DNA of 64,000 bases from Macrostomum hystrix. Taxonomy: Eukaryota > Animalia > Platyhelminthes. The notes below the pieces were generated by a model. It made no database searches, had not been told where the DNA came from, and saw nothing but the letters and a program-made list of their open reading frames with translations. Below, piece by piece: positions 1 through 64,000 of this stretch. Made by a program: the position numbers and the translations under genes. The stretch lies in NCBI GenBank assembly GCA_950097015.1, contig CATNEN010000007.1, forward strand, positions 12,462,001 to 12,526,000. Reading direction: 5' to 3'. The first letter of the stretch is position 1. The number at the start of each line of letters is the position of its first letter.

Positions 1-850
1 TCATCCCCGCCGCCCGGCCATCCCAGCGCGTCCGCATCAACGAGCAGCGGCTGCGAGAGATGGATGCGAGCGCCAAGGCCGCGATGAAGCAGCGAGCGGA
101 CGCCAGGAGGCGGCCACGGCGGCACGAAATCCAGGTCGGCGATTCGGTGCTGCGACGGCGAGTCGGTGCCAGCAAGACGCAAACGCCATTCGAGAGCGGC
201 GCCTGGACAGTCCAGCGGGTGGCCGGCAACTCGCTGATGCTGCGTCGTGACGGCGCGGCCTGCTGGCGGCATTGCACGGCGGTCAAGGTCGTCACCCCAG
301 AATCAGACGACGCTGGTGCCAGGCCGCAGGCTGCCGCGCCAGAAACTCCAGGCGAGGCGGCGCGGAACCCGGCCGAATCCCCGGTGGCGCTGCGCCCGCA
401 CCCCCGCGCTGCACGGGGTGGCGTGAAGATCTACAAGGACTAAACCAAGGACTGAAAACGAACTGACTTTTCTACTGACATTAACAATCACAAGCACGCT
501 TTTCTTTGCAAGTCCGATGCGACAATCAATTCAAGTGTTTTATTTCCTCCAATAGCTGCATATTTTTTTCGGTCGAGTTCTTTTTCGTTCTTTTCGACAT
601 CTTGCTTCTCGAATTCGTTCTTTTTTGTCTCCCCACAGTTTCTGTTCGAAGGGGGAGAGATGTAGTGTGCGTACGCACGTGAGCCAGGCCCAGGTGTACA
701 CCTGGGTCGTTTGATTGGTTGCGGAGCGGGGTGGGTGTCGCCACCCCAGTTCTAGCAAATAATATATGGACGCGCGCTCAGCGTGGCAGTAAAGATTGAG
801 AGTTTTGTCTGCTCACTAAAAATAGCCTCGGCCTTAGTTATTACACTACT
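1..850 (+). mobile_element. 3' end of a Ty3/Gypsy (Mag-like) LTR retrotransposon: integrase C-terminus, polypurine tract and 3' LTR (661-850)
   Basis: Frame open from 3 to 443, ending PHPRAARGGVKIYKD (compare PHPRQAKRHICYKE in the element at 56.6-61.1 kb). The same PPT, GGGGGAGAGA (651-660), is followed by TGTAGTG. The LTR ends ACACTACT, an inverted terminus with the last base mismatched. Confidence 0.85.
3..443 (+). CDS. Gypsy pol C-terminal region, 5'-partial
   Basis: GDSVLRR...TPFESGAW.V..V.GNSL.L.R pattern, similar to the end of ORF 58137-60803. Confidence 0.8.
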   Translation: MPAARPSQRVRINEQRLREMDASAKAAMKQRADARRRPRRHEIQVGDSVLRRRVGASKTQTPFESGAWTVQRVAGNSLMLRRDGAACWRHCTAVKVVTPESDDAGARPQAAAPETPGEAARNPAESPVALRPHPRAARGGVKIYKD

Positions 851-2962
851 TAATTAGAAACAAGTAGTACTTCTGACTCAACTAGCTAAAACAGTTTCAA
901 TATACTCTGTTTACTAAATGCATGGAAAACTAAAAACACAAGGACTCAAGTTGAGAGGCCAGTTTGCTTGCTCACACTGATCAACTTGTATCCATTTGAT
1001 TCTCATACCTTAATATACTCAGAGTAGTGGGGCATAATCGGTTTCAGATTGGGGTTTAAAATTACTCTTTAGGGATGAAAACAAAAGTAGTATACCTCAG
1101 ATATTCCTATCTAAAATTGAGTGTTTTGTGAAAGTTAAAAGCAATTGTTGCATATGTGTCTGAATAGCTATAGGGAAATGAAACACATCTTAACTTTAAG
1201 CTGTCCATTTCATTTTATTTAGTGAATCTTACAAAATTTATTGCACAGAAGTATGAAAGTGTTTTACTATCCTCAGCAACTAATATCATTAAATGTATTT
1301 TCCACTTGTACATTTTTGCCCAGTTTTCCAATGCACCTAACAAAATGGATTAGCTAGTTTTACTTCATCAATAGTATTGTTGATGCCAAGTCATGTCTAG
1401 AAGCCCATTGTTAACAGAGGCAATCAGCTAAAAATTATATTTGACGACTAAATCTGACACTTAATAAGACTAAAGGTACTAAGACAATGAAAAAGTTGCT
1501 AAACTTTTTTTCCTAAAGCAATCAAAAAAAGAAAAACATTGCTAATAAAAGTGAAACATACATATAATAACTAGTTTTTGTGAAATATTTATCTGAAGAC
1601 TTCTAATCCTACCCGAATCCTTACTGTACATAATTAGCACAAGTCAATTTTTATATACCATGTCATAATAATAAAAAACTAAGTTTCTTTTAAAAGGGCC
1701 AAATGATTCTTCAATGACAGAATTTTTAGAATTAAAACATGTGATCCTCAAACAGGAGAGTTAACTGCTAGTATTGCAAAATGAAGATATCTACTTGTTT
1801 GCTTGTCAATATGATCACAAAACATAGAAAATACTTAGAACTTAAATAATCTAACCTACTTTTTTCCCTAATCACTTAATTTATATTTGAAATTTTAGAA
1901 CAGTTTCATGAATTATAGGAAAATATTTTATATTAATTTATTTAAATAAAAAGTAAATAGTTGTAAATAATTTTATGTAATGCTATTTTGAATTTGTGCA
2001 ATATTTGTTTTACTAATACCACACAAAAATAATTTGCTAATGTTTTGTTTTAAATGCTACCATATGTCAAAATACTCTGTAAACTCTTTAATTTGAAGGA
2101 TAGTTACCAAGTTTTAGCAGAATTAGTCAACTTTTGAGGGGTATTATTTGGTAGTTTGACAACAATCGGGCTTTTCTGATTGAAGAATTTTAGTTACTAC
2201 TAGGTTTTTGCTAAAGTAGTATGTAGTACTTTTGGCAATAATGAAGACTAAGACAAAAAGCCAATTGAAGTAGTAAAATATTATATTCAAAGCAGGACCT
2301 TTTTAGTTGCTTGCTAGGGTAATGTATCATCAACCGAACAGTGTATCTTCAAAACCGAACAAGAATTTTAACTCCTTCCTTGGTCTCATGTAAGACAGAA
2401 ACAAGCTATTGTGTTTCACAGAACAACTAATTTAAAAGTCTAAGAAATTATCTATAAGCTGAGGCATGACATGCAATGAAGCATTAAAAGGAAGGAAAGA
2501 TATGGACATTTCATTAGAAATTTTTATCCCAAAAGCATACTTTTTAACAACATTTTATCAGCATGTACTTTAGACTAAGATTGTATGCAGTTGCTTTCCA
2601 ATTAAATGACCATAAATGTAGTTATTTATAGAGCATGAAAAATGCTATCAAATGACATAATTCATGATAGTTCACTCCTTAAAATAAGATTAAACCACTC
2701 ACTCAAATTGTAAAACCGAACATCAAATTCTCCATTCAGTTTGAAGATATATGAAAATCATTGTTTGGTTTTAGATGAAAAACATGAAAAACTTTTTTTC
2801 TATTTGACAAAATAGCAAAAGCATATACTTTTTAGAAAGTTATGTTTTTTATAACTTGGCTTTTGATTTATAATCATATCTTAAATAGAAAATCTGTAGC
2901 TTATGTTCGAAGTTAAAAAAATCCATATTATTGTTTGGTTGATGATACATTACCCTATAAGT

Positions 2963-3242
2963 CATACATGCTCAACACCCGGCCGACCTGGCCAAACCGG
3001 CCGGGTGAAACGAGGGCCAAGCAAGGTAAGTCGCAAAAACCAATCAACCAAGTGCAAAAAATCAAAGGGGGGACCAAGGGACAAAAAAGGAAGGTGTGAA
3101 GAAAAGGAAAAAGGGGAGAGAAAAAGAGAGCAAATGAGAGCAATCTAAGTTGTAAATAGAGCAATGAAACGAACTAAGTTGCAAATGAGAGCAAAAACTA
3201 AGTCACACGGCCAGCTAAGATTTGGGAGGTTGCGCATGTATG
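2963..3242. mobile_element. 280-bp hAT-type MITE
   Basis: 14-bp TIRs CATACATGCTCAAC / GTTGCGCATGTATG with one mismatch. Perfect 8-bp TSD CTATAAGT at 2955-2962 and 3243-3250. Confidence 0.8.
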
Positions 3243-3419
3243 CTATAAGTGGGTACTTTTTGTTGACGAATGCAAGGAAGACTTTATGCCATAGATGCAT
3301 ATATAACAGCCCCATATTTTTAGTATTAGGCCTAGTTGGGAGAAATTAAATATATGATAAGTTTTTTATTAAACTAAACTTGTCTTAAGTAACTCAAATA
3401 TTCAATGATACCAATAAGG

Positions 3420-4090
3420 AGGACAGAAGGATCAAAAAGAACCATCAGGCTTTGTAGGACTATTCAGTCACTCTGAACTGACTGACCAAGATCAAAATCA
3501 ACTTCCAACCTTGAAAGAAATCCTTCAGAATATCCTGAATTTGAAGGTATATTCAGTAGTTGACCTCAAAGATGCTTACCTGCAGATCTCAATTATGCCA
3601 GAAAGATATTCTGCCTTTCAAAATCTACAATTTGGGATATCAGCCATGCCACTCATTTTCCAAGAAGTTATGGACACCTTGTTATAAGGCACAGCCTTTT
3701 ACCAGGAAAACATCATAATTGGCACCAAAATGGCAGAGCAACATTGGCAGATTCTAGTGTAAGTCAAAGAAAGACTCAAGAAGCACGGATTCAAGATCAA
3801 TGAGTGAAAGACACAGGAGTTTAAAAAAGAAGTCAAATTCCATGGGTTCATCTTTCAAGATGGGAAACTTCTACTAGACACAGCAAGAGTGGAATCCTTA
3901 GCCAATTTGTCTAAACCCAAAGATCAAAACCAATTAAGAAGTGTGATCTGCACCTTATGGCACTATGGGTATTACTATATTTGCCAGAATTTCTCAATGA
4001 TCACTAAGCCACTTTATCATCTACTAAAGAAAGGAGTCCAGTGGCATTGGTCTGCCATGCACTCAGAAGAATTTGCTAAACTGAAAGACG
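3420..4090 (+). pseudogene. Decayed Ty3/Gypsy reverse transcriptase fragment
   Basis: Motifs IRLC.DYSVTLN, YSVVDLKDAYLQI, LQFGISAMPLIFQEVMD, PKDQNQLRS and PLYHLLKKGVQWHW, interrupted by stops and frameshifts. Confidence 0.8.
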
Positions 4091-4200
4091 CAAGGGGGAC
4101 TTTAAGGCTGAAAAATACACAGCAAACAGATGAAATAAGGAGAACTAAAAACAAATTGTATGTGCTCCCAGAAGGGCTTAAAACTTGCCAGTATATAAAA

Positions 4201-4903
4201 GGCAGAGCTTATTCCCACAGTCCAGTGCCGATAATTTCAATTTTATCCACACGGATCTGTGCGGAAAATTTTCTGCTTATCCACACGGCAGCTTGTATGA
4301 ATAGGTCTAAAACTCTTTATATAAATATGCCATGTCGTTAATTTCCATTTTATTCACACGGTTCTGTTCTTTGAAACAAGGCCCTTTTGGCTTTGGGTTT
4401 GAATGTTTTGTTGAACCCTCGAGCCAATAGATTGACTAAGTTGAAAGTTGCCAGTGTGTTACGACAGTGTTCTACATTTCGACCTACACATTCATTAACC
4501 GACATTAATGTCATCCTTTTTAATTATTGCAATAACAACTTACTAAATATTTTGTCCATCATTTTAATACGTGTTTTCATTCAAATTGTATTGACTTAAA
4601 AAGTAAGAAGTCTATCAAAGAAAATCATACGAGTCAACCAGCAGAATTCTAGTCAGCACCAAACTTGTCACACATAATATACATCATTGTTATTATTTTA
4701 CACTATGCATTGATAGTGTACACTATACTATACCTACACTATACTCTGAAGCAAAAGCCTTATGCTCAGAGAATAATAGGTAGGGACTTGAAAGTAGACC
4801 TATTCATACAAGCTGCCGTGTGGATAAGCAGAAAATTTTCCGCACAGATCCGTGTGGATAAAATTGAAATTATCGGCACTGGACCATTGGAATAAGCACT
4901 TCC
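4201..4903. mobile_element. Non-autonomous DNA transposon with ~109-bp TIRs (Mutator/MULE-like)
   Basis: 4201-4309 is the near-perfect reverse complement of 4795-4903. Ends are GG...CC, and the AT-rich flanks TATATAAAA / ATATTAAAA resemble a degenerate 9-bp TSD. Confidence 0.75.
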
Positions 4904-5792
4904 ATATTAAAAAACGATCTTTCCTCTTCACTATACTCTAGTTCTAGCCTTAATTAAGGCTTATTTATCATTGCATGCTTAGACGTTGCTAATTTAATTT
5001 TTATAGACCTAGCAATGAAAATAGTATAATGATAAATTTTCAGAAATAAAGCTTTGGAAAATACAATGGGGTTGGAGCAACATGTTAGATAAAGTCATAT
5101 AAAAAGAATGGTTTTTGATCTGTTTCAAATAACTCTTTCTCGGCGAAAACCAGCCTCCTTAATAATATATAAGAAACGTAGTTAACCGTTTAAGTACTCG
5201 CAGTGGTCCTTAAGATACGCAAGCAAGCTTAATTACACAGCAACAATCGTATCACATTGAATATGCATTCTAAGAAACTATGAAATAGCTTCCAACACTT
5301 AAATCTTGATTAGTTGGTATAAACAAACTATTCACTTGTTTTTTGCATTCGCACAACCGTATATGAATCGGGTTCTAATAGTAATTATAATTTAGAACAT
5401 TTGCATTAAATAGTTGATACATTTTTGTGCAACAATAGAAGTTACTTATCTTTATTTGTAACAGAATAAAATAAACCACTTTCATTTTTATGTATTGCCT
5501 ACCTTTACATGTACATTCTAATGCTAATTATACAATACAGTAGCGCATGTTTACCCCATCCTAAGAGCCGATTGCAATTACTACTTAGATGTGCATGGGT
5601 ACAGTACAGAAAGAGCATAAATCCGCTTTGTATGCAGCGTGCTTCGCTCAAAAATTAGGTTTATATTTGTTCTGCTTATTGAATTCAGTCATTGAACGAA
5701 CGAGAGCCGTTTCGGGACACAATGGCATTATATGTTCAATTTATGAATAAATTATTATCCGGTTAAGTGAGGTGAAGCTTATCAACTTTGCG

Positions 5793-6381
5793 CTAACCAC
5801 GCCACGATCTGTAGTAGCAGTAGCAGGTGGGGCACTTGCCGCAGTGATACTTGGCCGGCTTAGTGAGGTCAACGATTCGCTTCCAGCGATTCACGGGATT
5901 CGGATCCGTGTCAACCAGATGGATCTCGAACTTGTTGCGCCCGTGCAGCGCTTCCTCTGGATCAAACGCGCTGTTCAGCCTCTTGCACAGAGGACAATCC
6001 TGACAGATATTGCACAAGTACTCAAGCTCTGAGGCAGTCAGGTTCACCAGAATGCCGTCCTCAGCTGTTGGAAAAAACACAGAAGACTTTTTACAGCTGC
6101 TGTATTTGGAGTGTGATTTATTAAATCGATTCGCCTCCCGATTTATCTCGACAAAAATGACGCCTTTTATTATAAAGTACACTAAAATTTATTATGCATT
6201 AGAGAAAACTTTACCCAGAGTGGCAATGGCAATAGTGTATACTAGGATCCCTATTTAAATTTGCGCACACAAAGAACTCCATGTCAGACCTACCAAAGTC
6301 GTTCGAGATGGCTGTCACAACAATGGGCATAAACAGAAGCATTGCTATAAGTAGCACGACAGCTTGACGCCTGACAGACAT
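5793..6381 (-). CDS. Putative small membrane protein with two hydrophobic N-terminal segments and a Cys-rich tail; exons 6381-6294, 6250-6215, 6163-5793
   Basis: Two short GT-AG introns (43 and 51 bp) join the ORF pieces in frame: MSVRRQAVVLLIAMLLFMPIVVTAISNDF-GILVYTIAIATL-GVIFVEINRE...CNICQDCPLC...HCGKCPTCYC. No family recognised. Confidence 0.45.
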
Positions 6382-7603
6382 TGCTCCGTTAAAATTTTCG
6401 ATTGTCACTGGGGTAGCTGGGGAGTGTGAATTACGCAGCCTGACAAATCACTCAGCGGAAATCTTGCCAACCGAAAAAGCGAAGTCCAGGTGGAATCCTG
6501 CGGGGCCGCGCTTTTATCCGAGCAATTTCGGTTGAAACCAAAGACAACAGCTGATAATTAGAGCGAGCTGCATGCAGATTAAGCCTCATCATGTGACAAG
6601 CTTTCACAGCTGACGTAGAATACCTCCGCTTCCAGTTACAATAGATGAAGCAGATTCATCTGCCAAGATAATTTGCTTCTCTATAATGAAATGGCAGCAG
6701 TGAGGCAGGTGATCTGGCAGCGGCTTCATCAGAAATGCTTATTTGCGCGGACATTGGACACTCGAGAATACACCGCTAATGAATCTGGCAAAGCATGCCT
6801 TATCATGGCGTCAGCGGACCCCGCGTGTCGCAGAGCAATTCCCATAGATGGAGAAACGCATTGCACGCGAAAATTCTACATTTATTTTCACAGGCTCAGT
6901 CGCTAAAAAACTCGTTTTAAAAGATTCGCCACCTGTGTGAATGGGCGCTAAAAAGAATTGCGTCTAAAAATAGCGCTGACAAAACTGCTTGGATTTATTG
7001 AAAGTGTGCAAAGCAGCACAGCTATTTCACGGCTAAGCCCAGAAACTCACAGCAATGTTTTAACAGAAGCACAGAATACTATTAGAATTAGACACTTGAG
7101 TAGAATAAGCGGCTTGAAGGCTTGCAGGCTGACCTACTGATTGATTGAGCAGCTACGGTAAAATCCTTCAACTGATCAGATTGGAATATTTACACTTGGA
7201 AATCGCTTTAATCGGGTTATACTCGCAGATTAGTGCTAACAGTCATAGAGCAATCAATAACAATTTCTTGGCACTGAAAACTAGACGTGGCAATGGACGC
7301 AGGTTACTGGGTGGAAGAACTGGGCAAAAACAAACTCATAGCATTAGTCGATTGAGTTTGTAAGGAGAATTTGACTGATCCGGATGACGGACAGGGTCAT
7401 AACTTTTTGAAGGAATACAATGAGTGCGATTGTGTATAAGACTAGCAATAGCAAAATTACTAGCAATACCAGATTCGCTGTTGCTGAATTATCTCAGCGA
7501 TGCCGTTGACAAGTCCCTGCGTAGTAAAAATCAAGAAAAAGATGATCACCGAAGACAAAGCAGCCAGTAGCTGGTGTACAGCTAGGTGAGCAGTCTCAGC
7601 CAA

Positions 7604-10600
7604 TCAGGATGTCTCCTTCCTGACAGCGCGCTTCCGCACCTGCTGAGCGGAGGTGCCCGAGCTGGCGCCTTCCGACATTGCGGCGGGGCTCTCGGCCAGC
7701 TCGTCAGAGTCTTCGCCGCTATCCTCCTCCGCCATCTCCTCCGGCGGAGTATCTCCGTCAGCTTTCTTATCCTTGCCGCTGACGACTTCAGCAGCTCCGG
7801 CTGAAGGCTGTCGCCGCTGCCGCCGCCTGGCGGTGAGCAGGTCGCACAGGCAGACTAGGAGCAGGCCGGCCAGCAGGCCGCTAACCAGGGTGCCCACCGC
7901 CAGAATCACATAGGCCAGCGGTGACGGCACGCCCCGCTCCTCCACCAGGTGGGTGTGCAGCTTCTTCAGCCGGACTGCGGCCTGGATGAGGCGGCCGAGG
8001 CCGCGCATGTGCAGAGCATCGGGCGCCCGGTACCAAGGGAGCGGCGGCCCCCTGGCGTATTCAGCCTGCACGGCGGAGGGGTTAGGCAATCCAGAGGCTC
8101 TGATGCTCGCTGCACTACTGGTAAGTAATGATAAACGAGTTTCTGTCACACGACATGACTTGTGACTCGTGAGCCTTTCCAAAATTCCAGACGATAATTT
8201 TGAGGAAGATGTGGATATTCGACATCAGGATACCCACTTCTGTATTCTTATTTATTTTTATAACCCACTTCTAAGTCTGTAGAAGGCTCTACAAAAAATA
8301 ATTTTAGAAATCTCTGTCGAAAAAACAACCAACTGCCACAGCATGCAAGATACACAGCACCCATAGTACACAGCATTCACTGCGCTCAGAAGCCACAGAA
8401 CACAGCATTCACACACCCAGAAGCCACAGAACACAGCATTCACACACCCAGAAGCCACAGAACACAGCATTCACACACCCAGAAGCCACAGAATACAGCA
8501 TTAACAGCATCCAGAAGCCATAGTACACAGCAGCCATAGTACACAGCAGCCATAGTACACAGCATCCACAGCACACAGCAGCCATAGTACACAGCATCCA
8601 CAGCACACAGCAGCCATAGTACACAGCAGCCATAGTACACAGCAGCCATAGTACACAGCATCCACAGCACCCAGCAGCCATAGTACACAGCAGCCATAGT
8701 ACACAGCATCCACAGCACCCAGCAGCCATAGTACACAGCATCCACAGCACCCAGCAGCCATAGTACACAGCAGCCATAGTACACAGCATCCACAGCACCC
8801 AGCAGCCATAGCACACAGCAGCCATAGTACACAGCATCCACAGCACCCAGCAGCCATAGTACACAGCAGCCATAGTACACAGCATCCACAGCACCCAGCA
8901 GCCATAGTACACAGCATCCACAGCACCCAGCAGCCATAGTACACAGCAGCCATAGTACACAGCATCCACAGCACCCAGCAGCCATAGTACACAGCAGCCA
9001 TAGTAAACAGCATCCACAGCACCCAGCAGCCATAGTACACAGCATCCACAGCACCCAGCAGCCATAGTACACAGCAGCCATAGTACACAGCATCCACAGC
9101 ACCCAGCAGCCATAGTACACAGCATCCACAGCACCCAGCAGCCATAGTACACAGCAGCCATAGTACACAGCATCCACAGCACCCAGCAGCCATAGTACAC
9201 AGCAGCCATAGTACACAGCATCCACAGCACCCAGCAGCCATAGTACACAGCATCCACAGCACCCAGCAGCCATAGCACACAGCAGCCATAGTACACAGCA
9301 TCCACAGCACCCAGCAGCCATAGTACACAGCATCCACAGCACCCAGCAGGCCATAGTACACAGCAGCCATAGTACACAGCATCCACAGCACCCAGCAGCC
9401 ATAGCACACAGCAGCCATAGTACACAGCATCCACAGCACCCAGCAGCCATAGTACACAGCATCCACAGCACCCAGCAGCCATAGTACACAGCAGCCATAG
9501 TACACAGCATCCACAGCACCCAGCAGCCATAGTACACAGCATCCACAGCACCCAGCAGCCATAGTACACAGCATCCACAGCACCCAGCAGCCACAGCACC
9601 CAGCAGCCATAGTACACAGCATCCACAGCACCCAGCAGCCATAGCACACAGCATCCACAGCACCCAGCAGCCATAGTACACAGCATCCACAGCACCCAGC
9701 AGCCATAGTACACAGCAGCCATAGTACACAGCATCCACAGCACCCAGCAGCCACAGCACCCAGCAGCCATAGTAAACAGCATCCACAGCACCCAGCAGCC
9801 ACAGCTCCCAGCAGCCATAGCACACAGCATCCACAGCACCCAGCAGCCATAGTACACAGCATCCACAGCACCCAGCAGCCATAGTACACAGCATCCACAG
9901 CACCCAGCAGCCATAGTACACAGCAGCCATAGTACACAGCATCCACAGCACCCAGCAGCCATAGCACACAGCATCCACAGCACCCAGCAGCCATAGTACA
10001 CAGCAGCCATAGTACACAGCATCCACAGCACCCAGCAGCCATAGCACACAGCAGCCATAGTACACAGCATCCACAGCACCCAGCAGCCATAGTACACAGC
10101 ATCCACAGCACCCAGCAGCCATAGTACACAGCATCCACAGCACCCAGCAGCCATAGTACACAGCAGCCATAGTACACAGCATCCACAGCACCCAGCAGCC
10201 ATAGTACACAGCATCCACAGCACCCAGCAGCCATAGCACACAGCATCCACAGCACCCAGCAGCCACAGCACCCAGCAGCCATAGTACACAGCAGCCATAG
10301 TACACAGCATCCACAGCACCCAGCAGCCATAGCACACAGCATCCACAGCACCCAGCAGCCATAGTACACAGCATCCACAGCACCCAGCAGCCATAGTACA
10401 CAGCAGCCATAGTACACAGCATCCACAGCACCCAGCAGCCATAGCACACAGCATCCACAGCACCCAGCAGCCATAGTACACAGCAGCCATAGTACACAGC
10501 ATCCACAGCACCCAGCAGCCATAGCACACAGCAGCCATAGTACACAGCATCCACAGCACCCAGCAGCCATAGTACACAGCATCCACAGCACCCAGCAGCC

Positions 10601-11470
10601 ATAGTACACAGCATCCACAGCACCCAGCAGCCATAGTACACAGCAGCCATAGTACACAGCATCCACAGCACCCAGCAGCCATAGTACACAGCATCCACAG
10701 CACCCAGCAGCCATAGTACACAGCAGCCATAGTACACAGGATCCACAGCACCCAGCAGCCATAGTACACAGCATCCACAGCACCCAGCAGCCATAGCACA
10801 CAGCATCCACAGCACCCAGCAGCCATAGTACACAGCAGCCATAGTACACAGCATCCACAGCACCCAGCAGCCATAGTACACAGCATCCACAGCACCCAGC
10901 AGCCATAGTACACAGCATCCACAGCACCCAGCAGCCATAGTACACAGCATCCACAGCACCCAGCAGCCATAGTACACAGCAGCCATAGTACACAGCATCC
11001 ACAGCACCCAGCAGCCATAGTACACAGCATCCACAGCACCCAGCAGCCATAGTACACAGCAGCATTAGTACCCAGCGTACCTGTTGGATGTAGCGCAGCA
11101 GGGAGGGCAGGGAGCGGTCGCCTCGGTACTGCCAGAACTGACCGTCGTGCAGCACGTAGAGTGATGGCAGGCCGGTGACAAGGAACATGCCGGCCAGGGC
11201 CTCATTGCGAGTGACGTCCACCTGGGCGATGCTCACATCACGGGGCAGGTCCTGGCTGGCAGCTAGACTCTGCCAGGTGGGCGCCAGATTGCGACAGGCC
11301 TCGCACCAGGGCGCGTAAAACTTGATGAACCAGCGGCCGCCAGTCAGCACCTGCGGCCACGTCTCCTCGTCGATGTCGACTCGCATTCCCCCATGGGCAA
11401 TGGCCAGCTCAGCACCGCTGAACAGCAGCAGCAGCAGCAGCGATGGTGACAGCAGGTTTTTGAGTAGCAT
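7604..11470 (-). CDS. TMX1: Thioredoxin-related transmembrane protein (TMX1-like), 283 aa; exons 11470-11081 and 8065-7604
   Basis: Signal peptide, then WFIKFYAPWCEAC thioredoxin motif. Phase-0 intron CAG|GTACGC...TGCAG|GCT. Exon 2 has a TM helix (LAYVILAVGTLVSGLLAGLLLVCL), an acidic tail and C-terminal VRKR. Confidence 0.88.
8335..11063. repeat. Intronic minisatellite of 16-bp variants, with a degenerate 31-bp edge
   Basis: Units CATAGTACACAGCAGC, CATAGTACACAGCATC and CACAGCACCCAGCAGC over ~8519-11060; 31-bp units at ~8370-8520. Confidence 0.95.
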
Positions 11471-12444
11471 GCTGAAATCTGAGTGGCATATGAGAAAATG
11501 AGTTATGCTCACATCAGCAATAGAGCTAGCTTGAAAACAAGCAATTCTTAAAAAGTTCAACTTTAAAACTTCTCCTGGCTGAGATATACACTTATACTCA
11601 GCCACGGTCAAAAGTTCCACCCTCCAAGCGAGATGGTGGCTTGGGTCTGCTTGGTGGTATAAAACTGTGCAACTTCAGGGGACTAATGCTTGAGGCAGTA
11701 TTTTTCTACATTCAAAGACAGGTATCAAGGACAGGTATCAACATCAACGCAAATAGTTACGCAGATCTTCTGCAGACTCATTTCCACCTTTGCGAATGTT
11801 TGCAGATGCTGCTTTTGGTGGAGTTGGCAACTGCATTCTCAAGGATGACAATGCACCATCACACTGAGCTGATGCTGGTAATTAACTGAAAGAACAGCCA
11901 TACACTCAGCAGTGTGTTCCTTGTCCCCAAATGTGAATCCAATCAGCATGCCTAGAACTTCCTAAAATGCAGCATTCAAAAAGAAAATCTACCACAAAAT
12001 GTTGCAGAGCTGCATCATGCCATTGAAAATGCTTGGCAGCAACTTTCAGGCTTTCTGTGCTGCCTCATCTTGGGGATGCCTCACAGAGTTGCTGTACTTC
12101 AGCATGCAAAGTGATCCAACATGCATTATTAAGCCTCATAATTCTAACTGCCAAATGCATAGAAAACTAACTATTATGATTTTGATGCAACTGAAATTCA
12201 TTTTTTATTCAATCAACTTTCTTTTCCTTGTGGTGTAACTTAAGGGTTGAATTGTGAGTGAGAAGTTGTCTCTAACTAGGCACATGATAAATGTATTTGT
12301 GCCATAAGTAGTGTCACTTGCAATAAGTGAGAAAGCTTTCATCTTTCTTAGTGAGAAAGCTATAACCTATGTAGAATAAATTAAAAAACAAAATGTCAGC
12401 TAAACAACTTAGGCTCTAAATCTAAAATGATAATAAAAGTAAAT

Positions 12445-12605
12445 CATTGGCACAACCAGGATTTTCTGAGGCTGAAGGGATGGCAGACCAAAGGTGAATC
12501 ATCCTGGACAAGTGTGGGTGGGGTTCAAAGGCAGTTTTGTGAAAAATTCACTTTGTCACTTAACGATCTTTTGGGTCCTCCCGCGCAAGCCTGGTTGCAC
12601 AAGTC
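12445..12605. mobile_element. Possible degenerate short MITE
   Basis: Imperfect inverted ends CATTGGCACAACCAGG / CCTGGTTGCACAAGTC. No TSD found. Confidence 0.3.
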
Positions 12606-13800
12606 AAAGAAATATTAATGGGGCCCACAGCCTAGTAAAAAAGTGAGCAAAAGTGTCTTCTTGAGCAATAGTTTTGCTATAATAAAATGGTAAATATAGT
12701 CATAGCCATAGTCTCATGGTGGGCCTTGATTCTGCAGCTCCAAATAAGAATGGCGACCACGCAGTCCACGCTTAAGTAATTTTATTAAAATTTTTACAAG
12801 TTCCTCTGCATAGCTTTTCTGCACGGGTGCACTTCTGAGAAATAGCGAAAACACTATAACAAAGGCTCCTTTTTTCGTGCTTTAAAATACTTTATTTGTA
12901 TTTATTATGTAGTTGGATAATATACTATTTGTGATCTGTCCTATGGAAGGGGCTTTTTATTTCATTCTCGTATTTAAAAATGTGCGATATAAAAATTGGC
13001 CAGTTTTGTAAATTTTGTGAATCTTTTTCGGTGTGAGTAACCGTCGAATACTTAATGCCAATACATTTTTCGAACCAAAAAGACACTGTTCTAAGTGGTG
13101 AAGCCAGGGAAGCCGCAATCCACATCCTATAATCTACTCACTCGAAATCCTCGATAGCAAACTGTGGCATCCCCAATCATGGCGCCCATTTTTACGCGTC
13201 CCCTCAAAAAATCCTGAAAACAAGTCGACTTAAGTTTAACTTCGTACCACACGAAGATGGATGCATGTAAATGTATATACAAGTACAATGAACACATGTA
13301 CACAAACCACATGCACAAATTTCACATTGAGCATCGCTGTGTGGCTAATAATTATGACAGTTGGAGCGAAGCTGCATGACCAGATCCATTGTTTTACCGA
13401 CGATTACATGATGAACATTTCTCTATTACATGAACTAGAGCCTCTCTATACTGGAGGCGATGTGTTCTCGACTCAATGCCAGGCTCTGAACTGGCCTGTT
13501 TTTGCGACTGTTTTCTTCAAATTGCACTATATATAAATGTTTCTATTTATGTAATTTACTATTATATATTGACGGACCACTATAGTCGCAACTTCGTAAG
13601 CACTTCGCGGAGACTAAAAAGTACTCCTTCTCAGGAGCATACACTTTTCAGCGAGTATTTAGTAGTCCCTGGCCCTTCTATAGTCGAGAGTCCTATGCTG
13701 CATGTACCGATAAATGGTTGTTTTGAGTAAGACGATAGAACAGTTAGATCTAGTTCAGTTTGCCATTTGAGTAAGGACCGATAATAGACGTTCTCAAACT

Positions 13801-14130
13801 GCTGCTAATAATAATTGCAGGAGGGCTGCAGGCCAGGCCACGGTGACACTAGGCAATTCTGCCCATTTCGCTGACTCCTGAGCACACGCACACAGATACT
13901 GTACGCAGGCACACGTTCACACAGTTGTGTACATCTGCCTTGACTTTCTCATTGTCGGGCAGTGTACACTCTCATTGTGCCTTGGCGGTTGGACCTCAAG
14001 GGTGCAAATATCATGACAAGCCCCCAAGCCTTTTCTCCGCAGCTGCACCAATTGTGTCCTCGCCACGGAATCGAGCTCAGGGACCTTGGTACGAGAGGCA
14101 AACGCGATAACCGCTCCGCCACTCACCCCC
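13801..14130 (-). mobile_element. tRNA-derived SINE, family 1, full length
   Basis: Minus-strand head with A box TGGCGGAGCGG and B-box-like GAGCTCGATTCC, ATT-repeat tail, and TSD TTCTCAAACT at 13791-13800 and 14131-14140. Homologous copies at 27.9 and 39.6 kb. Confidence 0.8.
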
Positions 14131-14556
14131 TTCTCAAACTACTCCGATTTGCTGCTTTTGTCTGTCATAGCTCACTCAATTTCGCTAGATTCAAATTACA
14201 TGAATTACATTATATAAATTTCAAAATACATGAATTTGGGTGCCTTCGTGTAGTCTGATATCTTAAGATAACGTAAGATTTTCAGGAAAATTCCTTTTCT
14301 GCATTGTGCAAAGCTAAAGTGAAAAACTATTTTGTGCTTAAATTTAAATACTCATATTTGTTACTCGAGTAGCTCGTATGTGTATAGTTTCCTTATTAAC
14401 TACCGGGCGTGTGCTCATGATCAGACTGGCAGACTGGAGACTGGAGACTTATCCGAGTGGTTTAAAACTTATATGCGAATTTCCTTGACAATGTCGCTGT
14501 TCAAAAGTCAATTTGTAGTTTGAATGGATGACTCTTATAATCTCTTATCAACTCTT

Positions 14557-14826
14557 ATCCATACTCAAGTAGTCCTTGTCTACAGTTTATGCGTATCCAT
14601 ACTCAAGCAGTCCTTGTGTATAGTTTATGCGTATCCATACTCAAGTAGTCCTTGTGTACAGTTTATGCGTATCCATACTCAAGCAGTCCTTGTGTACAGT
14701 TTATGCATATCCATACTCAAGCAGTCCTTGTGTACAGTTTATGCGTATCCATACTCAAGTAGTCCTTGTGTACAGTTTATGCATATCCATACTCAAGCAG
14801 TCCTTGTGTACAGTTTATGCGAATCC
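14557..14826. repeat. 38-bp tandem repeat, ~7 copies
   Basis: GTACAGTTTATGCGTATCCATACTCAAGCAGTCCTTGT. Confidence 0.92.
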
Positions 14827-17800
14827 ATAAAACAGACACAAGTTGATGTACAGTTTATGCGAATCCATAAAACAGACACAAGTTGATGTACAGTTTATGC
14901 GAATCCATATAACAGACACAAGTTGATGTACAGTTTATGCGAATCCATATAACAGACACAAGTTGATGTACAGTTTATGCGAATCCATATAACAGACACA
15001 AGTTGATGTACAGTTTATGCGAATCCATATAACAGACACAAGTTGATGTACAGTTTATGCGAATCCATATAACAGACACAAGTTGATGTACAGTTTATGC
15101 GAATCCATATAACAGACACAAGTTGATGTACAGTTTATGCGAATCCATATAACAGACACAAGTTGATGTACAGTTTATGCGAATCCATAAAACAGACACA
15201 AGTTGATGTACAGTTTATGCGAATCCATAAACAGACACAAGTTGATGTACAGTTTATGCGAATCCATAAAACAGACACAAGTTGATGTACAGTTTATGCG
15301 AATCCATAAAACAGACACAAGTTGATGTACAGTTTATGCGAATCCATAAAACAGACACAAGTTGATGTACAGTTTATGCGAATCCATTTAACAGACACAA
15401 GTTGATGTACAGTTTATGCGAATCCATATAACAGACACAAGTTGATGTACAGTTTATGCGAATCCATATAACAGACACAAGTTGATGTACAGTTTATGCG
15501 AATCCATATAACAGACACAAGTTGATGTACAGTTTATGCGAATCCATATAACAGACACAAGTTGATGTACAGTTTATGCGAATCCATATAACAGACACAA
15601 GTTGATGTACAGTTTATGCGAATCCATATAACAGACACAAGTTGATGTACAGTTTATGCGAATCCATAAAACAGACACAAGTTGATGTACAGTTTATGCG
15701 AATCCATATAACAGACACAAGTTGATGTACAGTTTATGCGAATCCATAAAACAGACACAAGTTGATGTACAGTTTATGCGAATCCATAAAACAGACACAA
15801 GTTGATGTACAGTTTATGCGAATCCATTTAACAGACACAAGTTGATGTACAGTTTATGCGAATCCATATAACAGACACAAGTTGATGTACAGTTTATGCG
15901 AATCCATATAACAGACACAAGTTGATGTACAGTTTATGCGAATCCATAAAACAGACACAAGTTGATGTACAGTTTATGCGAATCCATATAACCGACACAA
16001 GTTGATGTACAGTTTATGCGAATCCATATAACAGACACAAGTTGATGTACAGTTTATGCGAATCCATATAACAGACACAAGTTGATGTACAGTTTATGCG
16101 AATCCATATAACAGACACAAGTTGATGTACAGTTTATGCGAATCCATATAACAGACACAAGTTGATGTACAGTTTATGCGAATCCATATAACAGACACAA
16201 GTTGATGTACAGTTTATGCGAATCCATAAAACAGACACAAGTTGATGTACAGTTTATGCGAATCCATATAACCGACACAAGTTGATGTACAGTTTATGCG
16301 AATCCATATAACAGACACAAGTTGATGTACAGTTTATGCGAATCCATATAACCGACACAAGTTGATGTACAGTTTATGCGAATCCATATAACAGACACAA
16401 GTTGATGTACAGTTTATGCGAATCCATATAACAGACACAAGTTGATGTACAGTTTATGCGAATCCATATAACAGACACAAGTTGATGTACAGTTTATGCG
16501 AATCCATATAACAGACACAAGTTGATGTACAGTTTATGCGAATCCATATAACAGACACAAGTTGATGTACAGTTTATGCGAATCCATATAACAGACACAA
16601 GTTGATGTACAGTTTATGCGAATCCATATAACAGACACAAGTTGATGTACAGTTTATGCGAATCCATAAAACAGACACAAGTTGATGTACAGTTTATGCG
16701 AATCCATATAACAGACACAAGTTGATGTACAGTTTATGCGAATCCATATAACAGACACAAGTTGATGTACAGTTTATGCGAATCCATATAACAGACACAA
16801 GTTGATGTACAGTTTATGCGAATCCATATAACAGACACAAGTTGATGTACAGTTTATGCGAATCCATAAAACAGACACAAGTTGATGTACAGTTTATGCG
16901 AATCCATATAACAGACACAAGTTGATGTACAGTTTATGCGAATCCATAAAACAGACACAAGTTGATGTACAGTTTATGCGAATCCATATAACAGACACAA
17001 GTTGATGTACAGTTTATGCGAATCCATATAACAGACACAAGTTGATGTACAGTTTATGCGAATCCATATAACAGACACAAGTTGATGTACAGTTTATGCG
17101 AATCCATATAACAGACACAAGTTGATGTACAGTTTATGCGAATCCATATAACAGACACAAGTTGATGTACAGTTTATGTGAATCCATATAACAGACACAA
17201 GTTGATGTACAGTTTATGCGAATCCATAAAACAGACACAAGTTGATGTACAGTTTATGCGAATCCATAAAACAGACACAAGTTGATGTACAGTTTATGCG
17301 AATCCATAAAACAGACACAAGTTGATGTACAGTTTATGCGAATCCATATAACAGACACAAGTTGATGTACAGTTTATGCGAATCCATATAACAGACACAA
17401 GTTGATGTACAGTTTATGCGAATCCATATAACAGACACAAGTTGATGTACAGTTTATGCGAATCCATATAACAGACACAAGTTGATGTACAGTTTATGCG
17501 AATCCATATAACAGACACAAGTTGATGTACAGTTTATGCGAATCCATATAACAGACACAAGTTGATGTACAGTTTATGCGAATCCATATAACAGACACAA
17601 GTTGATGTACAGTTTATGCGAATCCATATAACAGACACAAGTTGATGTACAGTTTATGCGAATCCATATAACAGACACAAGTTGATGTACAGTTTATGCG
17701 AATCCATATAACAGACACAAGTTGATGTACAGTTTATGCGAATCCATATAACAGACACAAGTTGATGTACAGTTTATGCGAATCCATATAACAGACACAA

Positions 17801-17850
17801 GTTGATGTACAGTTTATGCGAATCCATATAACAGACACAAGTTGATGTAC
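14808..17850. repeat. 40-bp satellite, ~76 near-identical copies
   Basis: GTACAGTTTATGCGAATCCATATAACAGACACAAGTTGAT. Confidence 0.97.
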
Positions 17851-19073
17851 TTGCAAACGGAACTCCTTGCTTTATGCTGTTTGCTCAAATGGCATGAATA
17901 GGAAAATTCTGAAACGCTTTTCTCCACTGCTTCACTCCCCTAAGGATCGGAGGGCCAAGAAGGTGAACTTTTCTAAGTGCGTCAGTTCTATTTTAGGTAT
18001 TATTTTTAAGTACAGGACTGCGATAAATCTTTACACACTTAACGCTAATGTAGTCAAGGCCTTATCACAGAGTCAGTTGTCTGACTTTGGCAAAGATAGC
18101 TAAGTCTGACCCTCTGTAACTCAGTGAAATTTCACTTGCAGCAACCCAAACCCAGTCATCATCACCGAGTTTTATGCTCACAGATTGCTTGTTCTGTCTG
18201 AAAACATGCGATAGAGTTATGACGATAAGGACTGATACCCAGGTAATAAAACAGTTCTTATCGCGGTGACAACATGGGTCTGGCCACCTTCACACCCTGG
18301 GTCTGGGCAATGCATTATTTGCATAGCATGAGAAAGCAGTGTCTGGAGTGGCACTAGCAATGATGGCATAAATTGAAATCAATTGGACACTGCATGAGAA
18401 AATTACATTTTAGTGACTCGAATTACGTCACCTAGGCGAACCCGAGTCTGTTAGCACCTGTGACAATTAGCAAGGCTTTCAGGCATTCGAGAAACTCACG
18501 GCTGCTTAACTCTTGACCAAGGGTCAGGAATAGTTGAAACACAAAGCTGCCGAGTAAGACAGGCCTCTCTAAAAGGTTAGGTACACCAATAGTGCAGCCA
18601 AGTGAGACAATGCGTACTGGGTCCATTATACGAGCTAAATAGATCATTTTCCAGACAGGAGTCCGGGGGCTGTCCGCTAAATTGGCCAATTGAGACGCTG
18701 CTGTCTGCTGCTTGAGTAGCTTCAACTGCCCGCCCCCAGCCCCAGCGGCTACTCAAACGGCGCTTCCGATGCGGCGGTACAGTTTCTTTCCTTGCCCATT
18801 CGAAGTAGCAAATTTTTGTCGCACGCACCTCATTTGCTGTGCTCTCGAGAGTTGCCCCCTTGAGTAGCTTAACGGTGCACTGGGCCTCTGAGTGTGAGTC
18901 TGTCTGAGTGTGTTTGTGCTGGCGCAGGTTGTGAACGCCAATCACCGTTAGTCTTTGCAGTTGAAGAACTATAAAGTGAGACAAATCGGGTCTGCTGGCA
19001 GGCAAAAAACTGCAAACCGCCTGTCACTTCTCACAACCAGTAGTTCGGAGCAGTGCCCCTGAGAACAGACCGC

Positions 19074-22000
19074 ATGCTGAGCCGGGCGCACACCTTCCAC
19101 GGCGGCCAGCCGAGCCGCTTCAACCTGCCTATCCGCAGCCAGGAGTCGACGCCACAGCCCGTGCGGCTGCCACCGATCAAGCGTGAGTTCGGGACTGTCT
19201 AACGAAAGATACTTTCACCTGTGGCTCTCAGCTGTGACCCAATGTCAAACTTGGCAATGCCAGGGTGCAGCAGGAGGTCATTCAGCCTTGCTGAACTTGC
19301 AACTAATTTCGCTATGCTAATTAGTGCGGTTGGTATGTACTTGAATGGCATTTAATTTCGCACTGGAACTGGCATAAAAGTGCATTCACCTAATGGGCTG
19401 CCTTTTGACGAGCGACCTCGAGTGGGAATCAGAGTTTGCGGTTGCAATTGGCTGACAACTATTCATTTCCCAATTAGGTGCCTCTCAGCTCGCAGCCATC
19501 AACAGGTGATATGCGAAACCCACTGTATATATTTTAATAAGTATACTTGAACACAGCTCTTAGAGCAGGTGCAACTAATGACGGCTCATTATATGAGCTC
19601 ATCAGCTTGAGCTCACCTTAATCCCTTAATTGTTGGCCCATCGCAGTGGTAGCCCAGTTAGTAAATTATGCCAGACAGCAGTTGGGCGCAGCACAGGAGG
19701 GCGCTCACCGCGTCCATTGTGTAGCAACCCACCCCAAACCCTGCCCGACAGCCTCCGAGGCCGGCCCACAGCAGTCGGCTGGCACCAACAATGAGCTGGC
19801 CCGGCTCCGAGCCCAGCAGACAGTGGGCTCCAATCCCAGGCTCCGCTTTACCGAGGTGAACTTTAGCGCTTTTATTACCGTCTAATACACTGCATCAGAT
19901 TCTAATACACTGCATCAGATTCTAATACACTGCATCAGATTCTAATACACTGCATCAGATTCTAATACACTGCATCAGATTCTAATACACTGCATCAGAT
20001 TCTAATACACTGCATCAGATTCTAATACACTGCATCAGATTCTAATACACTGCATCAGATTCTAATACACTGCATCAGATTCTAATACACTGCATCAGAT
20101 TCTAATACACTGCATCAGATTCTAATACACTGCATCAGATTCTAATACACTGCATCAGATTCTAATACACTGCATCAGATTCTAATACACTGCATCAGAT
20201 TCTAATACACTGCATCAGATTCTAATACACTGCATCAGATTCTAATACACTGCATCAGATTCTAATACACTGCATCAGATTCTAATACACTGCATCAGAT
20301 TCTAATACACTGCATCAGATTCTAATTGACTTACTTTGACTTAGCTGCAGGGTGCTCCGTACCGACGGACGCAGCGAGGAGGCGGAGAGGACCGCCCATT
20401 CCGCTAACCCCTGGCAAACCAGACGACCTCAGGGAGAGGTGGTGTTGCTCAGGGTGGCCCGTTGGACTCGCCTGCAGCTTGGTCCTCCGCACTGTCCGTG
20501 GGAAAGACGTTGGCTCGCCCAGTATCCCGGAGGTACCGGGCAAGCTGAGGGATGCTCTCGGGCCTGCAAACATCGGAGAGAGTTGGGTTAGGCCCAAGGT
20601 GTTCAAGCCTTGCCCTGGTGAAAACTGGGCATTGGCAGATAAAGTGTTCGGCGTTTTCACTGCCCGAACTACAAAAAGTGCATTTGTCCTCCAGGAGCTG
20701 GCCCTGGAGAAAGCGGTGCCGAGAGAAACAGCCATGACCTGAGAGGGCCATGCTGACTGCGCGGAGATCCCTGCGGTTTAGCTTTAAGAGGGCTTTGCGC
20801 AGGCGGTGAGACGGACAAGGGACCGCAGCCCTAGATTGCTTGCAATTCTGGGTCTTGGTCCATCTGTCCAGATGCTGTGTCTCCATCCAGCGTTTTAGCT
20901 TGAGGTTGGTCACATTGGCGGGGATAGGAGCGCCAGGTTCTGGTCCCGCCAGGGTGCTGGCTGCTCCAGCTTTTGCGAGCTGGTCCGCCATCTCATTCCC
21001 TGGGAAGCCAGCGTGGCCTGGGATCCATTTGAGCTTGACCTCGTTTGCCCGCGCCAGCTCATTGAGCTGGGCATGGCAGTCCAAGGTAGTCTTAGAGCAG
21101 GTGGTGCTTCGGTCGAGGGCCCGGAGGGCGGCTTGACTGTCGGAGTGGAAGAAGATCTTCCGGTCAGTGAGCCCCCTCAGGCGCAGCTCTGCTGCACAAG
21201 AACTGATGGCGAGCATCTCGTTCTGAAAAACGCTGGAGTTTTTTCCAGTGTGCTGGGAGTGAGTCCAGGCGACCTCTCCTCCCTTGTAGATACAGGCTCC
21301 GAAACCAGAGATTCCGTTCATCATGGAGCCGTCGGTATAACAGTGGATTTCAGAGTCGGCCCAGCTGTCGTTTGCCTCATGGCGAGGCTGGATTTCGACC
21401 TTGTACCTGTGGCTCAGGATCAGAGTGGCGGGTATAGCATCGGAGAGGATGTAAAGCCCTTCGCACTCGCCCAGAATCTTGAGGCAAAGATCGGAGTGGG
21501 GAGCGAGAGAGCGCTTTTTGAAGGCCCTCGAGAATTTGAAGGTCACACCGGCATCCATGAGTCGCCTGGTGCTCTTCGCGGCCTCTCCCTTGACGAAAAT
21601 GTCCAGAGGGGTGGCTCCCAGGAAGGCGTTCATGCCTTCGAAGGGGGTGGAGGGTGAGGCGCCCAAGGTCATGCGACAGGCTCTGCCCTGCACCCTGTAA
21701 AGCGCATCCAGGTTTCCCTGGGTGCTAGTGGCGCTAGCCCAAATGAGGCTGGCGTACGAGATCGAGGGTCTGATGATCGTGGTGTAGATCCACCAGAGCT
21801 TCTGGGGGGTGAGGCCCCAAGTGGTGCCAACGGCTCGCCTGACTTGCGCCAGGGTCGCCAGGGCCCTCTTGGTTTTGAAACGGAGGTGGTGACTCCAGTT
21901 TAACCTATGGTCCAAGATCAGACCAAGGCAGCGAGTTTGCTTGCTCATGGCGATGTCCTTGCCGTAGAGAGTGAGGGGTTTTATGGTCCAAAGCAGCTTG

Positions 22001-25000
22001 CTGGTAAACATGATCGCCACGGTCTTGGACTCGGAGAGTCTGAGCCCGCAGCGGGTCGCCCAGCTTTCAGCTCTGTTGATGAAACCCTGAACGAGGTCTC
22101 TGGTGGTTTCCGCTGAAGGTCCCGCACAGGTGGCGGTCACATCATCGGCGTATCCCACTTTTTGGACCGGATCTTGCGGAGCATCTTCAAGCAGCTCATC
22201 CATGACAAGATTCCAAAGAAGAGGAGTAAGGACCCCGCCCTGAGGGCCCCCTTTCTGGACTGGCGCTGAAAGCGTGTGCCCATTGAGGTTGGCCACAACA
22301 GAGCGGTGTTGGATCATGTACATAATCCAGCGGACAAGGTGGGGGTGCGTGGCTCTAGATTCAAGAGCTCTACGGAACGCTTCGAAACGGACGTTGTCGA
22401 AGGCCCCCTCGATGTCGATGAAGACGGAAAGAGCAAAACTGTTACCCAGCACTGCTCGTTCCAGCTTTTCCACGATGGAGTGGAGGGCGCTCTCAGTGGA
22501 TCTGCCGGCCCTAAAGGCGTGCTGGTTCTGAGAGAGAGGGAAGCGTTTGAGCTCCACAGAGAGGAGGCGCCAGAGCACCAGTCTCTCAAGCAGCTTCAGT
22601 AAGGAGGAAGTCAGGCTGATAGGACGGTAGGCCTTGACTGATTGATAGTCGTCTTTTGCGGGCTTGGGAAGGAAGACCACGCGGGCCTCCCTCCAGGTGG
22701 CTGGTACATAGCCCAGCTCCACGCAGGCCCGCAGAAGCTGACAGAGAATGTCCAGGAAGCAGGGATTTTTCACTGCCTCGTGCAAGAAAGCCGGGTAAAT
22801 GCCGTCTGGGCCCGGAGCCTTGTATGGATTAAAGGACTTTGCCGCACGGATGATGCGGTCTTTGGTGACGAGAGACTTTGCTAGACCTTGCCCGCCCACA
22901 GTGTGGTCTGGCTGGCCCTGCGCTGTCTGGTTGCTGGGGAAGAAATGCCCGAGCATGAGCTGGAGCGTCTCTTCCGGCGTATCTGTGGTGGACCCATCAG
23001 GCCTCTTTACCACGGATAGTTTGGAGAAGCGGTCTTGGGTGAGCGCTTTTACCACGCGGGCAGTGGGGCGGGAGCCCTCAAGCCCTTCGCAGTATTGGCG
23101 CCATTTTGCCGCTTTTGCCCTTCTGACTTGGCCCTTGAACTCATGACTAGCATGGACATAGGCTTCTCTGTCTTCAGGAGTCCTGGTTTTTAGAGATCTC
23201 CTCTGCAGAGCCTTGGCTCGTTTTCTCAGGATTCCGAGCTCGGGGTTCCACCAGGGGGCAGATTTTTTGCCTTTATAGGCTTTGAGGGGACAGGCCGCCT
23301 CATAGGCATTGATGACCGTGCCTCCAAGCTTGGAGGCCAACTCGTCAGCAGTGTCACAGTTTGTGATTTCACCCGGGGTGCCGATGTCGCGCAGGCCCCT
23401 GCTCAGCTCAAGGCCGAACCTGGTCCAATCGGTGTTTCGGACGTTTCTGCTCCAGGTGATAGTTTTTTTCGGGGTAGCATTTGCAACCTCGAAACGGATG
23501 AAGCGATGGTCAGAGAGGGACTCTTCTTCTCCCCACACCCTCCATCCGGAAATCCTGGCGAGGACGCCCGGGGAGGCGAGGGTGACGTCGAGGACCTCCG
23601 ACCAGCGGCCATTGTCGAAAGTCGGGGTGCTTCCGACATTGCAGAAATTAAGGTTGGTGCCACCGACGAAAGCGAGGAGCTCTTCGCCGCGGTCGTTGAT
23701 GTTCTTACTACCCCAGTGCGTGTGGTGTGCGTTCACATCACCGGCAATGAGGAGCTCGAAATTGCGCGCCTGCGCGTAGTCACAGAGAGCTACCAACGCA
23801 TCGCTAACCGTGGGGGCATCGCCTGGCAGGTAGACCGACGCCACCAGAGTAGACTTACGCTGCACTATGTGCAGGGTTTGGATCACGCAGATGTCCCCGG
23901 TGGAAAGGTCGGGTCTCATCCACGCTTTCAGAGAATTTGCGGCAAGGATCAAAGATCTGGGGCGAGGGGTGTTCGCCATGCAAAAACAGTCAAAACCCGA
24001 AGGTATATTGGTAGACTTACCTTTGGAAAGCCAGGGCTCCTGAACAAAAATGAGGCTCGGGAGCGTGCTCTCAGCCACGCGCAGCAGGTTAACCGATGCC
24101 GCCACGCAGTGCTGAGAGTTTATTTGGAGGCAACAAAAATTTTTACTCATTGATGTTCCTCTGGTTTCTGAGGGGATTGGGCCAGGAGGCCCTCTTCCTC
24201 CTCTTCAGTAATAGGGAGATGACGGGGGCTGCCGGTCTCCATGGGCTCCCCCACAGGGTCAGGCTCCTGACCTGCGGGCGGGTATTGGGCATCCTGAGAC
24301 GCCCTGTTTCCTCCCGTAGCGGAGCCCACCATCTGCGTGGTGCCCATGGTCTCGGTGAGAGTCCCGCCCTGGGCAATTTGGCGTGGTCCCCGAGGTCCCT
24401 GCTCCATGGAGCTAGGCCCAACGGTGGCGCCGCCAGTCGCCCTAGGCTGGGCTGCCCGCCTCAACAGGCCGGAAGCCTCTCTCCTGAGGTGGGTCAGCTT
24501 TGCTGACTGGACTGCCTCCGCAGCTCTCTGCAGCAGGCCTTTCCTTTTAGTGGAGCGTGCTGGGTGACGATCGGAGCCCCCCTCAGCAGCGCGTTCTGCC
24601 TTTCCATCGTGGCTATGCTGGGCTTTGTGTCTCCTGACCGAGGGCCTAGCAGCCTTAGGGGCCGACGCTCCTTCGGCTGCCGCCTCGGTAGGGTTCACGC
24701 CCTGCTTCCGGCGCTTGTCTGCCTCAAAAGCTCTGATGCGCAGCTTTAGGAGGCCGATGGCGATCTGTGTGTCGTCTGGGTACTTGCGCATCCAGACGTC
24801 CGACAGACCAAGAATGGCGGTGAAGCCCCGACCCTCGGGATGCTGAATGGTGTCGTGCACCACTAGGCCCGCGGCAGGTAAGTCGCGATTGACTGCTAGC
24901 AGTCCGTTTCGCAACTCTTCTGAAGAGGTAACGACACTAGCCGCCGGAACGAAGATGCGGTGCCTCTTCGTCTGGGGTGGCTCGTCTTCTCGGTAAAATG

Positions 25001-28000
25001 CCATATTGGCTTCCCAGCTCTGCTCAGGCAGCATCTCCAGGAGGCGCCGTCCTGACTCGGCGTCGCTGGGCCAGATGAGCAGGCACGAGTCCCGCGTGGC
25101 GTGAGTTTTAATGGCCAGGGGCGTGCCCTTGAGGGTTTGCTTCCACAGGAGCCCGTCAATGACGCGGCTAGCTTGTGTCAGCTGGTCGGCAGTCAGACGC
25201 GCGTCCCTGCCAAGGATGACGATCGCCGGCTGCCTCCTTGCGACGGCGGCGAAGGTGGGCCTGCTGCGATCCCCCCCCGTCGCGGAGCCAGAGGCCCCAC
25301 CCTCCTGGGCGGCAGGGCGTGGGGACCGAGGGCCTTCCACGCCCGCCGTCCTGGCTGGCTGGGCTACACTGGCACCGGACTGAGGGTCCAAAGCACTTGA
25401 AGAAGTCGGTAGAGAGTACCCTTCATTGGCTTCGGGCGCCCTGCCTTCCTCAGGGACCGGACAGGTGGGCTGACGGCCTCCCGTAATGGCTGGCTGGGCC
25501 TCCTTCGGCCTAGGCCGAGGGTTCGACACTTCGAGGGCACCCGAGGCCAGTAGCTTGGCCTTGAGGCGTCTGCGGCGGGCTGCACCGGACGTGCTACTCA
25601 GCTTGGCGCTAAGTGGCTCGTTGGGCCCGATGCCGGGTGGGGCAGGTCCTGGATGGCTTGGTCCTGCTGTGGTCGTGATGTTGTCCGAAGAGGGCCCTTC
25701 GCGATGCGTGGGTACCTCCTCGATCTCCATCGTTTGTTTTTGGTTGTTTGATTCCATATCACCGAGAAATCGCTGGAATGCAAAAAAAAAGGAATGGAGG
25801 ACCGCTAATGGCCGGATTACTCCCCGGACCTCCCAGCCCCTCGGCGCGGTGTGACCTTAGGCATTGGAGAGCACAAAAGGCTGTGCCGGGCCCGCAGACT
25901 GGCTGCGTACCCTATGAGGTTGAAGGGTGACACCTTTTCCTCAGAGCCGTAGCCAGAGGTACCTGATCACGCACAGGTGCACGAACGCTGCGGACTGGCC
26001 GCATACCCTGTTAAGGTCGAAGGGTGACACCTTTCCCCCGGAGCCGGAGCCAGAGGTACCTGATCACGCACAGGTGGGCGAAAAACTGCGGACTGGCCGC
26101 ATGCCCTGTTAAAGGTCGAAGGGTGACACCTTTCCCTCAGAGCCGTAGCCAGAGGTACCTGATCACGCACAGGTGCACGAACGCTGCGGACTGGCCGCAT
26201 ACCCTGTTAAGGTCGAAGGGTGACACCTTTCCCCCTGAGCCGGAGCCAGAGGTACCTGATCACGCACAGGTGGGCGAAAAACTGCGGACTGGCCGCATGC
26301 CCTGTTAAAGGTCGAAGGGTGACACCTTTCCCTCAGAGCCGTAGCCAGAGGTACCTGCATCAGATTCTAATACACTGCATCAGATTCTAATACACTGCAT
26401 CAGATTCTAATACACTGCATCAGATTCTAATACACTGCATCAGATTCTAATACACTGCATCAGATTCTAATACACTGCATCAGATTCTAATACACTGCAT
26501 CAGATTCTAATACACTGCATCAGATTCTAATACACTGCATCAGATTCTAATACACTGCATCAGATTCTAATACACTGCATCAGATTCTAATACACTGCAT
26601 CAGATTCTAATACACTGCATCAGATTCTAATACACTGCATCAGATTCTAATACACTGCATCAGATTCTAATACACTGCATCAGATTCTAATACACTGCAT
26701 CAGATTCTAATACACTGCATCAGATTCTAATACACTGCATCACATTCTAATACACTGCATCAGATTCTTTTTATTAGGTTTGAAAAAAAAATTGCGATGA
26801 AGTATAAAATCACGCGCTGTTCATTCTGCGATGCATTTTAGGACACCGTGTTTCCGGTTCGGCATGGGGTAAGCATGTACAATTTACTATAAACATGACA
26901 CAGTGTCCAGGCGTCATAGACTACTCGATAGTAGCTCGTTCCTGTCGGATGCTCAATGCATGCCATCTTCGCTACGCAGGCCAAGACGGCCATATCGGTG
27001 CATCCGAAGTTCCTGGACGAGCCGCCGTCCGGCCGCTATTACTACCCCGGCTACTCGGCCTTCCTCATGGACCGCAACAGCGAGCAGCGCTACTTCATGT
27101 CCGGCTACTCGGGCTTCGTGCCCCGCCTGCGGAACCGGCTGGGCGGCACCTACCCGGTGCTGACGCACGACGCCTTGGACGATTTCGACAGAGCTCGGCG
27201 TCTGCACGCGGCCGTTTTGGCCGGCAAGCCTGACGACGTTGCTGGCGAGGACTGCGTCGGTGAAGACGCGGGAAAGGCGGGTCGCGGACGGCTGCGCGGA
27301 AGGCACGGCGAGGGCGTCATCTACAGGCAGGCCGAGGGACTCCTGCCCAACTACCAGGGACACATTCCCGGTGAGGCAGAATCATCTAGGTCCCAGCTGC
27401 CCAAATACCAGGGACACATTCCTGGTGAGGCAGAATCATCTAGGTCCCAGCTGCTCAACTACCAGGGACACATTCCCGGTGAGGCAGAATCATCTAGGTC
27501 CCAGCTGCCCAACTACCAGGGACACATTCCCGGTGAGGCAGAATCATCTAGGTCCCAGCTGCCCAACTACCAGGGACACATTCCCGGTGAGGCAGAATCA
27601 TCTAGGTCCCAGCTGCCCAACTACCAGGGACACATTCCCGGTGAGGCAGAATCATCTAGGTCCCAGCTGCCCAACTACCAGGGACACATTCCCGGTGAGG
27701 CAGAATCATCTAGGTCCCATCTGCCCAACTACCAGGGACACATTCCCGGTGAGGCAGAATCATCTAGGTCCCATCTGCCCAACTACCAGGGACACATTCC
27801 CGGTGAGGCAGAATCATCTAGGTCCCATCTGCCCAAATACCAGGGACACATTCCCGGTGAGGCAGAATCATCTAGGTCCCATCTGCCCAAATACCAAGGA
27901 CACATTCCCGGTGAGGCAGAATCATCTTAGGTCCCAGGATTCGCGGTAAACGTGTCAGCCTCTCGCACCAAGGTCCCGGAGCTCGATTCCGCGGCGAGGC

Positions 28001-28285
28001 CACATTGATTTAGGGTGCAGCAGCGGAGAGAAGGCTTGGGGGCTTGTCGTGCTTGAGGGCAAACCTCCAGGGCACAGTGAGAGTGTACACTGCCTGACTT
28101 GCTGGCTGCGGGTCTAGTGTTACCTTGTGCCCTTGCCCGCAGCCCTCCTGCAATTAATATTGCCATTTTCAACCACCTATAAGGTCCAATCAAATCATTA
28201 TAAAATGCACCGTGCAACAGGCCACCGGCGCCGCTTTGGTCAGTCCTTCGGGCGGATCACCCTGAACGCCAGGGAGCTGAACTAG
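19074..28285 (+). CDS. FAM166/CIMIP2-like ciliary microtubule inner protein; proposed exons 19074-19182, 19647-19855, 26842-26868, 26980-27370, 28221-28285
   Basis: Motifs SGYSGFVPRLRNRLGGTY and LPNYQGHIPG|HRRRFGQSFGRIT match the FAM166-type PGY.G.(V/I)P...FG.(S/T)(Y/F)G repeat. All junctions are GT-AG and phase-compatible. The first three exons are less certain than the last two. Confidence 0.7.
19881..20326. repeat. 20-bp minisatellite, left part (~22 copies)
   Basis: TCTAATACACTGCATCAGAT. Confidence 0.97.
20449..24150 (-). CDS. LINE ORF2: AP endonuclease, reverse transcriptase, RNase H and C-terminal Cys/His finger
   Basis: VQEP, GDVNAHH, SDH, KAPGPDG, YRPISL, PQGGVL, YADD, YTDGS, SDSQAAL, WIPGHAG..GNE.AD and C..C......E..EHFICQC motifs. 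Confidence 0.95.
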   Translation of the reverse strand: MSKNFCCLQINSQHCVAASVNLLRVAESTLPSLIFVQEPWLSKGKSTNIPSGFDCFCMANTPRPRSLILAANSLKAWMRPDLSTGDICVIQTLHIVQRKSTLVASVYLPGDAPTVSDALVALCDYAQARNFELLIAGDVNAHHTHWGSKNINDRGEELLAFVGGTNLNFCNVGSTPTFDNGRWSEVLDVTLASPGVLARISGWRVWGEEESLSDHRFIRFEVANATPKKTITWSRNVRNTDWTRFGLELSRGLRDIGTPGEITNCDTADELASKLGGTVINAYEAACPLKAYKGKKSAPWWNPELGILRKRAKALQRRSLKTRTPEDREAYVHASHEFKGQVRRAKAAKWRQYCEGLEGSRPTARVVKALTQDRFSKLSVVKRPDGSTTDTPEETLQLMLGHFFPSNQTAQGQPDHTVGGQGLAKSLVTKDRIIRAAKSFNPYKAPGPDGIYPAFLHEAVKNPCFLDILCQLLRACVELGYVPATWREARVVFLPKPAKDDYQSVKAYRPISLTSSLLKLLERLVLWRLLSVELKRFPLSQNQHAFRAGRSTESALHSIVEKLERAVLGNSFALSVFIDIEGAFDNVRFEAFRRALESRATHPHLVRWIMYMIQHRSVVANLNGHTLSAPVQKGGPQGGVLTPLLWNLVMDELLEDAPQDPVQKVGYADDVTATCAGPSAETTRDLVQGFINRAESWATRCGLRLSESKTVAIMFTSKLLWTIKPLTLYGKDIAMSKQTRCLGLILDHRLNWSHHLRFKTKRALATLAQVRRAVGTTWGLTPQKLWWIYTTIIRPSISYASLIWASATSTQGNLDALYRVQGRACRMTLGASPSTPFEGMNAFLGATPLDIFVKGEAAKSTRRLMDAGVTFKFSRAFKKRSLAPHSDLCLKILGECEGLYILSDAIPATLILSHRYKVEIQPRHEANDSWADSEIHCYTDGSMMNGISGFGACIYKGGEVAWTHSQHTGKNSSVFQNEMLAISSCAAELRLRGLTDRKIFFHSDSQAALRALDRSTTCSKTTLDCHAQLNELARANEVKLKWIPGHAGFPGNEMADQLAKAGAASTLAGPEPGAPIPANVTNLKLKRWMETQHLDRWTKTQNCKQSRAAVPCPSHRLRKALLKLNRRDLRAVSMALSGHGCFSRHRFLQGQLLEDKCTFCSSGSENAEHFICQCPVFTRARLEHLGPNPTLSDVCRPESIPQLARYLRDTGRANVFPTDSAEDQAAGESNGPP
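24147..25757 (-). CDS. LINE ORF1, 536 aa, no CCHC knuckle seen
   Basis: Lies directly upstream of ORF2 with an ATGA overlap. Central domain is conserved with ORF 45032-46543. Confidence 0.88.
   Translation of the reverse strand: MESNNQKQTMEIEEVPTHREGPSSDNITTTAGPSHPGPAPPGIGPNEPLSAKLSSTSGAARRRRLKAKLLASGALEVSNPRPRPKEAQPAITGGRQPTCPVPEEGRAPEANEGYSLPTSSSALDPQSGASVAQPARTAGVEGPRSPRPAAQEGGASGSATGGDRSRPTFAAVARRQPAIVILGRDARLTADQLTQASRVIDGLLWKQTLKGTPLAIKTHATRDSCLLIWPSDAESGRRLLEMLPEQSWEANMAFYREDEPPQTKRHRIFVPAASVVTSSEELRNGLLAVNRDLPAAGLVVHDTIQHPEGRGFTAILGLSDVWMRKYPDDTQIAIGLLKLRIRAFEADKRRKQGVNPTEAAAEGASAPKAARPSVRRHKAQHSHDGKAERAAEGGSDRHPARSTKRKGLLQRAAEAVQSAKLTHLRREASGLLRRAAQPRATGGATVGPSSMEQGPRGPRQIAQGGTLTETMGTTQMVGSATGGNRASQDAQYPPAGQEPDPVGEPMETGSPRHLPITEEEEEGLLAQSPQKPEEHQ
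25893..26354 (-). repeat. LINE 5' UTR tandem monomers, alternating 97 and 99 bp
   Basis: GGGTGACACCTT recurs at ~25925, 26022, 26121, 26218 and 26317. Confidence 0.9.
26355..26768. repeat. 20-bp minisatellite, right part (~20 copies)
   Basis: Same unit as 19881-20326. Confidence 0.97.
27343..27927 (+). repeat. 54-bp repeat x11 spanning an exon end and splice donor
   Basis: CTGCCCAACTACCAGGGACACATTCCCG|GTGAGGCAGAATCATCTAGGTCCCAG. Confidence 0.95.
27938..28160 (+). mobile_element. SINE family 1 copy, internally deleted, intronic
   Basis: GCCTCTCGCACCAAGGTCCCGGAGCTCGATTCCGCGGCGAGG...GCAGCCCTCCTGCAATTA matches the reverse complement of 13801-14130. Confidence 0.8.
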
Positions 28286-28634
28286 CCACCCACCGTGCCT
28301 TCGGGAGCTGGGCGACTAGGCGCGTGTCGATGGACAACTCTGGCGAGAAGTTTCCAGTGTAACTGAAATCCATACTCTTCATTCACAAACAAAAGTTTTC
28401 CATTGCCCAACCGATCGGAATGAAATATGCGAATTTTTTGCGATATTTCATTCTCTCAGCAGTATTTCTTTAGATAGAGTCATCAGTTGATTTCTGCGTC
28501 AGAAAAATTCAGTAGCAGAATTTCTGCTACTTTTGTCACTTTCGTGCAGCAAAACCAACTAAATAAACAAAGATAGTTTTTAAGGCTGCATCAATTTTTT
28601 TCTTTTTGGTACTACTATTAAAGGAAGTTGATTA

Positions 28635-29592
28635 CAGATGTGATGTGCTTTCAGAAGTGACAGCTCACAGTGTGATGTGGTTTCAGAGATGGCAGCTCAC
28701 AGTGTGATGTGGTTTCAGAGATGACAGCTCACAGTGTGATGTGGGTTCAGAGATGGCAGCTCACAGTGTGATGTGGTTTCAGAGATGGCAGCTCACAGTG
28801 TGATGTGGTTTCAGAGATGGCAGCTCACAGTGTGATGTGGGTTCAGAGATGGCAGCTCACAGTGTGATGTGGTTTCAGAGATGGCAGCTCACAGTGTGAT
28901 GTGCTTTCAGAAGTGACAGCTCACAGTGTGATGTGGTTTCAGAGATGGCAGCTCACAGTGTGATGTGGTTTCAGAGATGACAGCTCACAGTGTGATGTGG
29001 GTTCAGAGATGGCAGCTCACAGTGTGATGTGGTTTCAGAGATGGCAGCTCACAGTGTGATGTGGTTTCAGAGATGGCAGCTCACAGTGTGATGTGGGTTC
29101 AGAGATGGCAGCTCACAGTGTGATGTGGTTTCAGAGATGGCAGCTCACAGTGTGATGTGGTTTCAGAGATGACAGCTCACAGTGTGATGTGGGTTCAGAG
29201 ATGACAGCTCACAGTGTGATGTGGTTTCAGAGATGGCAGCTCACAGTGTGATGTGGTTTCAGAGATGGCAGCTCACAGTGTGATGTGGGTTCAGAGATGG
29301 CAGCTCACAGTGTGATGTGGTTTCAGAGATGGCAGCTCACAGTGTGATGTGGTTTCAGAGATGGCAGCTCACAGTGTGATGTGGTTTCAGAGATGACAGC
29401 TCACAGTGTGATGTGGTTTCAGAGATGGCAGCTCACAGTGTGATGTGGTTTCAGAGATGGCAGCTCACAGTGTGATGTGGTTTCAGAGATGACAGCTCAC
29501 AGTGTGATGTGGGTTCAGAGATGGCAGCTCACAGTGTGATGTGGTTTCAGAGATGGCAGCTCACAGTGTGATGTGGTTTCAGAGGTGACAGC
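28635..29592. repeat. 32-bp minisatellite, ~30 copies
   Basis: CAGCTCACAGTGTGATGTGGTTTCAGAGATGG. Confidence 0.96.
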
Positions 29593-30209
29593 CGCGCATT
29601 TTAGCAGGTAACCTACAAATTACAAGTTATCGGTGCGTCTCAGTGTCAGACTCAGAAACTGTCAAAGAGTGGAAGGCCATTTTTGGAGCCTCAGACAAAG
29701 ACTTTTCCTGAAGTCGAATCTGGAGGCAAACATCCGCTTTGCTGCAAGAAGAAAGGCAGAAATTCCCTCAAATTTTGGCATTCTCAACTTGCAGATTGCT
29801 GTGGTTATTTGGCCAACAATATTCTGCCAACATATTTTGCAACGCAGAATCTAGCGGAACAAATGTGGCTGAGCCAGAACAACAGCTGCGGTTTGAGATC
29901 GATAGATTGCTCAGTTGTCACAACTCTAGAAATCTGCGAGCTTTTAAATTTTGGCCTCTTTATCTCTCCCCTAGTAGCCTCAGGGAGTCCTCGCAAGAAT
30001 AAGCCTTGCAAACAGCTTGCAATCTGCATGGGAACACAAATCGCCTGCGAGAAAAGATACTCTTTAGCAATTGTGCTTCTGCCAAATCTCCGAGATAAAA
30101 GTAAAACTGAGGGTCCATTGTTCACAGCTGACAAAAATAGACAGAGGAGCTGACTGTGACTCCTCCCTCGTCACGGATCGCTCAGCCATCTCCGCCATTC
30201 CTTGAAGCC

Positions 30210-31427
30210 ATGCAGGCAGAGCTGCTTTTCTGCTGCGTAGCACTGCTGCAGCTCCTCCAGTGCGCCTCGGAGCGCTCGACCAACCAGTTCGTGCCGGCAG
30301 CTCTGTGCCCCAGCTCCGCCCTGCTCGGCCAGCCTGCGAAGTCTCGCATTCTCTGCAGCGTCGCCTGCACCCAGCGGCTCCGCTGCGACCTGTTTCACTT
30401 CAGCCGCGAGACAGGTCTCTGCTACCTGGGCAACTCGAGCTGCGCTGGGCTCACGCTCTGGACCGAAGGACCCTGCATCTCCCACAGGGCCGGTAATCAT
30501 AATCTATTATTTTTTAAAGATAAAAGTGCGTCAGGGGTTGGACTGAAATATTCCCCATGAATTATTGTACGAGTCAGTTCGCTGTCTGCAGATTTCGAAG
30601 GTGGCTCCTGCCAATCCTTTCCAGTGCGGCAATCACCGGAGCCGATCGCAGACCGGCTGAGCCTGAAGTTGCTCTACCGATTCGCCACCCACGGCCTTGA
30701 GAACGCAGCCGACCCCTTGAACCACCGGCTCTGGGGCGGCACCGTACCGATAGACTCCGAGGGGGCGCACTTCACCACGAGCCTGAGCTCCTACCTGATG
30801 GCTCAGACTCCCTGTTTTGAGAAGGTGGTCAACAAGGGCAACAAGTTCTCCTTCTTTGTTCGTGCCAAGCACCCTTTGAACATCGAGTGAGTATTAGGAC
30901 CCCATCTCTCCTGTACACTCAATCTATGTGCTACACGGATCTCCTCATGCTATGTCGATAAGGTTAGGCTCGCCTTAACAAATCAATACTTAAATTCTTT
31001 CCACAGCGGAACGTACGTTTCGTTTCGGCAGTGCAGCGGCGTCAACGTGGCGCACGACTTCTTCACGTACAATGGAAACACCTGGCACCAGGTCTTCTGG
31101 CCCTCGGATGGCAAATCTTATCTGTCAAAGTCTGGCGCAGTGTTTACGAAGAGCAGCAAAGTCGCCCTGGTCTCAGCCGGCGTGACCTACGACACGGACC
31201 GCGACGTCAGCTTCTTCTATAACGGGAGCATGCACCCCGCCACTCTGGACTCGACCAAATCGGCCAGCAACCTGAACAGCACCAATTTCCAATGCCTGCA
31301 GCTGGGCGGCTTTCCTGGGGACGCGCAGTACTCAGTGCAGGGCAGCATCTCCTGCTTCGGCCTGAGCACTCGGCTGCTGACGCTGGCCGAGTTCGTGCAG
31401 CTGGACGACTGGTGCAGGCAGGGCTAG
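30210..31427 (+). CDS. Secreted protein with a PAN/Apple domain and a probable LamG/ConA-like domain; exons 30210-30492, 30592-30886, 31007-31427
   Basis: Signal peptide; SRILCSVAC....RCDLFHF.....LCYL Apple pattern; C-terminal AGVTYD...FFYNG...LQLGG....VQGSISCFGL..R.LT..EF..L. Introns are phase-consistent GT-AG. Confidence 0.75.
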
Positions 31428-31688
31428 CGGCTCGGTGCCGCATGATTGAGAAGCTCGAGTATCTCTAAGGTACATCGATTCGCTGGGAGTGCACTGTGAT
31501 GCGTTCTAGCTAAAAAGCTGAAGGCAAAACATCAAAGATGCAAAATAGATTTGTTTTACTTTGATTCAAAGCCCGTTAAAAATTAAAATACGAATGCGGT
31601 ATATAATTTTCACAATAGTCACATCCGATTTGCCCTGATGAAGTTTGCACGGTAATCCTATTGAATGGTATCACATCCTGCACGCATA

Positions 31689-32400
31689 GAGGTTGTAGCC
31701 TTGTCGTTAGAGCTTCGGACTCACGACTTGAAGGTCAAGGGTTCGATTCTCGACTCCACTGGAACAATTTACGTCCTTTAGCAAGACACTTAACTCTGCA
31801 TTGCTGCCAGCATGAATGCCATCACTCCAGCATGAATGCCATCACTCCAGCATGAATGCCATCACTCCAGCATGAATGCCATCACTCCAGCATGAATGCC
31901 ATCACTCCAGCATGAATGCCATCACTCCAGCATGAATGCCATCACTCCAGCATGAATGCCATCACTCCAGCATGAATGCCATCACTCCAGCATGAATGCC
32001 ATCACTCCAGCATGAATGCCATCACTCCAGCATGAATGCCATCACTCCAGCATGAATGCCATCACTCCAGCATGAATGCCATCACTCCAGCATGAATGCC
32101 ATCACTCCAGCATGAATGCCATCACTCCAGCATGAATGCCATCACTCCAGCATGAATGCCATCACTCCAGCATGAATGCCATCACTCCAGCATGAATGCC
32201 ATCACTCCAGCATGAATGCCATCACTCCAGCATGAATGCCATCACTCCAGCATGAATGCCATCACTCCAGCATGAATGCCATCACTCCAGCATGAATGCC
32301 ATCACTCCAGCATGATACGCTGATACTCAGATCTTGGGGAACCAAACGGGCGGAAAAGTAAACGGACGCGTCACCTGGCCTTGGCAACAGAAAATTAAAA
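31689..32400 (+). mobile_element. tRNA-derived SINE, family 2, with a CORE-like block, interrupted by a minisatellite
   Basis: A-box-like TAGCCTTGTCG, B box GGTTCGATTC, then GTCCTTTAGCAAGACACTTAACTC. The 3' boundary is uncertain. Confidence 0.55.
31807..32314. repeat. 20-bp perfect minisatellite, ~25 copies
   Basis: CATGAATGCCATCACTCCAG. Confidence 0.97.
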
Positions 32401-32775
32401 TGTGAACTGAGTTCTAGAATCTCTGTGTAAACAACTGTTTGAGTATTAGTATCTAAGAGAGACAGTCAGGGAACAGGTTGCTCAGCAATTTAAGCTGACA
32501 AAGCTTTTCAAAGTAGGACACAGTGCCAATTAGCAAAGAAGAGATGTGTATAAGAAAACAAAGATCATAGGTAAAAAATCGCGATTTAATCCGGTTAAGA
32601 ATTGACAGCATAGAAAATAAATAGTCCGGCTGCTTGACAGCAATGAAGTTCGTCGAAACTAATTTTCGAATCTAAATAAATTCTAAAAGCAATTTTAACT
32701 GGTCATGAGTGACGGCACAGGGTGCTGCATTGCTGCGGCAGCCGCATCAGAATTTGAGTTCTCCCCGTAAAGCTC

Positions 32776-35154
32776 TTACAATTCTGGCAGATCTTGCGGC
32801 CCCAAATCGCCTGCACTCGCTGAAGTCAGCTGGCTCATGACCTCGTCATAGTCGTCATTCATTTCCCCGTCCAGCGTAAAGAGAAGTAGCTCGCTCAGAG
32901 GATCAGCTGGGTCAGGTGCAACTGCAGGTGTATCCATGCGAGCCATCTTTTTGGATCGAGGTTCTGTAAAGATTTTGTAAAGGATAGCGTATATAGAGTA
33001 ATAATAATATTTATTGTACAAAGTTTATAACAAAAAGTGCGCTCCCAATGCACCTGACTCTAGACCGGCTGACAAACTGACAAGCTTCATCACCACTGCT
33101 TCGCTAGAATCACCGCTCTTCTTCTCCTGGACAGTCACTGAGAAGGAGCCTGAGATGTTACGCATGGTTGTGCTTGAGAAGTCGAACACCAGGAGGTGCT
33201 GCAATGAGCAGTTCTGATTTAACCCTATGAAACTCGTGCATTCGAGAACAGCTGATGCAGCTCAATATTACCTTCTTCAGCTCCCTGGGCTGCACTTCGA
33301 ATCTGAGCTCCTGCTCTTCATTCTCCACAATCACAAGGAAGTCTGACACAGTAGTGCCTGCGATTGCAGATGGAACCCTTTCATAACAGAGTACATGACA
33401 AGCATCGGTTGGTAAGCACAATCGCATACCTGTGGGCAGGGGGTCCTTCGTGTAGAGCCACACGTCCTGGTCAGCACGCGACACCGAGTCAGGAATGATG
33501 TACTCAACTGTCATGGTTGAGAAGATCTCTGGAATCCGAAGAGCATGAGTATAAGTGAGCTGCCGTCTCAAAGTAACTCATCTAAGTGTGCTCAGGGATA
33601 GAAATAATGTCCAGGGTCGCTAGCAGTGCTGCTGCTTTGCCCCAAAAATGGCCAACTACTGCTCACTGGCGTCACCGATCACATCGGTGCACAGAGGCTG
33701 GCAGTCCGCTGGAGCCCACTCGCCTGAGCTCGGCAGCTGATAGAACACTTGGAAGGCCAGACGGAGTTTGTTGACTTCCTTGCCCTGGAAGGGGTTGCTT
33801 TTGGCCTCCTCTGAAATGCATAAAAAGTACATTGGTCGGTACTTCTCACTGGTGTGGAAGCTGCAGAACCCTGACTGTTGAGCATACTGGAGTCACTCAC
33901 TGCTGAACAAATTATACTTGTCCATCCTCATTGAGTAGAAGCCGTCCTGCTGACTCGAGTCACTCGGGGCAGCCTTTGTTGCTGTGAGTCCGTTCTCAGC
34001 GGCTCCCCTCGCTTTGCCTCTGCCTTTTTTGCTCTTTTTCGGAGTGGAGACGATCCCGACCTTCTCCAGTCTGACCATGGGTTAGCAATCGCAAAGTGGG
34101 TTTTGAAGCGCTGCTTATGAAGTGAAAAGAAGAAAAACCAACATGGCTAACTTTATCTATGCATACGACTTCGCCTGTCGAATCGAAATGGAGAAAATGA
34201 GAAATGTAGCTAGCCCAGTCCGGCATTATTGAAGGCTGTTCAGTCCACTCAGGCTACATAAGCATAGGAGAATTCTATTGAAAGTGATTTAAAGCTAAGA
34301 ACAAATCTGCAGTTGAATCGCTGCTTTCATGGAATCGGCCCCTGTCTGTTAACTGTCTGTCTGTAACTGTCTGTCTGTTAACTGTCTGTTAACTGTCTGT
34401 AAACTGTCTGTCTGTTAACTGTCTGTCTGTTTACTGTCTGTCTGTTAACTGTCTGTCTGTTAACTGTCTGTCTGTTAACTGTCTGTAAACTGTCTGTCTG
34501 TTAACTGTCTGTCTGTTAACTGTCTGTCTGTTAACTGTCTGTCTGTTAACTGTCTGTCTGTTAACTGTCTGTTAACTGTCTGTCTGTTAACTGTCTGTTA
34601 ACTGTCTGTCTGTTAACTGTCTGTCTGTTAACTGTCTGTCTGTTAACTGTCTGTTAACTGTCTGTCTGTTAACTGTCTGTTAACTGTCTGTCTGTTAACT
34701 GTCTGTCTGTTAACTGTCTGTCTGTTAGCCATCTGTCTGTCTGTTAACTGTCTGTCTGTTAGCCATCTGTCTGTCTGTTAACTGTCTCTCTGTTCGGACA
34801 ATGGAATGACATGGAATCGGCCCCTCACGTCACTTCCGTGGTCGGGCTGGAAGCCGGGAAGCTGAGCTCCTTCTGGAACATGCCTCGGTCGCAGTCGTCT
34901 CCAGCCAGGTAGAACGGGTGCGGCGTCCGGTCCTCGAAGACGGTGCAGCCGATCAGCTTCAGTTTGAAGTCAGTTTTTACCTGCTGTACACAGGTGACCT
35001 GCACAGTAACTGGAGTCTTTCCGCCAGGGTTGCGACTGTGCAGAACACTGCCCATGCGACCATCTTTGACTTCCTTCAGGTAGCGGAACCGGTGCAGCTT
35101 CGATGGCTGATGCTGCTGGGTGATTGACAGTGAGACTGTGGGCCTTGCATGCAT
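32776..35154 (-). CDS. Rel-homology-domain (NF-kB/NFAT superfamily) transcription factor, copy A, ~385 aa; exons 35154-34829, 34070-33901, 33810-33667, 33528-33430, 33357-33272, 33198-33054, 32963-32776
   Basis: In order: QPSKLHRFRYLKE, PHPFYLAGDDCDRG, LEKVGIV..PKK, VNKLRLAFQV, QPLCTDVIGD, an IPT-like region, a basic NLS-like patch and an acidic tail. Six GT-AG introns are all phase-consistent (1158 nt in total). Confidence 0.82.
34344..34786. repeat. 15-bp TGTCTGTCTGTTAAC minisatellite in intron 1 of copy A
   Basis: Seen directly. A shorter version lies at ~38445-38692 in copy B. Confidence 0.92.
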
Positions 35155-35299
35155 GCTGTGCTCTAAAATGTTATGAAATATGAAGTCAGCTTGGCTACAG
35201 AAAAAATATTTCAATCAATATAAGTTCTTTACATAACCCTAACCATGATATTCTTGCACTTTTGTTGGTGTCAGATGACCCACAATAAGAGGAATATGG

Positions 35300-36178
35300 T
35301 TTAGATGCTGGACAGCTAGATATGCTGGATATGAATGCTAGATATGCTGGATAAGGATGCTAGATATGCTCGATATGGATTCTAATATGCTTGATAGGGA
35401 TGCTAGATATGCTTGATAGGGATGCTAGATATGCTGGATATGGATAGTATTCATGCTGGATATTGATGCTAGATATGCTGGATATGGATGCTAGATATGC
35501 TGGATATGGATGCTAGATATGCTGGATATGGATGCTCGATATGCTGGATATGGATACTAGTCATGGTGTATATGAATGCTAGATATGCTGGATATAGATA
35601 CTAGTCATGGTGGATATGAATGCTAGATAAGCTGGATATGGATGCTAGATATGCTGGATATGGATGCTAGATATGCTGGATATGGATGCTAGATATGCTG
35701 GATATGGATGCTAGATAAGCTGGATATGGATGCTAGATATGCTGGATATGGATGCTAGATAAGCTGGATATGGATGCTAGATATGCTGGATATGGATGCT
35801 AGATATGCTGGATATGGATGCTAGATATGCTGGATATAGATACTAGTCATGGTGGACATGGATGCTAGATAAGCTGGATATGGATGCTAGATATGCTGGA
35901 TATGGATGCTAGATATGCTGGATATGGATGCTAGATATGCTGGATATAGATACTAGTCATGGTGGACATGGATGCTAGATAAGCTGGATATGGATGCTAG
36001 ATATGCTGGATATGGATGCTAGATATGCTGGATATAGATACTAGTCATGGTGGACATGGATGCTAGATATGCTGGATAAGGATGCTATATATGCTGGATA
36101 AGGATGCTAGATATGTTGGATAAGGATGCTAGATATGCTGGATAAGGATGCTAGACATGCTGGATAAGGATGCTATAT
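35300..36178. repeat. 22-bp minisatellite, ~40 copies, degenerate edges
   Basis: GCTAGATATGCTGGATATGGAT. Confidence 0.92.
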
Positions 36179-37009
36179 ATTTGTACTGGATATTTACGTA
36201 TTTAAAATTTACAAAGAAAAGCAATTACCGATCAAAAGCGCTCACTTTTTAAGTAGCCGATCGATTTGATCTCAGCTAAAAGACAGATGTTGTGAACACG
36301 AGTTCGCTTATTAAAATGTTATGTCTGTGGAAAAACCGCGGAAATTCCATCTGGACATGGAGCTACCTAGTACAATTTACATAGTTATAATAAACATTGT
36401 GCTGAGGTGTACACTCAATGTACTGTACGCTCGCATCTTTCTGCTGCGCGTGAGGCAATAAAGAAGTTTATTTGTTCTATAAAATATGAAAAAACTTTTC
36501 GACAGACAAATTCATATTCAGATGGCATCGCTTGAACGGATCGCAAAATGTCCAGCTGTTTCTCATATAATAATTGTTTAGCAATGACAAGAACTTTGCA
36601 CTATGCTTAGGATCCTATGATTATGCGAAGACTAAAAATCAATAATACCCATTGTCAGAACGAAAACGATAGTCTTTTGGGCTTTACACAATACCATCAT
36701 GCATGATTAATTCAAACGTAAAACATTACTCTGCAGAAAGGCATATTAGAGAAAAGAAAAAATACGAACAGAAGTACACAAGCCAAGAAAGTGGTAAAAT
36801 CTCTGCGGGCCGACAGCAGTCATTTACTGTGCGTTTCATAAACAGTAAAATTTGCATGCTATAGCCAATTTAAGAGGCCGAGTAGTATCCCCAAATATCA
36901 GGCACAATTTCAATGTTCAGTTTTAATGGACATTTAAAGATAATATGTCAGAATGTATCCCCAAACAGTATCTGGATAGGTAGCACAATAAATCAATGTA
37001 AACTGATGT

Positions 37010-39053
37010 CTAACTGGCCATGAGTGACGGCACAGGGTGCTGCATTGCTGCGGCAGCCGCATCAGAATTTGAGTTCTCCCCGTAAAGCTCTTGCAATTCT
37101 GGCAGATCTTGCGGCCCCAAATCGCCTGCACTCTCTGAAGTCAGCTGGCTCATGACCTCGTCATAGTCGTCATTCATTTCCCCGTCCAGCGTAAAGAGAA
37201 GTAGCTCGCTCAGAGGATCACCTTGGTCAGGTGCAACTGGAGGTGGATCCTTGCGAGCCTTTTTGTTTCGAGGTTCTGTAAAGATTTTGTAAAGGATAGC
37301 GTATATAGAGTAATAATAATATTTATTGTACAAAGTTTATAACAAAAAGTGCGCTCCCAGTGCACCTGACTCTGGACCGGCTGACAAACTGACAAGCTTC
37401 ATCACCACTGCTTCGCTAGAATCACCGCTCTTCTTCTCCTGGACAGTCACTGAGAAGGAGCCTGAGATGTTACTCATGGTTGTGCTCGAGAAGTCGAACA
37501 CCAGGAGGTGCTGCAATGAGCAGTTCTGATTTAACCCTATGAAACTCGTGCATTCGAGAGCAGCTGATGCAGCTCAATATTACCTTCTTCAGCTCCCTGG
37601 GCTGCACTTCGAATCTGAGCTCCTGCTCTTCATTCTCCACAATCACAAGGAAGTCTGACACAGTAGTGCCTGCGATTGCAGATGGAACCCTTTCATAACA
37701 GAGTGCATGACAAGCATCGGTTGGTAAGCACAATCGCATACCTGTGGGCAGGGGGTCCTTCGTGTAGAGCCACACGTCCTGGTCAGCGCGCGACACCGAG
37801 TCAGGAATGATGTACTCAACTGTCATGGTTGAGAAGATCTCTGGAATCCGAAGAGCATGAGTATAAGTGAGCTGCCGTCTCAAAGTAACTCATCTAAGTG
37901 TGCTCAGGGATAGAAATAATGTCCAGGGTCGCTAGCATTGCTGCTGCTTTGCCCCAAAAATGGCCAACTACTGCTCACTGGCGTCACCGATCACATCGGT
38001 GCACAGAGGCTGGCAGTCCGCTGGAGCCCACTCGCCTGAGCTCGGCAGCTGATAGAACACTTGGAAGGCCAGACGGAGTTTGTTGACTTCCTTGCCCTGG
38101 AAGGGGTTGCTTTTGGCCTCCTCTGAAATGCATAAAAAGTACATCGGTCGGTACTTCTCACTGGTGTGGAAGCTGCAGAACCCTGACTGTTGAGCATACT
38201 GGAGTCACTCACTGCTGAACAAATTATACTTGTCCATCCTCATTGAGTAGAAGCCATCCTGCTGACTCGAGTCACTCGGGGCAGCCTTTGTTGCTGTGAG
38301 TCCGTTCTCAGCGGCTCCCCTCGCTTTGCCTCTGCCTTTTTTGCTCTTTTTCGGAGTGCAGACGATCCCGACCTTCTCCAGTCTGACCATGGGTTAGCAA
38401 TCGCAAAGTGGGTTTTGAAACGATGCTTATGAAGTGAAAAGAAGAACTGTCTGTCTGTAACTGTCTGTCTGTTAACTGTCTGTTAACTGTCTGTCTGTTT
38501 ACAGTCTGTCTGTTAACTGTCTGTCTGTTAACTGTCTGTCTGTTAACTGTCTGTAAACTGTCTGTCTGTTAACTGTCTGTCTGTTTACAGTCTGTCTGTT
38601 AACTGTCTGTCTGTTAACTGTCTGTCTGTTAGCCATCTGTCTGTCTGTTAACTGTCTGTCTGTTAGCCATCTGTCTGTCTGTTCTGTCTCTCTGTTCGGA
38701 CAATGGAATGACATGGAATCGGCCCCTCACGTCACTTCCGTGGTCGAGCTGGAAGCCGGGAAGCTGAGCTCCTTCTGGAACATGCCTCGGTCGCAGTCGT
38801 CTCCAGCCAGGTAGAACGGGTGCGGCGTCCGGTCCTCGAAGACGGTGCAGCCGATCAGCTTCAGTTTGAAGTCAGTTTTTACCTGTACCCAGGTGACCTG
38901 CACAGTAACTGGAGTCTTTCCGCCAGGGTTGCGACTGTGCAGAACACTGCCCATGCGACCATATTTGACTTCCTTCAGGTAGCGGAACCGATGCAGCTTC
39001 GATGGCTGATGCTGCTGGGTGATTGACAGTGAGACTGTGGGCCTCGCATGCAT
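37010..39053 (-). CDS. Rel-homology-domain transcription factor, copy B, ~410 aa; exons 39053-38731, 38382-38213, 38122-37979, 37840-37742, 37669-37584, 37510-37366, 37275-37010
   Basis: Near-identical to copy A (offset 4312 for the internal exons). NLS-like PRNKKARK and a longer C-terminus. Confidence 0.82.
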
Positions 39054-39594
39054 GCTGTGCTCTAAAATGTCCAAATTAGGCAAATGTCTGATAAATTGGC
39101 CCTTTAAAATTTGCACTTTTAGCTAAGTGTGGATCCACGAAATGATGTCTACGAGAATTGGATTTCGCTTCTGTATTGAATGCCCTCCCGTGAGAATATT
39201 CAAGATCACATGTACGAGTAATACAGCTAGATTTACCTTGGTTTAATGAGATAAAGCAATTTACTCGCGAATACAGAAAAATTTGCTACTGTATTCCGTA
39301 TATAATTACTGTATATAATATAATTCTGAATATATTCCGTATGTATTCTGAAGCAGCACGTATCTCTGGTCTGTGTGGTCCTAGTGTTGATCAGTTTGAT
39401 GAGCCACGGAGCTGGAATGCTGAAGCAAAAATAGATCAGCGCCAAATACAACACGGTGAGGATTGCCCGCGGCTGGTCCTTTGAAAACCCGCGGCAATTC
39501 CGTGGCACGTTGTGACAGGAAAATCCATGGCAAACCCGATTACACAGTGTCTATTTTTAGAACAGTCATAGGGAACTGCGCATGTAGCTACGGA

Positions 39595-39841
39595 GGGGGG
39601 TCGTGGCAGAGCTGTTAACGCGTTTGCCTCTCGCACCACGGTCCCTAAGTTCGATTTCGCGGCGAGGCCACATTTATTTGGGGTGCATTCGCGGAGAGAA
39701 GGCTGGGGGCTTGTCGTGCAATTTACGGCCTTGAAGGCCAACCTCCAAGGTACAGATAAGTGTACATACACAGCCTGACGATGAGAAAGTCAGGGCAGAT
39801 GTTCACGCCTGTGTGAGCGTGTGGCTGCGTACAGTATCTGT
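39595..39841 (+). mobile_element. SINE family 1 copy, 3'-truncated
   Basis: GTGGCAGAGCTGTTAACGCGTTTGCCTCTCGCACC...AAGTTCGATTTC; body matches 13.9-14.1 kb. Confidence 0.8.
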
Positions 39842-40669
39842 ATTTAATTGTCGGCTTGCCGAAATTGAATGCGAGCTTTGTTGAAATTGAACGGAAAAAG
39901 TTGCGAGGTAGAACGTCCGTAAAAGATGTGAGCAGTTTACATGTGCGGTGCGGAAAAAGGGGTTGCCCACGGGAATCCCGCGGAATCACCGGTGGTCGAC
40001 AAAAGCCATCCCGTGGAAATACCCCCTGAAAAGAGTAGCATGTGTGAAAATGAATCAGTAAACTAGCAGCTTTCGCATCGGGATATGTAACTGCTTTTTG
40101 GTGGACGTTTGCCCGGCGACATTTTTAAGGCACTGTCTGTGGATTTAGTGGAGCGAGAAACTGTATAAAAATTTCTCTCCGGCTGGCTTTGGCATAACTC
40201 AAGTGGCACGCTAGGGGCTTTCCCAGAGGTTCCGTGTGTACTTTTTTCATGCACTTTGAACGTAAAAATCGAACGCAGTTGATTCGTTGAGTTCAGTTCT
40301 CGATTTAATCTGTCTGCGATTTGTGAAGACGCATCTCGAAAAAAAAAGTTACTACAAGAAAGGAAGCACTGTGCAAGCACCAAATTAAGGTATTCTTTTT
40401 AGCAATGGATCAATTCACACAGAAAAATAAATATAAAAACGATTCAGGAACGCGAGCTTGTACGCTTATGGTAAAAAGCACTCGAGCACGCCGCGACCAT
40501 AGACAATTACGAGCATCCCCGGCTCGCCTAGACCAACCTTGGCTGCCATGTAAGTGCTCAGCTTAGGAGAGCAAGGGATGAGCTAGTTAGGACATTGATT
40601 CCAAGCTATAGAAGTAACGACCCGCACTGCGTAGCGTGCGTTTGATAAATCCCTGAGCAACGCTGCAAG

Positions 40670-43600
40670 ATGAACCCAGATGAACAGTTATCCTGGTCGA
40701 TGGTGCAGAAAGGGCGGGTTTCCGTCACACACCAGAGGCTGCGCGGTATTGTGAAGGACCAGGTGCACATCGAGTGCGACTGCCAATCCAACTCGCTGCT
40801 CTCCGACATCGTCGGCGCGGACAAGGAAGGCGATTTCCGGCGTGTCGCTGGCTCGTGGCTAAAAACGCAGCTGGCCAAGGCCAAGGCAGGCAAGAAGCAG
40901 GATGCGGCCGGGGAGAAGACGCAGGTGCTGAAGCTGTTTTTGGCAGAGCTCAAGAACGACGATCTGCTGGTCAAGAACGGCGATTTGACTCTTCAGTGCG
41001 AGGTTTTGCTCGTGCGTGACGGAGTCCTGTACTTCCAGAACAAGTCCCTGGTGTCGGAGCACCCCTCTGATAGCCGTCTAGTGCTGTCAGTCAGCGAGGT
41101 GAATCGAGAAGCCATGGAGACTCTGGTGACCAAGCCAGGCCCCCACAAACTGTACTACGGCGACTCCAAGCTGTCCGATAGCCAGCAGCGAATCTGCTGG
41201 GACCCACGGATCAGCTTTGCCAACGAATTAATTCCTTTGGATATGGTCGCCACCAGGCAGGCACTCGCGAGAAGTGTCGATCTGAATGAACTGAATAATA
41301 TTCTGCCGAACTTGGACAAGCTGGGCAACATCAAGGCTGAAGCGGGTAATGTGGCTCAGCCGGTGCAGGAAGCCGGAAGTAAGAGCGGGAAGCTCAACCA
41401 GGTGAGTGCTGGTGCCCCTAAAAGGGCCCGTAATACTCTTACTTGATCTCTGTTGCTATTTCTTAACTTATGAACTTGAAACCTTCTTCCATTCCTCTAA
41501 TCCCAACCTGCCATGCCACAATGCCAAGGTGGTGCTTCTGAACTGCATCTGCCTTCTCATAGACAACAAGGTCGTCATCCTCCGGGGCTTCCTGCACGCC
41601 GGCACCGCCTGGCATCGCATCATCAACGGCACCTTGGTGGGTTCGGACAAAAGTCTCAACCCTGTGGTCATCTCGGGCAGGCCGGTGTACAAGAACGAAT
41701 CAAACGATGACAATCTTCTACTGAGTGGCGTCACGCTGTACAGCATAGGCAACACAATTTACGCCCGCAACGCACCCCTGCTGGAGGACGCGGTGGTGCA
41801 CGCGGACGGCCAGGAAATCAGCATCTCGGGCCTGCCCATGAGCTCCCTGTGCGGCTTTCCGGTGCCAAAAGAGCCAGAGCCCGCGCGGCTGTTCTTGCTG
41901 GACGGCCGCTTCTCAGTTCGCAACACCGAGATCAGTATTTGCGACGGCACCGTCTTGCTCCAGGACCTGAGCATGCAGCTGCCATATGACACCATCGATG
42001 AGGTTCGCGTGAAGGACTCGCTGGTCTTCATCGGTCCCACCGCCGCTAGAAAAGAGGCAGAGGCTTATACGAAGGTATGCGACATCATCTACAGGGACAA
42101 CATTTTGCTGCTGGGTGACCTCACGCCATTGCTGAAGGCTGGCCTCATCTGCCACGCAGAGCAGAAGCAACCTCTGGCCTGGCTCTCCGGAGATCCGGAA
42201 GCCGCCGCTCGGGCCCGCAACTTGGAGCGGTCGGCGGTGCCCCCGGAGGCGCTGACAAATCGGGTGCAAATGCTGTCGGAAGGTACCTGTATCCTGGACC
42301 GCAACGGTATGTACTTCATCAAGGGACAAGTGATTCTGCAGGGCAAGAAAGTGCTCATCGAAAATGGTGTGCCGCTGTTCAGCTCCGAGACGTCTGCCGA
42401 GGTCAGGTAAGGTGCTGAGTGCACTGGCTTGGGTAAAACAACTGGATGGGCTCAGCGAAACTAAATGCCTACTAGTAATGCCTACCATTTCTAGCCCACT
42501 CTCACCTGCTCATCACCATCCAGGAGGATGTACTTGGGAACTCCGCCGCCGTACCTGTCGGGTCGTGTACTGCTGAGCCCGGATGAGGCCAAACAACTCG
42601 GAACGGAGACACTGGATGGCTGCGTTGTGCTGAAGGCTGTGCGCCTGGACATGACGAGCGGCAAGATCATTCTCAACAACCAGGTGCCAGTCATGAGTGA
42701 CTGCAGGCTTGTCATGGACCGGCATGTGTTCAGCCCAATGGAACTGGGCTTTGATGCTCAGGAGGCATCGCGAGACAGCTCCAGAGAGTCTGTTGGCGCG
42801 CCACGGAAAACCATTTCTTTAGGGAAGGGAACGTCAACAGCCGATCAAGATGACATCGGACGTGCCACCTCCGACTGGGCTGACAGCAGGCAGCGCACTG
42901 CAACAACTACCTTTGGCAGCATGGCTGAGGCTACCAAATTAGGAAAAACTAAATCTGACAGATCCACTGATGAGTCACGCCTCGGAAAAACTAAATCTGA
43001 CAGATCCACTGATGAGTCACGCCTCGGAAAAACTAAATCTGACAGATCCACTGATGAGTCACGCCTCGGAAAAACAAAATCTGACAGATCCACTGATGAG
43101 TCACGCCTCGGAAAAACTAAATCTGACAGATCCACTGCTGAGTCAAGCCTCGGAAAAACTAAATCTGACAGATCCACTGATGAGCCAGACCTCAGTAAAA
43201 CTAAATCTGACAGATCCACTAATGAGTCAAGCCTCGGAAAAACAAAATCTGACAGATCCACTGCTGAGTCAAGCCTCGGAAAAACTAAATCTGACAGATC
43301 CACTGATGAGCCAGACCTCAGAAAAACTAAATCTGACAGATCCACTAATGAGTCAAGCCTCGGAAAAACTAAATCTGACAGATCCACTAATGAGTCAAGC
43401 CTCGGAAAAACAAAATCTGACAGATCCACTAATGAGTCAAGCCTCGGAAAAACAAAATCTGACAGATCCACTAATGAGCCAGACCTCGGAAAAACAAAAT
43501 CTGACAGATCCACTAATGAGTCATGCCTCAGAAAAACAAAATCTGACAGATCCACTAATGAGTCAAGCCTCGGAAAAACAAAATCTGACAGATCCACTGA

Positions 43601-44673
43601 TGAGCCAGGCCTCGGAAAAACAAAATCTGACAGATCCACTAATGAGCCAGACCTCGGAAAAACAAAATCTGACAGATCCACTAATGAGTCACGCCTCGGA
43701 AAAACAAAATCTGACAGATCCACTAAATCCACTAATGAGTCAAGCCTCGGAAAAACAAAATCTGACAGATCCACTAATGAGCCAGACCTCGGAAAAACAA
43801 AATCTGACAGATCCACTAATGAGTCATGCCTCGGAAAAACAAAATCTGACAGATCCACTAATGAGTCAAGCCTCGGAAAAACAAAATCTGACAGATCCAC
43901 TGATGAGCCAGGCCTCGGAAAAACAAAATCTGACAGATCCACTGATGAGCCAGACCTCGGAAAAACAAAATCTGACAGATCCACTGATGAGTCATGCCTC
44001 GGAAAAACAAAATCTGACAGATCCACTGATGAGCCAGGCCTTGGATTGGCCAGGGATGCGCAGAGCATGGGCGACAACTCGGTGAGAAGCAGGGGATCAC
44101 TGAGCAACAAGCTCCCCAACCTCATGTGTGCTCACTCTAATTCACTCATTTCCCCAGCCGTATGCTCATGTGTACTCACTCTAATTCACTCATTTCCCCA
44201 GCCGTATGCTCATGTGTACTCACTCTAATTCACTCATTTCCCCAGCAGTATGCTCATGTGTACTCACTCTAATTCACTCATTTCACCAGCCGTATGCTCA
44301 TGTGTACTCACTCTAATTCACTCATTTCCCCAGCCGTATGCTCATGTGTACTCACTCTAATTCACTCATTTCCCCAGCCGTATGCTCATGTGTACTCACT
44401 CTAATTCACTCATTTCCCCAGCCGTATGCTCATGTGTACTCACTCTAATTCACTCATTTCCCCAGCCGTATGCTCATGTGTACTCATCTAATTCACTCAT
44501 CTTGCCAGTGCTCAGAGATTAGTGCTCTATTTAGTGTTGCCCTTCGCCGCCCGCAGAGCCAAGGTATTCTAGGAAACATGGTCCTGTTCTCAAGTCACAA
44601 GGACAAGAAGCTGGTGTTCAGCATGAAGTCGCACCTGGATCAGATGCTGCACTTCCTGGACATGCAAGGCTGA
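40670..44673 (+). CDS. Uncharacterised multi-exon protein with a 14-aa repeat; approximate exons 40670-~41378, 41563-42406, 42524-44081, ~44509-44673
   Basis: Three long GC-rich ORFs. The junction AG|GTAAGG...CCAG|G is phase-consistent. The first donor, last acceptor and start codon are uncertain. No family recognised. Confidence 0.55.
42939..44045 (+). repeat. 42-bp in-frame repeat (LGKTKSDRSTDESR-like), ~26 copies
   Basis: Seen directly, within ORF 42528-44228. Confidence 0.93.
44121..44508 (+). repeat. 44-bp repeat x9 containing a branch-point-like motif and splice acceptor
   Basis: CTCATGTGTACTCACTCTAATTCACTCATTTCCCCAGCCGTATG. Confidence 0.92.
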
Positions 44674-44955
44674 CAGGCGGTTCAGACAGTGACCGGCTGC
44701 ACAAGGCATTGCGGCATCAGCAAAGCGCGCCCACTCACTCGCTGTAGTTGAAAAGTAGAAGAACATAATTTAGTAGCCCTGGCAGGACTGTGCCGAGTTT
44801 AGTTTAACCCCGCTGCCCGCTTGTTCGTCCAGTTTTTTTGCCGAATGAGACCAAATATATTTTTCCCTCTTCATTTGTCCGTCCTATGGAGCGAATCCGC
44901 GAACGAACCTTTCGGAACAGATCCAGAGCCTGCTTTCTCGGATCCTTAATTGCCG

Positions 44956-45066
44956 AGCATCCATTGTTATCCAACTCACAGCATCCATCGATTGTTATCC
45001 AACTCACAGCATCCATCGACTGTTATCCAACTCACAGCATCCATCGATTGTTATCGATTGTTAGCC
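44956..45066. repeat. Degenerate edge units of the 28-bp satellite
   Basis: GCATCCATCGATTGTTATCCAACTCACA. Confidence 0.85.
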
Positions 45067-47394
45067 ATGGGCTCCTCCGTGCCCCGGCCCCGAGCCAGAG
45101 GCGGGAACTCGACGGGGTCAGCCGCCCAGTCCCCACCCCCGGCCCCGAGCCCAGGCCCAGAGTCACCCTCAACCGGTGCCGACACCGCACCCTGGGCCGT
45201 GGGAGGGGCGCTCGAAGGGCCCTGCTCGATGGAGCTGGGCACCTTAGAGGCCTCCCCCGTAGCCCTTGGTTGCGGCGCATCTCAGCGCGCAGCTGGGCCA
45301 TCCTGGCGGTTCGCACCACCTCGGAGGCCCGCTGGAGAAGGCCCCGGCGCTTTGTGATGCGCGCGGGGCGACGCTCAGAGCTGCCAGCGATGGCACGCTC
45401 TGGCCTTTTTTGGCGAGACGACTGGGCCCTGCCCCCAGTCCCAACCTCGGGGTCCGAGGACCCTTCAGTGGCCGGTACGGTGGTGGGCCCGGTCTGACCT
45501 CGAGTTTTATCTGCCTCGAAGGCGAAGATTTTGGTCTTCCACAGACCAATGCAGATGTTGGCGCCATCTGGGTATCGGCGTGTCCATTGCTCGGACAGGC
45601 CCAGAATGGCGGTGAACCCGGTGCCATCGGGGCGCAGGATCGTGCGGTGCACGATCAGGCCCGCTGTCGGCAGCTCCCGGTTCATCGCGATGAGGCCCAT
45701 GCGGAGGTCCTCAGCGCTGGTGACGACACTTTTCGCCGGGACGAAAATGCGGTGTCGCTTGGTCTTTGGTGGCTCGTTCTCCCGGAGGAAGTCGAGGCCA
45801 GCCGCCCAGCTCTGCGTGGGCAGCAACTCAAGGAGCCGCCGCCCTGATTCCGCGTCGCCGGGCCAGACGACGAAGCACGATTCCCTGGTAGCGCTTGCGC
45901 CGACCGCCAGGGGCTCGCCCTTCAGTTGAAGTTGCCACAGCATAGCATCTATGTTGCGGCAAATGTTGCTGAGCTGTTCGCTGCTCAGCCTTTTTCCGTC
46001 TCTGCCGGTGATGACAACGGCAGGTTGCCTACGTGCGATGGCGGCGTAGGTGGCATGTGGTCCCGGGCCCTGTCCGGTGGCGACCCCACCCTCGGGATCA
46101 GCGTCGGCGGTGGGCACAGGGCCCTCTGCCTCCGCTTCTCCTTCAGGCCGAGCCGCCGTCCGGATGGGCGCCGGGACCTCCTTGGCCCGCGACCCTGGCC
46201 TCGGGGCGTCGTGGGCTCCGCCCCGTGCAGGAGCCTGGGCAGGAGGCGCAAGGCCCCCCGCCCCAGCCCCCGCCCTAGGCAGAGCCCCTTCGGCCCCTCT
46301 GGCCTGGGCCCGGTCCTCGGTCGATGGAGCCGGCTTGCCGTGGGCCATTAAGCGCCTACGACGCTTTGCCGCTCCAGAGGTTGAGGAGCGCTTAGCGCCC
46401 CGGTCATCGCGCGAGTTGGGCAGCGCGGCATTTGTGGCGGTCGCGGGGCCAGCTAGCCCGGGCGCCGCAGCGTGTATGGCCTCGGGCACCATGGTGTCCT
46501 CGGCCGGAGCAGTTGGAAGGCTGGAAGCCATTAGAAGCTGCAAAGAGGAGAGGGGCTTCCTGTAGACACAGGCAGGAATAACCCGCTCAGCCGCGATCCC
46601 AAAGCTGAGCGGGGGCAGCCAAAAAAGACAAGTTACAACCCGGGGTGGGATGCCAGGACCACCGGGAGGAACCGTAGGAGACCAGACTACTCCCTGGTCA
46701 AGCGTCCATCAGCACGGTCAACACTGGGACATTAGAGGGCGCTATTTGGCCAGCGCCGAGGCCTGCGGACTGGCCGCATACCCTGTTAAGGTCAAAGGGT
46801 GACACCTTTCCCTCAGAGCCGTAGCCAGAGGTACCTGATCACGCACAGGTGCACGAACGCTGCGGACTGGCCGCATACCCTGTTTAGGTCAAAGGGTGAC
46901 ACCTTTCCCTCAGAGCCGTAGCCAGAGGTACCTGATCACGCACAGGTGCACGAACGCTGCGGACTGGCCGCATACCCTGTTTAGGTCAAAGGGTGACACC
47001 TTTCCCTCGGAGCCGTAGCCAGAGGTACCTGATCACGCACAGGTGCACGAACGCTGCGGACTCGCCGCATACCCTGTTAAGGTCAAAGGGTGACACCTTT
47101 CCCTCCAGCCGGGGCTAGAGGTACCCAGTTAGGCCGGAGGCCCTGGATGGGTCATCCAGCGCTGTTGCCCATTCTGTCCGGCTGCCCTAGGGTCAGCCTT
47201 GAACACTCGCGGGACGTGTACCCATGGGTCAGCTGACGGGACAACGTGGAGAGGATTCCTGCACCCGGAGGCACAGGGCTCCATTCCTGCCAAGCCTGCT
47301 CAAAAAACGACTGCAGGTGTGAGGCATCGCAGACCTTAGCCCGTAGGCCTGGTCTGACTCATACCACACAGGCATTGTGTCCCGCCGGTGCGAG
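45067..47394 (-). mobile_element. LINE-B: 5' UTR with 97-bp monomers and a frameshifted ORF1; ORF2 absent
   Basis: ORF1 is homologous to 24147-25757 (RRQPAVVI, PPKTKRHRIFVPA, GFTAILGLS), with a frameshift near 45250-45290. Monomers at ~46763-47124. Confidence 0.88.
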
Positions 47395-50300
47395 CACTCA
47401 CAGCATCCATCCATTGTTAGCCAACTCACAGCATCCATCCATTGTTAGCCACTCACAGCATCCATCCATTGTTAGCCACTCACAGCATCCATTGTTATCC
47501 AACTCACAGCATCCATTGTTATCCAACTCACAGCATCCATTCATTGTTATCCAACTCACAGCATCCATCCATTGTTAGCCACTCACAGCATCCATCCATT
47601 GTTATCCAACTCAAAGCATCCATTCATTGCTAGCCACTCACAGCATCCATTCATTGTTATCCAACTCAAAGCATCCATCCATTGTTAGCCAACTCAAAGC
47701 ATCCATCCATTGTTAGCCACTCACAGCATCCATTGTTATCCAACTCACAGCATCCATTGTTATCCAACTCACAGCATCCATTCATTGTTATCCAACTCAC
47801 AGCATCCATCCATTGTTAGCCACTCACAGCATCCATTCATTGTTATCCAACTCAAAGCATCCATCCATTGTTAGCCAACTCACAGCATCCATCCATTGTT
47901 AGCCAACTCACAGCAACCATCCATTGTTAGCCAACTCACAGCATCCATCCATTGTTAGCCAACTCACAGCATCCATCCATTGTTAGCCACTCACAGCATC
48001 CATCCATTGTTATCCAACTCACAGCATCCATCCATTGTTATCCAACTCACAGCATCCATCCATTGTTATCCAACTCACAGCATCCATCCATTGTTATCCA
48101 ACTCACAGCATCCATCCATTGTTATCCAACTCACAGCATCCATCCATTGTTATCCAACTCACAGCATCCATCCATTGTTAGCCAACTCACAGCATCCATC
48201 CATTGTTAGCCACTCACAGCATCCATTGTTATCCAACTCACAGCATCCATTGTTATCCAACTCACAGCATCCATTCATTGTTATCCAACTCACAGCATCC
48301 ATCCATTGTTTGCCACTCACAGCATCCATCCATTGTTATCCAACTCAAAGCATCCATTCATTGCTAGCCACTCACAGCATCCATTCATTGTTATCCAACT
48401 CAAAGCATCCATCCATTGTTAGCCAACTCACAGCATCCATCCATTGTTATCCAACTCACAGCATCCATTCATTGTTATCCAACTCAAAGCATCCATCCAT
48501 TGTTATCCAACTCAAAGCATCCATCCATTGTTATCCAACTCACAGCATCCATCCATTGTTAGCCAACTCACAGCATCTATCCATTGTTAGCCAACTCACA
48601 GCATCCATCCATTGTTAGCCAACTCACAGCATCCATCCATTGTTATCCAACTCACAGCATCCATCCATTGTTATCCAACTCAAAGCATCCATCCATTGTT
48701 ATCCAACTCACAGCATCCATCCATTGTTAGCCAACTCACAGCATCTATCCATTGTTAGCCAACTCACAGCATCCATCCATTGTTAGCCAACTCACAGCAT
48801 CCATCCATTGTTATCCAACTCACAGCATCCATCCATTGTTAGCCAACTCACAGCATCCATCCATTGTTAGCCACTCACAGCATCCATTGTTATCCAACTC
48901 ACAGCATCCATTCATTGTTATCCAACTCACAGCACCCATTCATTGTTATCCAACTCACAGCATCCATCCATTGTTAGCCACTCACAGCATCCATCCATTG
49001 TTATCCAACTCAAAGCATCCATTCATTGCTAGCCACTCACAGCATCCATTCATTGTTATCCAACTCAAAGCATCCATCCATTGTTAGCCACTCACAGCAT
49101 CCATTGTTATCCAACTCACAGCATCCATTGTTATCCAACTCACAGCATCCATTCATTGTTATCCAACTCACAGCATCCATCCATTGTTAGCCACTCACAG
49201 CATCCATTCATTGTTATCCAACTCAAAGCATCCATCCATTGTTAGCCAACTCACAGCATCCATCCATTGTTAGCCAACTCACAGCATCCATCCATTGTTA
49301 GCCAACTCACAGCATCCATCCATTGTTAGCCAACTCACAGCATCCATCCATTGTTAGCCAACTCACAGCATCCATCCATTGTTAGCCACTCACAGCATCC
49401 ATTGTTATCCAACTCACAGCATCCATTCATTGTTATCCAACTCACAGCATCCATTCATTGTTATCCAACTCACAGCATCCATCCATTGTTAGCCACTCAC
49501 AGCATCCATCCATTGTTATCCAACTCAAAGCATCCATTTATTGCTAGCCACTCACAGCATCCATTCATTGTTATCCAACTCAAAGCATCCATCCATTGTT
49601 AGCCACTCACAGCATCCATTGTTATCCAACTCACAGCATCCATTGTTATCCAACTCACAGCATCCATTCATTGTTATCCAACTCACAGCATCCATCCATT
49701 GTTAGCCACTCACAGCATCCATTCATTGTTATCCAACTCAAAGCATCCATCCATTGTTAGCCAACTCACAGCATCCATCCATTGTTAGCCAACTCACAGC
49801 ATCCATCCATTGTTAGCCAACTCACAGCATCCATCCATTGTTAGTCAACTCACAGCATCCATCCATTGTTAGCCACTCACAGCATCCATCCATTGTTATC
49901 CAACTCACAGCATCCATTCATTGTTATCCAACTCAAAGCATCCATCCATTGTTATCCAACTCAAAGCATCCATCCATTGTTATCCAACTCACAGCATCCA
50001 TCCATTGTTAGCCAACTCACAGCATCTATCCATTGTTATCCAACTCACAGCATCCATCCATTGTTAGCCAACTCACAGCATCCATCCATTGTTAGCCACT
50101 CACAGCATCCATTGTTATCCAACTCACAGCATCCATTGTTATCCAACTCACAGCATCCATTCATTGTTATCCAACTCACAGCATCCATCCATTGTTAGCC
50201 ACTCACAGCATCCATCCATTGTTATCCAACTCAAAGCATCCATTCATTGCTAGCCACTCACAGCATCCATTCATTGTTATCCAACTCAAAGCATCCATCC

Positions 50301-53300
50301 ATTGTTAGCCAACTCACAGCATCCATCCATTGTTATCCAACTCACAGCATCCATCCATTGTTATCCAACTCAAAGCATCCATCCATTGTTATCCAACTCA
50401 AAGCATCCATCCATTGTTATCCAACTCACAGCATCCATCCATTGTTAGCCAACTCACAGCATCCATCCATTGTTATCCAACTCACAGCATCCATTCATTG
50501 TTATCCAACTCAAAGCATCCATCCATTGTTAGCCAACTCACAGCATCCATCCATTGTTAGCCAACTCACAGCATCCATCCATTGTTATCCAACTCAAAGC
50601 ATCCATCCATTGTTATCCAACTCACAGCATCCATCCATTGTTATCCAACTCACAGCATCCATCCATTGTTATCCAACTCACAGCATCCATTCATTGTTAT
50701 CCAACTCACAGCATCCATTCATTGTTATCCAACTCACAGCATCCATCCATTGTTAGCCACTCACAGCATCCATCCATTGTTATCCAACTCAAAGCATCCA
50801 TTCATTGCTAGCCACTCACAGCATCCATTCATTGTTATCCAACTCAAAGCATCCATCAATTGTTAGCCACTCACAGCATCCATTGTTATCCAACTCACAG
50901 CATCCATTGTTATCCAACTCACAGCATCCATTCATTGTTATCCAACTCACAGCATCCATCCATTGTTAGCCACTCACAGCATCCATTCATTGTTATCCAA
51001 CTCAAAGCATCCATCCATTGTTAGCCAACTCACAGCATCCATCCATTGTTAGCCAACTCACAGCATCCATCCATTGTTAGCCAACTCACAGCATCCATCC
51101 ATTGTTAGTCAACTCACAGCATCCATCCATTGTTAGCCACTCACAGCATCCATCCATTGTTATCCAACTCACAGCATCCATCCATTGCTATCCAACTCAC
51201 AGCATCCATCCATTGTTATCCAACTCACAGCATCCATCCATTGTTATCCAACTCACAGCATCCATCCATTGTTAGCCAACTCACAGCATCCATCCATTGT
51301 TATCCAACTCACAGCATCCATCCATTGTTAGCCAACTCACAGCATCCATCCATTGTTAGCCACTCACAGCATCCATTGTTATCCAACTCACAGCATCCAT
51401 TGTTATCCAACTCACAGCATCCATTCATTGTTATCCAACTCACAGCATCCATCCATTGTTAGCCACTCACAGCATCCATCCATTGTTATCCAACTCAAAG
51501 CATCCATTCATTGCTAGCCACTCACAGCATCCATTCATTGTTATCCAACTCAAAGCATCCATCCATTGTTAGCCAACTCACAGCATCCATCCATTGTTAT
51601 CCAACTCAAAGCATCCATCCATTGTTATCCAACTCAAAGCATCCATCCATTGTTATCCAACTCACAGCATCCATCCATTGTTAGCCAACTCACAGCATCC
51701 ATCCATTGTTATCCAACTCACAGCATCCATTCATTGTTATCCAACTCAAAGCATCCATCCATTGTTAGCCAACTCACAGCATCCATCCATTGTTAGCCAA
51801 CTCACAGCATCCATCCATTGTTATCCAACTCAAAGCATCCATCCATTGTTATCCAACTCACAGCATCCATCCATTGTTATCCAACTCACAGCATCCATCC
51901 ATTGTTATCCAACTCACAGCATCCATCCATTGTTATCCAACTCACAGCATCCATCCATTGTTAGCCACTCACAGCATCCATCCATTGTTATCCAACTCAC
52001 AGCATCCATCCATTGTTATCCAACTCACAGCATCCATCCATTGTTAGCCAACTCACAGCATCCATCCATTGTTAGCCAACTCACAGCATCCATCCATTGT
52101 TAGCCAACTCACAGCATCCATCCATTGTTATCCAACTCACAGCAACCATCCATTGTTAGCCAACTCACAGCATCCATCCATTGTTAGCCAACTCACAGCA
52201 TCCATCCATTGTTATCCAACTCACAGCAACCATCCATTGTTAGCCAACTCACAGCATCCATCCATTGTTATCCAACTCACAGCATCCATCCATTGTTAGC
52301 CACTCACAGCATCCATCCATTGTTATCCAACTCACAGCATCCATCCATTGTTATCCAACTCACAGCATCCATCCATTGTTATCCAACTCACAGCATCCAT
52401 CCATTGTTAGCCACTCACAGCATCCATTCATTGTTATCCAACTCAAAGCATCCATCCATTGTTAGCCAACTCACAGCATCCATCCATTGTTAGCCAACTC
52501 ACAGCATCCATCCATTGTTAGCCAACTCACAGCATCCATCCATTGTTAGTCAACTCACAGCATCCATCCATTGTTATCCAACTCACAGCATCCATCCATT
52601 GTTATCCAACTCACAGCATCCATCCATTGCTATCCAACTCACAGCATCCATCCATTGTTATCCAACTCACAGCATCCATCCATTGTTATCCAACTCACAG
52701 CATCCATCCATTGTTATCCAACTCACAGCATCCATTCATTGTTATCCAACTCACAGCATCCATCCATTGTTAGCCACTCACAGCATCCATCCATTGTTAT
52801 CCAACTCAAAGCATCCATTTATTGCTAGCCACTCACAGCATCCATTCATTGTTATCCAACTCAAAGCATCCATCCATTGTTAGCCACTCACAGCATCCAT
52901 TGTTATCCAACTCACAGCATCCATTGTTATCCAACTCACAGCATCCATTCATTGTTATCCAACTCACAGCATCCATCCATTGTTAGCCACTCACAGCATC
53001 CATTCATTGTTATCCAACTCAAAGCATCCATCCATTGTTAGCCAACTCACAGCATCCATCCATTGTTAGCCAACTCACAGCATCCATCCATTGTTAGCCA
53101 ACTCACAGCATCCATCCATTGTTAGTCAACTCACAGCATCCATCCATTGTTAGCCACTCACAGCATCCATCCATTGTTATCCAACTCACAGCATCCATTC
53201 ATTGTTATCCAACTCAAAGCATCCATCCATTGTTATCCAACTCAAAGCATCCATCCATTGTTATCCAACTCACAGCATCCATCCATTGTTAGCCAACTCA

Positions 53301-56300
53301 CAGCATCTATCCATTGTTATCCAACTCACAGCATCCATCCATTGTTAGCCAACTCACAGCATCCATCCATTGTTAGCCACTCACAGCATCCATTGTTATC
53401 CAACTCACAGCATCCATTGTTATCCAACTCACAGCATCCATTCATTGTTATCCAACTCACAGCATCCATCCATTGTTAGCCACTCACAGCATCCATCCAT
53501 TGTTATCCAACTCAAAGCATCCATTCATTGCTAGCCACTCACAGCATCCATTCATTGTTATCCAACTCAAAGCATCCATCCATTGTTAGCCAACTCACAG
53601 CATCCATCCATTGTTATCCAACTCACAGCATCCATCCATTGTTATCCAACTCAAAGCATCCATCCATTGTTATCCAACTCAAAGCATCCATCCATTGTTA
53701 TCCAACTCACAGCATCCATCCATTGTTAGCCAACTCACAGCATCCATCCATTGTTATCCAACTCACAGCATCCATTCATTGTTATCCAACTCAAAGCATC
53801 CATCCATTGTTAGCCAACTCACAGCATCCATCCATTGTTAGCCAACTCACAGCATCCATCCATTGTTATCCAACTCAAAGCATCCATCCATTGTTATCCA
53901 ACTCACAGCATCCATCCATTGTTATCCAACTCACAGCATCCATCCATTGTTATCCAACTCACAGCATCCATTCATTGTTATCCAACTCACAGCATCCATT
54001 CATTGTTATCCAACTCACAGCATCCATCCATTGTTAGCCACTCACAGCATCCATCCATTGTTATCCAACTCAAAGCATCCATTCATTGCTAGCCACTCAC
54101 AGCATCCATTCATTGTTATCCAACTCAAAGCATCCATCAATTGTTAACCACTCACAGCATCCATTGTTATCCAACTCACAGCATCCATTGTTATCCAACT
54201 CACAGCATCCATTCATTGTTATCCAACTCACAGCATCCATCCATTGTTAGCCACTCACAGCATCCATTCATTGTTATCCAACTCAAAGCATCCATCCATT
54301 GTTAGCCAACTCACAGCATCCATCCATTGTTAGCCAACTCACAGCATCCATCCATTGTTAGCCAACTCACAGCATCCATCCATTGTTAGCCACTCACAGC
54401 ATCCATTGTTATCCAACTCACAGCATCCATTCATTGTTATCCAACTCACAGCATCCATTCATTGTTATCCAACTCACAGCATCCATCCATTGTTAGCCAC
54501 TCACAGCATCCATCCATTGTTATCCAACTCACAGCATCCATCCATTGTTAGCCAACTCACAGCATCCATCCATTGTTATCCAACTCACAGCATCCATCCA
54601 TTGTTAGCCAACTCACAGCATCCATCCATTGTTAGCCACTCACAGCATCCATTGTTATCCAACTCACAGCATCCATTGTTATCCAACTCACAGCATCCAT
54701 TCATTGTTATCCAACTCACAGCATCCATCCATTGTTAGCCACTCACAGCATCCATCCATTGTTATCCAACTCAAAGCATCCATTCATTGCTAGCCACTCA
54801 CAGCATCCATTCATTGTTATCCAACTCAAAGCATCCATCCATTGTTAGCCAACTCACAGCATCCATCCATTGTTATCCAACTCACAGCATCCATCCATTG
54901 TTATCCAACTCAAAGCATCCATCCATTGTTATCCAACTCAAAGCATCCATCCATTGTTATCCAACTCACAGCATCCATCCATTGTTAGCCAACTCACAGC
55001 ATCCATCCATTGTTATCCAACTCACAGCATCCATTCATTGTTATCCAACTCAAAGCATCCATCCATTGTTAGCCAACTCACAGCATCCATCCATTGTTAG
55101 CCAACTCACAGCATCCATCCATTGTTATCCAACTCAAAGCATCCATCCATTGTTATCCAACTCACAGCATCCATCCATTGTTATCCAACTCACAGCATCC
55201 ATCCATTGTTATCCAACTCACAGCATCCATCCATTGTTATCCAACTCACAGCATCCATCCATTGTTAGCCACTCACAGCATCCATCCATTGTTATCCAAC
55301 TCACAGCATCCATCCATTGTTATCCAACTCACAGCATCCATCCATTGTTAGCCAACTCACAGCATCCATCCATTGTTAGCCAACTCACAGCATCCATCCA
55401 TTGTTAGCCAACTCACAGCATCCATCCATTGTTATCCAACTCACAGCAACCATCCATTGTTAGCCAACTCACAGCATCCATCCATTGTTAGCCAACTCAC
55501 AGCATCCATCCATTGTTATCCAACTCACAGCAACCATCCATTGTTAGCCAACTCACAGCAATCCATCCATTGTTATCCAACTCACAGCATCCATCCATTG
55601 TTAGCCACTCACAGCATCCATCCATTGTTATCCAACTCACAGCATCCATCCATTGTTATCCAACTCACAGCATCCATCCATTGTTATCCAACTCACAGCA
55701 TCCATCCATTGTTAGCCACTCACAGCATCCATTCATTGTTATCCAACTCAAAGCATCCATCCATTGTTAGCCAACTCACAGCATCCATCCATTGTTAGCC
55801 AACTCACAGCATCCATCCATTGTTAGCCAACTCACAGCATCCATCCATTGTTAGTCAACTCACAGCATCCATCCATTGTTAGCCACTCACAGCATCCATC
55901 CATTGTTATCCAACTCACAGCATCCATCCATTGCTATCCAACTCACAGCATCCATCCATTGTTATCCAACTCACAGCATCCATCCATTGTTATCCAACTC
56001 ACAGCATCCATCCATTGTTAGCCAACTCACAGCATCCATCCATTGTTATCCAACTCACAGCATCCATCCATTGTTAGCCAACTCACAGCATCCATCCATT
56101 GTTAGCCACTCACAGCATCCATTGTTATCCAACTCACAGCATCCATTGTTATCCAACTCACAGCATCCATTCATTGTTATCCAACTCACAGCATCCATCC
56201 ATTGTTAGCCACTCACAGCATCCATCCATTGTTATCCAACTCAAAGCATCCATTCATTGCTAGCCACTCACAGCATCCATTCATTGTTATCCAACTCAAA

Positions 56301-56641
56301 GCATCCATCCATTGTTATCCAACTCAAAGCATCCATCCATTGTTATCCAACTCAAAGCATCCATCCATTGTTATCCAACTCACAGCATCCATCCATTGTT
56401 AGCCAACTCACAGCATCCATCCATTGTTATCCAACTCACAGCATCCATTCATTGTTATCCAACTCAAAGCATCCATCCATTGTTAGCCAACTCACAGCAT
56501 CCATCCATTGTTAGCCAACTCACAGCATCCATCCATTGTTATCCAACTCAAAGCATCCATCCATTGTTATCCAACTCACAGCATCCATCCATTGTTATCC
56601 AACTCACAGCATCCATCCATTGTTATCCAACTCACAGCATC
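47395..56641. repeat. 28-bp satellite with 24/27/28-bp variants and higher-order structure
   Basis: CCATCCATTGTTATCCAACTCACAGCAT. Confidence 0.97.
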
Positions 56642-56848
56642 TGTAGTGCACTGCGTTGCCCTGTCCCTCCCACGCGGGCATAGTCAACGTGCACTGCTCT
56701 TGGCACGTACTGTATGTATGCACGCACTGTTGCGTAATGCGCTCATGGCTGGACTGCACGTCGGCCTGCCTGCACTGGACGGCACTATATAACAACTCAA
56801 ATATACGGCCCAAGAGGCCACGTTCCTTTCTCACTCAACTGCACTACA

Positions 56849-57991
56849 ATGGCGTCGCAAGTCAGTATTCAAACCCCACCCGCACTGGACCTGCGCACGG
56901 ACCCTAGCACAGCCCAGACAAAATGGAAGAAATGGCTCGCCCAGTTCCAGCTGTTCGCGGTCGCCGCAGGCATCGACGACAAGAAGCGGCTGCGCCAGCT
57001 GCTACTGTACACCGCCGGCGAGGACCTGCAGGCGATCGCGGCCGGCCTCACCAACGAGGCGGCGGGCAAGGACATCGATACACTCGTTGTCGCGCTCAAT
57101 CAGCACTTCGACGGCAAGCGGAATATGCCGTTCACCCGCTACCAGTTCAGGCTCTGCACTCAGCGCCCCGGTGAGCCCATAGACGACTGGCTCCAGCGCC
57201 TCAAGGACGCCGCCGACTGCTGCGCCTTCGGTGACCTGCGAGAGTCTCTGATCCGTGATCAGGTGATTGCCTGCTGCAGCTCCGACCAGCTCCGTCGAAA
57301 GCTGCTAGCCATCGACAACGTGGACCTGGAGCAGGCGGTGCGGGCGGCCCGGGCCATGGAAGCGGCGGAGGCCCAAGCGAGCGTCATGGAGGCCAACGAT
57401 GCGTCTGTGCAGCGGCTCCGACGTCAGGAGGCCGGTGCAGCAGCCCCTGCAGCGCGGCGGCCGACAGGGCAGCCGCAAGACAAGCAGCCGAACGGCAGGC
57501 AGACCAGGTGCATCAGGTGCGGAGCCCCCGGCCACCGCACGTGCAGCGCAGCCGAAGGCAAGACGTGCAACCGCTGCGGCAAGCGAAATCACCTGGCGAG
57601 GGCCTGCCTGTCCCGGCCGAAGGAAGACGTCCACGCCCTGCAGGCTGACAGCGACAGTTCAGCGGCGGAGGACGGCGTGTTCTGCCTGACCGTGGCAGCC
57701 ACAGGAACCGCGGCAGCCGGAGCCCAGACGTCGGTGTTCGTCGGTTCAACGCAGCTGCCCGTGCTGGTGGACAGCGGCGCTGACTGCAACATCATCACCG
57801 AGCAGGCCTGGCGGACACTGCCGGGACCCCCGCAGCTGCAGGCAACTCGCACGAAGATCTTCGCCTTCCGCTCGCCGAAGCCGCTCAGCACTCTGGGAGC
57901 CTGCAGCCTTCGGGTGTCAACGGGGCAGAACAGTAGGGACGGTTCGCTTCATCGTCGTCCCCGGCGGCGGCACCAACATCCTGGGACGTGA
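56849..57991 (+). CDS. gag: gag plus protease N-terminal half; frameshift near 57922-57925
   Basis: WKKW motif, two zinc knuckles (CIRCGAPGHRTC, CNRCGKRNHLARAC) and protease LVDSGA. The ILGRE motif continues in the +1 frame. Confidence 0.9.
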   Translation: MASQVSIQTPPALDLRTDPSTAQTKWKKWLAQFQLFAVAAGIDDKKRLRQLLLYTAGEDLQAIAAGLTNEAAGKDIDTLVVALNQHFDGKRNMPFTRYQFRLCTQRPGEPIDDWLQRLKDAADCCAFGDLRESLIRDQVIACCSSDQLRRKLLAIDNVDLEQAVRAARAMEAAEAQASVMEANDASVQRLRRQEAGAAAPAARRPTGQPQDKQPNGRQTRCIRCGAPGHRTCSAAEGKTCNRCGKRNHLARACLSRPKEDVHALQADSDSSAAEDGVFCLTVAATGTAAAGAQTSVFVGSTQLPVLVDSGADCNIITEQAWRTLPGPPQLQATRTKIFAFRSPKPLSTLGACSLRVSTGQNSRDGSLHRRPRRRHQHPGT

Positions 57992-58136
57992 GGCCTCGAC
58001 TGCGCTCCGGCTCCTGAGCCTGGGGCCTCAGGTCCACGCGATCGAGGCAACCGAGACGGAGGACCCCGCTATCCAGGCGGTCGTCAGGCAATTTCCCGAG
58101 CTCTTCAGAGGCCTCGGCAAGGTCAAGGACGTCTCT

Positions 58137-60803
58137 GTGCAGATCAACATCAAATCCGACGCCAGACCAATCTGCCACCCGCCCTCCCGCGTTCCGGTGC
58201 ACCTCCGGGAGGCGCTGGACCGCGAGCTAGACGAGCAGGAGCAGCTGGGCATCATCCAGCCAGTCGAGGGCCCCACGCCGTGGGTCAGCCGCATCGTCGT
58301 GGTGCCGAAGGAGGACGGCAAGAGCGTGCGGATCACGCAGGATCTGCGCGACGTGAACAAGGCGGCGCTGAGGGAGCGACACCAGATCCCGACATTCGAG
58401 GAGGCGACAAGCGACATGGCTGGCTCATCGATCTTCAGCAAGCTCGACATCTTCAAAGCATTCCACCAGATTGAAATCAGCGAGGACAGCCGGAAGTACT
58501 TCGTGTTCTCAACGCCCCGAGGAATGCGGCAGTTGACTCGCCTGAGTATGGGATTCGCCTCTGCGTCAGAGATCCTACAGCGCGTGATGCAGCGAGTGCT
58601 GGAGGGCCTGACGGGTGTTAAGTGGATCCACGACGACATCATTGTCCACAGCCGAGACCTGAAGGCTCACAAGACTCACGTGGCTGCCTGCCTGACCAGA
58701 CTGCGAGAGCACGGCATCACCCTCAACGGCAGCAAGTGCCGCTGGGGGATCGGCAAGGCAAAGTTCATGGCGATGACGCTGTCCAAGTTTGGGATCCAGC
58801 CATCACAAGAGAAGATCGCCGAGCTGCAAGCCTTCAAAGACCCACAGTCCGTCAAGGAGGTCCGGTCGTTTCTCGGCCTGGCCAATCACCTGGAAAAGTT
58901 CATGCCCCAGCTAGCGGACATGGCGGAGCCGCTCAGGCGGCTGACACGGAAGGGCCAGGAGTTTGTCTGGGACAGCGAGCAGCAGCAGGCCTTCCAGAAC
59001 GTCAAGGAGTGCATCTCGGAGAGCCGCACCCTGGCCTTCTTCGACAAACAGCTGCCAACAGAGCTGGTGGTCGATGCATCGCCCGCTGGCGTCGGCGCCA
59101 TCCTGCAGCAGCGGCACCCCGGGGGGCAGACCCGGCCGGTGGCCTACGCGAGCCGCACCCTCAGCGAGGTCGAGCGGCGCTACAGCCAGATCGAGCGCGA
59201 GGCCCTGGGCGTCAAGTTCGGCTGCCTAAAGTTCGCGTTCTACCTGGAGGGCTGTCCTCATTTCGACGTCTACACCGACCACAAGCCGCTGCTGGGCATC
59301 TACAGGCCAGACTCCCGGCCACCGCCGCGACTCGAGCGCATCATGCTACAGACGCAGCACTTCTCGTTCACGCTACACTACCGCAAGGGCGAGGACAATC
59401 CGGCCGATCCCCTGAGCCGCAACCCGCTGCCGGAGACGTCGCCGGGCATGGACGTGGCCGCGGAGACCAGGCTGCTCAACGCCGTGGTCCAGGCCGCGAC
59501 ACCGAAGGGCCTGACGATGGACAGGATTCGCGCTGCAACCGAGAGGGACCCCGCCCTGACGGTCGTCATGCAAGCCCTAGCGACGGGCCACTGGCGCTGC
59601 GGCGCCGCGGCCCCGGCGCACAGCTTCCGGTCCCTGAAGGATGAGCTCAGCGTCCACGACGGCGTGGTGCTCCGGGGCAGCAAGATCGTGATCCCGGCGG
59701 AGCTGCAGCAGCTGACCATCGCACTGGCACACCAGGGTCACCTCGGCCAGAAGAAAACGTGCGACCGGCTGCAGCGGAAGGTCTGGTGGCCCGGCATGAC
59801 ACAGCAGGTCGAGGCCGTTGTCTCCCGCTGCCGCCCGTGCCAGGCGGCTCGACCGGACGGCGCCGTCAAGCAGCCGCCGATGCAACCGACACCGCTGCCC
59901 CCGGGGCCGTGGCAATCGCTGAGCGTGGACGTCTGCGGACCGTTCCCGACGGGCGAGAACGTGGTGGTCCTGGTGGACTACTTCAGCCGGTACCCGGACA
60001 CCTACGTGGTGCGCAGCCTCACGAGCGCCAGCATCATCACCTGCGCCATGGCCTCGTTCAGTCGCTTCGGCGTGCCACAGCAGATCACCACGGACAACGC
60101 GACCTACTTCACGAGCGAGGAGTTTAAGGAGTTCCTCGACGGCCTCGGAGTCCAGCACCGCAGGGTCACCCCACTCTACCCGGCAGCGAACGGCGAGGTC
60201 GAGCGATTCAACCGCAGCCTCAACAAGTGTGTCAACGCCGCGGCAGCGGAGGGCAAGGACTGGCGCCGGGCCATCCATGAGTGGCTGCTCGGCTACCGCA
60301 ACTCAGTGCACCGCGGCACGGGCCGGTCGCCCAACGATCTCATGTTTAACAGGGCCGTAGGCGACCTCCTGCCGGCCGGCCCCGCGGAGCAGCTGGACGA
60401 CGCCGGTCGGCAGCTGCAGCGTCATGACCGCAGCTACAAGCAGGCGATGCGCCGCGCGACTGACAAGCGACGAGCGGCAGCACCACACGGCATCGCGGCG
60501 GGCGCCCGCGTGCTGCTTAGGAACCGCGGCAAGGCCAAACTGCGGTGCCCGTTCGACCCGCGCCCCTGGCTCGTCAAAGCGGTCCACGGCGATGCACTGA
60601 CGCTGGAGAGAGGCGAGGCCGTGCTGCGGCGGCACGTGACTGAGACCAAGCCGCTGCGCGAGTGCCCCTGGGAGCCAGACGAACCGCGGGACGGCCGGCC
60701 CGCTCATCCGCAGCCCGCCACAGACGGCGGCGCCACGGACGGTGCCATAGCGCAGAGGCCCCACCCCAGGCAGGCTAAGAGGCACATCTGCTATAAGGAG
60801 TGA
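58137..60803 (+). CDS. pol: pol: RT, RNase H and integrase (the frame is open from ~57925)
   Basis: KLDIFKAFHQI, IHDD, VDAS, YSQIEREAL, TDHKPL, HHCC zinc finger, TDN and ANGEVERFN. Confidence 0.95.
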   Translation: MQINIKSDARPICHPPSRVPVHLREALDRELDEQEQLGIIQPVEGPTPWVSRIVVVPKEDGKSVRITQDLRDVNKAALRERHQIPTFEEATSDMAGSSIFSKLDIFKAFHQIEISEDSRKYFVFSTPRGMRQLTRLSMGFASASEILQRVMQRVLEGLTGVKWIHDDIIVHSRDLKAHKTHVAACLTRLREHGITLNGSKCRWGIGKAKFMAMTLSKFGIQPSQEKIAELQAFKDPQSVKEVRSFLGLANHLEKFMPQLADMAEPLRRLTRKGQEFVWDSEQQQAFQNVKECISESRTLAFFDKQLPTELVVDASPAGVGAILQQRHPGGQTRPVAYASRTLSEVERRYSQIEREALGVKFGCLKFAFYLEGCPHFDVYTDHKPLLGIYRPDSRPPPRLERIMLQTQHFSFTLHYRKGEDNPADPLSRNPLPETSPGMDVAAETRLLNAVVQAATPKGLTMDRIRAATERDPALTVVMQALATGHWRCGAAAPAHSFRSLKDELSVHDGVVLRGSKIVIPAELQQLTIALAHQGHLGQKKTCDRLQRKVWWPGMTQQVEAVVSRCRPCQAARPDGAVKQPPMQPTPLPPGPWQSLSVDVCGPFPTGENVVVLVDYFSRYPDTYVVRSLTSASIITCAMASFSRFGVPQQITTDNATYFTSEEFKEFLDGLGVQHRRVTPLYPAANGEVERFNRSLNKCVNAAAAEGKDWRRAIHEWLLGYRNSVHRGTGRSPNDLMFNRAVGDLLPAGPAEQLDDAGRQLQRHDRSYKQAMRRATDKRRAAAPHGIAAGARVLLRNRGKAKLRCPFDPRPWLVKAVHGDALTLERGEAVLRRHVTETKPLRECPWEPDEPRDGRPAHPQPATDGGATDGAIAQRPHPRQAKRHICYKE

Positions 60804-61134
60804 CTGTAGTGACAGGGCCTGAGAGGCATCTTTCCATGCGAACTATTTGCGTTTTTTTTGCGTTCTGATTTTTCAAGACCCACTCAATGCGCCGCGCGTT
60901 TGACCTTTTTACTCTGAGGGGGAGAGATGTAGTGCACTGCGTTGCCCTGTCCCTCCCACGCGGGCATAGTCAACGTGCACTGCTCTTGGCACGTACTGTA
61001 TGTATGCACGCACTGTTGCGTAATGCGCTCATGGCTGGACTGCACGTCGGCCTGCCTGCACTGGACGGCACTATATAACAACTCAAATATACGGCCCAAG
61101 AGGCCACGTTCCTTTCTCACTCAACTGCACTACA

Positions 61135-61931
61135 GCATCCATCCATTGTTATCCAACTCACAGCATCCATCCATTGTTAGCCACTCACAGCATCCATCCA
61201 TTGTTATCCAACTCACAGCATCCATCCATTGTTATCCAACTCACAGCATCCATCCATTGTTAGCCAACTCACAGCATCCATCCATTGTTAGCCAACTCAC
61301 AGCATCCATCCATTGTTAGCCAACTCACAGCATCCATCCATTGTTATCCAACTCACAGCAACCATCCATTGTTAGCCAACTCACAGCATCCATCCATTGT
61401 TAGCCAACTCACAGCATCCATCCATTGTTAGCCACTCACAGCATCCATCCATTGTTATCCAACTCACAGCATCCATCCATTGTTATCCAACTCACAGCAT
61501 CCATCCATTGTTATCCAACTCACAGCATCCATCCATTGTTATCCAACTCACAGCATCCATCCATTGTTATCCAACTCACAGCATCCATCCATTGTTATCC
61601 AACTCACAGCATCCATCCATTGTTAGCCAACTCACAGCATCCATCCATTGTTAGCCACTCACAGCATCCATTGTTATCCAACTCACAGCATCCATTGTTA
61701 TCCAACTCACAGCATCCATTCATTGTTATCCAACTCACAGCATCCATCCATTGTTAGCCACTCACAGCATCCATCCATTGTTATCCAACTCAAAGCATCC
61801 ATTCATTGCTAGCCACTCACAGCATCCATTCATTGTTATCCAACTCAAAGCATCCATCCATTGTTAGCCAACTCACAGCATCCATCCATTGTTATCCAAC
61901 TCACAGCATCCATTCATTGTTATCCAACTCA
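61135..61931. repeat. 28-bp satellite, continued
   Basis: Same unit as 47395-56641. Confidence 0.97.
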
Positions 61932-64000
61932 ACTTGACTTACTTGACTTATCTGCAGGGCGGTCCGACGGACGCAGCGGGGAGGCGGGAGTCGCCCATTC
62001 CGCTAATCCCTGAAAGACCCGCAATCGACCGATGGCGCGGGGCCAGTCAGGGAGGTCCGTGTTCGGTCCTTCCTGCAGCTTGTTCCTCGCTGGGGAAGAA
62101 AGAGGCTCGTCTGGTAGCCCTTAGGAACCGGACGAGCCGCGGGATGTTCTCGGATCTGCAAACATCGTCCATTGATGGGTTTGGTCCGAGGTGATTGAGC
62201 CTCTCTCTGGTGAAGAAAGGGCAGTGGCAGACGAAGTGCAGGGCATCCTCGTCCTCAAGGTTGCAGAAAGGGCACAGCTCACTCCGGAGGTCTCCACGGA
62301 GGAAACAGTGTCTGGCGTAGCAGCCATGGCCCGTGAGGGTCATGGTGAGGGCCCGGATGTCCTTCCGGGTCTGGTTCAGAAGGACCTTCCGGAGCCGAGC
62401 GGATGGCACTGGAACTGCCGCTTTGGATTGGCGGCAGTTAGTGGTGCTTCTCCACCGGGTAAGATGGAGGTTGGCGGTCCAATCATTAATCTGACGATAA
62501 ATGACGGTGCTCGGAATCGGAGCCGGGGGGGAGGGGCCCGGCGCAGAGCTGGCTCCTCCCTGCTTGGCCAGGTGGTCAGCAAGCTCGTTACCAGGGAAAC
62601 CGGCGTGCCCTGGTATCCACTGAAGTCTGACGGTATTCTTACCGGCCAGGTTATTGAGCTGCCGGACGCAGTCGGAGACTGTCCGGGAGGTTGTGGTGGT
62701 GTGACAGAGGGCTTGCAGAGCAGCCTGACTGTCCGAGTGAAAGATGATAGTCCTGCCTGAGATGTTTTTCTCATTCAACTCCGCAGCGCAGGAGCTGATG
62801 GCCAGGACCTCGTTCTGGAAAACGCTCGAGGATTTTCCAGTGTGTTGGGCGTGTGTGGCGACAACACGTCCGTTGATAAGGATACAGACCCCGAAGCCAG
62901 CGGAGCCATCCTTCATGGATCCGTCCGTGTAGCAGTGGACCTCCTGGGTGTTCCAGTGGTCGCTAACTTGGTCCCTGGTGGGGATGAGAACCTTAAAGCG
63001 CTGAAGGAGGTTGAGCGAGCACGGTTCACCGTCCGTAAGGACATTGATTCCGTTGCTCGCACCCAAGTCTCTCAGGCAAAGGTCCGTGTGCGGCAGGAGC
63101 TTTCGCTTCGCTGCCGCTCGTTGGGGGACGAAGCGCACACCGGCATCAAGGAGACGCCGGGCGGTTTTTGCCGCCTCCCCGCGGATAAAGATATCGAGCG
63201 GGAGGATGTTCAAGAAGGCGTTGAGGCCATCGAAGGGGGCGGATGGCGGGGCGCTCATGATCGTCCGACATGCGCGACCTTGCACTCTCCGAAGAGTCTC
63301 ATGGCAGGTCTTAAGCTGAAGGGCGCTAGCCCAGATCAGTCCGGCGTACGAGACAGCCGGCCTGACCATAGCAGTGTAGATCCACCATAGGCGTTTGGGG
63401 GTGAGACCCCACGTGTTGCCCACCGCCCTGCGCAGCTGCGCCAGGATCGCAAAGGCCTTTTTGGCTTTGGCATGGACATGAGGAGTCCAGCTGAGCCTGT
63501 GATCGAGCGTTATGCCCAGGCATTTAGTTTGCTTCTGGAAGGTGATGTCCTTTCCATACAGCTGGAGGGGGCGAATATGCCATTTGTTTTTGCTGGTGAA
63601 CATGATCGCCGCTGTCTTAGACTCGGAGAGCTTCAGACCGCAGCGAGTTGCCCATCTTTCGGCGTTGTTGATAAAGTTTTGCAGAAGGTCTCGGAGGGCC
63701 TCTGGTACCGGGCCAGATGCCACTGCCGTAACATCATCCGCATAGCCGACCTTTAGGATGGGGTCTGGCTGAGAGTCTCGTAAGAGCTCGTCGATAACCA
63801 TGTTCCAGAGAACTGGTGAGAGGACGCCGCCTTGTGGGCAACCTTTGCAGACAGTGACCGTCCGCTGGTGTCCAAGAAGGTGTGCCGTAGCAGTGCGGTG
63901 GCGGACCATGTACATGATCCACCTCCTAAGATGCGAATGCGTGTGCCGCATACGTAGGGCCCTGTCAAACGCCTCGAAGAGAACGTTGTCGAAGGCCCCG
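61932..64000 (-). mobile_element. LINE-C: 3' part (RT C-terminus, RNase H, 3' UTR, tail); continues beyond the window
   Basis: ORF 62047-63951 with PQGGVLSP, YADD and YTDGS. The 3' UTR resembles that of LINE-A; TAAGTCAAG tail. Confidence 0.93.

Follow-up and report, generated by a model that had tools for sequence, protein, structure and literature searches.

Two recently duplicated, transcribed genes of the flatworm Macrostomum hystrix probably encode short Rel-class proteins

Results

Gene structure and transcription of the pair

The window, a stretch of 64,000 nucleotides from contig CATNEN010000007.1 of M. hystrix, contains two neighbouring genes on the minus strand, each with seven in-frame coding exons and GT-AG splice sites throughout. 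Copy A lies at 32776-35154 (-), with its ATG at 35154 and its stop codon at 32776-32778 (385 codons). Copy B lies at 37010-39053 (-), with its ATG at 39053 and its stop codon at 37010-37012 (410 codons). The features of the locus are as follows.

Copy B
39237..39404, minus strand: exon 0, a non-coding 5' exon (X5, X6 and X2 contigs show the 39061/39237 joint, with CT..AC ends)
38731..39061, minus strand: exon 1, coding from 39053; first half of the Rel homology DNA-binding domain with the recognition loop RFRYLKE (Pfam PF00554 and contig joints)
38213..38382, minus strand: exon 2; LEKVGIVCTPKK, then a basic low-complexity insert (joints 38382/38731 and 38122/38213; collinear tblastn with P0001)
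37979..38122, minus strand: exon 3; end of the N-terminal domain, NPFQG...LRLAFQV (contig joints and P0001 alignment)
37742..37840, minus strand: exon 4; linker and start of the IPT/dimerisation-type domain (contig joints; p65 dimerisation domain matched by residues 216-318 of the orthologue model)
37584..37669, minus strand: exon 5; middle of the IPT-type domain (contig joints and P0001 alignment)
37366..37510, minus strand: exon 6; end of the IPT-type domain (contig joints and P0001 alignment)
37010..37275, minus strand: coding part of exon 7; basic patch PRNKKARK, a 75-residue tail (16 D/E, no K/R) and the stop codon (contig joints)
38445-38678: 15-base minisatellite, 15.9 units, the same array as in copy A

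Copy A
34829..35154, minus strand: coding part of exon 1 (Pfam PF00554, 24.8 bits; 97% protein identity with copy B exon 1)
33901..34070, minus strand: exon 2
33667..33810, minus strand: exon 3
33430..33528, minus strand: exon 4
33272..33357, minus strand: exon 5
33054..33198, minus strand: exon 6
32776..32963, minus strand: coding part of exon 7; basic patch KKMARM, premature TAA, 26 codons shorter than copy B
34342..34794, no strand: 15-base minisatellite in intron 1, 31.6 units
35315..36180, no strand: 22-base minisatellite of 39 units, immediately upstream of copy A; the corresponding position in copy B is occupied by the 5' intron and exon 0

The 5' end of copy B exon 0 is a minimum, set by where the contigs stop. 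Upstream of 39053 there is an in-frame stop codon and no ATG. The acceptor of copy A exon 1 (TTTTAG, with the exon beginning at AGCACAGC) is placed as in copy B, 8 bases upstream of the coding part.

Transcript contigs from X5, X6 and X1 skip the copy B introns exactly, with CT..AC ends on the plus strand (joints 38382/38731, 38122/38213, 37840/37979, 37669/37742, 37510/37584 and 37275/37366), and contigs from X5, X6 and X2 splice an eighth, non-coding exon (39237-39404) to the acceptor at 39061. The first-pass annotation of this DNA had described seven small exons that splice in frame, twice, and had named RNA support for the junctions as a check; all introns of copy B are now confirmed by spliced contigs. 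Exon 1 of the pair is present at only two genomic places, each with introns; thus, the joined form comes from RNA rather than from a retrocopy. For copy A, contigs in X5 and X6 carry its letters together with the exon 6/7 joint, and X1 contigs contain its 3' flank.

Comparison of the two copies

The pair had been called divergent. This is correct when the proteins are compared with canonical Rel proteins, but not for the two copies, which share 98.2% nucleotide identity over 1439 bases (95.3% around exon 1). They differ at 21 of 1233 exon bases compared with 5 of 463 intron bases. Most of the exon differences change the protein, and they fit relaxed constraint and adaptive change equally well.

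Copy B looks like the functional gene; copy A is transcribed, but has more derived changes and a shortened tail. It is possible, though we would not bet on it, that only copy B works and that copy A is a young duplicate becoming a pseudogene, transcribed merely through shared transcription with, or read-through from, copy B. A CAA-to-TAA change costs copy A its last 26 codons, homology between the copies ends where exon 1 has its acceptor, and a minisatellite stands in place of a copy A exon 0. Additionally, contigs continue past the stop codon of copy B, from 36945 down to at least 36400, towards copy A. Judged by the M. lignano protein P0001, most changes that can be polarised are derived in copy A: its basic patch has gone from KKARK to KKMARM, exon 2 has Ser for Cys, and exon 6 has Leu for Pro. 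However, all splice sites of copy A are intact, its Rel homology region is whole, and the portion of the tail that it lacks shows little conservation in M. lignano. Contigs bearing copy A letters have a correctly spliced exon 6/7 junction and extend into the 3' flank of copy A itself, and copy B also has a derived change, Asp to Tyr within the recognition-loop insertion.

Profile and fold evidence for a Rel homology region

The window proteins were profile-searched exon by exon. The M. lignano orthologue P0001 (PAA93792.1), which aligns collinearly across all seven exons in tblastn, stood in for the joined protein in the whole-protein profile search and in folding. Exon 1 of each copy matched Pfam PF00554 (RHD_DNA_bind) at 24.8 bits (E 2.4e-5) over positions 5-85 of 169, that is, over part of a profile whose cut-off of 27 bits is set for the whole domain. 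P0001 passed this cut-off with 41.5 bits over positions 1-168, and a second M. lignano protein, P0027, scored 44.2 bits. Neither the exons nor the family proteins matched the Pfam RHD_dimer profile (PF16179) at E thresholds of 0.1-1.

On its own, P0001 found canonical Rel proteins at no better than E 0.01-0.08. The family profile, searched against the PDB, gave E values of 3e-21 for RelB (79 bits), 4e-19 for c-Rel (72 bits) and about 1e-18 for p65 (66-71 bits), with the Rel proteins as a whole between 1e-21 and 1e-17; p100/p105 followed at about 4e-12 (47-49 bits). The alignment of the family profile to RelB extends into the dimerisation domain. These scores, which are a ranking and not a phylogeny, place the proteins, as far as sequence can tell, nearer to the Rel class than to the p50/p52 or NFAT classes.

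The AlphaFold model of P0001 has a pLDDT of about 80-89 in its folded domains and 63-70 in the recognition loop. Residues 120-176 fall below 50 and appear as a disordered basic insert of about 55 residues within the N-terminal domain. The model matched whole Rel homology regions of Rel/NF-kB proteins (Foldseek E 1e-14, Z 16-17). Its N-terminal domain matched Dorsal, p65 and p50 at Z 15-17 (Gambif1/Dorsal: Z 16.6, with 162 residues at rmsd 3.0). Its C-terminal domain (residues 216-318) matched the dimerisation domain of p65 at Z 11.9, with 97 of 102 residues at rmsd 2.4, and those of RelB, p50 and p52 at Z 11.2-11.8. The predicted fold indicates that an IPT-type dimerisation domain is present and is missed by the Pfam profile.

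No Pfam ankyrin match was found on any exon, orthologue or family protein. The copy B reading frame closes after the acidic tail, as do the transcript contigs, which counts against an ankyrin C-terminus of the NF-kB type. The chain shows no ankyrin-repeat inhibitory domain of the kind that marks the NF-kB class (p105/p100/Relish). The architecture first proposed from the letters, an RHD, an IPT/dimerisation-type domain, a basic patch and an acidic tail without ankyrin repeats, is borne out by exon and orthologue profiles, by the fold of the orthologue model and by the composition of the tail. Of the checks named at that time, profile search recovered the DNA-binding domain and not RHD_dimer, and structure prediction recovered both domains.

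Relationship to NFAT

The motifs that had been quoted (QPSKLHRFRYLKE, PHPFYLAGDDC and LRLAFQV) are all present, and the first-pass annotation had read them as a mixture of Rel and NFAT. We consider it highly improbable that the proteins are Rel/NFAT hybrids or NFAT-class factors with NFAT5-like DNA recognition. There is a likeness at the level of short strings: a His stands ahead of R-x-R-Y and Y-L-x-E after it, PHPFY resembles PHGFY/PHGYY, and an NFAT5-like gene of the same genome has PHGYYQ. However, the family profile reached NFATc1 only at E 0.11 (15 bits), TonEBP was absent from its matches at E up to 1, and the P0001 model matched NFAT/TonEBP at Z 12-14, below its Rel/NF-kB matches. The residues after PHP (L-A-G-D-D-C) and LRLAFQV follow the p65/c-Rel pattern. 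Moreover, the genome has three separate NFAT5-like loci (C24:2419740, C38:8417063 and C26:346574), with human NFAT5 as best PDB match (5e-19) and a canonical RHD_dimer domain at 40-76 bits.

The recognition loop

The loop reads HRFRYLKEVK(D/Y)GR. It retains R, R, Y, E and G-R, and has three extra residues before G-R. The redox-sensitive Cys of this loop (Cys38 of p65) is replaced by Lys in both copies and in P0001 and P0027, whereas the other aligned family members have Ser, Thr or Lys. An insertion of 3-5 residues is found in all aligned members. The reported Cys-to-Lys replacement is therefore real in both copies, but as the Cys is absent from every aligned member, its loss is not peculiar to this gene. 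Because of the insertion and the Lys, the proteins may differ from RelA in DNA specificity and in redox or covalent control.

The family in two Macrostomum species

The M. hystrix genome holds at least 12 loci of this family and M. lignano at least 18 clusters. The M. lignano members (P0001, P0027, P0029 and at least 15 further clusters) are annotated automatically in public databases as "RHD domain-containing protein". In a tree of exon 1, with fish RelB (P0039) as the sole canonical sequence and outgroup, the two copies, P0001 and P0027 formed one clade (support 100/99) on a stem of 1.5 changes per site. On the sequences compared, the pair and its orthologues are the most divergent branch of the family, with its longest internal branch. 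The duplicates cluster by species, which suggests that the duplications were independent in each species or that the copies were homogenised.

Exon-wise profile searches of the genome detected no conventional Rel/NF-kB gene. On this sequence evidence, the Macrostomum family appears to supply the only Rel/NF-kB-type genes of the genome, beside the three conventional NFAT5-like genes. Among the papers covered by the literature search, none names these M. lignano genes or links Macrostomum with RHD genes.

Discussion

We believe that the locus holds two recently duplicated, transcribed host genes that encode short Rel-class transcription factors with a Rel homology region, of 385 and 410 amino acids, and we put the probability of this reading at about 0.7. 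The earlier proposal of a Rel-class factor specific to its lineage is supported, and the host is a flatworm. The suggestion of novelty does not hold: orthologues and paralogues of M. lignano are already public, and divergent flatworm RHD genes have been described (PMC13563047). As the family is already listed for the sister species, the pair is real, yet it is not a new kind of gene.

Based on fold and conserved residues, the proteins are likely to bind DNA, dimerise, enter the nucleus and activate transcription. We propose that the N-terminal domain would contact DNA through the recognition loop (R-F-R-Y-x-x-E...G-R) and that the C-terminal immunoglobulin-like domain would drive dimerisation. 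The basic patch just past this domain is a putative nuclear import signal, and the acidic, hydrophobic tail a putative transcription activator. As there are no ankyrin repeats in cis, cytoplasmic retention, if any, would require a separate partner.

It is also conceivable, but quite unlikely, that the proteins keep the Rel fold and have lost sequence-specific activation, and serve as decoys, as dominant-negative dimer partners of other family members or as cytoplasmic scaffolds. The long internal branch of the subfamily, the altered recognition loop and the disordered basic insert in the N-terminal domain would all suit such a role. However, every DNA-contacting residue of the loop is preserved, the basic patch and acidic tail are conserved between species, and the gene has been kept in two Macrostomum species.

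Transcription factors that activate through DNA remain our preferred reading. In Platyhelminthes, p50/p105 was not found (PMC11432056), and parasitic flatworms are reported to have lost the TLR pathway (PMC4484250). No clear NF-kB was found in Schmidtea mediterranea, which has seven divergent, long-branch RHD transcription factors and a well-conserved NFAT5 homologue; knock-down of one RHD gene was lethal and was unconnected with the immune read-out tested (PMC13563047, 2026). The statement in the first-pass annotation that canonical NF-kB is reported missing from several flatworms agrees with these reports.

The repeatedly reported lack of a canonical Toll/NF-kB axis raises the question of what drives inducible immune and stress transcription in flatworms. 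In M. hystrix, tandem clusters contain at least 12 Rel-like genes that are short and divergent, at least this pair of them expressed, and conventional NFAT5-like genes are present as well. This provides concrete candidates for functional work in M. lignano, which is open to experimental tests of gene function. We speculate that the Macrostomum family is a flatworm substitute for canonical NF-kB and that the window subfamily is diversifying under pathogen pressure, although we regard this as unlikely. In such a substitute the rebuilt loop would read non-canonical DNA sites and would escape redox and IkB-type control. The fast evolution of the subfamily, seen in its long stem branch and in the mostly protein-changing differences between the young duplicates, would then reflect such diversification. 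The gain in knowledge is incremental; the sister-species genes were public and a comparable planarian set had been described (PMC13563047). The family-wide loop insertion and Cys loss offer a clear, testable structural contrast with every solved Rel protein.

Comparison with known systems

In both the planarian and Macrostomum, multiple RHD genes on long branches occur beside a conserved NFAT5 homologue, and NF-kB has no clear orthologue; this likeness is one of description and does not imply orthology (PMC13563047). NFAT5/TonEBP and NFATc share with the pair the Rel homology fold, the His before R-x-R-Y and the aromatic pair after PH(P/G), but the likeness is far weaker by profile and fold, and the genome has conventional NFAT5-like genes of its own.

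Compared with RelA/p65, RelB, c-Rel and Dorsal/Gambif1, the flatworm proteins have the same loop residues (R-F-R-Y-x-x-E-G-R), the PHP...G-x-D-C motif and the (V/L)RL-x-FQV strand. Their basic patch directly follows the dimerisation domain, at the position of the RelA nuclear import signal, and they share the acidic C-terminal tail and the lack of ankyrin repeats; the Rel class also gives the best profile and fold matches. They differ from it in their length of only 385-410 amino acids, their identity of about 20% with canonical Rel proteins, the three-residue loop insertion, the Lys at the redox-sensitive Cys position and a dimerisation domain that Pfam RHD_dimer does not recognise. In addition, a disordered basic stretch replaces the helical insert of the N-terminal domain. 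The M. lignano family is another close system: P0001 and P0027 are the orthologues of the pair, 64-70% identical in exon 1, collinear with it over all seven exons and, as here, present as two copies on one contig, and the M. lignano family members have the architecture and loop insertion of the window pair.

Gene structure of the two copies

Six-frame reading and alignment of both stretches showed that 32696-35171 and 37011-39070 are duplicates. Each copy consists of seven coding exons on the minus strand, and the GT-AG borders are intact in both. Thus, the first-pass annotation, which had described seven exons splicing in frame twice, had the coordinates right, and both copies fit its description.

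Features of the two copies
32776-35154, minus strand: copy A coding sequence, ATG at 35154, stop at 32776-32778, 385 codons
37010-39053, minus strand: copy B coding sequence, ATG at 39053, stop at 37010-37012, 410 codons
39237-39404, minus strand: copy B exon 0, a 5' exon
34342-34794: 15-base minisatellite (CTGTCTGTTAACTGT) in intron 1 of copy A, 31.6 units
38445-38678: 15-base minisatellite (CTGTCTGTTAACTGT) in intron 1 of copy B, 15.9 units
35315-36180: 22-base minisatellite upstream of copy A, between the copies, 39 units

From exon 2 to the 3' end, counting introns, the copies share 98.2% identity over 1439 bases; around exon 1 the figure is 95.3%. The pair had been called divergent; this holds in comparison with canonical Rel proteins, but not for the copies in comparison with each other. 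On the 5' side their homology extends only some 17 bases beyond the ATG, as far as a common acceptor, TTTTAG followed by AGCACAGC. A counterpart of exon 0 for copy A was not found within the window, and the 22-base minisatellite occupies its place.

Transcription of the copies

Transcript contigs from public sequencing runs, whose library type is not on record, were compared with window positions 36400-40400. Contigs from two runs (X5 and X6) had no mismatches with the window and omitted exactly the six predicted introns of copy B, with CT..AC on the plus strand corresponding to GT..AG on the gene strand. A single X6 contig of 1133 bases links exon 0 through exon 6. These results provide the RNA junction support that the first-pass annotation had proposed as a check, as all six copy B introns are spliced in the contigs.

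Copy B joints in the transcript contigs
38382/38731, 38122/38213, 37840/37979, minus strand: introns
37669/37742, 37510/37584, 37275/37366, minus strand: introns; the joint at 37669/37742 was reported as 37668/37741, with the cut placed one position further
39061/39237, minus strand: seventh joint, exon 0 to exon 1

Read across the junction of exons 0 and 1, the sequence upstream of 39053 has a stop in frame and lacks an ATG. Thus, exon 0 is non-coding and the start codon originally assigned at 39053 stands. Exon 1 is present at only two places in the genome, both intron-containing, which indicates that the intron-less form is RNA rather than a retrocopy. An origin of the genes themselves as retrocopies or transposons was ruled out because both copies have introns and the Macrostomum lignano orthologue is collinear over the seven coding exons.

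Copy A is transcribed too. Its letters occur in X5 and X6 contigs, recognised by the first 19 letters of exon 7 and by four variants at 37221-37246. The intron between exons 6 and 7 is spliced out of these contigs, and a contig from a third run, X1, extends into copy A's own 3' flank.

Two further observations concern the transcripts. An X1 contig over 38734-39063 carries a copy-A-like exon 1 (CTG insertion at 38882, G at 38991), and its loose end on the upstream side reads CTTGGTTTAA, the final 10 bases of copy B exon 0 (39237-39246), which occur just once in the window. This contig is an exact match to neither window copy. It represents either copy A exon 1 spliced to copy B exon 0 across copy B, or a recombinant allele, or a chimeric contig. 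Unspliced X5 and X6 contigs cover 36400-36945, downstream of the copy B stop and towards copy A; they would be compatible with a long 3' UTR or with read-through from copy B to copy A. The TTTTAG acceptor of copy A might be a trans-splice site.

Differences between the copies

Differences were counted exon by exon, skipping split codons. There were 21 in 1233 exon bases and five in the 463 bases of introns 2-6, and the majority of the exon differences change the protein. The direction of change was judged by the M. lignano orthologue (PAA93792.1, here P0001). By this standard copy A is derived in its basic patch (KKARK to KKMARM), in exon 2 (Cys to Ser), in exon 6 (Pro to Leu) and in a CAA to TAA change that creates a stop and removes the final 26 codons. 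Copy B is derived at an Asp to Tyr change within the recognition-loop insertion. Of the two, copy B is more likely to be the working gene, and copy A may be on its way to being lost.

Domain identity

The window exons were searched singly, and the full-length protein was represented by P0001 (370 aa). Exon 1 of either copy matched Pfam RHD_DNA_bind (E 2.4e-5, profile positions 5-85 of 169) with 24.8 bits, slightly under the whole-domain cut-off of 27, and exons 2-7 searched singly in Pfam gave no matches. When exon 1 was run exhaustively with phmmer against 1.84 billion representative proteins, only 12 of the matches were true relatives, and all nine whose source was looked up were from M. lignano. 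The best of them, P0001, is 64-70% identical in exon 1 and collinear with all seven exons of copies A and B. It lies above the Pfam cut-off (41.5 bits, positions 1-168 of 169), and its M. lignano paralogue P0027 scores 44.2 bits. Thus, the profile search that had been suggested for the DNA-binding domain finds it in the orthologue and, just under the cut-off, in exon 1. Pfam RHD_dimer was undetected in every family member searched. No ankyrin repeats were found, in agreement with the earlier description.

A profile built from ten members of this family of short Rel-like proteins was run against all PDB sequences.

Family profile against PDB
RelB: E 3e-21
c-Rel: E 4e-19
p65: E 1e-18 to 3e-16
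Gambif1: E 2e-15
p100/p105: E about 4e-12
NFATc1: E 0.11

The profile alignment extends into the dimerisation domain. P0001 as a single query reached c-Rel and p65 at E 0.01-0.08 only, which shows that the subfamily has drifted far. Directly after the dimerisation-type domain copy B has PRNKKARK, where the family consensus is P-x-S-K-R-K-R-P, and the tail behind it contains 16 acidic and no basic residues.

The recognition loop was placed by alignments to p65 and RelB. These bear out the claim that Lys occupies the position of p65 Cys38. Three extra residues lie between the conserved Glu and Gly-Arg, and the loop retains R, R, Y, E and G-R. In all aligned family members the Cys position is occupied by Ser, Thr or Lys, and the loop has an insertion of 3-5 residues. 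Thus, the loss of Cys and the insertion are family traits and are not private to this gene.

Predicted fold and the relationship to NFAT

An AlphaFold2 model of P0001, made with the family alignment, had a mean pLDDT of 66.6. Both folded domains were mostly at about 80-89, and three segments (residues 1-5, 120-176 and 319-370) were below 50. In Foldseek the whole Rel-homology regions of RelA, RelB, p50, p52 and c-Rel ranked top (E about 1e-14), with NFAT1 at 5e-10 and TonEBP at 9e-9.

Alignments of the P0001 model by a second structural aligner
Whole model with c-Rel, RelA and p50: Z 16-17
Whole model with NFAT1 and TonEBP: Z 12-14
Residues 10-214 with Gambif1/Dorsal: 26% identity, Z 16.6, rmsd 3.0 over 162
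Residues 216-318 with the p65 dimerisation domain: Z 11.9, rmsd 2.4 over 97/102

Structure prediction, another check suggested at the outset, thus puts the model closest to Rel/NF-kB. The match to p65 also shows that the region previously called IPT-like is, by fold, a Rel dimerisation-type domain, although Pfam RHD_dimer is blind to it. When two chains of P0001 residues 212-322 were predicted as a complex the score was 0.02, which weighs neither way.

The first-pass annotation had also seen NFAT-like features. At the level of letters the likeness exists: a His before R-F-R-Y, Y-L-x-E and P-H-P-F-Y. The class was ranked by PDB profile scores and fold Z-scores in place of a Rel/NF-kB/NFAT tree, and on the sequence profiles and the model these rankings place the family in Rel/NF-kB. 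In addition, the host genome has three separate, conventional NFAT5-like loci whose Rel dimerisation domains are canonical (Pfam RHD_dimer 40-76 bits), and one of these loci carries PHGYYQ.

NFAT5-like loci in the host genome
C24:2419740-2420027
C38:8417063-8417353
C26:346574-346783

The IPT exon at the C38 locus, the one searched, had human NFAT5 as its best PDB match (5e-19). The NFAT-like character therefore did not hold up, and a Rel/NFAT hybrid as a class was rejected because both profile and fold favour Rel/NF-kB and because NFAT5-like loci exist separately.

Family, tree and genome context

Genome-wide searches covered the 220-Mb, 42-contig host assembly. That the close protein relatives all come from M. 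lignano, at 64-70% identity, suggests that the host is a congener of that species. The Pfam profile finds eight loci and the exon 1 protein query finds 12.

Loci found with the exon 1 query
Window: the pair described here
C1:23.98-24.02 Mb: five loci
C7:0.39-0.41 Mb: four loci
C38:2.85 Mb: one locus

The ten loci outside the window (on C1, C7 and at C38:2854760), mostly in two tandem clusters, belong to other subfamilies of the family. An exon-wise search, which is not exhaustive, found no conventional Rel or NF-kB gene in this genome, and a search for the IKK scaffold domain (PF18397) gave marginal matches (E 0.04).

Against a set of 5.8 billion proteins, a first family profile, swamped by low-complexity words, found seven M. 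lignano proteins; the cleaned alignment found 18, plus one fish RelB. No relatives outside Macrostomum were found among the 8000 candidates scored per profile search, which does not imply absence elsewhere. The UniRef automatic name of the M. lignano members is "RHD domain-containing protein".

A maximum-likelihood tree of the exon 1 region was rooted on the fish RelB (P0039), the sole canonical sequence included. Copies A and B form one clade with P0001 and P0027 (support 100/99); at 1.5 changes per site, its stem is longer than any other internal branch of the family. Within it the duplicates cluster by species (window pair 97/74, M. lignano pair 99/92). The tandem pairs therefore originated, or were homogenised, independently in the two species.

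Neighbouring elements

A repeat at about 39603-39841, some 200 bases upstream of exon 0, has a tRNA-like start (GGTCGTGGCAGAG...GTTCGATTTCG). Dozens of RNA contigs match it at 90-95% identity, with a summed depth in the thousands, and it is probably a tRNA-derived SINE family. A gathering search of Rfam over 32000-40600 gave no matches, and the ORFs at 40670-46543 are without a Pfam match. No part of the window resembled human sequence.

Other elements in the window
20449-25757, minus strand: LINE with endonuclease, reverse transcriptase and RNase H domains
26956-27930, plus strand: ORF with a CMI2B-like ciliary protein motif

Proposed function and comparison with other flatworms

We read copies A and B as Rel-class transcription factors. 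The analysis shows how the genes are built, that they are transcribed, and which domains and fold the proteins have. The four functional steps are inferred: the protein would bind DNA through its modified recognition loop, the immunoglobulin-like domain may mediate dimerisation, the basic patch may direct nuclear import, and the acidic tail could serve in activation.

The pair is real, expressed and unstudied; no paper in the searchable literature discusses Macrostomum RHD genes, and the lone co-mention is unrelated. It belongs to a family already visible in public data, and its interest is therefore moderate. That flatworms carry divergent RHD genes is, in general terms, on record in the literature, and the first-pass statement that canonical NF-kB had been reported absent from several of them was broadly right. 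Platyhelminthes are reported to be without p50/p105 (PMC11432056), parasitic flatworms to have lost the TLR pathway except Pellino (PMC4484250), and flatworms to miss many NF-kB pathway components (PMC4894443). For Schmidtea mediterranea, seven RHD genes on long branches and a well-conserved NFAT5 are reported, with no clear NF-kB (PMC13563047, 2026).
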